Positions 1 to 46,537 of a stretch of 46,537 bases of DNA are shown here, in pieces. The first letter of the stretch is position 1; each line of letters starts with the position of its first letter. The DNA comes from a virus (taxonomy: Duplodnaviria; Caudoviricetes), in IMG/VR virus record IMGVR_UViG_3300049925_000152, positions 1-46,537 of that record; one strand, given 5' to 3'. The notes under the pieces are model-generated. The model made no database searches, was not told the origin of the DNA, and saw only the letters and a list, made by a program, of their open reading frames with translations. Position numbers and translations under genes: made by a program.

Positions 1-1
1 C

Positions 2-526
2 ACCTTTAAACGTCTTGCGCCTAGCATCATCTACGGAGCAACAAACTCTGTCCTAAAGAGTGTCTCTGTGTCTACTGACATCAATTCAGCGATCGCACAG
101 CAGCAGATCATCGAGTTTGGAAAGTCATCGTTCTTGAACAACGTGAAGGCAGACGAGTCATCTGACGTCAATGAAGTTACTCTGTTCCCAGGATCTGTCA
201 CTATCAACATGATCGGGATGCCTATCATCGAGCGAGGTCAAGAAGTCTTCCTTGACCTGGGTACGGGCACGACGCTCGATGCACTCTACTACGTCACCTC
301 AGTGAAGCACGACTTCAGACCAGGTGATTTCACGACGAACCTGTCTCTGATCTACAAGGGTCAAGGCTCGATCTCAAGTCTCAAGACGATGATCGAGAAC
401 TACAACAAGACACTGAAGAAACCTGACCAGGCAGCACCACCCACCCCGACTCCAACAAGTTCTCATCCAGATCAGCTGACTTCTTATCGTGACTTCCAGC
501 AATTAAAAAACGATAGTAAAATCTAA
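2..526 (+). CDS. 5'-truncated gene; C-terminus resembles phage baseplate hub / late-control-D-like proteins
   Basis: Frame open from position 2 to TAA at 526; GQEVFLDLGTG...YYVTSVKHDF...FTTNLSL resembles hub-protein C-termini. Confidence 0.45.
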   Translation, partial: TFKRLAPSIIYGATNSVLKSVSVSTDINSAIAQQQIIEFGKSSFLNNVKADESSDVNEVTLFPGSVTINMIGMPIIERGQEVFLDLGTGTTLDALYYVTSVKHDFRPGDFTTNLSLIYKGQGSISSLKTMIENYNKTLKKPDQAAPPTPTPTSSHPDQLTSYRDFQQLKNDSKI

Positions 527-542
527 AACCGTTCAATAGAAT
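515..542 (+). promoter_or_regulatory. sigma70-like promoter AGTAAA-N16-TAGAAT, probably leaderless
   Basis: Same GTAAA-N16-TANNNT pattern as upstream of several other genes; ATG 549 lies 7 nt after the -10. Confidence 0.5.
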
Positions 543-548
543 CGTCGT

Positions 549-1721
549 ATGACGTCTATTCTAATCGATGGAAGTTATCTTGGAATGCCACAGCACGTCG
601 CTGTCGATCGATCAGGGACTTGCTCGCTGCTGTCTGATCCAGATGATGCAGTCTGGAAGTGGTCGGACGTCTGTGCACACAACAGTCTGCGACACTTGGC
701 GCTGGGTACGGGCACTGCAGTCGCAAACCAGCCACCCACTTCACATGCCAAGTCGTGGGAAGCGCTCGGCGTCACACCACCCTGGGTCCACGCCTTACCT
801 CCTCATGTCTTTAAGAAATGGCTCCAGAGGTTCTCTGCTGATCTCCTAGACCTTTGTGATAAATGGGCTGACAGTTACTATGGACGTGAGTATCAAGTTC
901 AACAGAGATTACTGCAGAAGCTTCGGCAGCCCGTCGTTAGTGATGATCTCATTAAGACAGCAGGCGATGAGAAGCTGTCTCACTTCATGTCTGAAGACGG
1001 ACGACACGCACCGAAGTCTGTGTATGACATCTGGTCTTCGACGACGGGTCGCATGTCGATCTGCAGCGGACCCAACATCTTGACGCTAGATCGTCAACAC
1101 CGCAAGATCTTCAAGAGCAGATACACAGGAGGCGTCATCCTCCAGATTGACTTTACGTCGCTGGAGCCGTGCACAGCACTTGCAATGCAAGGAAAAGCCT
1201 TCGACGGAGATGCATACACGTGGGCAGCAGGGAAAGTTGATGTCGAAGCACCCAGAGACGTCTTGAAAGTTGCAGTTATGTCAGCGCTCTACGGAATGTC
1301 ACCGTCAAACTTTGCCAAGAAGTTTGAGAACATTCCACATGCAAACGATCTGCTCTTCCAGGTGCGAGACGCATTTGGAGTCGATAGGATGACTAAGCAG
1401 CTTCGAGAGCAGCTCGACGCTGTAGGACACATCACAAACTACTACGGCAGGGTGATCAAGTGCGACAAGAAATCACCACTAGTCTCTTACAGCGTCCAGT
1501 CGACCGCAGTCGACGTCGTCTGTCAGGGGTTCACGGCACTGCTAGAGGAGTTTGAGCGTGATAAATGGGACGTCACACCGCTTTACCTCATCCACGACGC
1601 GTTGATGATCGATGTCTCACCATCACACATTGAGTCGCTTCGCGGACGTGTGGCAGCAGGTGTCTGGATACCGACAATGTCGTGTACAATGCCCCTCAAG
1701 TTGAAGACAATAGATGCATGA
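549..1721 (+). CDS. short family A DNA polymerase-like protein (polymerase domain only)
   Basis: TTGRMS; motif A QIDFTSLEP; motif B RDVLKVAVMSALYG; VQSTAVD; motif C LIHDALMID; 390 aa with no exonuclease domains. Confidence 0.8.
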   Translation: MTSILIDGSYLGMPQHVAVDRSGTCSLLSDPDDAVWKWSDVCAHNSLRHLALGTGTAVANQPPTSHAKSWEALGVTPPWVHALPPHVFKKWLQRFSADLLDLCDKWADSYYGREYQVQQRLLQKLRQPVVSDDLIKTAGDEKLSHFMSEDGRHAPKSVYDIWSSTTGRMSICSGPNILTLDRQHRKIFKSRYTGGVILQIDFTSLEPCTALAMQGKAFDGDAYTWAAGKVDVEAPRDVLKVAVMSALYGMSPSNFAKKFENIPHANDLLFQVRDAFGVDRMTKQLREQLDAVGHITNYYGRVIKCDKKSPLVSYSVQSTAVDVVCQGFTALLEEFERDKWDVTPLYLIHDALMIDVSPSHIESLRGRVAAGVWIPTMSCTMPLKLKTIDA

Positions 1722-2305
1722 GCAACGATAACATCGAAAGCAACTACAATATTTTCGTCAAACTTACACAAAAATGCGGAGCTCGCAGTGAGGCTTTGAT
1801 GCATCTCATCGACCAGCTCGGCGAACGACTAGCAATTTGTCCTGCTCATGACCGACGTGAACGATCAACTGCAAAACCTGGTGGGCTGATTGAGCACAGT
1901 CTCAATGTGGTCAAGACCATGCGGGCAATTGAGACTGCAACTGCCTTCGGCGTCGACCCTGAGAGTATGATCCTCGTAGGACTCTACCACGACATCGGTA
2001 AGGTGGGTGATCTAACGACAGACTACTATCTCGAGCAGACGTCAGACTGGCACCGTGACAAGGCAGGAATCCTCTACACGTACAATCCTGCAATGCTCAA
2101 GATGCCACACGCTCATCGATCTCTTGCACTTCTGCAAGCTGCAGGAGTGACTCTGACGACAGACGAGTGGGTGGCGATCGCATCAGCGCAGGGTCCCTCG
2201 CTAGATGAGAACAAGTTCTACGTGGGTGGCGAGACACCGCTCACTCTACTTACACAGACAGCAGTTCGGATAATCTCGCAAAAAGAGAAGGTAAGTGATA
2301 CATAG
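1718..2305 (+). CDS. HD-domain phosphohydrolase
   Basis: GGLIEHSLNV and LYHDIGK motifs; ATGA overlap with the upstream stop puts the start at 1718. Confidence 0.8.
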   Translation: MSNDNIESNYNIFVKLTQKCGARSEALMHLIDQLGERLAICPAHDRRERSTAKPGGLIEHSLNVVKTMRAIETATAFGVDPESMILVGLYHDIGKVGDLTTDYYLEQTSDWHRDKAGILYTYNPAMLKMPHAHRSLALLQAAGVTLTTDEWVAIASAQGPSLDENKFYVGGETPLTLLTQTAVRIISQKEKVSDT

Positions 2306-2310
2306 TAGAT

Positions 2311-2856
2311 GTGAGTAAGTCGCAAGAACCAAAATCAGGTTGGTATTCCGGTCGCACAACGGGCATCCCCGTAGCCGGTGCTATCGGAGGCGGGGATGAT
2401 TTCGCGCAGAGAATAGCCAAGCCATATATACCAGGGCGACCCTCACAAGGTGGTATGAGCACAAGTGCTGATACCACCTTTTCACTTTCGATGGGAAACA
2501 CAGTTCCAGATCCGCAGGACGAAGATCTAGATGGTTTCAACATCGACAGCATCACGACAGACAAGCTGGCAGGACCAAGAAGGTTGCCGAGGTGGTTTAA
2601 GTTGAATAAGAAGCAGTACTTCCAGCGACCCCTGAGCGAGATGCTTGAAAATGACACCGACGTTCTACCTCACGAGGAGCTGGAAGCTGACCTCGAGGAG
2701 TTCTCCGGTGTCGGCGCAATTGCAGGCTATGTCGAGCCGCTTCACGGTCCAGGCGGACCGGCTCAATCACGTCGGGATTTCTACAAGCGGATGGCTAAGC
2801 CATACGGCGCGAAGTATTTGGAAGATCCACTGAAGGTTGCAAAAGCGCGTCCATAG
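2311..2856 (+). CDS. hypothetical protein
   Basis: 181-aa ORF tiling the + strand gene array, preceded by ATACATA motif. Confidence 0.7.
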   Translation: MSKSQEPKSGWYSGRTTGIPVAGAIGGGDDFAQRIAKPYIPGRPSQGGMSTSADTTFSLSMGNTVPDPQDEDLDGFNIDSITTDKLAGPRRLPRWFKLNKKQYFQRPLSEMLENDTDVLPHEELEADLEEFSGVGAIAGYVEPLHGPGGPAQSRRDFYKRMAKPYGAKYLEDPLKVAKARP

Positions 2857-2967
2857 TTATAAAATGAAGCGTTGAATCGTACGATATCTTCGCTTCCCTT
2901 CTACGAAAAAGAATCATCTTTCTTTTAGAAGTTAAGCATTAATCATTAATCATTAGGATAAGACAAC

Positions 2968-3801
2968 ATGGCTATCAATTTCGACGCACTGCGTAAGCGT
3001 CTTGACAATCTGTCTGGAAACAACAAGAAGAGCTCTGCCTCCTGGAAGCCCAAGGAGGGTGAGGAGTACACGATTCGACTCCTTAGCTTCCCAAACAACG
3101 AGGGTCAGCCATTCAAGGAGCTCTGGTTCTACTACAACATCGGTAACAATCCAGGCCTTCTCGCTCCTTACCAGTTCGGCAAGGCAGATCCCATCCAGGA
3201 CCTGATCCAGAAGCTCCGCGACGAGGGCACCAAGGAGTCCTACGAGCTCGCCAAGAAGCTCTATCCTAAGATGCGCTGCTACGCTCCTGTCGTCGTCCGA
3301 GGCGAGGAGGACAAGGGTGTGCAGATCTGGGCATTCGGCAAGCAGGTCTACCAGACGCTCCTCGGGATCATGCTCGATGAGGACTACGGTGACATCACCG
3401 ATCCTGAGAGCGGTCGAGATGTGAAGGTCAAGTGCTACAAGCTGCCAGGTAAGAAGTTTGCTGAGACCGAGGTCATGCCTCGCGGTAAGGCGTCAACTCT
3501 CTCATCAAATGCAGGAACTGCCAAGCAGTGGCTCACAAACGTCCCAGACGTCTCAAAGATGTTTGAGCTCAAGTCATCTGATGAGCTGACCAAGATCGTC
3601 AATGACTGGATCAACGGTGGCATGCAGGACGGTGACGGCACCACACGCGGCGGCCCAACAACCGATGACGACTCTGACACTGGCACAACGACCACAGTGT
3701 CTGCTTCCAAGACAACTGCAGTCCAGAACACGAATACCACGAAGAAAAGTGGCAACTACTCATCTATCGACGACGCTTTCGAAGATCTGATGGGCGACTG
3801 A
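2968..3801 (+). CDS. single-stranded DNA-binding protein, T4 gp32-like
   Basis: WKPKEG..IRLL..PFKELWFYY, GVQIWAFGK, DITDPESGRD, acidic tail IDDAFEDLMGD; upstream of recA; AGGA RBS. Confidence 0.8.
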   Translation: MAINFDALRKRLDNLSGNNKKSSASWKPKEGEEYTIRLLSFPNNEGQPFKELWFYYNIGNNPGLLAPYQFGKADPIQDLIQKLRDEGTKESYELAKKLYPKMRCYAPVVVRGEEDKGVQIWAFGKQVYQTLLGIMLDEDYGDITDPESGRDVKVKCYKLPGKKFAETEVMPRGKASTLSSNAGTAKQWLTNVPDVSKMFELKSSDELTKIVNDWINGGMQDGDGTTRGGPTTDDDSDTGTTTTVSASKTTAVQNTNTTKKSGNYSSIDDAFEDLMGD

Positions 3802-3816
3802 TCAACTGACTTGATT

Positions 3817-3860
3817 TAACAGGACGTGGGTTGTAAATCTGACTCACGTCCTGTTATAGT
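3817..3860 (+). promoter_or_regulatory. 16-bp inverted repeat overlapping promoter TGTAAA-N17-TATAGT upstream of recA
   Basis: TAACAGGACGTGGGTT/GACTCACGTCCTGTTA arms (3817-3856, two G-U pairs); -35-like at 3832-3837, -10 at 3855-3860. Confidence 0.55.
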
Positions 3861-3876
3861 ATTCATAGGAGGCAAA

Positions 3877-4575
3877 ATGGCAAGAATTGCTAAGGAAAAG
3901 AAAGGTGGCGACGAACTTGGCGGTGATTTTACCGCTGAGCTCATCTCATCGCTCAACAAAGAAAACGGCTCTCGAATTGCTTATAACCTTGCAGAGGACG
4001 AGTCGCCCACACACGTGAAAAGTTGGGTGTCAACTGGGTCCACACTGCTTGATTACATCATCTCCAACCGCAAAAATGGTGGGCTTCCCGTCGGCCGCAT
4101 CATCGAGATCTTTGGTCCACCATCGATCGGTAAGTCACACATCGCAACACAGATCGCACGTTCGACCCAACAGATGGGTGGAATTGCAGTCTACATCGAC
4201 ACAGAGAATGCGACATCTGTAGAGAATCTGCAGGCGCTCGGCGTCGACGTCACTAGACGTTTTGTCTACGTCGACACGCACTGCACTGAGGACGTCTTTG
4301 ACACGGCAGAGAAGACGATCCTGAAGGCGAAGGCGATGCAGAAAGATGTGCCCATCACCATCATCTGGGACTCTGTCGCAGCTTCTTCGCCTAAAGCAGA
4401 GCTGCTAGGTGACTATGACAAGGAAACCATCGGCCTTCAGGCGCGTGCAATCTCCAAGGGCATGCGCAAGATCACGGGCGTCATCGGTGACCAGAACGTG
4501 CTGATGATCTGTCTAAATCAGATTCGCACAAAGATCGGTGTCCTGCACGGTGATCCAACAACTGTCCCGGGTGGT
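3877..4575 (+). CDS. recA: RecA/UvsX recombinase, exon 1
   Basis: GGAGG RBS then ATG 3877; GGLPVGRIIEIFGPPSIGKS (Walker A), IIWDSVAA, LNQIRTKIG, ends TTVPGG. Confidence 0.92.
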
Positions 4576-5677
4576 GAATTGCTTGCCTCCCATGCATGGG
4601 CTTAAACTGCTAATTCATCCCGTGAATTGCTGGAAAACCCTTAGAGCTTGATCACCACAACGTAGCGAGTAATTGCAAGCGTGACGGTTTGAAAAGATTA
4701 AGATTGGGCAATCAGCAGCCAAGCTTCCTGGTGACAGGTTGAAGGTTCAGAGACTAGAAAAAGTAATCTTGTGTATAGGCATCCCTTTACATGACATCAT
4801 TTGAAGATGAAGGAGGCACAATGCAAGAAGAAATTTCCACGAGCGCGGGACAAAAATTTAATTGTGAAATATGTGGCAAGAAGTTCAAAGCAATAACGAA
4901 TACGCACCTAAAAAGACATGGAATAACTGAATCAGAATACAAAGAGAGCTTTCCACATTCTCAGCTCGGTGATTTTTCAAGATTTAATACTTGGAGATCA
5001 TCTGAAGAAAATAAGCATCACTTAAAAGAGAACGCTAAAATGGTTTATTCAAATACTATGCTACTAGAGAAAAAAAGAGAAGCACGACGTGCTGCTTGCT
5101 CTAGGTCTGAGTATTTAGAAAAGCTTTCTAAGATCTCTAAAAAGAATGCCAAGACAGAAAAGATGCAAGCTGTCTATGCCTGTGCAAAAGATCGTGTAAG
5201 CAAAAGAATGAGAATGTCGAATTTTGAAAGGTGGAAAGAAAGATTCGGAGAAGAAGAAGCAAGAAATCTACTTGAGTCATGGTCTAAAAAAGTAAAGATC
5301 CCAAGCATTTCAAAAAACACGCTTCCTGAGAGATATTTCATGAGCATGTTGAACGAGCTAAAGATTCATGCTATCCAGCAGTATCCAGCGCTTGGCTTTG
5401 TTTGTGATTTCTACGTTCCAGATTACAACGTCATAGTTGAAATCGATGGAGACTTTTGGCATGCTAACCCGAATAGATTTTCTGCATTCGATCTGGTCGG
5501 TCCCAAGAGAATGAAAGCACAAGAGGTCTGGGACCGTGATTTGAAAAAAAGAAATGCTCTTGAGAAAGAAGGATACAGAGTAATTCGTTATTGGGCATCT
5601 GAACTTAAGAATACCACGTCGCAAAGAATTTTTGAAGATATAGTCCAATCCTCAAAGAAACTTGAGGTGCCATTATG
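4576..5677 (+). mobile_element. group I self-splicing intron (1102 nt) in recA
   Basis: Exon ends in U and intron ends in G; P GAATTGCTGGAAA (4624), Q AATCAGCAG (4710), R GTTCAGAGACTA (4745), S AAGATATAGTCC (5635); P9 CCTCAA/TTGAGG; IGS GAATTGC pairs exon 2 GCAATTC; splicing restores PGG-MAIPFHASVR. Confidence 0.93.
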
Positions 5678-5678
5678 A
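4821..5678 (+). CDS. intron-encoded homing endonuclease, C2H2 zinc finger plus Vsr/DUF559 (EDxHD)-like nuclease
   Basis: AGGAGG RBS before ATG 4821; CEICGKKF..HLKRH; CDFYVPDYNVIVEIDGDFWH...RD...GYRVIRYW; AT-rich. Confidence 0.85.
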   Translation: MQEEISTSAGQKFNCEICGKKFKAITNTHLKRHGITESEYKESFPHSQLGDFSRFNTWRSSEENKHHLKENAKMVYSNTMLLEKKREARRAACSRSEYLEKLSKISKKNAKTEKMQAVYACAKDRVSKRMRMSNFERWKERFGEEEARNLLESWSKKVKIPSISKNTLPERYFMSMLNELKIHAIQQYPALGFVCDFYVPDYNVIVEIDGDFWHANPNRFSAFDLVGPKRMKAQEVWDRDLKKRNALEKEGYRVIRYWASELKNTTSQRIFEDIVQSSKKLEVPL

Positions 5679-6133
5679 TGGCAATTCCATTCCATGCGTC
5701 AGTTCGTCTGAAGCTGGGTGCAGGTCAGCAGATCCAGAACAAGAACGGTGACGTCATCGGTATCAACGTCTCTGCCAAGACCATCAAGAATAAGGTGTCA
5801 CCACCATTCCGAATGGCCAACTTCCAGATCCACTTTGGTAAGGGTATCGTCGAGCACGAGGAGATCTTTGACGTCCTCCGCGACGCAGGTGAGCGTCAGG
5901 TCGGCAATAAGATCATCTGTGTGTCAGGTGATGGTGCCTGGAAGGTCTTCACAGTGACTGATGCTGACAAGGGTCAAGTGATCATCGAGAAGAAGTTTCA
6001 CAAGGCAGAGTTTGGTGAGCTTCTGAGGAATGCTGAGTACAAGACATTCTTAGAAGATCTGATCGAGGCAGTCATGATCAGATCAGGCACAGACACAGAT
6101 CTGACGTCAGCTGACGGCGAGGACAATGAGTGA
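5678..6133 (+). CDS. recA: RecA/UvsX recombinase, exon 2 (spliced product 384 aa)
   Basis: AIPFHASVRL and KTIKNKVSPPFR match the RecA C-terminal half. Confidence 0.92.
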   Translation: MAIPFHASVRLKLGAGQQIQNKNGDVIGINVSAKTIKNKVSPPFRMANFQIHFGKGIVEHEEIFDVLRDAGERQVGNKIICVSGDGAWKVFTVTDADKGQVIIEKKFHKAEFGELLRNAEYKTFLEDLIEAVMIRSGTDTDLTSADGEDNE

Positions 6134-7097
6134 CCTAAGTCGCTCTCAGACGGTGCTGCTGGTAGATGCAATGGGCCTCTACCTGCGGCACTTTGTCGCT
6201 CACCCTGCGATGGGTAAAGACGGACAGCATGTCGGCGGCGTCGTCGGCTTCCTCCTCGATCTAAAGCGAATCGTAGAGCGGTTTAAGCCGAACCCAATCT
6301 ACGTCGTCTGGGAGGGGGGAGGAAGCCCTCGTCGTAGATCGATCTACAAAGACTACAAGAGCCACCGTCGACCTGAACGTCTCAATAGGTTCTACGAGAA
6401 CGACATCCCCAACACGGTCAGTGATAGAAACAACCAGGTCAAGATCCTGGTCAAATTGCTCAAGATGACGCCCGTCTGTCAGATCTACGTCCCAGACTGT
6501 GAAGCAGATGACGTCATCGGGTACATGGCACGCTACCACTGTAAAGATGCACTAAAAATCATCTTATCAGCAGATAAAGACTACTACCAGCTTATCTCTG
6601 ACGGTGCCATCATCTACTCACCGACATGGAAGAAACTTGTGCAAGAAGCAGACGTTCTCGAGCGCTTCGGCGTCCACCCAGTCAACTTCTCTCTAGCAAA
6701 GTCAGTGTGTGGAGATGACTCAGACAACATACCCGGCGTCGACGGTGTAGGTTTCAAGACGCTTGCTAAGAGATTCCCGACGTTTGCAGGAGACGATTCT
6801 ATCACAATAGAGCAACTGCTGTCAGAATCACGCGCGAAAGTAGAGAGCGGGTCGAAGGTACAAGCATACCATCACATTGCCGAGAATGAGGTGCTGATCA
6901 GGAGAAACTGGTCACTTGTCAATCTTGACACGGCAAATCTTGCAGCATACCAGATTGAGAGAATCAATGGTATCTGTGATACTTTTAAGCCCTCACGCAA
7001 TAAGATTGAGTTCATACGGGCCCTCCTACAGGAAGGCATACAGACCTTTAACGTTGATCAGTTCTTCCTAGCACTATCACACATCCAAACAGGGTAA
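6126..7097 (+). CDS. 5'-3' exonuclease / flap endonuclease (T4 RNase H / PolI N-terminal-like)
   Basis: LLVDAMG, YKSHR, EADDVIG, SADKDYYQL, GDDSDNIPGVDGVGFKT. Confidence 0.9.
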   Translation: MSDLSRSQTVLLVDAMGLYLRHFVAHPAMGKDGQHVGGVVGFLLDLKRIVERFKPNPIYVVWEGGGSPRRRSIYKDYKSHRRPERLNRFYENDIPNTVSDRNNQVKILVKLLKMTPVCQIYVPDCEADDVIGYMARYHCKDALKIILSADKDYYQLISDGAIIYSPTWKKLVQEADVLERFGVHPVNFSLAKSVCGDDSDNIPGVDGVGFKTLAKRFPTFAGDDSITIEQLLSESRAKVESGSKVQAYHHIAENEVLIRRNWSLVNLDTANLAAYQIERINGICDTFKPSRNKIEFIRALLQEGIQTFNVDQFFLALSHIQTG

Positions 7098-7098
7098 C

Positions 7099-8466
7099 AT
7101 GCAAGATCCGCACTTTAAGCAGTACGGGAAGCAGTTTCAGGAGAAAATCTTCCAGGGACTGCTGACTGACAGATCATGGGCGACACAAATGATTGAGATC
7201 ATGTCACCCAGCTTCTTTGAGCTGAAGTATCTACAGTTTCTGACACAGCGATACTTCGACTACTACCAGAAGTACAAGGATTTTCCTACTCTAAGCTTGC
7301 TTGTCACGATCATTCGTGACGACCTTAAGGAAGGAAAAGACGTCGTCCTCCGCGACCAGATCGTAGAGTTCCTGCAGCGCATTCGCGTCAACCCAGACAT
7401 GGGTGATGTCCAGTACGTCAAGGATAAGACACTTGACTTCTGTAAGAAGCAGGCGATGAAGGAGGCGCTCGAGAAGGCTGTTGAGATGATTGCGACTGAC
7501 AATCTGGATTCTGTCATGGATCTCATGAAGAATGCGCTGTCAGCAGGCACACCTGCAGCGATCGGTCATGACTTCTTTGAGGACACTGAAGCAAGATTCG
7601 TCAAGACACGACGCTTGACTTGCCCGACTGGTCTTACGCAGATCGATGCGCAAGACATCCTCAACGGCGGTCTAGGAAGAGGCGAAATTGGTGTAGTTGT
7701 GGCGAATACGGGCGTCGGAAAGTCACATTTTCTTGTTCAAATGGGTGCTGAGGCGTTGCGTGTAGGCAAAAACGTCGTTCACTATACATTTGAACTGTCT
7801 GAGACAGCTGTTGGTCTTCGTTACGACTCGAATCTTTGTGAGATCCCCAGCGGTGACGTAATTGATCGCAAAGATGAAGTCATGGAGTTCTACAAGAACA
7901 ACCAGCTTGGTCGTCTGATCATCAAGGAATACCCAACAGGAACAGCATCAGTTCAAACACTTCGAAATCATATTGAGAAGCTACTTCTGAAGTCGTTCGT
8001 ACCAAGCATTATTATTATCGATTATGCAGACATCATGAAGTCATCACGAAAGTTTGACTCTCTTAGGCACGAATTGAAGCTTGTTTATGAAGAATTGAGA
8101 AATTTTGCAATGGATCTCAATGTTCCTATCTGGACAGCATCACAATCAAATCGTGAAGGATCAAACTCAGAGATCGTTGGTCTTGAGAACATGTCTGAGG
8201 CATACGGTAAAGCGATGGTCGCTGACGTTGTTCTCTCGATTTCTAGAAAGCCTAATGAAAAAGCAACGGGAGCAGGACGAATCTTTGTTGCAAAGAATCG
8301 TGCAGGTCGAGATGGCGTTCTATTTCCAATGCATATTGACACATCAATGTCAAGATTTAAGCTTATAGACTCTAATGAGTTATCTGTCGACGATGTCGTC
8401 AAGGCAGATGGATCAAGCATGAAGAAGCTTCTCAAGGAGAAGTGGGAAGAGATTAACGGTAAGTGA
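7099..8466 (+). CDS. replicative DNA helicase, DnaB / T4 gp41-like
   Basis: GGLGRGEIGVVVANTGVGKS, IIIDYADIM, WTASQSNR, KNRAG. Confidence 0.9.
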   Translation: MQDPHFKQYGKQFQEKIFQGLLTDRSWATQMIEIMSPSFFELKYLQFLTQRYFDYYQKYKDFPTLSLLVTIIRDDLKEGKDVVLRDQIVEFLQRIRVNPDMGDVQYVKDKTLDFCKKQAMKEALEKAVEMIATDNLDSVMDLMKNALSAGTPAAIGHDFFEDTEARFVKTRRLTCPTGLTQIDAQDILNGGLGRGEIGVVVANTGVGKSHFLVQMGAEALRVGKNVVHYTFELSETAVGLRYDSNLCEIPSGDVIDRKDEVMEFYKNNQLGRLIIKEYPTGTASVQTLRNHIEKLLLKSFVPSIIIIDYADIMKSSRKFDSLRHELKLVYEELRNFAMDLNVPIWTASQSNREGSNSEIVGLENMSEAYGKAMVADVVLSISRKPNEKATGAGRIFVAKNRAGRDGVLFPMHIDTSMSRFKLIDSNELSVDDVVKADGSSMKKLLKEKWEEINGK

Positions 8467-8497
8467 TCATTGTGTATTGTAAGGAAAGGAGTCTTAA

Positions 8498-11400
8498 ATG
8501 TCTTTGAATGAGAGCGTGGTTGACTACTTCGGTGGCGACGATCTTGCTGCAGATGTTTTCAACAAGTATGCATTGCGTGATGTCAATGGTAATCGTATTG
8601 AGAATCTCCCGACAGAGACTTTCAGACGACTTGCTAAGGAGTTTGCACGGATCGAGGCCAAGTACCCGAACCCAATGTCAGAAGATTCTATCTTCGAGCT
8701 GCTAGACGGTTTTAAGAAAGTCGTCCCACAGGGTTCACCCCTATCAGGTATTGGTAATCCTCACCAGCTGCAGTCTCTATCAAACTGCTTTGTTATTGAT
8801 CAGCCACACGACTCCTACGGCGGCATCCTCTTTGCCGACCAGGAACAGGTCCAGATCATGAAGCGACGCGGCGGGGTCGGTATGGATGTGTCAAAGATCC
8901 GTCCCAAAGGACAGCCCACCACGAACGCAGCACGCACAACTGATGGCATCGGCGTCTTCATGGAGCGCTTCAGTAACTCCACACGTGAGGTCGCGCAGGG
9001 CGGACGCCGTGGGGCTCTCATGCTCACCATCGACTGTCGACACCCAGAGATCGAGACTTTCATCGACATCAAGCGTGACCTGAAGAAGGTGACGGGAGCG
9101 AACATCTCGATCCGCTTCACCGACGAGTTCATGCAGGCTGTAGAGCACAACCAGAGCTTCTGTCTCCGGTGGCCAGTTGAGGCACACCCAGAAGATGCTG
9201 AGATCGTGAAGATGGTCGATGCAAAGCAGGTCTGGGACAAGTTTGTGGATGCAGCGTGGGCAGCAGCAGAGCCCGGTGCACTCTTCTGGGACACAGTGGT
9301 CAACCAGGGCGTCGTCGACTGCTACCGCGATGTGGGTTATAAGACGATCTCTACGAATCCATGCGTGACAGGTGACACAGAGGTCATGGTCGCGGATGGT
9401 CGTGGGTTCGTCGCTATCAAGACACTCGCGGACGAAGGAAACGACGTGCCCGTCTTTGCATGTGATGAAGGTGGCAAGCTTGTCATCAAGACCATGAGAA
9501 ATCCGCGCGTCACTGGAAAGAACGCGCAGATCTATCGTGTGACCGTCGAGGGTGGACACTCGTTCCGAGCAACTGGCAATCACAAGATGATCATGCGTGA
9601 CGGAAGCGAGCGCGAGGTCAAGGACCTGATCGCAGGTGATTCTCTCTGGATCTCTCATCATGTCAATGGCAAGTTCAATGAGGCAATGCCCGGGCTTCGA
9701 GCGTCAACGTCCCAGGATTACAGCTGGATTCGAAGCGGTGGAAATCGAACCTGGAAGTCTGCTCACCGCATCATGTGGGAACATTTCAACGGCAAAAAGA
9801 TTGGAAAGGACGAGGTCATTCATCATGCTGACTTCAACTCTCTCAACAATCATCCCAGCAATCTCGTGCTGATGAGTAAGGAAGACCATGATCGCTTCCA
9901 CGCTGATCTGATCAAGGGTGAGAACAATCCGATCTTCAAGATCAAGGCAGATCCTGTCAGGTTCGCTGAATATTCTGAAAAAATGTCTAAGTCAGTGGGA
10001 GGAATGAACAATCCTCGTGCCTATGAAGTGTCAAATGATTCGATCATCGACGCCATCGCGAAGCTGACGATTAACATCAATCGACGCGTGACCCGTTCGG
10101 ACTGGACAGACTTTGCCAAGGAGAACAATTTCCCAATCTTCCTGAATGACTTTAGGCTAGATGGTAAGAGCTTCTCTGAAGTTTGCTATGAAATCGCAAT
10201 TTTCTGTGGTATCAACTCTGACATCTGTGACATGGATCCTCGTGTAGCGCGTCGAGCGCTGCACGCAGAGTCCGAGGGCTATCGCTGGCAAGTTGCTAGT
10301 GGTGATCTTCACGTAGAAAAGACGTGTGAGTGGTGTAAGACCCCATTCTGGTCAGAATACGATAAGCGTGAAGTTTCTTTCTGCGGTCATTCTTGTGCCA
10401 ACAAGTATGCAAACCGTCGTGCAGGTAAGAACCAACGCAGATCTTCAACACTGAGAGCAATGCATGCTTCAAATGGTGAAAAGAAGCGTCAGGAGCAACT
10501 TGAAGTATTCACATCACTTCGCAGCACACTAGGAAGAGTTCCACTTGCTCAAGAGTGGGAGACGGCTTGTAAAAAATCAGGATGCTCATCTCGAACAGGA
10601 ACGCAGCACGGATTTGCGTCGTGGAGCGAACTTAAGACTGCTGCTGAGAGTTTCAATCACCGAGTAGTTTCAGTCGAGCTTGCAGGAAATGAAGATGTCT
10701 ACAATGGAACTGTCGACGATGTTCACACTTTCTGCTTCAGAGTCGGAAGTGAAGAGATTGAGAGATTCAGAAACAAAGCTGATCTGATTCTTGCGAGTCG
10801 TCAATGCGGAGAGATACCCCTCAGCCCCTATGACTCCTGCCGGCTAATGGTTGTCAACCTCACGTCGTTCGTCCTTAATCCTTTCACATCGAATGCGAAG
10901 TTCGACTACGACAGTTTCATCTCTGTCGTCGGTAAGGCACAGCGACTCATGGATGACCTTGTCGATCTCGAGGTTGAGTGTGTTGATCGCATTCTTGAGA
11001 AGATTGAGAACGACCCGCAGCCTGCTAGCGTGAAGCAGATCGAGCGTGATCTGTGGAACAAGATCAGAAATGCAGGTCTCAACGGGCGTAGAACAGGCCT
11101 GGGCATCACGGGCCTCGGGGACACGCTAGCAGGTCTCAATATCCGTTATGGATCGCAGCTCTCCATCGAGATGACTGAGGCGATCTATCAACACCTCGCA
11201 ATGGGTGCCCACCGGTCATCCTGCCAGCTCGCAGCAGAGCGCGGTGCGTTCCCTGTGTTTGACTACAGCAAGGAGAAGGATCATCCTTACCTTGCACGTG
11301 TCATGAGTGCTTGCGGAACTGAGACTATCAACATGTGGCAGACCACGGGCCGACGCAACATTGCGCTGACGACCACGGCACCTGTCGGTTCGATCTCTTG

Positions 11401-12415
11401 CCTCACACAGACAACATCAGGCATCGAGCCCGCATTCCTCCTCTCCTACAAGCGCCGCCGCAAGATCACTCAGGGTGACACTAAGTCAGTTGCTGACTAC
11501 GTGGATCCAATGGGCGACAAGTGGCAGGAATACACTGTCTACCACCACTGGTTCAAGAAGTGGATGGACGTCACGGGCAAGTCTGATCCCAAGGAGAGCC
11601 CATACTGGGGAGGCACTGCCAACGACATCGACTGGGAGAAGTCTGTCGAGATCCAGGCAGCAGCTCAAAAGTGGATCGACCACAGCATCAGCAAGACGTG
11701 CAACCTTCCAAATGCAGCCACAAAGGAGACTGTCAACAACGTCTACGTGAAGGCATGGAAGATGGGTTGCAAGGGATTCACAGTCTATCGAGACGGTTGC
11801 AGGACAGGAGTTCTAGTCTCAACGGAAGAGAAGAAAGAGGAGAAGCCCAAGGCAGCAGATACGCATCCCAAGCGCCCCAAAGAGCTGCCATGTGACATTC
11901 ACCGTGTCAACGTGAAGGATGAGTCAGGCAAGGCACAGTCGTGGATGGTGCTAGTGGGTCTCAAGGACGGTGCGCCATACGAAGTCTTCAGTGGGCTTGC
12001 AAACCACATCGTTGTACCTAAGAAGACAAAGTCAGGTACCATGGTCAAGAACGGAAAGGTGAACGGACTCTCGACGTACAACCTTCGTGTTCCCGTCGGT
12101 GCTGATGATGAGATCCTCTTCAAGGACGTTGCGAACCTCTTTGCAAATCCAACGCAGGGTGCGTTCTCTAGGACGATCTCTCTGGCGCTTCGACACGGCG
12201 TGCCCGTCAACTTCGTGGTGGACCAGCTCCAGAAAGATAAGGACTCTGACATGTTCACCTACGCCCGGTGCATCGCACGAGTCCTCAAGAGCTACATCCC
12301 AGACGGCACGAAGTCGACCACGGAGAAGAAGTGTAAGGAGTGCGGCAGCGACCAGGTCTTCTACATGGAAGGTTGCCTGACGTGCAGTTCTTGCGGCTCG
12401 TCAAAATGCTCATGA
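8498..12415 (+). CDS. nrdJ: class II (B12-dependent) ribonucleotide reductase with intein
   Basis: SNCFV, GGVG, RRGALM, TNP|CGEIPL, CRL, RRTGLG, APVGSIS, TSGIEP, TVYRDG; C-terminal CxxC...CxxC; no beta subunit nearby. Confidence 0.88.
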   Translation: MSLNESVVDYFGGDDLAADVFNKYALRDVNGNRIENLPTETFRRLAKEFARIEAKYPNPMSEDSIFELLDGFKKVVPQGSPLSGIGNPHQLQSLSNCFVIDQPHDSYGGILFADQEQVQIMKRRGGVGMDVSKIRPKGQPTTNAARTTDGIGVFMERFSNSTREVAQGGRRGALMLTIDCRHPEIETFIDIKRDLKKVTGANISIRFTDEFMQAVEHNQSFCLRWPVEAHPEDAEIVKMVDAKQVWDKFVDAAWAAAEPGALFWDTVVNQGVVDCYRDVGYKTISTNPCVTGDTEVMVADGRGFVAIKTLADEGNDVPVFACDEGGKLVIKTMRNPRVTGKNAQIYRVTVEGGHSFRATGNHKMIMRDGSEREVKDLIAGDSLWISHHVNGKFNEAMPGLRASTSQDYSWIRSGGNRTWKSAHRIMWEHFNGKKIGKDEVIHHADFNSLNNHPSNLVLMSKEDHDRFHADLIKGENNPIFKIKADPVRFAEYSEKMSKSVGGMNNPRAYEVSNDSIIDAIAKLTININRRVTRSDWTDFAKENNFPIFLNDFRLDGKSFSEVCYEIAIFCGINSDICDMDPRVARRALHAESEGYRWQVASGDLHVEKTCEWCKTPFWSEYDKREVSFCGHSCANKYANRRAGKNQRRSSTLRAMHASNGEKKRQEQLEVFTSLRSTLGRVPLAQEWETACKKSGCSSRTGTQHGFASWSELKTAAESFNHRVVSVELAGNEDVYNGTVDDVHTFCFRVGSEEIERFRNKADLILASRQCGEIPLSPYDSCRLMVVNLTSFVLNPFTSNAKFDYDSFISVVGKAQRLMDDLVDLEVECVDRILEKIENDPQPASVKQIERDLWNKIRNAGLNGRRTGLGITGLGDTLAGLNIRYGSQLSIEMTEAIYQHLAMGAHRSSCQLAAERGAFPVFDYSKEKDHPYLARVMSACGTETINMWQTTGRRNIALTTTAPVGSISCLTQTTSGIEPAFLLSYKRRRKITQGDTKSVADYVDPMGDKWQEYTVYHHWFKKWMDVTGKSDPKESPYWGGTANDIDWEKSVEIQAAAQKWIDHSISKTCNLPNAATKETVNNVYVKAWKMGCKGFTVYRDGCRTGVLVSTEEKKEEKPKAADTHPKRPKELPCDIHRVNVKDESGKAQSWMVLVGLKDGAPYEVFSGLANHIVVPKKTKSGTMVKNGKVNGLSTYNLRVPVGADDEILFKDVANLFANPTQGAFSRTISLALRHGVPVNFVVDQLQKDKDSDMFTYARCIARVLKSYIPDGTKSTTEKKCKECGSDQVFYMEGCLTCSSCGSSKCS
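9362..10804 (+). mobile_element. 481-aa intein with HNH endonuclease at the RNR active-site NP|CGE
   Basis: Starts CVTGDTEV; block B ATGNHKM; HNH HRIMW..IHHADFNSLNNHPSNL..H; block F VYNGTVDDVHTF; ends ASRQ followed by Cys. Confidence 0.9.
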
Positions 12416-12443
12416 TGTAACACACAAGAACAGCTAATCTAAC

Positions 12444-12468
12444 ATGCCGCCTTCGGGCGGCATTTTTT
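12444..12468 (+). terminator. Rho-independent terminator
   Basis: ATGCCGCC-TTCG-GGCGGCAT followed by a T run, after nrdJ. Confidence 0.9.
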
Positions 12469-12469
12469 A

Positions 12470-12497
12470 TGTAAACAAAGCATTAATGAGGTAGAAT
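12470..12497 (+). promoter_or_regulatory. promoter TGTAAA-N16-TAGAAT, leaderless clpP
   Basis: ATG 12504 lies 7 nt after the -10; no SD. Confidence 0.6.
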
Positions 12498-12503
12498 AAC
12501 AAC

Positions 12504-13106
12504 ATGAACATCATCACACGCGTTTCTCCCCTAGTTAAAGAGTGCGAACTTCGGTCCGGTCCAGTCGTGATTCGAGTCAACAAGTTTGACGAAGATTCTG
12601 CGAAGGAGTTCGTGCAGCATATGTCACTGGCCCAGTCGACAGGACAGTCAGTCATCCCAATCGTGATCGACTCCTACGGTGGTGAGGTCTACTCACTCAT
12701 GACGATGATCGATGCGATCAAGTCATCACGCGTTCCAGTTGCGACCGTCGTCGAGGGCAAGGCAATGTCTTGCGGTGCTGTCCTTGCCACATGCGGCGCG
12801 CAGGGTATGCGGTACGCATCACCACACTCCACGATCATGATCCACGAGGTTGCAAGCGGCAATCGAGGCAAGGTCGAGGAGATCAAGGCAGACGCTAAGG
12901 AGACTGATCGCCTCAACGAGAAGATCCTCAAGATCATGGCAGAGAACATCGGCAAGGATGAGTCTTTCTTCCTCGATGAGATCCACAACAAGAAGCACGC
13001 AGACTGGTACCTTGAGCCTGAGGAGGCCAAGGAGATCGGCATCGTCAATCACGTCCGCATTCCAGAGATGATCCTGACTGTCGATGTGAAGTACAAGTTT
13101 GAGTGA
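12504..13106 (+). CDS. clpP: ClpP-like protease
   Basis: IDSYGG, AMSCGA (catalytic Ser), IMIHE, DWYLEPEEAKEIGIV. Confidence 0.88.
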   Translation: MNIITRVSPLVKECELRSGPVVIRVNKFDEDSAKEFVQHMSLAQSTGQSVIPIVIDSYGGEVYSLMTMIDAIKSSRVPVATVVEGKAMSCGAVLATCGAQGMRYASPHSTIMIHEVASGNRGKVEEIKADAKETDRLNEKILKIMAENIGKDESFFLDEIHNKKHADWYLEPEEAKEIGIVNHVRIPEMILTVDVKYKFE

Positions 13107-13113
13107 GGTAAAT

Positions 13114-14151
13114 GTGAAAACTTTTGTTGCAGAGTACATCTGGGTCGACGGCTCAGAGCCCACACAGAAGCTTAGAAGTAAGACTAAGATCTTTGCTTAC
13201 GATCTAAGCGCAGGCGATTTTGGCATCACCAGCATCCCGCACTGGACCTTTGACGGATCTTCGACGGGTCAAGCCACAGGTGATAAGAGCGATTGTGTCC
13301 TAGTCCCAGTCAGATTCATCTTTGATCCAACACGAGAGAAGAACCACGAGCGCATTCACATTCTTGTCCTGTGTGAAGTGTTCAATGCTGATGGGTCGCC
13401 TCACACGACAAACACACGTGCTGCACTCCGTGACGTTGCTGCAAAGACGCTTGATCACGAGCCTCTCTTTGGCATCGAGCAGGAGTACACCATGTTCAAG
13501 GAGGGACGCCCACTAGGATGGCCCACTGGTGGTTACCCGCCCCAGCAGGGACCCTTCTACTGCGGTGTCGGTGCTGATGAAGTCTTCGGACGTGAGCTTG
13601 TCGAGGATCACATGTCTGCATGTCTCGACTCTCGCCTCTTTCTCTGCGGCATCAACGCTGAGGTGATGCCAGGACAGTGGGAGTTCCAGGTTGGAACTGC
13701 AGATGCTCTGACTGTGTCAGATCACCTCATCTTTGCTCGCTGGATCCTCTATCGTCTTGGTGAGAAGCACGGCATCACTGTGAAGCTGGATCCCAAGCCT
13801 GTGGCAGAGCTCAACGGAGCAGGTGCACACACGAACTTCTCGACAAAGGAGATGCGCGAGGAAGGCGGCATGTCAGCGATCGAACAGGCATGTGAGAAAC
13901 TAAAGGTGACACATGCATGGCACATCGCAAACTACGGGCATGGAATCGAGCAGCGTCTGACAGGTCACCATGAGACTTGCTCATACCGCGACTTCCGATG
14001 GGGAGTCAGTGATCGAGGTGCATCGATCAGGATCCCTCTTCACGTGGCACAAGCAGGCTGTGGTTACCTCGAGGACCGTCGTCCCTGCGCGAATGTCGAT
14101 CCTTACGTGGTCACTCGCCTCCTACTTGAGACGGTCTGTGGTGTAAGTTGA
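13114..14151 (+). CDS. glnII: glutamine synthetase, type II
   Basis: AEYIWVDG, WTFDGSST, GIEQEYT, QGPFYCGVG, NAEVMPGQWEFQ, RLTGHHET, YLEDRRP; probable GTG start after GAGGT. Confidence 0.92.
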   Translation: MKTFVAEYIWVDGSEPTQKLRSKTKIFAYDLSAGDFGITSIPHWTFDGSSTGQATGDKSDCVLVPVRFIFDPTREKNHERIHILVLCEVFNADGSPHTTNTRAALRDVAAKTLDHEPLFGIEQEYTMFKEGRPLGWPTGGYPPQQGPFYCGVGADEVFGRELVEDHMSACLDSRLFLCGINAEVMPGQWEFQVGTADALTVSDHLIFARWILYRLGEKHGITVKLDPKPVAELNGAGAHTNFSTKEMREEGGMSAIEQACEKLKVTHAWHIANYGHGIEQRLTGHHETCSYRDFRWGVSDRGASIRIPLHVAQAGCGYLEDRRPCANVDPYVVTRLLLETVCGVS

Positions 14152-14510
14152 GCTCGGCGAAGGTAGAGCTGCTTGTTAAAGTAGTCTCATGGAGATTTTT
14201 CTCCATGCTCTATGGTTTTACGATACTTTACCTTTTTACCGCCTCAGCAGGAGAGTCAGCAGGTATTATCCTCTTAACAGGATCAACACTGACTCTCTTG
14301 CAGTGGGGTTATGAGATAATCTGGGACAAACACATTAGGAGTAAGTTACGCTATGCCTTTTCAAGACAACAAGGTAGAGTTGGTCGGCTGGTACGGTGGG
14401 GACGAGACACACGCGCTCTCGGCGTGGACGAGCACGAGCAGGGAGCTGTCGGAGGAGAAGCAAGCACGAATCCCCTCGCTCCTGAGAATGCTGGCAGAGA
14501 ATGGACATGA
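14148..14510 (+). CDS. small membrane protein (DUF2061-like), tail overlapping thyX
   Basis: KVVSWR, two hydrophobic helices, YEIIWDK; TTG overlaps the GS stop. Confidence 0.5.
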   Translation: MSSAKVELLVKVVSWRFFSMLYGFTILYLFTASAGESAGIILLTGSTLTLLQWGYEIIWDKHIRSKLRYAFSRQQGRVGRLVRWGRDTRALGVDEHEQGAVGGEASTNPLAPENAGREWT

Positions 14511-14985
14511 GACTCCATTTGAAAAGTCGAACATCCATTTCCTTGTAACAACAGACATCGCAACACACATACAGATCCTCAAGAGCAGGATAGGCACAAG
14601 CTGCAATTCCGAATCTGCCCGCTATAAAGAGCTCAAGGACGACAAGTACTACCTCCCGAAGGACTGGCCACTTGAGGAGCAGGCCCGGTACATCGCTTTC
14701 ATGGAGGACGCTCTCATGCGCTACCATGATACACTTGATCGTCTTGTCACGGGTGGGATGAGCCGCAAGCGAGCGAAGGAATCTGCTCGCTTCTACCTTC
14801 CATATGGTAACCAGATCACGGCCGATCTCATGTTCAACTGGCGCTCCTTCAACCACTTCCTGGGCCTGCGGATGAAGCCCGACGCCCAGCGTGAGATCTG
14901 CTGGCTTGCCGAAGAGATGCTTAAACAGGTTCGAGAGATTCCTGACAATCCGTTCAAGCACACGATCGAGGCATTTGGCTACTAG
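14353..14985 (+). CDS. thyX: flavin-dependent thymidylate synthase
   Basis: GHETPFE, KSRIGTSCNSESARY, ESARFYLP, NWRSFNHFLGLR, AQREI. Confidence 0.88.
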   Translation: MPFQDNKVELVGWYGGDETHALSAWTSTSRELSEEKQARIPSLLRMLAENGHETPFEKSNIHFLVTTDIATHIQILKSRIGTSCNSESARYKELKDDKYYLPKDWPLEEQARYIAFMEDALMRYHDTLDRLVTGGMSRKRAKESARFYLPYGNQITADLMFNWRSFNHFLGLRMKPDAQREICWLAEEMLKQVREIPDNPFKHTIEAFGY

Positions 14986-14987
14986 AT

Positions 14988-15015
14988 TGTAAAACTTAGG
15001 TGCGTACACTAAGAT
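14988..15015 (+). promoter_or_regulatory. promoter TGTAAA-N16-TAAGAT, leaderless
   Basis: GTG 15022 lies 7 nt after the -10. Confidence 0.55.
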
Positions 15016-15021
15016 AGATGC

Positions 15022-15441
15022 GTGTACGCACCTAAGTCACCATACAACCTGATCCAAGAAACAGTGCAGCACGATCCATGGCGAGTCCTGGTCGTCTGCA
15101 TTTTCTGTAATCTGACACGGCGTCTCACTGCAGAACCTTACATGTGGGAGTTCTTTCGTAGATGGCCCACAGCACAAGATGCATCCAACGCAGATCCTGA
15201 TGAGCTGCGATCGATGATAAGCATCTTAGGATTAGCAGACCGTCGTAGCAAGACGTTGATCAAGCTCTCGCAAGCATACGTGCAGTGGGACGGTGTCGAT
15301 GTAAAATCTCTACCAGGTGTAGGAGACTACGCTGCTGCTGCATACGATATCTTCTGCCTCCACCAGTGGGCGCAGATTCCAGAGCCTAAGGACGGTGCTC
15401 TGAAGAAGTATTGGAAGTGGATCAACAATGTTCACGAATAA
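15022..15441 (+). CDS. HhH DNA glycosylase, MBD4 catalytic-domain-like
   Basis: SPYNLIQE..HDPWRVLV..IFCNLT; LPGVGDYAAAAYDIFC; PKDGALKKYWKW. Confidence 0.8.
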   Translation: MYAPKSPYNLIQETVQHDPWRVLVVCIFCNLTRRLTAEPYMWEFFRRWPTAQDASNADPDELRSMISILGLADRRSKTLIKLSQAYVQWDGVDVKSLPGVGDYAAAAYDIFCLHQWAQIPEPKDGALKKYWKWINNVHE

Positions 15442-15455
15442 AAAGGAAAACGAAG

Positions 15456-16265
15456 TTGCCTGAGGGGCCTGAGGTCAAGATCGTCACTGACTCGCTTGAA
15501 AAGGCGCTGCTCGGTCGTACAGTAACTAAAATCATCTACCACGGAGGTCGTTACACAAAGCACGAACCTCCTGAGGGACACACAGAAATATCGTCTGTCC
15601 TACCCCAGAATGTGTCTGTTGTATCTTGCAAGGGCAAGTTTATATACATCACCCTTGAAGATGAGTGGTCAATCTGGAACACTCTGGGTATGACGGGAGG
15701 CTGGTCGAAGACAAAACAGAAGCACAGCCGTGCAGAGATCGTCCTCGATGGGGGTTCATCTGTCTTCTTCAACGACGCACGCAACTTCGGCACATTGAAG
15801 TACGTGCAGGGAAGCGCAGATCTCAGCGAAAAGCTGTCGTCGATCGGCCCAGACATGCTTGCTGAAGACGTCGCAGACACGCTGTTCATCTCACGTATGC
15901 GACGAAAGAACAAGCGGATCATCACAGAGAACCTCATGGACCAGAGCGTCATCTCAGGTGTGGGAAACTACCTGAAGTCTGAGAGCCTCTACTTTGCTGG
16001 CATCAATCCCGCTCGCGTCACACGTGATCTCACAGACGAAGATCTGACGCGTCTCAACGCGGTGATCAAGAAGACGATCCGGCAGTCATACACGTCTGGA
16101 GGCGCGACTATCTACACTTTCCAGAACTTTGAGGGTGAGAAAGGACAATACAGTAGACGCTTCGCTGTCTATAATCAAAGCAAGGATCCAGAGGGTCGTG
16201 ACGTTCTAAGTTTCACATCTCCCGAGGGCCGGACAACATTTTGGGTACCAGAGGCACAAACATGA
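15456..16265 (+). CDS. mutM: formamidopyrimidine-DNA glycosylase (Fpg/Nei family)
   Basis: TTG start gives N-terminal PEGPEV; LGMTG, DARNFG, LMDQSVISGVGNYLKSE, GRTTFW; zincless finger. Confidence 0.88.
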   Translation: MPEGPEVKIVTDSLEKALLGRTVTKIIYHGGRYTKHEPPEGHTEISSVLPQNVSVVSCKGKFIYITLEDEWSIWNTLGMTGGWSKTKQKHSRAEIVLDGGSSVFFNDARNFGTLKYVQGSADLSEKLSSIGPDMLAEDVADTLFISRMRRKNKRIITENLMDQSVISGVGNYLKSESLYFAGINPARVTRDLTDEDLTRLNAVIKKTIRQSYTSGGATIYTFQNFEGEKGQYSRRFAVYNQSKDPEGRDVLSFTSPEGRTTFWVPEAQT

Positions 16266-16489
16266 CATACAGACTCTCAGATGAGACAATCAGCCAGATC
16301 GCAAAGCTCCTCCAGATCGCAATCATCACAGGCACAGACATCGTCGACAATCTTCGAACGATTCGCCTCAAGTCAGATGACGGCGAGTTTCTTGATCCAA
16401 CTGCAGACTACCTCGACAACTTTGAGGCCAATCTCAATCGCATGATCGAGAACATGGCATCTCAAGATGACAACAACACAAACGAGTGA
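16262..16489 (+). CDS. hypothetical protein
   Basis: GAGG RBS, ATGA coupling to fpg. Confidence 0.7.
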   Translation: MTYRLSDETISQIAKLLQIAIITGTDIVDNLRTIRLKSDDGEFLDPTADYLDNFEANLNRMIENMASQDDNNTNE

Positions 16490-16494
16490 GAACG

Positions 16495-16869
16495 ATGGAC
16501 AAGCTCGATAAGATGTTCCAGATGCGTAAGGACTTCATGGCAGCTCTATCGGCTCATGTTCCTAATGCATATCCACAGCAACCTATCGATTTGAGTAGCA
16601 AGAAGTCACAGCAGCACTTCAGAGATCTTGCGCTACGCGGTGTTGAAGAGATCTTCGAGGCCCTTCAACACCTGAAGAATACAAAGCCACATCGTGTGAC
16701 AGAGATCACTGAGCCGGTCGATGTCGAGTCTTTCAAGGAGGAGATGGTTGATGCATTCAACTTCTTCTTCACGCTGCTCATCTTGATGGACGTCGAAGCA
16801 GAAGATCTATACGACGCTTTCCAGAAGAAAGACCAGATCATCCACGATAGGATTCGGAACAACTACTAA
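16495..16869 (+). CDS. all-alpha NTP pyrophosphatase (dimeric dUTPase / MazG / T4 gp56 dCTPase-like)
   Basis: EEIFEA..KNTKPH..EEMVDAFNFF..K...RIRNNY pattern. Confidence 0.7.
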   Translation: MDKLDKMFQMRKDFMAALSAHVPNAYPQQPIDLSSKKSQQHFRDLALRGVEEIFEALQHLKNTKPHRVTEITEPVDVESFKEEMVDAFNFFFTLLILMDVEAEDLYDAFQKKDQIIHDRIRNNY

Positions 16870-17810
16870 TGCTGTTTAAAACAATGATTGAGCGTCAGAA
16901 AGAGTTTTCTGATCTCTTCTTTGATTCCACTAAGTTTGACGATGCCAAGCGCGAGGAGATGACAAAGTCTTTCGCGCTTGCTCTTCATGCAGAAGTGGCC
17001 GACCTTGTCAGTTCGATCAACTTCAAGGATCACCACGCGAACAAGAAGACACCTGATCGTGAAAAGATTCTGTATGAGTCAATTGACACGATGCGGTATC
17101 TTTTCGCAATCATGAACACGTGGGGATTTAGTGCTGATGAGGTTGAGTCTGCATACAGTGATAAGGACACATACCTTCACACACGTCATAGAGTTGAAAA
17201 TGAGAAGTGGGACGGGCGCCCTGTCCTAATCGTCGACATCGACGATGTGATTGCACACTTCAGGAAGAACTACTTTGAGTGGCTCGATGAGAAGTACGGG
17301 ATAGTCATTCCTCAAGACTATCCAGAGTACTATGCATCAACACCGCTCAAAGAGAAGGGTGTCAATCCTGAGTCATCTTTTAAGGATTTCATCAGTGATA
17401 GAAAGCTTCGCACGATCGAAGTCATCGATGGAATGATCGAAGTCTTCAGAGAAGCAAGGCGTATGGGCTTTTGGGTCCAGCTGCTTACAGCACGTCCTGA
17501 CCAGAATCTGATCTGCCTCTACGACACATATCACTGGCTTGAGCGAGCAGGCGTTCCTTTTGACGGGCTGGCGTTCAGCGGTGAGAAGTATCGCTGGATC
17601 GTCATGAGTCAGTTCTACGGAAAAGTTGCTGCTTGTGTAGACGATTCACCAAAGCACTCTGCCGAGTACGCAAATCACGGCTTGCTTGTACTCTCACCGA
17701 CATTGTCGTATAATGATGCGTTGAAAGACGTAAAGAATGTTGTTCGTTATGATTCTACAACACAACTCCTGACTCATCTAACAAACCTCTACAAGGACTT
17801 TAAGAAGTAA
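16869..17810 (+). CDS. fusion of MazG/dUTPase-like domain and HAD 5'-nucleotidase-like domain
   Basis: N-terminal HAEVADL..LYESIDTMRY; C-terminal DIDDVI, LLTAR, VDDSPKH. Confidence 0.7.
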   Translation: MLFKTMIERQKEFSDLFFDSTKFDDAKREEMTKSFALALHAEVADLVSSINFKDHHANKKTPDREKILYESIDTMRYLFAIMNTWGFSADEVESAYSDKDTYLHTRHRVENEKWDGRPVLIVDIDDVIAHFRKNYFEWLDEKYGIVIPQDYPEYYASTPLKEKGVNPESSFKDFISDRKLRTIEVIDGMIEVFREARRMGFWVQLLTARPDQNLICLYDTYHWLERAGVPFDGLAFSGEKYRWIVMSQFYGKVAACVDDSPKHSAEYANHGLLVLSPTLSYNDALKDVKNVVRYDSTTQLLTHLTNLYKDFKK

Positions 17811-18760
17811 TGCCACAGAATCTTGACCTTCAGCCCATCACTCTCCCCATGGCAATCCGCTTCGGTGAGGAGCCTACCACCGAGTTCGTCAACAGTCTTG
17901 ATGCTCTCAAGCTTGAGCTTGTTGATGCACCTGATCCCAAGTCTATCCGGCAGGCAGTCTACTGCTTTGTCAAGTCGACCTGGGCTGACCAGCACGTTCC
18001 TTATCGTGATGCGACCGAGGCAGAGCTCTCTAAGACACTTGAAGACGTCTTCGCAGGCCGGGCGCTTCCAGCAGCAATGGAGCTGATCGGCCTCACCTTC
18101 CTTGTGGGCGGCATCGACACGCAGACTGTGACCCATCTCATCCGACACCGCGCAGGCTCTTTCGCAGCACAGTGCACCGGTGATCGTTGGCTCTCTCACG
18201 AGCGCAGCCTTGTTCCCGGTTCTATTCAGAACAGCCCGGAGTTCTACGCACGCTGGCAGGCGCACGTCCAGGAGGCGAAGCAGCTTTACACAGATATGGT
18301 CGACTCCAAGCAGATCAGCCTGATGGATGCTCGTCACGTCCTTCCCAAGTGCCTTGAGACCTTCTACTACATGCGCATGAACATTCGTGATGCATTCGGT
18401 TTCATCAAGCAGCGTCAGGACAAGCAGATCCAGCCCGAGGAGGATAACATGCTTGCTGCTCTCATGGCACGTGAGATCCTTCGTGTCTTCCCAGAGGCGC
18501 ACGTCGCGATCAATCTGCGTGAGCCTGCTTGGCACTACATCAAGACGTTCCGCAATGGTACTGGCACCAACCTCTACTGGCCTGACGAGGATAGCGAGAA
18601 GCATCTCACCTATCATCCCAACGACACGATCTACCAGGCGACTCGTGACGACATGAATGGAACTGCTGGCGGGGTCCCGCACTTCCGGAAGCTCTGGAAC
18701 GAGACTCTTGCTGAGATTGACACGATTGTGTCAAACTACAAGAACAGTCGCAGCATTTAA
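17810..18760 (+). CDS. divergent ThyX-like flavoprotein (second paralog)
   Basis: THLIRHRAGSFAAQCTGDR and DARHVLP resemble the ThyX RHRxxS and AR.xLP motifs; extended C-terminus. Confidence 0.65.
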   Translation: MPQNLDLQPITLPMAIRFGEEPTTEFVNSLDALKLELVDAPDPKSIRQAVYCFVKSTWADQHVPYRDATEAELSKTLEDVFAGRALPAAMELIGLTFLVGGIDTQTVTHLIRHRAGSFAAQCTGDRWLSHERSLVPGSIQNSPEFYARWQAHVQEAKQLYTDMVDSKQISLMDARHVLPKCLETFYYMRMNIRDAFGFIKQRQDKQIQPEEDNMLAALMAREILRVFPEAHVAINLREPAWHYIKTFRNGTGTNLYWPDEDSEKHLTYHPNDTIYQATRDDMNGTAGGVPHFRKLWNETLAEIDTIVSNYKNSRSI

Positions 18761-18805
18761 TACTTAAGCAGGCGCTTTATACTAAAGAGAAGGGCCTGCT
18801 TATAG

Positions 18806-19453
18806 ATGTCAGCTGTTAGAGTTGTAGATGAACACCTCCTGTCACCGGTACTTGTGTACTCGGGGTCAGGAGGTGTTTTTCAAAATGAGCTTGTCCTCTC
18901 AACAAGCACAGGTCTAATCAAGACCGTCGATAGTGGAAATCTAAATCTTGCAGTTGACATTGATGCTCTTACTGCACAGTTTTCCAAGAAGTTTGTCAAT
19001 GAGATCGTCTTCAATGAGCGTATCCCAACCTCAGACGCTTCTATGGGATTGCACTTCACGCTTGCATCGACTCCAACGGTCTCAAGCGAAGTCCAACTTT
19101 GGTTGAACGGACAACTCCTCACATACGGTGAGGACTATACAGTCACAGATCGTCTCATCGAGATGCTGACGCAGCCGATCACACCCGGCGACGTTCTGAT
19201 CTCATCTTACTCGCGCCCCATCGTGATGAAGCAGTACGCGTTTGGAGAGCGAATCACAGTTGTAGACGGCACGGCAGCCTTGAAGAAGCTGCCAACCAGC
19301 GAGAACGATGTGATGATCTTCCTGAATGGACAACTACTACTCAGAGGCATGCTGCCAGGCGACAATGACTACAGCATTGCAGGTGGAATATTGACTTTCA
19401 ACGCGACGATTGATTCATCTGACGTCGTGCTTGCAACTTATTCATATGCTTGA
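18806..19453 (+). CDS. probable virion protein with two LNGQLL..G.DY repeats
   Basis: LWLNGQLLTYGEDYTV and IFLNGQLLLRG..DNDYSI beta-repeat units typical of tail/baseplate appendage proteins. Confidence 0.55.
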   Translation: MSAVRVVDEHLLSPVLVYSGSGGVFQNELVLSTSTGLIKTVDSGNLNLAVDIDALTAQFSKKFVNEIVFNERIPTSDASMGLHFTLASTPTVSSEVQLWLNGQLLTYGEDYTVTDRLIEMLTQPITPGDVLISSYSRPIVMKQYAFGERITVVDGTAALKKLPTSENDVMIFLNGQLLLRGMLPGDNDYSIAGGILTFNATIDSSDVVLATYSYA

Positions 19454-19505
19454 TTTCTTTTTTGTAGATGTTTTCGACGTGAATACTTAGTAACAAGTAA
19501 ACAAC

Positions 19506-19739
19506 GTGGACAACATGACAACATACGAGACATCAGATCTCTCTCTTGCGGCTTTTCTGAAGCTGCGTGGCATGAAGCTTGTGAATGCGACAAAGGCAGG
19601 CTCAGGAAGATTCCAGTTTACATTCGAGGATGATGGGAGAGCCGCATCTCTTGTCATTGACTTCACAAACAGTGAGTTCTCTGCATACGACGCAAACCTG
19701 CGTGCGCTGAAGAAAGCCGTCAACTCTCGTGCAAAATAA
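19506..19739 (+). CDS. small DUF5659-like protein
   Basis: YETSDLSLAAFLKLRG...FQFTFED pattern. Confidence 0.55.
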   Translation: MDNMTTYETSDLSLAAFLKLRGMKLVNATKAGSGRFQFTFEDDGRAASLVIDFTNSEFSAYDANLRALKKAVNSRAK

Positions 19740-19891
19740 ATAAAAAATTGCTTGAATAAAGAAGCTGCTTCAAGCATATATAGACACGTCGTCGCGGCGC
19801 AAGCTGCACTTCGTTAGGGATGATGTTAGGGGACGTGCACGGTGACACGGTGTCCTCAAGCGCGTCAAGATTTTCTCTAATGGAGTAAAAA

Positions 19892-21814
19892 ATGTCAATC
19901 ACAGTATCAAACACCAAGCTCTCACAGGGCCAGATCAAGGGCACAGGCAAGTCCGACCTTAGCATCGAGCTCGCAGCAGTTGAAGGTGCAATCGCTGGCG
20001 CCCTCGGCAAGTCCTCATACGAGGGCGGCGCCGACATCACACTGGCAGACGTCGGTGGAATGATCGACGGTGACGCATCAGCAGGCATGTCCCTCCTCGT
20101 GAACGTCAAAGCAGGCGGCCACGACATCACGGGCGCCCACGAGATGGCAGCATCTGTCGGCAACTTCGCAACGACACACGCAGGCGCACTCGACGCAGCA
20201 TCAGCAGTCATCGCAGGCAATGAGTCTGTCGGTGGCGCCCTGTCAGTGACAGGCAATGCAACAGTCGGTGGCGCTCTCGCAGTCGCAGGTACCGCAGCAT
20301 TCGCAGACAGCGTCACAGTTGCAACTGGCAAGGACCTCACTGTCGGTGGTAACCTCTACGTCCAGGGCTCAACCACACAGATGGACTCAACTGTTGTCAC
20401 AATCAAGGACAACAACTTCGTCATCGCAAAGGACAAGCCCTCTCTCGCAGGCGGTGAAGGCTTCTCACTCCAGAGCGACGCCGGTGCACACTACATGCAC
20501 TGGGACGCATCAGGCAAGTGGGCACTCTCAGACGGCGCCCTGACCACCGACATCAAGCTCGGCGGTTCACTCCTCGTGGACGCAGTGGGTCTCCACGGCG
20601 ACGCAACAAACGGCGTCCAGATCGTGTCAGCTGGCAAGGTGAAGGTCCAGGACAGCTTCATGGCTGCTCCTCTCGACTTCAGCAAGTCCGGTGAGTACAA
20701 TGCAATCTTCGCAGCAGGAACCGGCTGGGCCGATCCTGCCGTCGTGGGCGCAAAGGGCCTCCTCGGCCTCTTCACATTCGTGAAGAATGCAGCACACAAC
20801 GAGCTCGCAGCAGTCAGCGGTTCAGTCGATGCCACAATCAAGGCAGAGGCAGCCGCTCGCGTCGCTGCAGACGGCGTTCTCCAGACCAACATCGACAACG
20901 AGGCATCCGCCCGCGCAGCTGCAGACTCAGCACTCCAGACCGCAATCAACAATGAGGTCACACGTGCAACTGGTGCAGAGGCAGCTCTCAGCGGCTCACT
21001 CGCAGCTGAGGTCTCCCGTGCAATGGCAGCAGAGGCAGCTCTCAGCGGCTCCCTCGCCGCCGAGGTCTCACGCGCTCAGGCAGCAGAGTCCAAGCTCACA
21101 AGCGACCTCGCAGCTGAGGTGTCACGTGCACAGGCTGCAGAGGCAACTCTCCAGTCCAACATCGACACAGAAGTTGCAGCACGCATCGCAGCAGTCTCAG
21201 CAGAGCACACAGCAATGGTCGCAGCAGTCGCTGCAGAAGCTTCAGCTCGTGCAACTGCAGTCTCCGACGAGGCCGCAGCACGCGCAGCTGCAGACAGCAA
21301 GCTGACAAGCGACCTCGCAGCCGAGGTCACACGTGCACAGGCAGCCGAGGGTGTTCTCACCAGCAACCTCGCAGCCGAGGTCACCCGTGCAACTGCTGCA
21401 GAGGGTGTTCTCACCACAAACCTCGCAGCTGAAGTGTCACGTGCACAGGCTGCAGAGGCAACTCTGCAGGCTAACATCGACGCCGAGGCATCAGCTCGTG
21501 CAGCTGCTGTTACAGCAGAGGCAGCAGCTCGCGCCGCAGCAGACACCACACTGCAGGGCAACATCGACGCAATGGCACTCGCCATCAAGACACAGGCAGC
21601 ACGTCTCTTCACAATCGTTCTTCCCGGCGACCTCGCCGCAAACAGCGATGTGGGAACATTCGCAAAGCCCGCAGGCAAGCTCCCCGAGAACTACGACCTC
21701 AGCCTCAACGGCCAGGTCATGATCGACGGTTCAGACTTCGCCTTCGTGTCAGGCAAGATCCAGTTCGCCTTCGACCTCAAGCAGGGCGACGTGATCCGCT
21801 TCCGCGAGTTCTAG
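19892..21814 (+). CDS. fibre / coiled-coil virion protein with Ala-rich repeats
   Basis: GGAG RBS; beta-rich N-half (GNLYVQG..TIKDN); 18-aa LAAEVSRAQAAE repeats; C-terminal LNGQ..DF unit; strong GCA codon bias. Confidence 0.7.
   Translation: MSITVSNTKLSQGQIKGTGKSDLSIELAAVEGAIAGALGKSSYEGGADITLADVGGMIDGDASAGMSLLVNVKAGGHDITGAHEMAASVGNFATTHAGALDAASAVIAGNESVGGALSVTGNATVGGALAVAGTAAFADSVTVATGKDLTVGGNLYVQGSTTQMDSTVVTIKDNNFVIAKDKPSLAGGEGFSLQSDAGAHYMHWDASGKWALSDGALTTDIKLGGSLLVDAVGLHGDATNGVQIVSAGKVKVQDSFMAAPLDFSKSGEYNAIFAAGTGWADPAVVGAKGLLGLFTFVKNAAHNELAAVSGSVDATIKAEAAARVAADGVLQTNIDNEASARAAADSALQTAINNEVTRATGAEAALSGSLAAEVSRAMAAEAALSGSLAAEVSRAQAAESKLTSDLAAEVSRAQAAEATLQSNIDTEVAARIAAVSAEHTAMVAAVAAEASARATAVSDEAAARAAADSKLTSDLAAEVTRAQAAEGVLTSNLAAEVTRATAAEGVLTTNLAAEVSRAQAAEATLQANIDAEASARAAAVTAEAAARAAADTTLQGNIDAMALAIKTQAARLFTIVLPGDLAANSDVGTFAKPAGKLPENYDLSLNGQVMIDGSDFAFVSGKIQFAFDLKQGDVIRFREF
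20950..21480 (+). repeat. imperfect 54-nt (18-aa) tandem coding repeats
   Basis: Recurrent CTCGCAGCNGAGGTNWCNCGTGCA units. Confidence 0.75.
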
Positions 21815-21860
21815 TCGCATGCGGTTTAGGCCGCATGATCTTTGACTAGAGATCAAACTT

Positions 21861-21893
21861 GGGCCGCACACTTCGGTGTGCGGCCCATTTTTT
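21861..21893 (+). terminator. Rho-independent terminator
   Basis: GGGCCGCACAC-TTCG-GTGTGCGGCCC then ATTTTTT. Confidence 0.9.
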
Positions 21894-21923
21894 GTGATAT
21901 TTATATGATGGAGATTACAAGAC

Positions 21924-22169
21924 ATGATCAACATCATCGAGGGAATCGTCGCCATCTACGTGCTTGGCGCAGGCGCATTTGTCAGCTATAACGTGCTCGA
22001 GCTAAGCTCACTGCAGCGTCAGAATGATGCTACAAGAGACAAGAATGTGAAGAATGCGATAGTCTCACAGGTCAAGCAGATCGTCGGTGACATTCGTGGA
22101 ACATGGAAATGGCCTGTCGTAGTCGTCAAAGCATCGATGAGCGCTATCAAGTGGGTTAAGACACTCTAA
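21924..22169 (+). CDS. small membrane protein
   Basis: GGAG RBS; N-terminal hydrophobic helix. Confidence 0.6.
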   Translation: MINIIEGIVAIYVLGAGAFVSYNVLELSSLQRQNDATRDKNVKNAIVSQVKQIVGDIRGTWKWPVVVVKASMSAIKWVKTL

Positions 22170-22177
22170 CCGGAGAC

Positions 22178-22933
22178 GTGAGAATGGATACATCACGCAA
22201 GCTGAGGAAGCTTACACACAAGCTGCGTTACTTGCGTGAGGAGCTCGCAGAAGTCGAAGAGATCAGAGAGCTCGGAAAGTGGGAGCTTAATAACGCTGTC
22301 TTTGAAGTGTTCGCTCGTATGGGAGCAAAAGTGTCGACGCCCAATCAGCCTGTAGAAGGAGACGGCGTCGACACACCTGATCCCGAATCTCCCACAGATA
22401 ATCAAGATGATAGTCCAACCCCATCCGATCCTGACGTGAAGAAGCTCACAAGGAAGATCGCGATGAAGACGCATCCGGACAGGATCAGCAACCTTCCAGA
22501 TGAAGAGAAGGAAGCGCTCGTTAGCTTGTACAGAGATGCTATGGACGCCGCACGTCAGGGTGACAAGGGACGTCTCATTGAAATCGCAATAGACCTAGAC
22601 ATAGAGGTCGATATTGAAGATGATGAGTGCACAACGTCGCTTGAGACACTTACCACTAAGATTGAGTCTAACATCACAGAGACGAAGAAGCGTCACGAAG
22701 TAGCGTGGGTCCACGCAAAGAATGATCTTGCAGTTCGCAAGACAATGCTCGCTGCAGTCGTCAGGAGCATGGGTCTCAGCCCAGATGACAGTCTATTGAA
22801 CGATGTAATCCAGTGGGTGATCGCAGGATGCCCGGGTGGGACAAAGTACGTCAAGCAAGATAGACAGGCAGTCAATCCAAAGATCTGGGACCGCAGACGA
22901 CCTGGAACTCGTCCTGAACGTATTAGAAGGTGA
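22178..22933 (+). CDS. J-domain-like (HPD motif) protein
   Basis: VKKLTRKIAMKTHPDR helix-HPD signature. Confidence 0.6.
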   Translation: MRMDTSRKLRKLTHKLRYLREELAEVEEIRELGKWELNNAVFEVFARMGAKVSTPNQPVEGDGVDTPDPESPTDNQDDSPTPSDPDVKKLTRKIAMKTHPDRISNLPDEEKEALVSLYRDAMDAARQGDKGRLIEIAIDLDIEVDIEDDECTTSLETLTTKIESNITETKKRHEVAWVHAKNDLAVRKTMLAAVVRSMGLSPDDSLLNDVIQWVIAGCPGGTKYVKQDRQAVNPKIWDRRRPGTRPERIRR

Positions 22934-22967
22934 TTTAAGAATCAAATGAGCACGTTAGAGTTCTCTT

Positions 22968-23477
22968 ATGAATAAATCTACACTTGCATCTGCTCAACCC
23001 GTGATAGACTCAATCGTGAACACACAGAATGAGACTAAAAAATCTCTCGAGCACCTCGTCGAGCGCGAGACAATCGCACACGACGCTGTTAATGTTCTCC
23101 AGAAGAAGATCGTAGCGCTGATACGTGCCTATAGGAAAGCATGCATTGGAAAGTCAATAGAGGACCGAGAGGCAACTGCGTCGCTGACTTTTGACAAGAT
23201 TGAAGAGACACTGACACAAGATGTCAGTTCACTTAGAGACAAGGTGTGGTACGATCGGGGTAAGATCGATGCATTCAGTGACACCACAGCAACAATTCAG
23301 TCGCTCTGGACACAAGCAGTGGCAGATGAAATCCGTGTTGAAGAAGTTGCAGCTCTCATCCTGAGCGGTGAAGAACCCAACAATGGAAAAGAGAGAAAGC
23401 CGGGAACCCGACCAGAGAAAACTGCAGTTGTGAGAAAAGCCCAGAAGATTGTTGCTGAAAGCCCACAAGAGGAGTAG
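22968..23477 (+). CDS. hypothetical coiled-coil protein
   Basis: 169-aa ORF; TTTAAG-N16-TAGAGT promoter ending 7 nt before the ATG. Confidence 0.7.
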   Translation: MNKSTLASAQPVIDSIVNTQNETKKSLEHLVERETIAHDAVNVLQKKIVALIRAYRKACIGKSIEDREATASLTFDKIEETLTQDVSSLRDKVWYDRGKIDAFSDTTATIQSLWTQAVADEIRVEEVAALILSGEEPNNGKERKPGTRPEKTAVVRKAQKIVAESPQEE

Positions 23478-23484
23478 ACAATAG

Positions 23485-24096
23485 ATGCCGTCGTCCCTGA
23501 TCAAGACAGTCAACTTTGGAAAGACAAAGTCAGGACTTGCTGCATCTGTTGGATACCGTCTGATCGACAACACGGGTGCTGTCGCGCAGGATCGGACACA
23601 GACAGACGTCTATGAGACGTTTCCTGGAACAGGAATCTATGCATCAACTATTACTTTCACATCTGGATTCAAGGGAACGATCCTGTGGGACACGGGTGAA
23701 TCAAATCCCGCATATGCAGCTGAAGATTTCAACGACACGGTCAATGGGTCAGCAGTCAGTCAACAGGTCGCAGATGTGACAGGTCGTGTGGGGGCAGTCG
23801 CAGGTCAGGTTGAGTCTGTGGCTGGGCAAGTGATCGACCTCGCAGACCAGATCAGATTCATCCGTGGGATGACAACAGGCCGGTGGACGCTCAACAAGAA
23901 AGACTCCACGATGACCTATTATGATGAGAGCGGTCAAAATAAGCTTGTCACATATGAGCTTCTCGATGAGAACGGCAAGCCCTCGATCGAATCAGTCTAC
24001 GATAGACGCATCATCGAAGCCGTTCCAATGATCATGGACATCGCGATTGAGCAGCAGGTGTTGATGTCGCTTAATGTGACAGGCAGCATCATCTAA
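23485..24096 (+). CDS. hypothetical (possible virion) protein
   Basis: GAGGAG RBS; coupled operon. Confidence 0.7.
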   Translation: MPSSLIKTVNFGKTKSGLAASVGYRLIDNTGAVAQDRTQTDVYETFPGTGIYASTITFTSGFKGTILWDTGESNPAYAAEDFNDTVNGSAVSQQVADVTGRVGAVAGQVESVAGQVIDLADQIRFIRGMTTGRWTLNKKDSTMTYYDESGQNKLVTYELLDENGKPSIESVYDRRIIEAVPMIMDIAIEQQVLMSLNVTGSII

Positions 24097-24458
24097 TGAA
24101 TGTCAAGTTTTCACCGCTGCGTTTTTTGACGCGGGGATTTGGTGGACCTGCTGCCGTCATCCTGACGGGTGGGCTTCTCACATTTCCAATCATAGTCGAC
24201 GTCCTTCGTCGGGAGATCGGTAATAGATCACGCGACGACGAGATCGTCTTTGATGATGACGTCAACGTCTATAAAATAACTGCTGTGTTGAGAGAGATTA
24301 ACTCGACACCGCTCAACAACGTCATCTACAACAAGATGACGAAGCTGATAGTTGAGAAGCGGATAGACATCAATGCAGCACTTCAGGCGACAACAGCGCA
24401 AAATACATCGCCGTACAAGATAGTTATTGGTGACTACAAAGTTGTGAGACAGACATGA
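24096..24458 (+). CDS. hypothetical protein
   Basis: TAATG overlap with upstream gene. Confidence 0.65.
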   Translation: MNVKFSPLRFLTRGFGGPAAVILTGGLLTFPIIVDVLRREIGNRSRDDEIVFDDDVNVYKITAVLREINSTPLNNVIYNKMTKLIVEKRIDINAALQATTAQNTSPYKIVIGDYKVVRQT

Positions 24459-25003
24459 GCGATATTTCACTATTCTTAGATCAAGATAATGAGCTGACTT
24501 TCAATGTGTCCATCGAGGGCACAAAGCCCGGTACACCTAAGTACCGTCTTGTCTTCGAGACAAAAGACGTCTCCTACGCATTCAACGGCACGCAGACAGC
24601 ACCAGGCGAGGTGACAGTTGTCATTCCCAACATGAAGAACATACTGCGTGAGGGGAACTACAGAGGTCAACTTGAGGTCACGATCGACGACAGGTTCTTT
24701 GCTCCACTCCAGTTTGATGCGAGCTTTGAGCAGTCTGTCAGAGTGGTCGCCGAGCACGCATCAAGAATCGCTCCTAAGAAGGTCGGCGTGACCGCGTCGA
24801 TCGTCTCTCAAAAGGCACCAGCAATTGTTCCCGCGCCTGTCGTCGAGGCACCACAGCGTCCCGTCCAGGCAGCTCCTGCACAGACACCTGTGATTGCAAC
24901 CAAGAAGACACAGAACGCTGAGACAATCGCCGAGGTCGATGGACGTCCTATCACAGCAGACGATCTTCGCACACTCATTAGAAATGGTATGCGCAGCCGT
25001 TGA
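24455..25003 (+). CDS. hypothetical protein (Ig-like beta N-domain, Pro/Ala linker)
   Basis: ATGA overlap; beta-rich N-terminus. Confidence 0.65.
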   Translation: MSDISLFLDQDNELTFNVSIEGTKPGTPKYRLVFETKDVSYAFNGTQTAPGEVTVVIPNMKNILREGNYRGQLEVTIDDRFFAPLQFDASFEQSVRVVAEHASRIAPKKVGVTASIVSQKAPAIVPAPVVEAPQRPVQAAPAQTPVIATKKTQNAETIAEVDGRPITADDLRTLIRNGMRSR

Positions 25004-25045
25004 AAAGTAGCCTCCCTGCGACTATAATCATAGTGGAGGCTTTAA

Positions 25046-25489
25046 ATGAACAACGTCTATATCGCAAGCGGTTGGTTTTCTCCTGAGTGGCTACAGGAGG
25101 TCGAGGACATCAAGCAGGTTCTAAGTGAGCTTGATCTTGCTTACTTCTCGCCCAAGGATTACGCTATCGCAGAAGCGACGGCGTCCACTGACACGCAGAA
25201 GCAGATCTTCGATGGTAATGTCGAACATCTTGACAAGTGTGACTGGATGATCTGCAACACACGAAACAAGGACATGGGTAGCATCTGGGAGGCAGGTTAC
25301 TTCTACGCACGCAACAAGCCCATCGTCTACTTCTGCGCAGGTCTTCCACCCGGTGCTAAGTTCAACCTCATGCTCTCAGCAAGCGGAGTTGCGGTCTGCA
25401 CATCTCTTGAAGATCTGCGAGAGTACCTCGCGCACAGCAAGCGCGAGGGTCGTCTTGTGACTCGCAACTACAGCGGTCTCATCGAGTGA
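25046..25489 (+). CDS. nucleoside 2-deoxyribosyltransferase / nucleotide N-glycosidase family
   Basis: VYIASGWF, FSP, DMGSIWEAGYFYARNKPI, FNLML; GGAGG RBS; TTGAAA-N17-TATAAT upstream. Confidence 0.8.
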   Translation: MNNVYIASGWFSPEWLQEVEDIKQVLSELDLAYFSPKDYAIAEATASTDTQKQIFDGNVEHLDKCDWMICNTRNKDMGSIWEAGYFYARNKPIVYFCAGLPPGAKFNLMLSASGVAVCTSLEDLREYLAHSKREGRLVTRNYSGLIE

Positions 25490-25535
25490 TAGGAAATGTG
25501 TGCTCCTGGAGGATAGTTATCTGCTAGGAGCACAC

Positions 25536-26249
25536 ATGCGCATGAATAGAAATGCCCTGAGGAATCTGATTCTCAGAGAGATGCATGATCACATGGTTGA
25601 CATGCCAGAGATCGAGCCAGAGATCGTTGACGACAATGATGACGTCGAGATGCCTGACGAAGACGAAGACGAAGACGAAGATGAAGTAACAAGCGTCAAG
25701 CCTGACGGTGGCATAGACTACGAGGACTCAGGAGCATATGAAGAGGCTGGAATGATCAAGTCCAATCTCTACAACATGGCAAAGAAGTCTCTCGATCTAC
25801 ACGACAAGATCGGTGACAATGATGATCTACCTGAGTGGGTGCAGGAGAAGATTGCAGTTGCTTCATACATGATCGACTGTGTGCATGACTATCTCTGCTA
25901 TGAGATGATCAAGGACGATCTCCACGAGAAGAAAGACGGACGCTCAAAGGCACGCAAGTACAAGGGTAAGGAGTACCACGCAACTCCTGCGATGGTCAAG
26001 GCAGTCAAGAAGGGTGCATCCTACAATCAGCTCGCAAAGCTTGCTAAGTGGGCCGATGAGCCTGCTGCTGTTGTTCAGGCTGCTAAGATTGTTGCAAAGG
26101 GTAAGCCTATGACACGCGACGACGAGGGTGAGCTTGATGAGGGTGAAGGCTGGAAGCCACTCCACCAGTCAACAGGCATCATGTTCTTCGAGGAGGACGA
26201 GGGAGCTGACTATCCAATGCCCAAGTCAAAGGCCAAGAAGCGCGGTTGA
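25536..26249 (+). CDS. acidic hypothetical (possible head/internal) protein
   Basis: AGGAG RBS before ATG 25536; (GACGAA)n poly-DE tract; DDLPEWVQEKIA segment. Confidence 0.7.
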   Translation: MRMNRNALRNLILREMHDHMVDMPEIEPEIVDDNDDVEMPDEDEDEDEDEVTSVKPDGGIDYEDSGAYEEAGMIKSNLYNMAKKSLDLHDKIGDNDDLPEWVQEKIAVASYMIDCVHDYLCYEMIKDDLHEKKDGRSKARKYKGKEYHATPAMVKAVKKGASYNQLAKLAKWADEPAAVVQAAKIVAKGKPMTRDDEGELDEGEGWKPLHQSTGIMFFEEDEGADYPMPKSKAKKRG

Positions 26250-26276
26250 GGCAGTTAAATAGCCAGCGGTCGCTGG

Positions 26277-26304
26277 TGTAAACAAGAAACCTCGGTACTA
26301 TAAT
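26277..26304 (+). promoter_or_regulatory. promoter TGTAAA-N16-TATAAT, leaderless
   Basis: Consensus -10; ATG 26311 lies 7 nt downstream. Confidence 0.7.
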
Positions 26305-26310
26305 GAGAGT

Positions 26311-27291
26311 ATGAAGATTCTCATCACTGGTCACCGAGGTTTCATTGCATCCAACCTTCCACGAGCTTTTGCCGATCTCGACATCGATGTCGTCGATCCA
26401 GGACAGCTTCGTCTAACACATAAGCTGCTGACAGGAGAGCACTGCGTCTATCGAAACAGTGAGGACGATTGGGCACGTGAGCTTAAGCGTCTAAACGTGG
26501 ATGTTGTGGTGCACAATGCAGCAGCTGTAGGCACAGACGTCGTAGCACTCAACCCTAATGAGTCGACGCTGACGAATGTGACAGGCGCGTACACAATCAG
26601 TCGCGCTGCTGAGAAGGTGGGAGCTGCTGTCCTCTTCCTCGGCACAACAGTGATCTATGATACCGATAGGTACCAGACATCTTGGATCGCAGAGCGTTCT
26701 GTCAACGGACCGAGGACACTTTACGGTTCTCTTAAGCTCGCAGGTGAGCACGTCGTCAGGTCACACTGCAGCAAGTGGTCGATCGTCCGTCCGCTCTTCT
26801 GTTACGGTGGCGTGGGTGACAACAACTCTCTGATTGCCAAGGGATTCTTCGGTGCTGCAAGCGGCAAGCAGCAGATCGACATGTTCCTCGATCCAAGCAA
26901 GATCAAAGACTACATGCATGTCGAGGACTTCTGTGACGCAGTTGCGACTGTGGTCGACAAGGAGCTCTGGAATGATGACTGGAATGTCGCCGCCGAGACG
27001 CCTGAGAACACAGGTAAGATCGTCGAGATGATGAGCAAGATCTCGTGCAAGGATCTAAAGGGTGTGGTAAAGTGGCACCCAGGAACCGACTACTTGGGTA
27101 ACCATCGTCTAAGCTCACAGAAGTTCAGGGATGCATCTGGTTGGTCACCGCGGTATGACCTATATGGTGGCTTGGAAAAGTCCTGGAATGACATCCAGCG
27201 CAATCTGGGTTCAACAGATTATAATCCCCTGCGTTACCTGGAAGATGCCAAGAAGCGTGGCGTCGATCTCACACAGTTCTTCAACCGGTGA
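26311..27291 (+). CDS. NAD-dependent epimerase/dehydratase (extended SDR)
   Basis: ILITGHRGFIAS, VHNAA, YGSLK (YxxxK), DYMHVEDF. Confidence 0.85.
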   Translation: MKILITGHRGFIASNLPRAFADLDIDVVDPGQLRLTHKLLTGEHCVYRNSEDDWARELKRLNVDVVVHNAAAVGTDVVALNPNESTLTNVTGAYTISRAAEKVGAAVLFLGTTVIYDTDRYQTSWIAERSVNGPRTLYGSLKLAGEHVVRSHCSKWSIVRPLFCYGGVGDNNSLIAKGFFGAASGKQQIDMFLDPSKIKDYMHVEDFCDAVATVVDKELWNDDWNVAAETPENTGKIVEMMSKISCKDLKGVVKWHPGTDYLGNHRLSSQKFRDASGWSPRYDLYGGLEKSWNDIQRNLGSTDYNPLRYLEDAKKRGVDLTQFFNR

Positions 27292-27346
27292 AATAAAAAT
27301 AAACCTAGTGTGGGCGTGAAAGCCTATATAAGAATATGAGGAAAAC

Positions 27347-28258
27347 ATGCCCACACTAGTTATTAATCAATGTGTAATTTGTGATAAAAGTTTTGAAGTA
27401 ACTTATAAAAAGCGTAGCCAGCAGACATGCGGAAAAGATTGTAGCTACTCATTACGCAGCCAGACAAGAAACACACAACATGCCCCGTTTGAAAAGATTT
27501 GTGTAACATGTGATAAGTCTTTTAACGACACAAGCAAGAAAAAGCTAGTTACTCGTTGCACAAATTGTATAAAGTCGGGAAGCGTTCAAAAAAGAAAAGA
27601 AAATGGTTCATACAGGCGCACAGATGCTCAAAATGATAAACTAAGTCAGACTCTCAAAGAAAAATATGCAAATGGGTGGAACCCAAACACTGAAGAGCAT
27701 CGCGCAAAATTATCAATTTTGATGAAAGATCGTTGGCAATCGGGTGAAATGGCTGCGATGACACGAATTTCATGCCAAGAAAAGTATGGTGCAGATCATT
27801 GGACAAAGTCTAGCGAAGGTAAATCAACATTAAGCAAAATGTCTAGTGGGAGAAAATTCTCCACCGTAGCAAGACAGAATATGTCAAATGGGCATGCACG
27901 CAGCTTTCTCGCAGGAAGAAAATGCCATACTCGAGGAAAAGGCGGCATAAGACTCGATATCGGTTTTTATGTAAGAAGCCGATGGGAAGCAAATTTTGCC
28001 AGAATCTGCATCTATGAAAAATGGAATTTTGAGTATGAACCGTGCTCATTTGATCTAGAAGATCATAAATTCTATATTCCTGATTTTGTCGTCGAAGGTG
28101 AGTTCTATGAGCTGAAAGGTTACATGAGCAATTCTGCTAGAGAAAAGCTTGATATTTTCATGAAAATGTACCCAAATGTTTCGTTGAAAATCATCGGTCC
28201 CGTTGAGTATAATAATCTAAAGCTAAAATACCAACAATTAATTAACTGGGAAGAATAA
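27347..28258 (+). CDS. free-standing homing endonuclease-like protein (Zn ribbons plus PD-(D/E)xK nuclease)
   Basis: CVICDKSF..CGKDC, CVTCDKSF..CTNC; RSRWEANFA..YEP..YIPDF..ELKGY; markedly AT-rich. Confidence 0.75.
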   Translation: MPTLVINQCVICDKSFEVTYKKRSQQTCGKDCSYSLRSQTRNTQHAPFEKICVTCDKSFNDTSKKKLVTRCTNCIKSGSVQKRKENGSYRRTDAQNDKLSQTLKEKYANGWNPNTEEHRAKLSILMKDRWQSGEMAAMTRISCQEKYGADHWTKSSEGKSTLSKMSSGRKFSTVARQNMSNGHARSFLAGRKCHTRGKGGIRLDIGFYVRSRWEANFARICIYEKWNFEYEPCSFDLEDHKFYIPDFVVEGEFYELKGYMSNSAREKLDIFMKMYPNVSLKIIGPVEYNNLKLKYQQLINWEE

Positions 28259-28259
28259 C

Positions 28260-28340
28260 ATGTCGAATTGGAGCTCTGAGAAGCCGGTTCGTGCGCCTAG
28301 CCGGTTCGTCGGCTTGCATGCGCACTCCGGCTTCTCCTGA
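28260..28340 (+). CDS. dnaE: DnaE piece 0: 26-aa N-terminal PHP segment MSNWSSEKPVRAPSRFVGLHAHSGFS
   Basis: FVGLHAHSGFS is the PHP HxH motif missing from the 28351 ORF; ATG 1 nt after the upstream stop; ends in TGA. Confidence 0.8.
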   Translation: MSNWSSEKPVRAPSRFVGLHAHSGFS

Positions 28341-28350
28341 ATAATCTACT

Positions 28351-29895
28351 ATGGATGGACTCGGGTATCCTGCGCAGCACATTGATTTCGTCCTCAAGAA
28401 CGGCATGGATGCCTGGGCACTGACTGACCACGGCAACGGTAGCGGACTCGCCCACGCCCACTCTCATGCCAAGAAGATGCAAAAGGCAGGACAGAAGTAT
28501 CGACAGCTTAACGGCGTCGAGTTCTACTTCGTTCCTTCCCTGAAGAACTGGGCTATCCAGTATCAGGATCACAAGGACGCAGTTGCAGCAGCTCGTTCTG
28601 AGAAGAAGGCGAAGGAAGCCACTGACATCGACGCAGATGACGAGGCAGGTGCTGGTCACATCATCGAGAACGAGGATGAGACCAAGGACTCATCTGCACT
28701 CGCAGTCAAGGATGACGAGTGGAAGCGACGTTACCACCTGGTTGTCATCGCAAAGAACAAGCAGGGTCTCTCCAATCTCTTCACGCTGGTCAAGAAGTCA
28801 TTCAAGGACGGCTACTACCGGTTCCCGCGTATTGATTTCGACATGCTCAAGGAGCACGGTGAAGGACTAGTGGTCAGCACAGCTTGCATCGGTGGCATCA
28901 TGGCGAACCGTGTCCTCCGAGGCCAGGCGATGCAGAAGTCTGACGCAGAGATCCAGCACGAGCTCAAGAACCTGACAGATCGGTTCGTCGACGCAGTGGG
29001 CCTTGAGAACTTCAACCTTGAGCTCCAGTTCAACAAGCTTCAGGCGCAGCATGATGTCAATCGTCATCTGATTCAGCTTCACAGGAGCACAGGCGTCCCG
29101 CTAGTGGCGACTTGCGACTCTCACTATCCCACACCCGACAAGTGGAAGACACGCGAGCTCTACAAGAAGTTGGCATGGATGAACGCGAAGGAGGAGCCCA
29201 AGCCCCTCCCGACGTTTGATGAGCTGAAGTGCGAGCTCTATCCTAAGAACGCAGAGCAGATGTGGGAGGAATACAAGCGACATGTTCCTGAGCATGAGTT
29301 CTATGCAGGAACTGAGGAGTTGGTCCGAGACGCGATCGAGCGGACACACGACATCGCCTGGCAGCAGTGTGAGGACGTCTGGGTCGACACGAAGGCCAAA
29401 CTTCCCGTCTTTGACACACCTGAGAAAACAGGCTTTCAGCAGCTTGTCGAGCTCGTCAGGACAAAGATGATCGAGATGGGCCTCCATGAGAAACCTGAGT
29501 ATGTCGAGCGCGTGAAGGAAGAGCTTGCAGACATCAAGTACCTCGGGCATGCATCTTACTTCTTGACAATGAATAAGATCTTCCACAAGGCATCTGAGCG
29601 CACGCTCCTCGGGCCGGGAAGAGGATGTTTTATTCCTGGCACAAGAGTCAAGATGTCTGACGGTCTTTTTGTTGAAATTGAAAATATTAAAGTGGGTGAT
29701 GCCGTAATCGATGCGTACGGAAATACACAAAGTGTTATTAACTTGCTCCGGTACGAGATCGATGAAGAAGTCATAACATTGACATTTGATGATGGAAAGT
29801 CTATAACATGCACCAAAGATCATGAGTTTCTGACACAGCGTGGTTTTGTTAAGGCATGTGAACTTACTGACGACGACGTAATCGCAGATGTTTAA
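28351..29895 (+). CDS. dnaE: DNA polymerase III alpha piece 1 (PHP to GPGRG) fused to split intein N-half IntN1 (29626-29892)
   Basis: ALTDHG, GVEFY, YHLVVIAKN, PRID, STACIGG, TCDSHY, GPGRG|CFIPGTRV...CTKDHEFLT then stop. Confidence 0.92.
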   Translation: MDGLGYPAQHIDFVLKNGMDAWALTDHGNGSGLAHAHSHAKKMQKAGQKYRQLNGVEFYFVPSLKNWAIQYQDHKDAVAAARSEKKAKEATDIDADDEAGAGHIIENEDETKDSSALAVKDDEWKRRYHLVVIAKNKQGLSNLFTLVKKSFKDGYYRFPRIDFDMLKEHGEGLVVSTACIGGIMANRVLRGQAMQKSDAEIQHELKNLTDRFVDAVGLENFNLELQFNKLQAQHDVNRHLIQLHRSTGVPLVATCDSHYPTPDKWKTRELYKKLAWMNAKEEPKPLPTFDELKCELYPKNAEQMWEEYKRHVPEHEFYAGTEELVRDAIERTHDIAWQQCEDVWVDTKAKLPVFDTPEKTGFQQLVELVRTKMIEMGLHEKPEYVERVKEELADIKYLGHASYFLTMNKIFHKASERTLLGPGRGCFIPGTRVKMSDGLFVEIENIKVGDAVIDAYGNTQSVINLLRYEIDEEVITLTFDDGKSITCTKDHEFLTQRGFVKACELTDDDVIADV

Positions 29896-29958
29896 GATTG
29901 TGACAACTTGTTGATCTACGACCGGGTACCATCATAGTTATACTTGAGGTATGACGAA

Positions 29959-30981
29959 ATGCCTGCGAAGTATGACAGTGAAATCAAAGATAAGCTAAAA
30001 AATCTTATAAAGCAGCATGTCTTGATGATTGGTAAAGATTCTTTCGTAGAAGACAATGTGCTTGCATCTATTGCAAAACAAGAAGATGTAACAACTGACA
30101 TTCTGTATCGAATGATTAGTTCAAAGAACTTAAACATTAAGAGATTTTGCTATCTTGATGACCTAGATGCAAACACACCTACTAAGATAAGCATAGTTTC
30201 AAACTGCAGCCTGTGCGGATGCTGCTACGCAATGCTTGTCATAAAGTTCTTAGGAAGAACTTATAAAAATAACAATCTGTGCCAGACACACTATGTTTCA
30301 AGTGTTTGTAAGACTGACACCTGGAAAAGAAAAAACAGCGATGCGCAGAAAATTGCGCAAAACAAGCAAGAAACAAAAGAAAAACAGTCTCTTTCGCAGA
30401 AGCGTCGATTTTCAAATGAAGAGATTAGAGAGCACTATAGACGTAACACAAAAGCGATGTGGGAAAACATCGATTATCGAAGAAAAGTTTCAAACGGTAA
30501 TCGTCAAAAATGGGAAGATGCTGATTATGTTGAGCGTGTTACGAGTAAATCACATGGCGCATACCGATCCACCTACCAGGGTTATTATGAGGGATTGCGA
30601 TATCAAAGTCTTGCAGAGCTTTCTTTCATCTTGTGGGCAAAAGACAACAAGCACAAGATAGTACGGTTCAATTTGCCGGGCATTCCCTGGGAAGATGAGA
30701 ATCAAATTGAACGTCTTTATTTTCCTGATTACATCATCAATGACACGACGATCATTGAAGTAAAATCAGGTCACAAGTGCTATGGATTAGACCCAAATAA
30801 TGTAAAAACAACGCAAGAAAAGTATAATGCACTTGTAAGATTTTGTAGCGACACGCACTATTCTCCAAGACTTGTCTTTTTAGCTGATCTAAACGATAGA
30901 AATATTATCAAAAGGGCAAAAAGCATCCATGAGCAAAATTGTCTCAAGAAAGTTTCACCACATGATGGGAACTGTCCATGA
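29959..30981 (+). CDS. free-standing endonuclease (TnsA / PD-(D/E)xK-like) between split-intein halves
   Basis: YQSLAELSF..YFPDYII..IIEVKSG; CxxC; AT-rich; GAGGT before ATG 29959. Confidence 0.75.
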   Translation: MPAKYDSEIKDKLKNLIKQHVLMIGKDSFVEDNVLASIAKQEDVTTDILYRMISSKNLNIKRFCYLDDLDANTPTKISIVSNCSLCGCCYAMLVIKFLGRTYKNNNLCQTHYVSSVCKTDTWKRKNSDAQKIAQNKQETKEKQSLSQKRRFSNEEIREHYRRNTKAMWENIDYRRKVSNGNRQKWEDADYVERVTSKSHGAYRSTYQGYYEGLRYQSLAELSFILWAKDNKHKIVRFNLPGIPWEDENQIERLYFPDYIINDTTIIEVKSGHKCYGLDPNNVKTTQEKYNALVRFCSDTHYSPRLVFLADLNDRNIIKRAKSIHEQNCLKKVSPHDGNCP

Positions 30982-31429
30982 TCTCACTGTAGAGAATAGT
31001 CATTCTTACAATGTCGAAGGTAAAGGCGTCCACAACTCAGCGCCAGGTAGCTTGATCAACTACATTCTAGGTGTAACGCAGATCGATCCTCTTCCATACG
31101 GTTTGCTGTGGAATCGATTTCTCGGTCGACACCGTTGTATGCAGCCTGATACGCTCGTCATTATGGAAGATGGCGTCAAGAAGATCAAAGATCTTGAGCT
31201 TGGCGACAAAGTTCTGACGTCATCAGGCACACATGAACAAGTTCTTGATAAAGAAGACGACACGAACCACACATTCAAGGCGACAATCAAGACTCCGAGA
31301 CAAGATTTTGTGTGCTCACCTAATCACCGCTGGCTTGTCAAACGTGATGGTGAAATCATCGAAGTGCTTACGGCAGAAATCGTCAAGGGCGACAAACTTC
31401 TATTCCTCACAGGAAAGCCTGATGCTTAA
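30929..31429 (+). CDS. dnaE: DnaE piece 2: IntC1 (30929-31036) + 33-aa extein (31037-31135) + IntN2 (31136-31426)
   Basis: [56 protein letters not shown]...CSPNHRWLV then stop. Confidence 0.9.
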   Translation: [166 protein letters not shown]

Positions 31430-33692
31430 CGTGTCTTACGACGAAGTCGAGATTGATGAAATCATCTTTAGCGCATGCAATGAACAATTAATCGATATTG
31501 AGGTCGAAAATGATCACACATTTTTTGTCTCATCGACTGGGACCGACTTTGCGCTTACTCACAATACATCTTGGCCTGACATTGACTCCGATGCAGGTGA
31601 TCGTGACGTTCTTATTGACGCGGCACGTGAGCTCTTCGGTGACGATGCAGTCATTCCTGTCTCCAACTTCAACACTCTGAAGCTGAAGTCTCTTGTCAAG
31701 GATGTCGCTAAGTTCTTCAATGTCCCATTTGACGAGGTCAATGCAGTCACTGGACCGCTCCAGGACGAGGTCATGCCTCACGCGAAGGATGATGACCAGG
31801 AAAAGTCAGTCTTCGTTCTGAAGCACGATGACTGCATGAAGTACTCACCTGCTTACAATGCGTTCATGACGAAGTATCCCGAAGTGGAGGAGCACGTTAA
31901 TGCGCTCTTCATGGAGAATCGATCTATCGGGCGACATGCGGGTGGTGTTCTTGTGGCAGAACCCAAGGCTCTGGCTGAAGGCATGCCCATCATCGGTGTG
32001 CGCGGAGAGCTGCAGACACCGTGGACCGAGGGTATGAACTTCCGTAATCTTGAGGACAACGGATTCCTCAAGTTCGACTTCCTCGGCCTGACACTACTCA
32101 AGGACGTAGAGAACTGCATCAAGCGAATCTTGATCAAGCAGGGTGTGAAGAACCCGACATTCAGCCAGATCAAGGACTTCTTCGATGAGCATCTCAACTG
32201 TCGAACAGTCAAGCAGGATGACCAGCAGGTCTGGAAGCATGTCTACCACGAGGGTCGATTCGTTGGCGTCTTCCAGTTCACTGCAGACGGTGCAAGAAAG
32301 TTCTGCCTTGAGGCAAAACCCACGAACATCGGTGAGTTGGCAGCTCTGACTGCAATCTATCGACCGGGTCCTCTCAAAGCGAACGTCCATAAGCTCTATG
32401 TCCAGGCAAAGAAAGACGCCTCGAAGATCAAGTACGATCACCCTGTCATTCAGGATGTCCTTGGACCTACCTTCGGCTATGTCGTCTTCCAGGAGCAGTT
32501 CATGATGCTGGCGCAGAAACTCGCAGGTTTCTCGCCTGGTGAGGCTGACCAGCTTCGTAAGACTCTCGTTAAGAAGTCTCTGGACACGCTGGGCAAGAAG
32601 TCTTCTGAGAAGGAGGCAGCACGGAAGCAGTTCATCGATGGTGCGTTGGCACTTCATGGCGTGCCTGAGAAGGTGACTGGTCCTCTCTGGGACACGATCG
32701 AGGCATTTTCAGTCTACGGGTTCAATAAGTCTCACTCAGTCTCCTACGCAATCGACTCTTACTACGCAGGATGGCTCCACACACACTATGAGAAAGAGTG
32801 GTTGGCAACAATCCTGCAGTCTGAAACAGGTAATCCTAAGCTGCTTGCCAAGGCGATCAACGAGATCAAGCAGATTGGATATAAGTTCTCGCAGGTTGAC
32901 ATCAACTACTCGGGCACAGAGTGGACGTTCTCTGAAGAGATTCAGGCATTTGTTCCTCCGCTGACGTCAGTCAAGGGCCTCGGTGATGCAGCAGTTAGTG
33001 AGATCCTCTCTAATCGACCATATCGAGCGCTTGATGATCTCCTCTTCGACGCCGACGGTGAGTGGCGTCATTCCAAGCTGAACAAGAGCTGTCTTGAATC
33101 GCTAATCCTCACAGAGAGCCTCGGATCACTTGAAGAGTTCAAGACAGAGCGTCTCAGCAACCACAACCAGCTGCACAAGATCGTCATTGATAACTACGAC
33201 ACACTACGTAAGGGTCGAACCGGCATGACTAAGACCGCGACCAAGAAGTGGGTCAAGGAGCATGGAAAAGAGCCTGTCATCATCGACAAGCTGATCGAAG
33301 AGACTGCTGATGTCCAAGACTGGTCTCGCTATGAGAAGATCAGGAACTTTGTTGAGATCTTGACAACAGCATCAGAAGAGCTTCTATTCCCGCCGCCTGT
33401 CATGACTAAGATCGAGCGTTCTAACGTCCCATCAGCAATGCAGATCAAGCCCGGCCAGCGCGGCGTCGTGTGGTTCTGTGCCCAAGATTGGGTCAAGAAG
33501 CAGACCAAAAATGGAAAGACTTTCTATACGGTCCACGCAATGGACAACAACAGCGACATCGCGAGGATCCGCGCATGGGGCACATTTAAAGAGGAACCGG
33601 AGAAATACACTATGTGGCTTGCTGAGGTAGAATACGATGCAAACTGGGGCATGTCAACTTCAGCAATGAAGATGCGAAAGATCGAGGTGTGA
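31422..33692 (+). CDS. dnaE: DnaE piece 3: IntC2 (31422-31565) + polymerase core and C-terminus
   Basis: AGGAAAG then ATG 31422; [59 protein letters not shown]. Confidence 0.92.
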   Translation: [756 protein letters not shown]

Positions 33693-33693
33693 T

Positions 33694-34602
33694 TTGAAGT
33701 TCAATCTTAAGACAGTGCTTCTTGAGGGTGTCGACTGCAGTGGAAAGACCACACTATTTAGAGAGCTGCACAAGGCAACAGGATTTAAGTGGAACATCCA
33801 CGATAGAAGCACACTTTCCATGCTTTGCTATGCAGTCATGTATGATCGTGATGTCACACACTGGAGAAAGCTCCTACAGGAGGAGCTAAGCGATCTCAAC
33901 AACGTCATAGTTGTTCTGCAGCCACCAATCGAGGTGATCAAGACACGACTTGCTTCGCGAGGTGATGAGTTCCAAGATCTTGATTCTATTGTGAAGTTAT
34001 ATAACATCTTCGAGGCTGAGCTGACAAATCTCGGCCAGTTTCCAAATGTTCTTGTCAGTCGTCAGGCAAGCGCAGACAGTGAAATGATCGCAAGGTGGAT
34101 ACTCGGATATGAGCGGCAGACTTACAGTCGTCTTGCCGGACTTGTCTATGATCACGCAAAAGTGAATGTCACGGATGAGACGATCTTCCTAAAGATGTCA
34201 TGGGAAGATGATGACTTCAAGACGCTGAGCACGAATGCACTTTTCTATGAGCCTGAAGTGACTTACTACGATGAGACACGGAACAAGCTTGTTGAAAAGA
34301 TCGGTGCAGAGATTGATGGACGAAATGAGTATGAGTCAAAGCAGGGACTCGACTCAAGACGTTTTGTCCTCTCACAGGAATCCTGCATTTCCTATGCACA
34401 CTTCATGTTCAGGAACGGCATTCTTCATGCAAACATCGTGTGTAGATCTTCAGAAGTGTCAAGAATCTTTCCGAATGACATACACTTTATCGCGAGCCTT
34501 GGCAAAGTTGCAAGAAGCGCAATCGGTCTTGATGATGATGTCCCGGTCAGGTTCCATCTCACACTTGACTCTGCACATGTAATCTTCCAGAAAACACATT
34601 AA
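33694..34602 (+). CDS. dNMP kinase-like domain fused to a thymidylate synthase / dCMP hydroxymethylase-like domain
   Basis: LEGVDCSGKTT P-loop and HDRS; C-terminal SRRFV..ESCISYAHF..CRSSEVSRIFPNDIHF..SAHV. Confidence 0.65.
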   Translation: MKFNLKTVLLEGVDCSGKTTLFRELHKATGFKWNIHDRSTLSMLCYAVMYDRDVTHWRKLLQEELSDLNNVIVVLQPPIEVIKTRLASRGDEFQDLDSIVKLYNIFEAELTNLGQFPNVLVSRQASADSEMIARWILGYERQTYSRLAGLVYDHAKVNVTDETIFLKMSWEDDDFKTLSTNALFYEPEVTYYDETRNKLVEKIGAEIDGRNEYESKQGLDSRRFVLSQESCISYAHFMFRNGILHANIVCRSSEVSRIFPNDIHFIASLGKVARSAIGLDDDVPVRFHLTLDSAHVIFQKTH

Positions 34603-34619
34603 ACTTACGCGAGGTAAAA

Positions 34620-35612
34620 ATGAAGAGAGCATTAGTGACAGGTGGCGCGGGATTCATCGGATCTAACTTGACCCATGCGCTTGTGAACGATGATTGGGTT
34701 GTTGATGTCGTAGATGATATGTCAAGTGGTCACCTTACACAGCTCGATGGACTCAACTATCGTGTTTTCCTACCTGGCATGTCTGAGATCTATGAGATGC
34801 AGAAGACACGCGGGAGTGATGAGGTCTTTGTGCATGAGTGCGATTTTTCTCACCCAGTCATTCTAGAGAAGATCGCTAGCAAGCATTATGACGTCGTCTT
34901 CCACCAGGCAGCAGTACCACGCGTATCCTACTCAGTTGAAGAGCCCGTTCTGACAACAGACGTCAATCTGCTTAGAAGTGTTGAGCTTCTACGTGCTTGC
35001 GTGGGTAATGTATCACGTGTCGTTGTTGCATCAACTTGCGCGGTCTACGGTGACACCGAATCGCTTCCAACGTCTGAGAACGCACCACATAAACCAAAAT
35101 CACCGTACGCTCTCCAGAAGAGCACACTTGAGAAATACTGCACACTGTTCTCAGATCTTTATCAACTAGATACAGTCTGTCTCCGTTACTTTAATGTTTT
35201 TGGACCAGGTCAGTATGGAGACTCACCTTACTCAACAGCAGTTGCTGCATGGTGCGATGCAATCAAGAACGGTAGACCGCTTCGGTCGGACGGTGACGGT
35301 TCGCAGTCAAGAGACATGTGCTATGTTGATAATGTGACATCAGCAAACATCCTCGCTGCAAAATCTAACATGAAGATGACCGGAAATGTCTACAACATCT
35401 GCAGCGGTTCTAGAGTTGAGAATCGGCAGATCCTGGCGTTCTTGAAGGACAAGTTCACCTCAATCGAGGTAACAAGTGCGCCGTGGCGCCCGGGTGATAT
35501 AATGCACACACAAGGAGACTGTTCGTTGGCACACAAGGAACTAGGTTATGAGCCCAGCATCTCTTTCTGGGATGGGCTTGAGAAGACACTCGCATGGTGG
35601 GAGATCAAGTGA
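34620..35612 (+). CDS. NDP-sugar epimerase (GalE/WbpP-like)
   Basis: TGGAGFIGS, FHQAA, SPYALQK, LRYFNVFGP, GDGSQSRD. Confidence 0.9.
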   Translation: MKRALVTGGAGFIGSNLTHALVNDDWVVDVVDDMSSGHLTQLDGLNYRVFLPGMSEIYEMQKTRGSDEVFVHECDFSHPVILEKIASKHYDVVFHQAAVPRVSYSVEEPVLTTDVNLLRSVELLRACVGNVSRVVVASTCAVYGDTESLPTSENAPHKPKSPYALQKSTLEKYCTLFSDLYQLDTVCLRYFNVFGPGQYGDSPYSTAVAAWCDAIKNGRPLRSDGDGSQSRDMCYVDNVTSANILAAKSNMKMTGNVYNICSGSRVENRQILAFLKDKFTSIEVTSAPWRPGDIMHTQGDCSLAHKELGYEPSISFWDGLEKTLAWWEIK

Positions 35613-36166
35613 TGCGTGTTCCACCATCGTTCACTATCTTTTGTGGCCCAATGATGAGCTCAAAGACGACTCGTCTCATCGGTGCAGTCGATAGATTTAG
35701 ATATCAGAATCAGCGTGTCATGGCATTTAAGCCGAGGATGGATAGGAGATATGCAGCAGATGAGATCAACACACACAACGGTGGAAAGCTTGAAGCAGTC
35801 ATTGTTGGCACTGGCGATGAGATTCTACGTCACGTTGATCTATATCAACCAGACGTTGTAGCAGTCGACGAGGCATTCATGATCGATGGATCTGCAGATG
35901 CACTGATCAGGATCTATCGACAGGGTGTGTCTGTCGTCGTTTCATCAATCGAGATGTCTGCAAGCTGCAATGTCTTTCCAGAGATTGAGAAGATGCTGCC
36001 TTGGGCGACAAAGATCGAGAAGTGCACGGCAGTCTGTGTTGTGTGCGGCGAAGATGCTCCTTACACGCATCGCAAAGTGAGCGATCTTGCGGAGATCACT
36101 GTAGGTGGATCAGAGCTGTATGAGCCGCGCTGCTGGTCGCATCATGCGACTGCACGAGAAGCGTGA
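35612..36166 (+). CDS. tdk: thymidine kinase
   Basis: GPMMSSKT, VDEAF, CVVCG, VGGSELYEPRCWSH. Confidence 0.88.
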   Translation: MRVPPSFTIFCGPMMSSKTTRLIGAVDRFRYQNQRVMAFKPRMDRRYAADEINTHNGGKLEAVIVGTGDEILRHVDLYQPDVVAVDEAFMIDGSADALIRIYRQGVSVVVSSIEMSASCNVFPEIEKMLPWATKIEKCTAVCVVCGEDAPYTHRKVSDLAEITVGGSELYEPRCWSHHATAREA

Positions 36167-36186
36167 TACGTTAATAACGAGGTAGT

Positions 36187-37023
36187 ATGCTAGATCCAAA
36201 CAGCGTCAATCTTGTTGTCTATCACGCGTCGTGCACTGATGGATTCGGTGCAGCATACGCAGCGTGGAAACTGCTTGGTGATCGAGCAGAGTACCATGCT
36301 GCAAAGTACGGTGAACCACCACCCGATGTGAAAGGTAAGAATGTTCTCATCGTCGACTTCTCTTACGATAATGCAACTACCAAGCAGTTGATATCAGAAG
36401 CGAAAAATCTCCTTGTTCTTGACCACCACAAGTCAGCGATGGTGGAGCTCCACGACATCTCCTGTACCCACTTTGACATGAGCCACAGCGGAGCGATGCT
36501 TGCCTGGAAGTTCTTCCATCCTACGAAGGATCCACCCAGGATGATCCGACACATCGAGGACCGGGACCTCTGGAAGTGGGAGATCCCGTACTCGAAGGAG
36601 TTTGCTGCTGCTTTCGACATGGTGCCGTTTGACTTCGAAGAGTTCGATAAATACTTGGATGACTCAGCAGTCGACAATGCACAAGAGCGTGGTGCCTATA
36701 TCCTCGCCTACTCCAAGACTGTGATCTCTAAGATTTCAAAGCATGCATCGACAAGAAAGCTTGGCGGAAAAGACGTTCTTGTTGTGAACTCACCGCACTG
36801 GATGTCTGAGATCGGTAATGCACTCTCACCCAAGTGTGACTATGCAGTGATCTGGTACTATGATGGCGAAACACGACAAGTACGCGTAAGCCTGCGTGCT
36901 CATCACGATGATGCAGATGTAAGTGAAGTTGCAAAGCGCTACGGCGGCGGCGGTCATAGGAAAGCGTCCGGTTTTAGTTTGCCATCAGGTGTGAGTATCG
37001 AGTCTATCTTCGATCAGGAGTGA
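36187..37023 (+). CDS. DHH/DHHA1 phosphoesterase
   Basis: YHASCTDG, VDFS, LDHHKS, EDRDLW, SLR, GGGGHRKASG. Confidence 0.88.
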   Translation: MLDPNSVNLVVYHASCTDGFGAAYAAWKLLGDRAEYHAAKYGEPPPDVKGKNVLIVDFSYDNATTKQLISEAKNLLVLDHHKSAMVELHDISCTHFDMSHSGAMLAWKFFHPTKDPPRMIRHIEDRDLWKWEIPYSKEFAAAFDMVPFDFEEFDKYLDDSAVDNAQERGAYILAYSKTVISKISKHASTRKLGGKDVLVVNSPHWMSEIGNALSPKCDYAVIWYYDGETRQVRVSLRAHHDDADVSEVAKRYGGGGHRKASGFSLPSGVSIESIFDQE

Positions 37024-37430
37024 AGATGCGTCCAGGATGGGATGAAGTTTGGATGAACATCGCACGTGAAGTGTCCCGGAGGTCAGCAGACGATAAGCAT
37101 AAAGTAGGTGCAATCGTCGTGACAGGTGACAACACACAAGTCCTATCACTAGGATACAATGGAGACCAGGCAGGCGGTCCTAACTGCAGGGAATCACAGC
37201 AAGATGGAGAGTCTGGATTCATCCACGCAGAGATGAACTCTCTTATTAAGCTCGACTATAATAACCTTAAGACACGCGTGATGTATGTGACCCTGTCACC
37301 ATGCAGAATGTGTGCAAAAGCGATCGTGAACGCAGGAATAAGTGAGGTTGTCTACGGTGATGAATACCGTGACACGACGGGCATCGACATCCTCATCAAG
37401 TCAGGCATCAAGGTCAGGAAAACAACCTAA
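37020..37430 (+). CDS. dCMP deaminase
   Basis: KVGA, GYNG, HAEMN, SPCRMC. Confidence 0.88.
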   Translation: MKMRPGWDEVWMNIAREVSRRSADDKHKVGAIVVTGDNTQVLSLGYNGDQAGGPNCRESQQDGESGFIHAEMNSLIKLDYNNLKTRVMYVTLSPCRMCAKAIVNAGISEVVYGDEYRDTTGIDILIKSGIKVRKTT

Positions 37431-37452
37431 CTGAACTGGATATGTATAGAAG

Positions 37453-37731
37453 ATGCGAAAGTTGACACCACAAGATATTAATAAGCTCATCAACAAGACA
37501 CAAGCACGGATTGTCCTTGAAAAGCTGACCGTCAAGGTCGGTGACGACTATGTGATCGATCCCGGTCTTAAGATTAGAGATGTTGCTTCAAAAGTAGTAT
37601 ACACAGTATCAAGCCCAGTCAAGGTAGTCGATGGCGGCTGGAGACTTGAAATCGAACGTGTTGACCAGGACGGCAAAACCATCCGCACGACCATCTCGCA
37701 GGACGATGCGGATAAATACGAGATCGTGTAA
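37453..37731 (+). CDS. hypothetical protein
   Basis: 92-aa ORF coupled to the next gene. Confidence 0.65.
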   Translation: MRKLTPQDINKLINKTQARIVLEKLTVKVGDDYVIDPGLKIRDVASKVVYTVSSPVKVVDGGWRLEIERVDQDGKTIRTTISQDDADKYEIV

Positions 37732-38420
37732 TGAGCAAAGACATCACCAAGATTGTTAGACAGACACTGGGGATCGAGAGCGCACCTGTTGCGCTCAGTG
37801 AGGCTCTTGTCACAGATCCAAAACCATTCAATCTTTCTACTGAGTTCCAGAGCGCTTCTGCTAAGCGTTCACACTTTGAGCTCTATGAGAACTACATCAA
37901 GGCATTCAACCGTGTAAGCGCCGAGCTAGATGGTGTTGATCGTAGCGACGTGAACTCCAACAACAGCGTCTACAGGTCACTGAAGATCGACGAAACATAT
38001 AACATGAACGCGATCTTCCTCCACGAGCTCTACTTTGCAAACATCAGTGATATGCAAAGCAAGATCACGATGGATTCGCTCTCATACATGCGACTCCAGC
38101 GCGATTTTGGTTCATTCGACAAGTGGCAGGAAGACTTCCTTGCATGCTGTCAAGCATCACGTTGTGGATGGGCAGTCACCTACTACAACCTGTACACACA
38201 GACTTACATGAACGCAGTCGTTGACCTACACAGTATCCAGATCCCAGTAGGCTGCTTTCCTGTCATCGTCATGGACGTCTGGCAACATGCTTACTACAAG
38301 GACTACCTCCGCGATGTGAAGACATACAGCATTGCGATGATGAAAGAGCTGAACTGGACAGTCATCGAGGGACGATTCAAGCAGTCTGAACGCCTTGCAC
38401 AGGCACTGAGGGCATCATGA
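37731..38420 (+). CDS. Fe/Mn superoxide dismutase-like protein
   Basis: HFELYENY, LHELYF, FGSFDKW, GWAV, MDVWQHAYY. Confidence 0.8.
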   Translation: MSKDITKIVRQTLGIESAPVALSEALVTDPKPFNLSTEFQSASAKRSHFELYENYIKAFNRVSAELDGVDRSDVNSNNSVYRSLKIDETYNMNAIFLHELYFANISDMQSKITMDSLSYMRLQRDFGSFDKWQEDFLACCQASRCGWAVTYYNLYTQTYMNAVVDLHSIQIPVGCFPVIVMDVWQHAYYKDYLRDVKTYSIAMMKELNWTVIEGRFKQSERLAQALRAS

Positions 38421-39040
38421 GAAAAGGCGCACGTAGACGTCAGCAGAAGCTCTTTGAGCAGGATGAGATCGAGAATGTGTCTGTCGCTGACAAGATGACA
38501 GCAAGCACTCGCCTCTCACTTGACTCTGTCGACGACCAGATCGACTCCTACATCATCAAGTTTGAAGCAGAAGCTGCTGATGCACTTGACAAAGATGAAG
38601 AAAAGATCTTTGAGGCACTTCGGAGCTTATCTCTGTACGGTATCCTGTATGAGCAGGATGAAGCACCCACGGATCTCTTTTCTGGTGAACCTGCAGCTGC
38701 TCCTGCAGACGATGACGCGCCAGCTCCTGAAGACAGCTCTGACATGAAGCCTGACATCAAAGCTGCACCACTTGTTAAGACCCCAATGGACATCGACCTC
38801 TTCACCAAGAAGCTTGTGAGACTTGTGATGAACAACAAGCGCATGCTTGATGTCGAGTCAGTCATAATCAACAGGGCAATGCTCTTCCTGAAGAAGAACT
38901 ACAGTCAGGAATATGTCGACCGTATGAAGGACGTCCTCGACACGCAGTTCGACTTCAACATGGACGGCTCAGAGTTCTTCTATGCACCTGACGCACCAGG
39001 CTCAGAAGGTGCACCGACTGGTGGTACAGGCGGGACATGA
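38417..39040 (+). CDS. hypothetical acidic protein
   Basis: ATGA-coupled ORF. Confidence 0.7.
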   Translation: MRKGARRRQQKLFEQDEIENVSVADKMTASTRLSLDSVDDQIDSYIIKFEAEAADALDKDEEKIFEALRSLSLYGILYEQDEAPTDLFSGEPAAAPADDDAPAPEDSSDMKPDIKAAPLVKTPMDIDLFTKKLVRLVMNNKRMLDVESVIINRAMLFLKKNYSQEYVDRMKDVLDTQFDFNMDGSEFFYAPDAPGSEGAPTGGTGGT

Positions 39041-39339
39041 AAAAGCAGATCGACACGCAGCGTCTGATCAGTTTTGAAACAAAGAAATCTGTCCATATCA
39101 ACATACCTCGAGAGACGCACGGTCTAGTCAGGTCGCAGTGCTTTAAGTACGGCCTGACTATGCAGGACATCTTTGAGGAACTTGCACAGATGATAGCAGC
39201 TGAGAATCCTGATGCGCTAGAGCTGATGGAGAACTTAGCAATGAAAAAGAGAGATGCATCTATAAAACGCCTTTCAGCATCTGATGCCGAGTCTATATTC
39301 AACATAATAGAGCACAACAACCCACTCGCAGACGGATGA
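39037..39339 (+). CDS. hypothetical protein, possible ribbon-helix-helix
   Basis: KSVHINIPRETHGLVRSQC..GLTMQDIF pattern. Confidence 0.55.
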   Translation: MKKQIDTQRLISFETKKSVHINIPRETHGLVRSQCFKYGLTMQDIFEELAQMIAAENPDALELMENLAMKKRDASIKRLSASDAESIFNIIEHNNPLADG

Positions 39340-39632
39340 TCTCCTTGTTCAATAAGCTACGTTCAATCTTCACAACAGATGATAAGCCGGATCCTCTAAA
39401 GCTCGTAGAAGAACAGTTGAAGATCGCAAACGGTAGGATCGACCTCCTGGAGAAGAAAGTTGTAGACTATGAGTTGATCTTGTATGATCACCACAAGACG
39501 ATTGCCTCCATAGCATCAATACAGACGAATCTTCTGTCTGAGCTAGACCGTGCTTTAAAAGAAACAGCTGTAAAGAGAAGCAGATCTCGATCATTCACAT
39601 CATCATCAAAAGATGATGATTTCATAAACTAG
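39336..39632 (+). CDS. hypothetical coiled-coil protein
   Basis: ATGA-coupled ORF. Confidence 0.65.
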   Translation: MISLFNKLRSIFTTDDKPDPLKLVEEQLKIANGRIDLLEKKVVDYELILYDHHKTIASIASIQTNLLSELDRALKETAVKRSRSRSFTSSSKDDDFIN

Positions 39633-39674
39633 CTTTACTTTTCGCAAGATATATTTATCTGCAGAGGTTTATAG

Positions 39675-41876
39675 ATGCAGATTGTCGTCAAGAAACGTGT
39701 TCTTGAGGAGATGCTCGACCAGGTCGTGCGCGAGGTCAGCTCCTTCCAAAGTGTTAGAATCGATGAGATTCCTGCCAAGATTGATGAGGATGATGCCATC
39801 AAGCCAGAAGAGCAGATGGCAACTCAGCTATCACAGCAGAAGCCTAAAGTCGATGATCCTAACTACAAACCTGTCAACACAGCTGAGCTCACTAAGGCAG
39901 CTGCTGCTGTTGCTGAAAAAGTTCCTCAGGACAAGACAGACTTCTTCTACAAGGGAATGAAAGATCTTGCGCAGCGTGCGTCAGATAAGTCACCTGGACA
40001 GCTCTCAGAGGATAAGATGACACAGATTCTTTCTTATCTTCTTGATAGAGAAGTCAATGTTGTAGAAGCGAAACGCTCCAAGGACTCTGAACCCATCCCA
40101 TCAGACGTTGCAGTCGCGTTAAAGGCCTCAGGAGAGAACACACAGCAGCTTATGCAGCAGTTTGGCGCTGAGGCATCATCACTCCCAGCTGCAGTTGGCA
40201 AGAAGCGTCTACAGCCCATCGTGATGGGTGCCGTAAGGTCGCTCATCGACAAGATCGCAAAGGCGCAGGGCGTAGAGTTCAAGCAGGCAGCAGACTTTGC
40301 ACCTGTCAAGGCAGATCTTCTGAAGCCCGGTGGCATTGAGGTCACACGTGGTGCAATCAAGCTGAATGCGATGGGGATTGATAAGACAGACACGGGTATC
40401 AAGTTCAATGTTGCGAATGTGTCTAATAAAGATGTTGAAGACGTCGTTAGACAGACAATCGAGCAGAACTTTGACGACCTCGCTGAGTACCTGGCAACAA
40501 GCCACTTCCTGGGCGATCCCACAAGCGGAATCAAGCGGTTCAAGAAGGGAACACTGGCAACCGAAGCAGCAGATAAGGCAAAAGATGTCTTTGCTCAGCT
40601 GGGCAGCCAGCTTCCTGACGACTCTTACGTTTCACCTGAGTCTTTTAAAGACTTCGTCGATGAGCTGATCACGTTCGTCACAGACGATCTCTCAGGCACT
40701 AACACATCATTCTCTTTTACTTTCCCAGACGTGTCGATCAAGTCGAAGAAAGTTAAGAAGGATGGCACCAGCGAAGACGCTGTGTCACAGCAGGTCGTCA
40801 TCAAGTTTGACGACATCGGTGAGATCCTAGCTAAGCTTCCAGAAGAGATCAGTGCTTACGGACGCAGCGACATGTCTGTCACGGGTGTGACAAGAGTCGG
40901 TGAAAGGGTCAAGGCTGCACAGCGTCTTAAGACCGAGCTCGCCAACGAGATCGAGAACGTGAAGGAAGAAATCGTCGACAAGTTCTCATCTAGTCGAGCA
41001 CGTGGGTTCGTGGCAGGCTCAGAAGGACGCAACCTCGCGTCAGATCTTCTTCGTCGATTCGGCGGAGAGCGTTCAGACATACCTGCCGAGAAGGTCCACC
41101 AGATGGTGACAGACGTGGGTCGTGAAGCGGGTGAAGAGGGTGTGTCCCCAGAGAACATTGAGAAAGTCCAGCACGCTGCTCTCACACACTACGACGTCCT
41201 CAGCAAGGGCAAGCTAGAGATGCGTCGCCAGCTCGTGGACGCATTTACAGGCAGCTTCTTGGACAGTGCCATCTTCCTCGCAGCAAAGAAGTTCGATGAT
41301 AGCGCAGAAGTCAGCAAGAAGTTCCAGGCTGCTGCAGACAGGCAGATGATGTCGCTTGACGGCCCACAGTTTGACGACCTCTTCGACCTCTACACGACAG
41401 TCCTCAAGATGTTTGGTGAGAAAGATTCTACTAACAAGCTCTTTAGAGCTTACGAAAAGATCTTGTCAAATCCAGACTTCCAGAGCTTCGTCGCTGAGAA
41501 GGGTCAGACAGATGTGTCCGATCTGAGCAGAGCTACGACCGCCCTGTTCGACAAAGACAGCACACTGATCCACATCCTCAACCTTGCTGCAGAGTTTGCC
41601 AGAAAGAAGCTGCGTCAGCCTGCGCTTTCACAGCTATTCATCGGAAAGACCGATGATGACCAGTACAACGTTGCGAGCATGTTTGCCGATGAGTGCGAGA
41701 ATATGATAGAGTCAGCTGACAGCGATCCCGTGGTCGACAAGCTGATCAATAAGCTCGCAGACATAATGGACGCAAGCGGCATGGGTTTTGTTAGAAAGGC
41801 ACCTGAGAAGAAGAAAAAGGCAGACAAGATGACAGAGGCAGCGCTTCGCAGTATAATCAGAAACGCTATCCGCTGA
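39675..41876 (+). CDS. large hypothetical (possible internal head) protein
   Basis: 733-aa ORF, GAGG RBS, ATATTTA motif upstream. Confidence 0.75.
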   Translation: MQIVVKKRVLEEMLDQVVREVSSFQSVRIDEIPAKIDEDDAIKPEEQMATQLSQQKPKVDDPNYKPVNTAELTKAAAAVAEKVPQDKTDFFYKGMKDLAQRASDKSPGQLSEDKMTQILSYLLDREVNVVEAKRSKDSEPIPSDVAVALKASGENTQQLMQQFGAEASSLPAAVGKKRLQPIVMGAVRSLIDKIAKAQGVEFKQAADFAPVKADLLKPGGIEVTRGAIKLNAMGIDKTDTGIKFNVANVSNKDVEDVVRQTIEQNFDDLAEYLATSHFLGDPTSGIKRFKKGTLATEAADKAKDVFAQLGSQLPDDSYVSPESFKDFVDELITFVTDDLSGTNTSFSFTFPDVSIKSKKVKKDGTSEDAVSQQVVIKFDDIGEILAKLPEEISAYGRSDMSVTGVTRVGERVKAAQRLKTELANEIENVKEEIVDKFSSSRARGFVAGSEGRNLASDLLRRFGGERSDIPAEKVHQMVTDVGREAGEEGVSPENIEKVQHAALTHYDVLSKGKLEMRRQLVDAFTGSFLDSAIFLAAKKFDDSAEVSKKFQAAADRQMMSLDGPQFDDLFDLYTTVLKMFGEKDSTNKLFRAYEKILSNPDFQSFVAEKGQTDVSDLSRATTALFDKDSTLIHILNLAAEFARKKLRQPALSQLFIGKTDDDQYNVASMFADECENMIESADSDPVVDKLINKLADIMDASGMGFVRKAPEKKKKADKMTEAALRSIIRNAIR

Positions 41877-41888
41877 AGTGAGACACCC

Positions 41889-42239
41889 ATGAGCTTTGCA
41901 TTCAAACTACCCTTCCGAGAGGACGGTCTACCGATCAAAGTTGAGCAGAGCACTTGGGCCCACATCGACGACGGAAGGAGGATGAGGAAGACCTATGAGT
42001 TCACAAAGTTCAAGGCCTTCCACTCCTTCGTGTCAGAGCTGCTTGTCAAGATCAGGCAGATGCAGCACGAAGCTGACCTGCACATTGTGGGCATGAAGAT
42101 CACAGTCACGATGCAGACTCAAATCATCGATGACGTGTCTGATCTCGATCTTGAGCTATCAAGGTTCTGTGATGAGCTGTTTGAGGATGTGAAGGGATAC
42201 TATCGCATGGAGACACTGTCACATGATCTTAATGAGTGA
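41889..42239 (+). CDS. pterin-4-alpha-carbinolamine dehydratase-like protein
   Basis: W....RKTYEF..F..F........QHEADL......T......SDLDLELSRFCD. Confidence 0.65.
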   Translation: MSFAFKLPFREDGLPIKVEQSTWAHIDDGRRMRKTYEFTKFKAFHSFVSELLVKIRQMQHEADLHIVGMKITVTMQTQIIDDVSDLDLELSRFCDELFEDVKGYYRMETLSHDLNE

Positions 42240-42579
42240 CGATCTCACTGATAGAATCATTCTAGAGCACGATGAGGAGACTGTGACAGATGCTTCTGTC
42301 GCAACTGCCACATTCTGGTTGGGCAGCGAGAGATTGATGACATGCCCGCTCACCAGCTTCACGTTCACAGGAAGACAGATCAGGTTCACGTTCCCATGTG
42401 TGCCATCGACCGCTTTAGCGCTAGCAACCACTGCAGACACAATCAGGTGCACTCTCGCGTCAGGATCTCATACGCTCGACTACGATGTCAAACCTGACGA
42501 AGTGACGTGGGAAGGCGTGGAAGGAAAGCAGATGTGCACGATAGTTACTATGATAGACAAATCTAGGAGTGCTACATGA
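42223..42579 (+). CDS. hypothetical protein
   Basis: GGAG RBS, overlapping array. Confidence 0.6.
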   Translation: MILMSDDLTDRIILEHDEETVTDASVATATFWLGSERLMTCPLTSFTFTGRQIRFTFPCVPSTALALATTADTIRCTLASGSHTLDYDVKPDEVTWEGVEGKQMCTIVTMIDKSRSAT

Positions 42580-42746
42580 GCAAGGACTTTGACTTTGATA
42601 AGTTCATGCAGGACATTGTTGAGAGAGAGCAGCATCAAGCTGAGCGCGTCATAGACTGGCAGCGCGATCAGGATACACACCCATCGCGGATCTACAACAA
42701 GCTCTACAGAGAGCTCCCACAGAACCGCACACACTGGAGCCGATGA
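42576..42746 (+). CDS. 56-aa hypothetical protein (not in ORF track)
   Basis: AGGAG RBS, ATGA overlap; MSKDFDFDKFMQDIVERE...THWSR; fills the gap between neighbours. Confidence 0.65.
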   Translation: MSKDFDFDKFMQDIVEREQHQAERVIDWQRDQDTHPSRIYNKLYRELPQNRTHWSR

Positions 42747-43495
42747 TGAGCAACACCATCAAGATCAAGAACGCAAAGCAGCTCTCACAGTTCCTCCGAG
42801 TCCTCGCTGAAGAGAGCGTCAATGCTGCTGTTGTCGACATGGGCGATGAGGAGCGCCACCAGAAGAAGGTCGCAGGTGCGACAAAGCGCGACTTGGGTCG
42901 ATTCATGCGTGAGCAGGATGCAGCTCCCGGCACAGACCCCGCGGCAGCACCCCCAGCTCCTCCAGCACCACCCACTGATCTCGCATCTGAGCCTGCTCCA
43001 ACACCAGACCCGGCACCTGCTGCTGCTCCAGCCGCAGCAACACCCAGCCAGCAGGAGCCCTTAGAGCCCTCCTTCGACGCGATGACCCGCGCGATCCTGG
43101 ACCTTCGCAGCGGTAAGTCAGTCAAGGACAGCGCCATCGAGACCGAGCTCGAGAGCTACTACGATCGCCTCACAGACGCTGAGCGTTACGCGATGATCAT
43201 CTTCCTCCGTTCACTGTCTGGGATCCTCACTGGGAAGATGACAGGTGCACAGGCGACAGATCCAAGCGACTCACCACACAGCATCACGATCACACGGTCA
43301 GCTGAGGCGGGTGCACCACCCGCTGAGGCACCACCTGCAGCGCCTCCAGAAGCGACCCCCGCACCTGAGGTGCCTCCTGCACCAGAGGCACCCACTGACC
43401 TCTCTGCAGCACCTGCAGGTCCCATCCAGGTGGGATCTCCAGTCACCGAGGCGTTCCGTGAGAGGATCCGCCAGCTGATCCGCTCAAATAGGTGA
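42743..43495 (+). CDS. hypothetical protein with Pro/Ala-rich linkers
   Basis: GGAG RBS; 250 aa. Confidence 0.7.
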   Translation: MMSNTIKIKNAKQLSQFLRVLAEESVNAAVVDMGDEERHQKKVAGATKRDLGRFMREQDAAPGTDPAAAPPAPPAPPTDLASEPAPTPDPAPAAAPAAATPSQQEPLEPSFDAMTRAILDLRSGKSVKDSAIETELESYYDRLTDAERYAMIIFLRSLSGILTGKMTGAQATDPSDSPHSITITRSAEAGAPPAEAPPAAPPEATPAPEVPPAPEAPTDLSAAPAGPIQVGSPVTEAFRERIRQLIRSNR

Positions 43496-43499
43496 TCTG

Positions 43500-43715
43500 T
43501 TGCCTCGGCGTCCAGAGCACTACGGTTCCTTCCAGTATCTCGAGGAGATGGACAAGATCCTCAGGGACCTGGATGAGCTGCGTAAGTGCATGGGTAGAGA
43601 TGAAAGAAAGGAGCGGTTCACAGTGTCACGCGCGATGGAGAGCATTAGACATCTGCGTGGTAAAGCGCACCGCCACGGTTTAAGAATCGGCCTGATCGAG
43701 GAGGAAGGGAAGTGA
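43500..43715 (+). CDS. hypothetical protein
   Basis: TTG start after AGGTG; GTGA coupling downstream. Confidence 0.55.
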   Translation: MPRRPEHYGSFQYLEEMDKILRDLDELRKCMGRDERKERFTVSRAMESIRHLRGKAHRHGLRIGLIEEEGK

Positions 43716-44467
43716 AAAGAGCGATAGCAGACCACACAGCCTTGCGCGCCGTCATCAGGGGCATCCTGAGAGAGGCACCCTACCAGTCGTCGCAGCGAGT
43801 CGTCCTGCAGCCAGTGAGATTCAATGGGCCGTCGATCAGGCCGTTCCTCACAGCAGCAGGGGCTGCAGGCCTGATGGGTCTCTACAGCTGGATGCAGGGT
43901 GCGTTCGCGTGCTCAGATGGGTACTCAAACTATCCGCTTGTCGACACACCCACAATCTACGAAGATGCGCTGAGCGCACAGGCGTGGCAGGGTGACATAG
44001 CAACACGTTATAACGCGCAGTTCGATCCTAACGCTATCACGGACGGAGCACCCACGTCAGATCTCTCACGTGCGCTGGGCATCTACACTGCTGTAGACAC
44101 AGCTGCCAAGACCTGGCCCGCAGGAACTGGTGAATGGGCCGGCATGACCCAGTCACAGGGCAGCGTCAAAGCGCAGACGTTAGCAGTCCTCAGCATGTAT
44201 TCAAATTGCGCAGTGAGCATACTTGATCCCCTGATCTTTAAAGAATCAGGCCCGCCCCAGGAGTTGAAGACCCGGGACAGCTACATCAAGATGCTCAAGG
44301 ACATCGTCGAGAACGTGCACAGGACGTGGACAGACGGCATGGCAGAGCAGGGTGGCACGCTCTCTACGCGATTCCAAAGCGAATCGGCTGTAGTCAAGAA
44401 AGCTTTTTCAGATGCAACAAAGGTCGAGCAGAGTTCCTACACGAACGTCATTGCTGCAATAAAATGA
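43712..44467 (+). CDS. hypothetical protein
   Basis: 251-aa ORF, GGAAGG upstream. Confidence 0.65.
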   Translation: MKRAIADHTALRAVIRGILREAPYQSSQRVVLQPVRFNGPSIRPFLTAAGAAGLMGLYSWMQGAFACSDGYSNYPLVDTPTIYEDALSAQAWQGDIATRYNAQFDPNAITDGAPTSDLSRALGIYTAVDTAAKTWPAGTGEWAGMTQSQGSVKAQTLAVLSMYSNCAVSILDPLIFKESGPPQELKTRDSYIKMLKDIVENVHRTWTDGMAEQGGTLSTRFQSESAVVKKAFSDATKVEQSSYTNVIAAIK

Positions 44468-44533
44468 CTCTTGTCGCGTCATAGATGACGTCCGCGCGAT
44501 TTACGCCGCTTCCCTGTGTCTAATATTGACATT

Positions 44534-44902
44534 ATGAGCAACAAAAATCAGAATAACTGGATCCCAGAGATCGTCTATGAGGAGATGGAGGGCGGTGGGT
44601 CCTCCAAGATCCCATTCATCCACGTTCCCACAGATGTCGAGGACCCGCCCCTCCTCTTCCTCTTCCTCACTCGACAGACGGGTGAGATCGAGCCCGGGCC
44701 AGAGGGCGAGGACATCCCAGTCGTCGACATGGTCCTCCACCAGTACATCGACATGCAACGTCTCCAGGACTCGCTCTCTGCGGAGGACTTCGACAAGGTC
44801 CGTGCCGCTGTGGGACTCGAGCGTCGTGCTTCGGCAGCACAGAAGGGCAAGGCACTCACTGATAATGTGCGTTCCCACGTGGAAAGATCACGCTCTGCGT
44901 GA
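44534..44902 (+). CDS. hypothetical protein
   Basis: ATG 44534 after TAATAT; genome-typical codon use. Confidence 0.65.
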   Translation: MSNKNQNNWIPEIVYEEMEGGGSSKIPFIHVPTDVEDPPLLFLFLTRQTGEIEPGPEGEDIPVVDMVLHQYIDMQRLQDSLSAEDFDKVRAAVGLERRASAAQKGKALTDNVRSHVERSRSA

Positions 44903-44921
44903 TACATAGAATCAGAGGATC

Positions 44922-45278
44922 ATGCCTATGTTCGACATCAACCGCATCTGCCAGCTTGCAGGCCTCGAGGCACCAGCCGGCTCAAACATCATCCGCGAGG
45001 GCAAAGCTGCACCTCGCAAGACACTCAATGAGTCAGCCAAGGGCGACCTCGACGTCGTCTACGAGATCGACGACCGCGAGCTCATGGCAGAGGCAAAGCG
45101 CGCCGAGAAGAACCTCCTCGAGCACGACTTCCGCCTTGCAGTCCGCGAGGAGATCAACCAGATCCTGAACGGTCTCGAGCACGGCAGCCGCTGGATCTAC
45201 GGCACCAAGGAGAACCAGCCCAAGAACAGCCGCATGGGTCAGGTCGTCCGCGGTGGCCTCGGCATCGGCTTCAAGTAA
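44922..45278 (+). CDS. hypothetical protein
   Basis: GAGGA RBS; ATACATA upstream. Confidence 0.7.
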   Translation: MPMFDINRICQLAGLEAPAGSNIIREGKAAPRKTLNESAKGDLDVVYEIDDRELMAEAKRAEKNLLEHDFRLAVREEINQILNGLEHGSRWIYGTKENQPKNSRMGQVVRGGLGIGFK

Positions 45279-45322
45279 TCTTCTTAGTTGAACAAGTCTG
45301 ACCGACTTCGTAATATGCGATC

Positions 45323-45634
45323 ATGCAGAACTACGAAGTCGGTCAGATTGTTTATCTTCTTATCAAGGGCGAGATGAAGGTCGTCCCAGTCCGCGTCGTC
45401 GAGGCGATCACACGTCGAAGCCTCGATGGCACCTCGGTCACTTACATGGTGCAGTTTCCAACGAAGGAGCGCACTGTCGTCGATCTATCAGAGGTCGATG
45501 CAGAGCCCTACAGCGAGCTGAGCAGGGTCCGTGAGGTGATGCTTGAGCGTGTCACAACCTCGATCGAGAACGCTATCAAGCGGACAGAGACGATCGCTCG
45601 AAGCTTCGCCGCCGCAGCAGCAGACGCCGCCTGA
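45323..45634 (+). CDS. hypothetical protein
   Basis: TTGAAC-N17-TAATAT ending 7 nt before the ATG. Confidence 0.7.
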   Translation: MQNYEVGQIVYLLIKGEMKVVPVRVVEAITRRSLDGTSVTYMVQFPTKERTVVDLSEVDAEPYSELSRVREVMLERVTTSIENAIKRTETIARSFAAAAADAA

Positions 45635-45681
45635 CCCGTGCGCGTCCTCCTCGACGTTGTATGATGGCTGCAGGAGGCAAT

Positions 45682-46497
45682 ATGCGGCATCTACTTCTCG
45701 ACGGCTACAACCTCATGCACCGCGCCCGATTTGGGATGAGGAACGGCGAGCACTACGTCATCTTCAACTTCTTTCGCTCTCTTCGACCGCTGGTCGAGCA
45801 GTTTGCACCCTGCAAGGTGACGCTCTTCCTCGAGGGTGTCCCGCAGCACCGCACCAGCTTGGACGGTGCATACAAGGGCAACCGAGTCACCGAGCCAGGC
45901 ACCAAGCAGCACGACGAGCTTGTTGAGTTCCGCAAGCAGAAGCGGGTCATCCTCGACCTCCTCAAGTACCTACCTGTCGACATGGTCAAGCATGAGCACC
46001 TCGAGTGTGATGACGCGATCGGCAGTTGGGTCCTCGCGCACCGCGACACCGACGAGTGCGTCGTCGTCTCCACAGACACCGACTTCATTCAGCTGCTTGG
46101 TCACCCGAACGTCAAGCTCTACAATCCTGTTCGGAAGGAGTTCGTCGAACCCGCTCCCTACGACTACGTCCTCTGGAAAGCTCTTCGCGGCGACAAGACA
46201 GACAACATTCCTGCAGTTGAGGGGATCACTGACGGTAAGGCGACCAAGATCTGTGCCGACAGCAAGCTCCTCGAAAATCTTCGGTGCGATCCAGACAAGG
46301 CGCAGCAGCTTGATCGTAACCTGACCTTGGTTGCCTTCAAGTACACCGAGCTAAATGATCCTGGGTACAGCAGGGTGCATCCGTCGGTGGATTATGACGC
46401 TCTCAAGGCTGCGTTCACCGACATGGGATTCTACTCCATGGTCAATACGACCTCTTGGCCTAAGTACTGCAAGACGTTCGACTCCGTATACAAGTGA
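45682..46497 (+). CDS. second 5'-3' exonuclease / flap endonuclease
   Basis: AGGAGG RBS; LLLDGYNL, YKGNR, ECDDAIG, STDTDFIQL, GDKTDNIP. Confidence 0.88.
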   Translation: MRHLLLDGYNLMHRARFGMRNGEHYVIFNFFRSLRPLVEQFAPCKVTLFLEGVPQHRTSLDGAYKGNRVTEPGTKQHDELVEFRKQKRVILDLLKYLPVDMVKHEHLECDDAIGSWVLAHRDTDECVVVSTDTDFIQLLGHPNVKLYNPVRKEFVEPAPYDYVLWKALRGDKTDNIPAVEGITDGKATKICADSKLLENLRCDPDKAQQLDRNLTLVAFKYTELNDPGYSRVHPSVDYDALKAAFTDMGFYSMVNTTSWPKYCKTFDSVYK

Positions 46498-46537
46498 CCC
46501 TGTCTGCTTACTTTTAGGGTATGAACGCACTACCCGA

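Follow-up and report, generated by a model that had tools for sequence, protein, structure and literature searches.

We found that the dnaE gene of an uncultured freshwater phage is broken inside its PHP metal-binding motif (HxH..DG) by 10 extra nucleotides that start with a stop codon. We suggest that a mobile cassette with a linked nuclease has inserted into the motif, that this gap forms its end and that ribosomes likely bypass the gap to make an intact DnaE; on the comparative sequence evidence set out below, we put the probability of this reading at roughly 0.8. The window, i.e. the whole stretch of DNA that was analysed, is a virus record of 46,537 nt, and the parts of the locus described below lie on its plus strand.

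The broken gene begins with ORF1 (28260..28340), a frame of 26 codons that starts at ATG 28260, translates as MSNWSSEKPVRAPSRFVGLHAHSGFS and gives DnaE a remodelled beginning (MSNWSSEKPVRA.. where unbroken kin have MSIIRP..). It encodes the first strand of PHP as well as both histidines of HxH (28317-19 and 28323-25) and runs to the predicted take-off codon TCC (Ser26, 28335..28337), after which come TGA 28338-40, ATAA 28341-44, TCT 28345-47, ACT and ATG 28351. The 10-nt coding gap (28338..28347) comprises the TGA stop, the ATAA and the predicted landing codon TCT. Past the gap the gene resumes in the +1 frame, which contains TAA 28342-44, and this stop blocks a +1 shift and also a -2 slip at TTC-TCC. 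The original prediction had reported the TCC-TGA-ATAA-TCT split of the PHP motif, the +1 frame with its own TAA and a take-off and landing codon readable by one tRNA, and all three hold in the window. It had further claimed that removal of 10 nt restores the motif. Indeed, HAHSGF-S-TMDG is contiguous in unbroken relatives, and blastn places exactly 10 gap positions, over 1325 columns, between the window and the unbroken allele L003. An assembly artefact, a concern that came with that prediction, is ruled out: the gap is identical in X1 (possible source run, depth 21.9) and X3 (same sample), and contigs from other studies (X5, X6, X7 and the 40,715-nt contig of X13) span and retain it without indels.

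The unbroken allele L001 aligns without gaps to DnaE1 FVHLHNHTEYSMLDG, and the break falls between the HxH pair and the Asp. H14 is presumably a PHP metal ligand. H16 and D23 are named zinc ligands of PHP (PMC5636811). A protein started at ATG 28351 would be without the first PHP strand and both histidines.

Gapped relatives were collected in two ways. Protein searches of IMG/VR, one of which was limited to the best 80 of 581 matches and to 24 of 64 parts, returned 97 loci on 92 distinct contigs. Among the 92 contigs listed, 80 carry an unbroken dnaE and 12 a gapped one, the latter representing seven gap sequences: in ten, the window's arrangement, the break follows HxHSxF-S (site A), and in the other two it follows HxH-S (site B), where the gaps measure 38 and 42 nt and enclose a hairpin. 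Although this set involved no selection for stops, a stop directly follows the TCN codon in 12/12. Pattern searches (motif plus stop) yielded DnaE loci in 29/29 cases in IMG/VR and 53/112 in metagenomes. The other 59 metagenome loci, unanchored to DnaE, looked like chance matches or other proteins and were dropped, with the exception of L159, a gapped dnaE with a changed Asp that was left out of the counts below. Three of six matches to a site-B pattern were not dnaE, and the only match of a pattern scan of genome contigs (L245) was due to chance and does not lie in dnaE. Site A, including the window, is represented by 55 distinct gapped alleles and 35 gap types; this set was mostly gathered by a pattern demanding TCN plus stop, and its lineages are related, so that counts overstate independence. 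The A-site codon is TAA, TAG or TGA in all types (pattern-selected except in the 12 contigs). A T4-type gp23 capsid gene is present in all of five related records.

Directly upstream of ORF1 lies a gene for a free-standing endonuclease of 303 aa (27347..28258), the putative homing endonuclease of the cassette. It combines an N-terminal CxxC region with a C-terminal T7 endonuclease I-like (PD-(D/E)XK) domain; a profile built from 16 homologues matches T7 endonuclease I structures (E 5.5e-10), and PHROG endonuclease matches were obtained too. Its GC content is 0.377, versus 0.52-0.55 in the flanking genes, and the gene was not found in L001-L006. The left end of the insert (27292..27346) lies past the epimerase stop, where similarity to L003 stops at 27296, and the AATAA at 27292-96 is repeated at 28254-58, ahead of the new ATG. 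A nuclease profile of 24 homologues matched directly upstream of dnaE in 31/55 gapped alleles (22 in the profile and 9 new), 2/73 unbroken alleles and 0/3 site-B alleles, figures to be read knowing that 13 of the 55 gapped loci had 333 nt or less upstream and that the gapped and unbroken sets, retrieved by different searches, do not count as independent samples. The remaining 24/55 gapped alleles have no nuclease match (the L150 allele and the X5 joint are examples), and L067 and L070 carry the nuclease beside an unbroken dnaE.

Relatives also record how the cassette may have arrived. An orphaned original gene start (e.g. ..FVGLHAHSTF followed by a stop) was detected in 14/55 gapped loci (34 of the 55 had 1300 nt upstream) versus 0/73 unbroken ones. 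These remnants lie 250-1170 nt upstream, usually just before the nuclease, and are cut at the same motif, which indicates that the element entered at the PHP motif and brought its own replacement start. The window itself has no such remnant, its insert beginning at the AATAA before the ancestral ATG. The nuclease tree clusters by leader type. On a quick DnaE tree of 118 rows (sequences with at least 150 aa after the junction, 150 of them collapsed to 116, plus 2 site-B rows), the gap state changes 22 times, at least 13 of these changes being forced by well-supported branches, and the nearest DnaE kin of the window are unbroken. As in T4 gene 60/MobA, nuclease and gap thus appear to make up a single cassette, which takes the place of the host sequence that it interrupts. 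The original prediction had proposed a minimal bypass element: the bypass is supported, whereas the idea of a stand-alone minimal element gives way to a gap that appears to be the end of a nuclease cassette with a replacement start.

Most gapped alleles have an RNA hairpin. In the window it is nested, 59 nt long (28278..28336) and finishes with its 3' arm on the take-off codon; it folds as originally described, with an energy of -36.8 kcal/mol and pair probabilities mostly of 0.9-1.0. The 28260-28360 region gives a z score of -3.22, and 1 of 200 shuffles folded equally well. Over the 75 nt up to the Ser codon, the median folding energy is -29.2 kcal/mol in gapped versus -10.0 in unbroken alleles, and z is below -2 in 51/55 versus 5/73 (40 shuffles each). 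Hairpin length varies (partner at -56 to -71), and the stem always closes on the take-off codon. Among 19 distinct arm pairs, 202 of 228 positions are paired, against 76% after arms were swapped between types, a test that leans toward structure because the pairing register was taken from the folds; double-sided (compensatory) changes occur in five columns. The 5' arm is new sequence, the DnaE start having been rewritten. As candidates for a 3' barrier to forward slippage, such as the T4 gene 60/MobA element has, the downstream region offers weak folds (-11.7 kcal/mol in the window), and unbroken alleles fold there just as strongly.

Just 5' of the hairpin, ORF1 contains a Shine-Dalgarno-like (SD) GGAG (28270..28273), which has counterparts in relatives: GGAG, GAGG or GGGG stands 9-14 nt 5' of the take-off partner in 52/55 gapped alleles. 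These internal sites always lie downstream of an in-frame start, occur in the three codon phases (24/16/12) and track the hairpin length (rho 0.92, 12 distinct pairs). SD-like motifs were also found in 31/73 unbroken alleles, where 31/31 sit 7-16 nt before a start codon. An in-frame GTG or TTG follows 7-16 nt downstream in 8 of the 52 gapped alleles, whose sites could belong to normal translation starts. In 38 of 52 folds, the SD is paired no more than 2 nt away from the landing codon; this pairing is weak in the window, being present in one fold and absent in another. Three alleles (L101, L149 and L231) have neither hairpin nor SD.

Take-off and landing codons vary together. The landing triplet is TCN in 17/35 types and ACC, ACT, GCC, GCT, ACG or TTG in the other 18, which agree with the take-off codon at just two positions and differ from it at position 1 or 2. 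Comparing third bases of take-off and landing, the 35 types comprise 22 Y/Y, 10 R/R, 3 R/Y and 0 Y/R; among the 18 non-TCN landings, 11 are Y/Y, 7 are G/G and none is discordant. Take-off and landing switch within a single leader family (TCC in L136, L216 and L233, TCG in L058 and L151), and two pairs of sisters on the nuclease tree (L058/L136 and L120/L102) differ by the same switch. This covariation is predicted by re-pairing of a retained tRNA-Ser and not by excision of RNA after TCN. The gap filler contains 2 C in 187 nt, and such C-poor filler would avoid early re-pairing. The aligned landing is strictly the best match in 14/35 types, is tied in 7 and beats every earlier triplet in 24, and about 19% of nearby triplets match as well as the two-of-three landings; geometry, not pairing, would therefore pick the site. 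The 2-nt match at the ends could also stem from how the insert arose.

Excision of the gap from the RNA is the alternative that fares best, and we consider it improbable: a cut-and-join activity of host or phage would recognise a long duplex with a bulge and remove the gap as a micro-intron. It would fit the many alleles in which pairing of the 5' arm continues across the gap, leaving a bulge of 1-2 nt at the take-off site and showing compensatory changes; the SD pairing close to the landing codon also speaks for it, and it needs no perfect landing codon. However, excision predicts neither the in-frame stop, nor the take-off/landing covariation, nor the depletion in C, and the lengths of 5-12 nt with a 3' end that is not fixed speak against it. 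Rfam gave no match in the window at gathering score. No tRNA-intron endonuclease or RtcB (PF01974, PF01139) was matched in 5 phage records, one of them a complete genome, a result that concerns phage enzymes and not those of the host. As for a group I/II or bulge-helix-bulge intron, the gap measures 10 nt and no bulge-helix-bulge was seen by eye in the folds.

The rest of dnaE is itself in pieces. ORF2 (28348..29895) encodes the remaining PHP domain and the start of the DnaE polymerase domain (Pfam PHP, DNA_pol3_alpha and intein matches), retains the motifs TDHG, GVEFY, YHLVV, STACI and CDSH, including the other PHP ligand motifs, and ends in an intein N-half (from 29626). Between the halves of this first split intein lies an AT-rich ORF of 345 aa (29944..30981; GC 0.377) with an FPDY..IIEVK motif and weak PHROG matches of unknown function, probably a second endonuclease belonging to a separate element. 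The remaining dnaE pieces (30929..33692) comprise an intein C-half, a short extein and a second intein N-half (30929-31429), followed by an intein C-half and the C-terminal DnaE (31422-33692). The downstream break (29626-31036) has the arrangement of the fractured genes described by Dassa et al. 2009 (PMC2677866), with their split inteins and free-standing endonuclease, from which the 28338 junction differs by having no intein: no intein sequence was found at 28338-47, the intein matches being located from 29626 on only. The original prediction had mentioned neither the two split inteins cutting dnaE, nor the upstream endonuclease gene, nor the internal GGAG at 28270-73.

A dnaE so divided makes it natural to consider a split gene, in which the 26-aa peptide would be synthesised on its own and would complement in trans a protein whose translation restarts past the gap at ATG 28351. 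The ATG two codons past the landing site of the window would allow this, and MobE-split NrdA does assemble from pieces (bioRxiv 10.1101/2022.08.31.505936). Such a restart is nevertheless quite unlikely across the family: only 5/55 gapped alleles have an ATG at the landing codon or at either of the two codons that follow, and 5 more have a GTG or TTG there, whereas 45 have none, and since the conserved Asp lies three codons past the gap, any later restart loses it. The junction carries no intein or interaction tail, and the landing covariation would remain unexplained. The original prediction had preferred bypass to this split-peptide alternative, a choice that gaps in all frames, a compensated hairpin specific to gapped alleles, landing covariation and the scarcity of ATG near the landing bear out.

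Ordinary frameshifting or stop readthrough, stimulated by hairpin and SD and leaving a few extra residues tolerated in the motif, is very unlikely. Internal SDs and 5' structures are known frameshift stimulators, 29/35 gap types have no second stop in the resume frame, and unbroken alleles with one extra residue exist. Against this, site-A hops measure 5, 6, 8, 9, 10, 11 and 12 nt and cover all three frames, so that no single frameshift or readthrough rule fits and one conserved RNA layout would need three different events. A second stop stands in the resume frame in 6/35 types; the +1 and -2 routes both hit a stop in the types of the window, L008, L150 and L154, and L200 and L233 have tandem in-frame stops. 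The 73 unbroken alleles show no case of two to four additional residues between HxH and Asp. No recoded stop or suppressor tRNA was found among the tRNAs of G001, G004 and G005; the tRNA-Ser(GGA) of G004 is uninformative because the take-off codon of that genome is TCG.

The least probable alternative is that the N-terminal piece is simply lost, leaving a dead PHP exonuclease or a dnaE pseudogene in a phage that uses another polymerase: PHP is inactive in some DnaE proteins (PMC5636811), the window has a weak family A polymerase match (549-1721) and L159 has lost the Asp, but codons downstream of the gap change mostly at the third position (0.18/0.12/0.49), HxH is retained along with the other ligand motifs, a replacement start with hairpin is conserved over many lineages and most alleles have no restart codon. 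In one complete genome of 239,550 nt that carries a gapped allele, DnaE was matched once, whereas family B polymerase, RtcB and tRNA-intron endonuclease gave no match and no suppressor tRNA was found.

A homing-endonuclease cassette that carries a programmed ribosomal bypass is therefore, as far as these comparisons go, the best and a probable reading. By analogy with T4 MobA, unbroken dnaE alleles would be cut by the nuclease within or close to the conserved motif, and the gap would make its carrier immune. The ribosome would translate the 26-codon replacement start and stall while peptidyl-tRNA-Ser sits on UCC and the A site holds the stop. Codon pairing would then be released and the hairpin would re-zip as the mRNA exits the ribosome, pushing a forward slide; as the 3' arm abuts the take-off codon, full closure would have to wait until the ribosome has moved some 10 nt forward. 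The tRNA would re-pair at UCU and decoding would resume at ACU (Thr), giving ...HAHSGF-S-TMDG. In the least supported step, the SD brought beside the ribosome by the closed hairpin may set the stopping point; this site could instead be a relic start site or a structural partner only.

The element would work like T4 gene 60/MobA but differs from it in target, nuclease, gap hairpin, SD position and peptide. Bypassing of T4 gene 60 in the MobA element is described by Manning and Atkins (bioRxiv 10.1101/2022.08.31.505936, citing Bonocora 2011). Common to both systems are a nuclease gene directly upstream, a gap retained in some genomes after loss of the nuclease, insertion at the metal-binding motif of a conserved replication gene, a replacement N-terminus brought along (the MobA homologous region), a stop right after take-off, a wobble-matched landing and a 5' hairpin. 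Here, however, the target is the dnaE PHP motif and not a topoisomerase (Topo2L), the nuclease is T7-endo-I-like and not HNH (MobA), the codons are Ser and not Gly/Asp as in T4 gene 60, and the gap is 5-12 nt as against 20-50 nt in the T4 gene 60/MobA class. Site A lacks a hairpin in the gap, whereas T4 has a take-off/A-site stem-loop whose 5' side holds the take-off codon and site B has a gap hairpin. The take-off codon lies at the 3' base of the 5' stem, which in T4 stands 9 nt upstream. The SD lies 5' of the stem, 66-83 nt upstream (the window gap reads TGAATAA), whereas T4 has a mini-SD 5-7 nt before landing. The landings mismatched at position 1 or 2 (18/35) also depart from T4 gene 60, and the 26-aa ORF1 lacks, in the ORF1 sequences compared, the KKYK motif of the T4 nascent-peptide signal.

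Other systems resemble the dnaE gaps in part. The Streptomyces phage Hau3 has in its terminase gene a 10-nt bypass that functions in E. coli when UAA occupies the A site, with a junction peptide seen by MS (Antonov et al. 2023, PMC10732093). By description rather than exact geometry, it shares with dnaE a gap of about 10 nt, a 5' stem-loop (proposed in Hau3) and a flanking SD 5' of the gap, and in gap size and 5' stem plus SD the dnaE gaps are closer to the Hau3 proposal than to T4. The Hau3 trigger is a rare UUA codon with a proposed regulatory role, where the dnaE gaps have stop codons instead, and no nuclease cassette is mentioned in the available portion of that paper (PMC10732093). The byps of Magnusiomyces mitochondria are also mobile bypassed inserts, some with two-of-three landings, but they measure 27-55 nt, have an unused sense codon in the A site and are read by mitochondrial ribosomes; the site-B types, with their 38 and 42 nt and gap hairpin, are closer to them in shape than the window is. 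Synthetic stop-hops have matched codons flanking a stop, like the exact TCG TAG TCG found in L052, L105 and L116, but they are low-level and unprogrammed (Atkins et al. 2016, PMC5009743). According to the available sections of that 2016 review, no natural in-frame stop hop was known then, and L052 is a candidate for one. A possible bypass beside an HNH gene has been noted in a tape-measure gene, not in dnaE (PMC4351075). A literature search, largely limited to sources other than subscription journals, gave no report of bypassing in dnaE, and the word "polymerase" is absent from the Manning and Atkins text as available (10.1101/2022.08.31.505936).

A gap of this kind also occurs in a cultured phage. 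Gordonia phage Xenia2 (PP725409) reads TTC TCC TAG GTG GCC TAC at the same site, a 9-nt version, with an HNH gene directly upstream and a dnaE annotated from after the gap. Its take-off TCC and landing GCC fit the third-base rule, which had been drawn up before this phage was found; its ORF1 has 13 codons, and its initiating SD shows a predicted pairing with the region of take-off. Xenia2 alone is gapped among the cultured dnaE starts that were read (LilyPad, Dorin, GMA6, LuckyLeo and Xenia2; 5 of 331 matches), dnaE of LuckyLeo being unbroken. The nuclease gave 9 weak partial matches in 50,697 records of cultured phages, none annotated beside dnaE among the matches listed.

On bacterial ribosomes, T4 gene 60 and its homologues are the established case of programmed bypassing, for which one Streptomyces phage provides a further, supported case. 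A wider reading, taken as one joint claim, is more tentative and as a whole slightly more doubtful than probable: the dnaE gaps would form a second, independent and widespread family of nuclease-carried bypasses, in which a single long hairpin zipping behind the ribosome drives a hop of 5-12 nt into any frame, an SD bridged across the hairpin base, not codon matching, sets the landing, and two base pairs suffice on bacterial ribosomes even with a first-position mismatch. This family would include natural in-frame stop-hops (TCG TAG TCG), would have entered this one PHP motif at two positions, using no fewer than two unrelated nuclease folds, and would reach cultured actinophages with a mis-annotated polymerase start. 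The 35 natural gap variants are a ready mutant series for what drives and stops a sliding ribosome; the whole signal lies within about 100 nt, and Xenia2 (gapped) and LuckyLeo (unbroken) provide a cultured pair. If this reading is true, exit-side zipping alone can push a short hop, as in the exit-zipping driver model of bypassing (Wills et al.; bioRxiv 10.1101/2024.12.09.627546), and gene callers truncate the proofreading domain of gapped polymerases. Bypassing would then be, like introns and inteins, a repeated entry route of homing nucleases into essential genes.

Site-B alleles, in which the PHP motif of dnaE is interrupted after HxH-S, were found at the loci L060/L129, L080/L127 and L132, with a gap of 38 or 42 nt. 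This gap encloses a hairpin of 10-12 bp, and a second hairpin, located 5' of the gap, ends at the take-off codon. When the inner hairpin is looped out, 10-12 nt of the gap remain. A profile search of these loci gave no match to the T7-endonuclease-I-like nuclease family.

Among the alleles interrupted as in the window (site A, after HxHSxF-S), three (L149, L231 and L101) have gaps of 5 and 8 nt without a strong hairpin or Shine-Dalgarno-like site, although in L231 the nuclease is still present upstream of dnaE. These three alleles may use another decoding route, or may be decaying. In L159, which has an 8-nt gap, the conserved Asp 3' of the gap is replaced by Gly.

L067 and L070 carry a gene of the window-type nuclease family immediately before an unbroken dnaE with a divergent motif region (DGLGQP, DGLGHP); here immunity could possibly be conferred by the changed sequence in place of a gap. 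L075 and L095 are unbroken and retain a hairpin-forming leader and a Shine-Dalgarno-like site; they are possible candidates for clean gap losses. In L007, a close relative of the window, a different ORF of 237 aa (2208-2918) precedes the unbroken dnaE; its start presumably resembles those of GIY-YIG nucleases.

Around dnaE, the window encodes two ThyX-like proteins, a dUTPase/NT5C fusion, a nucleoside deoxyribosyltransferase, two NDP-sugar epimerases and one kinase; this gene set (549-1721, 14353-18760, 25046-27291 and 33694-35612), which includes a weak family A polymerase match (549-1721), suggests DNA base modification.

Other genes of the window are interrupted as well. At 4600-5665, recA is split by a group I intron (partial RF00028 matches at 4617-4851, E 3e-8, and 5633-5665) harbouring an AT-rich DUF559-type endonuclease ORF (4791-5678), and the ribonucleotide reductase (8498-12415) contains an intein with an HNH domain. 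dnaE itself is additionally broken at 29626-33692 by two split inteins, with an AT-rich ORF of 345 aa between the halves of the first; this layout recurs in L009, and dnaE is continuous in L001-L007. Expression of this single gene would therefore need the proposed bypass plus two trans-splicing steps.
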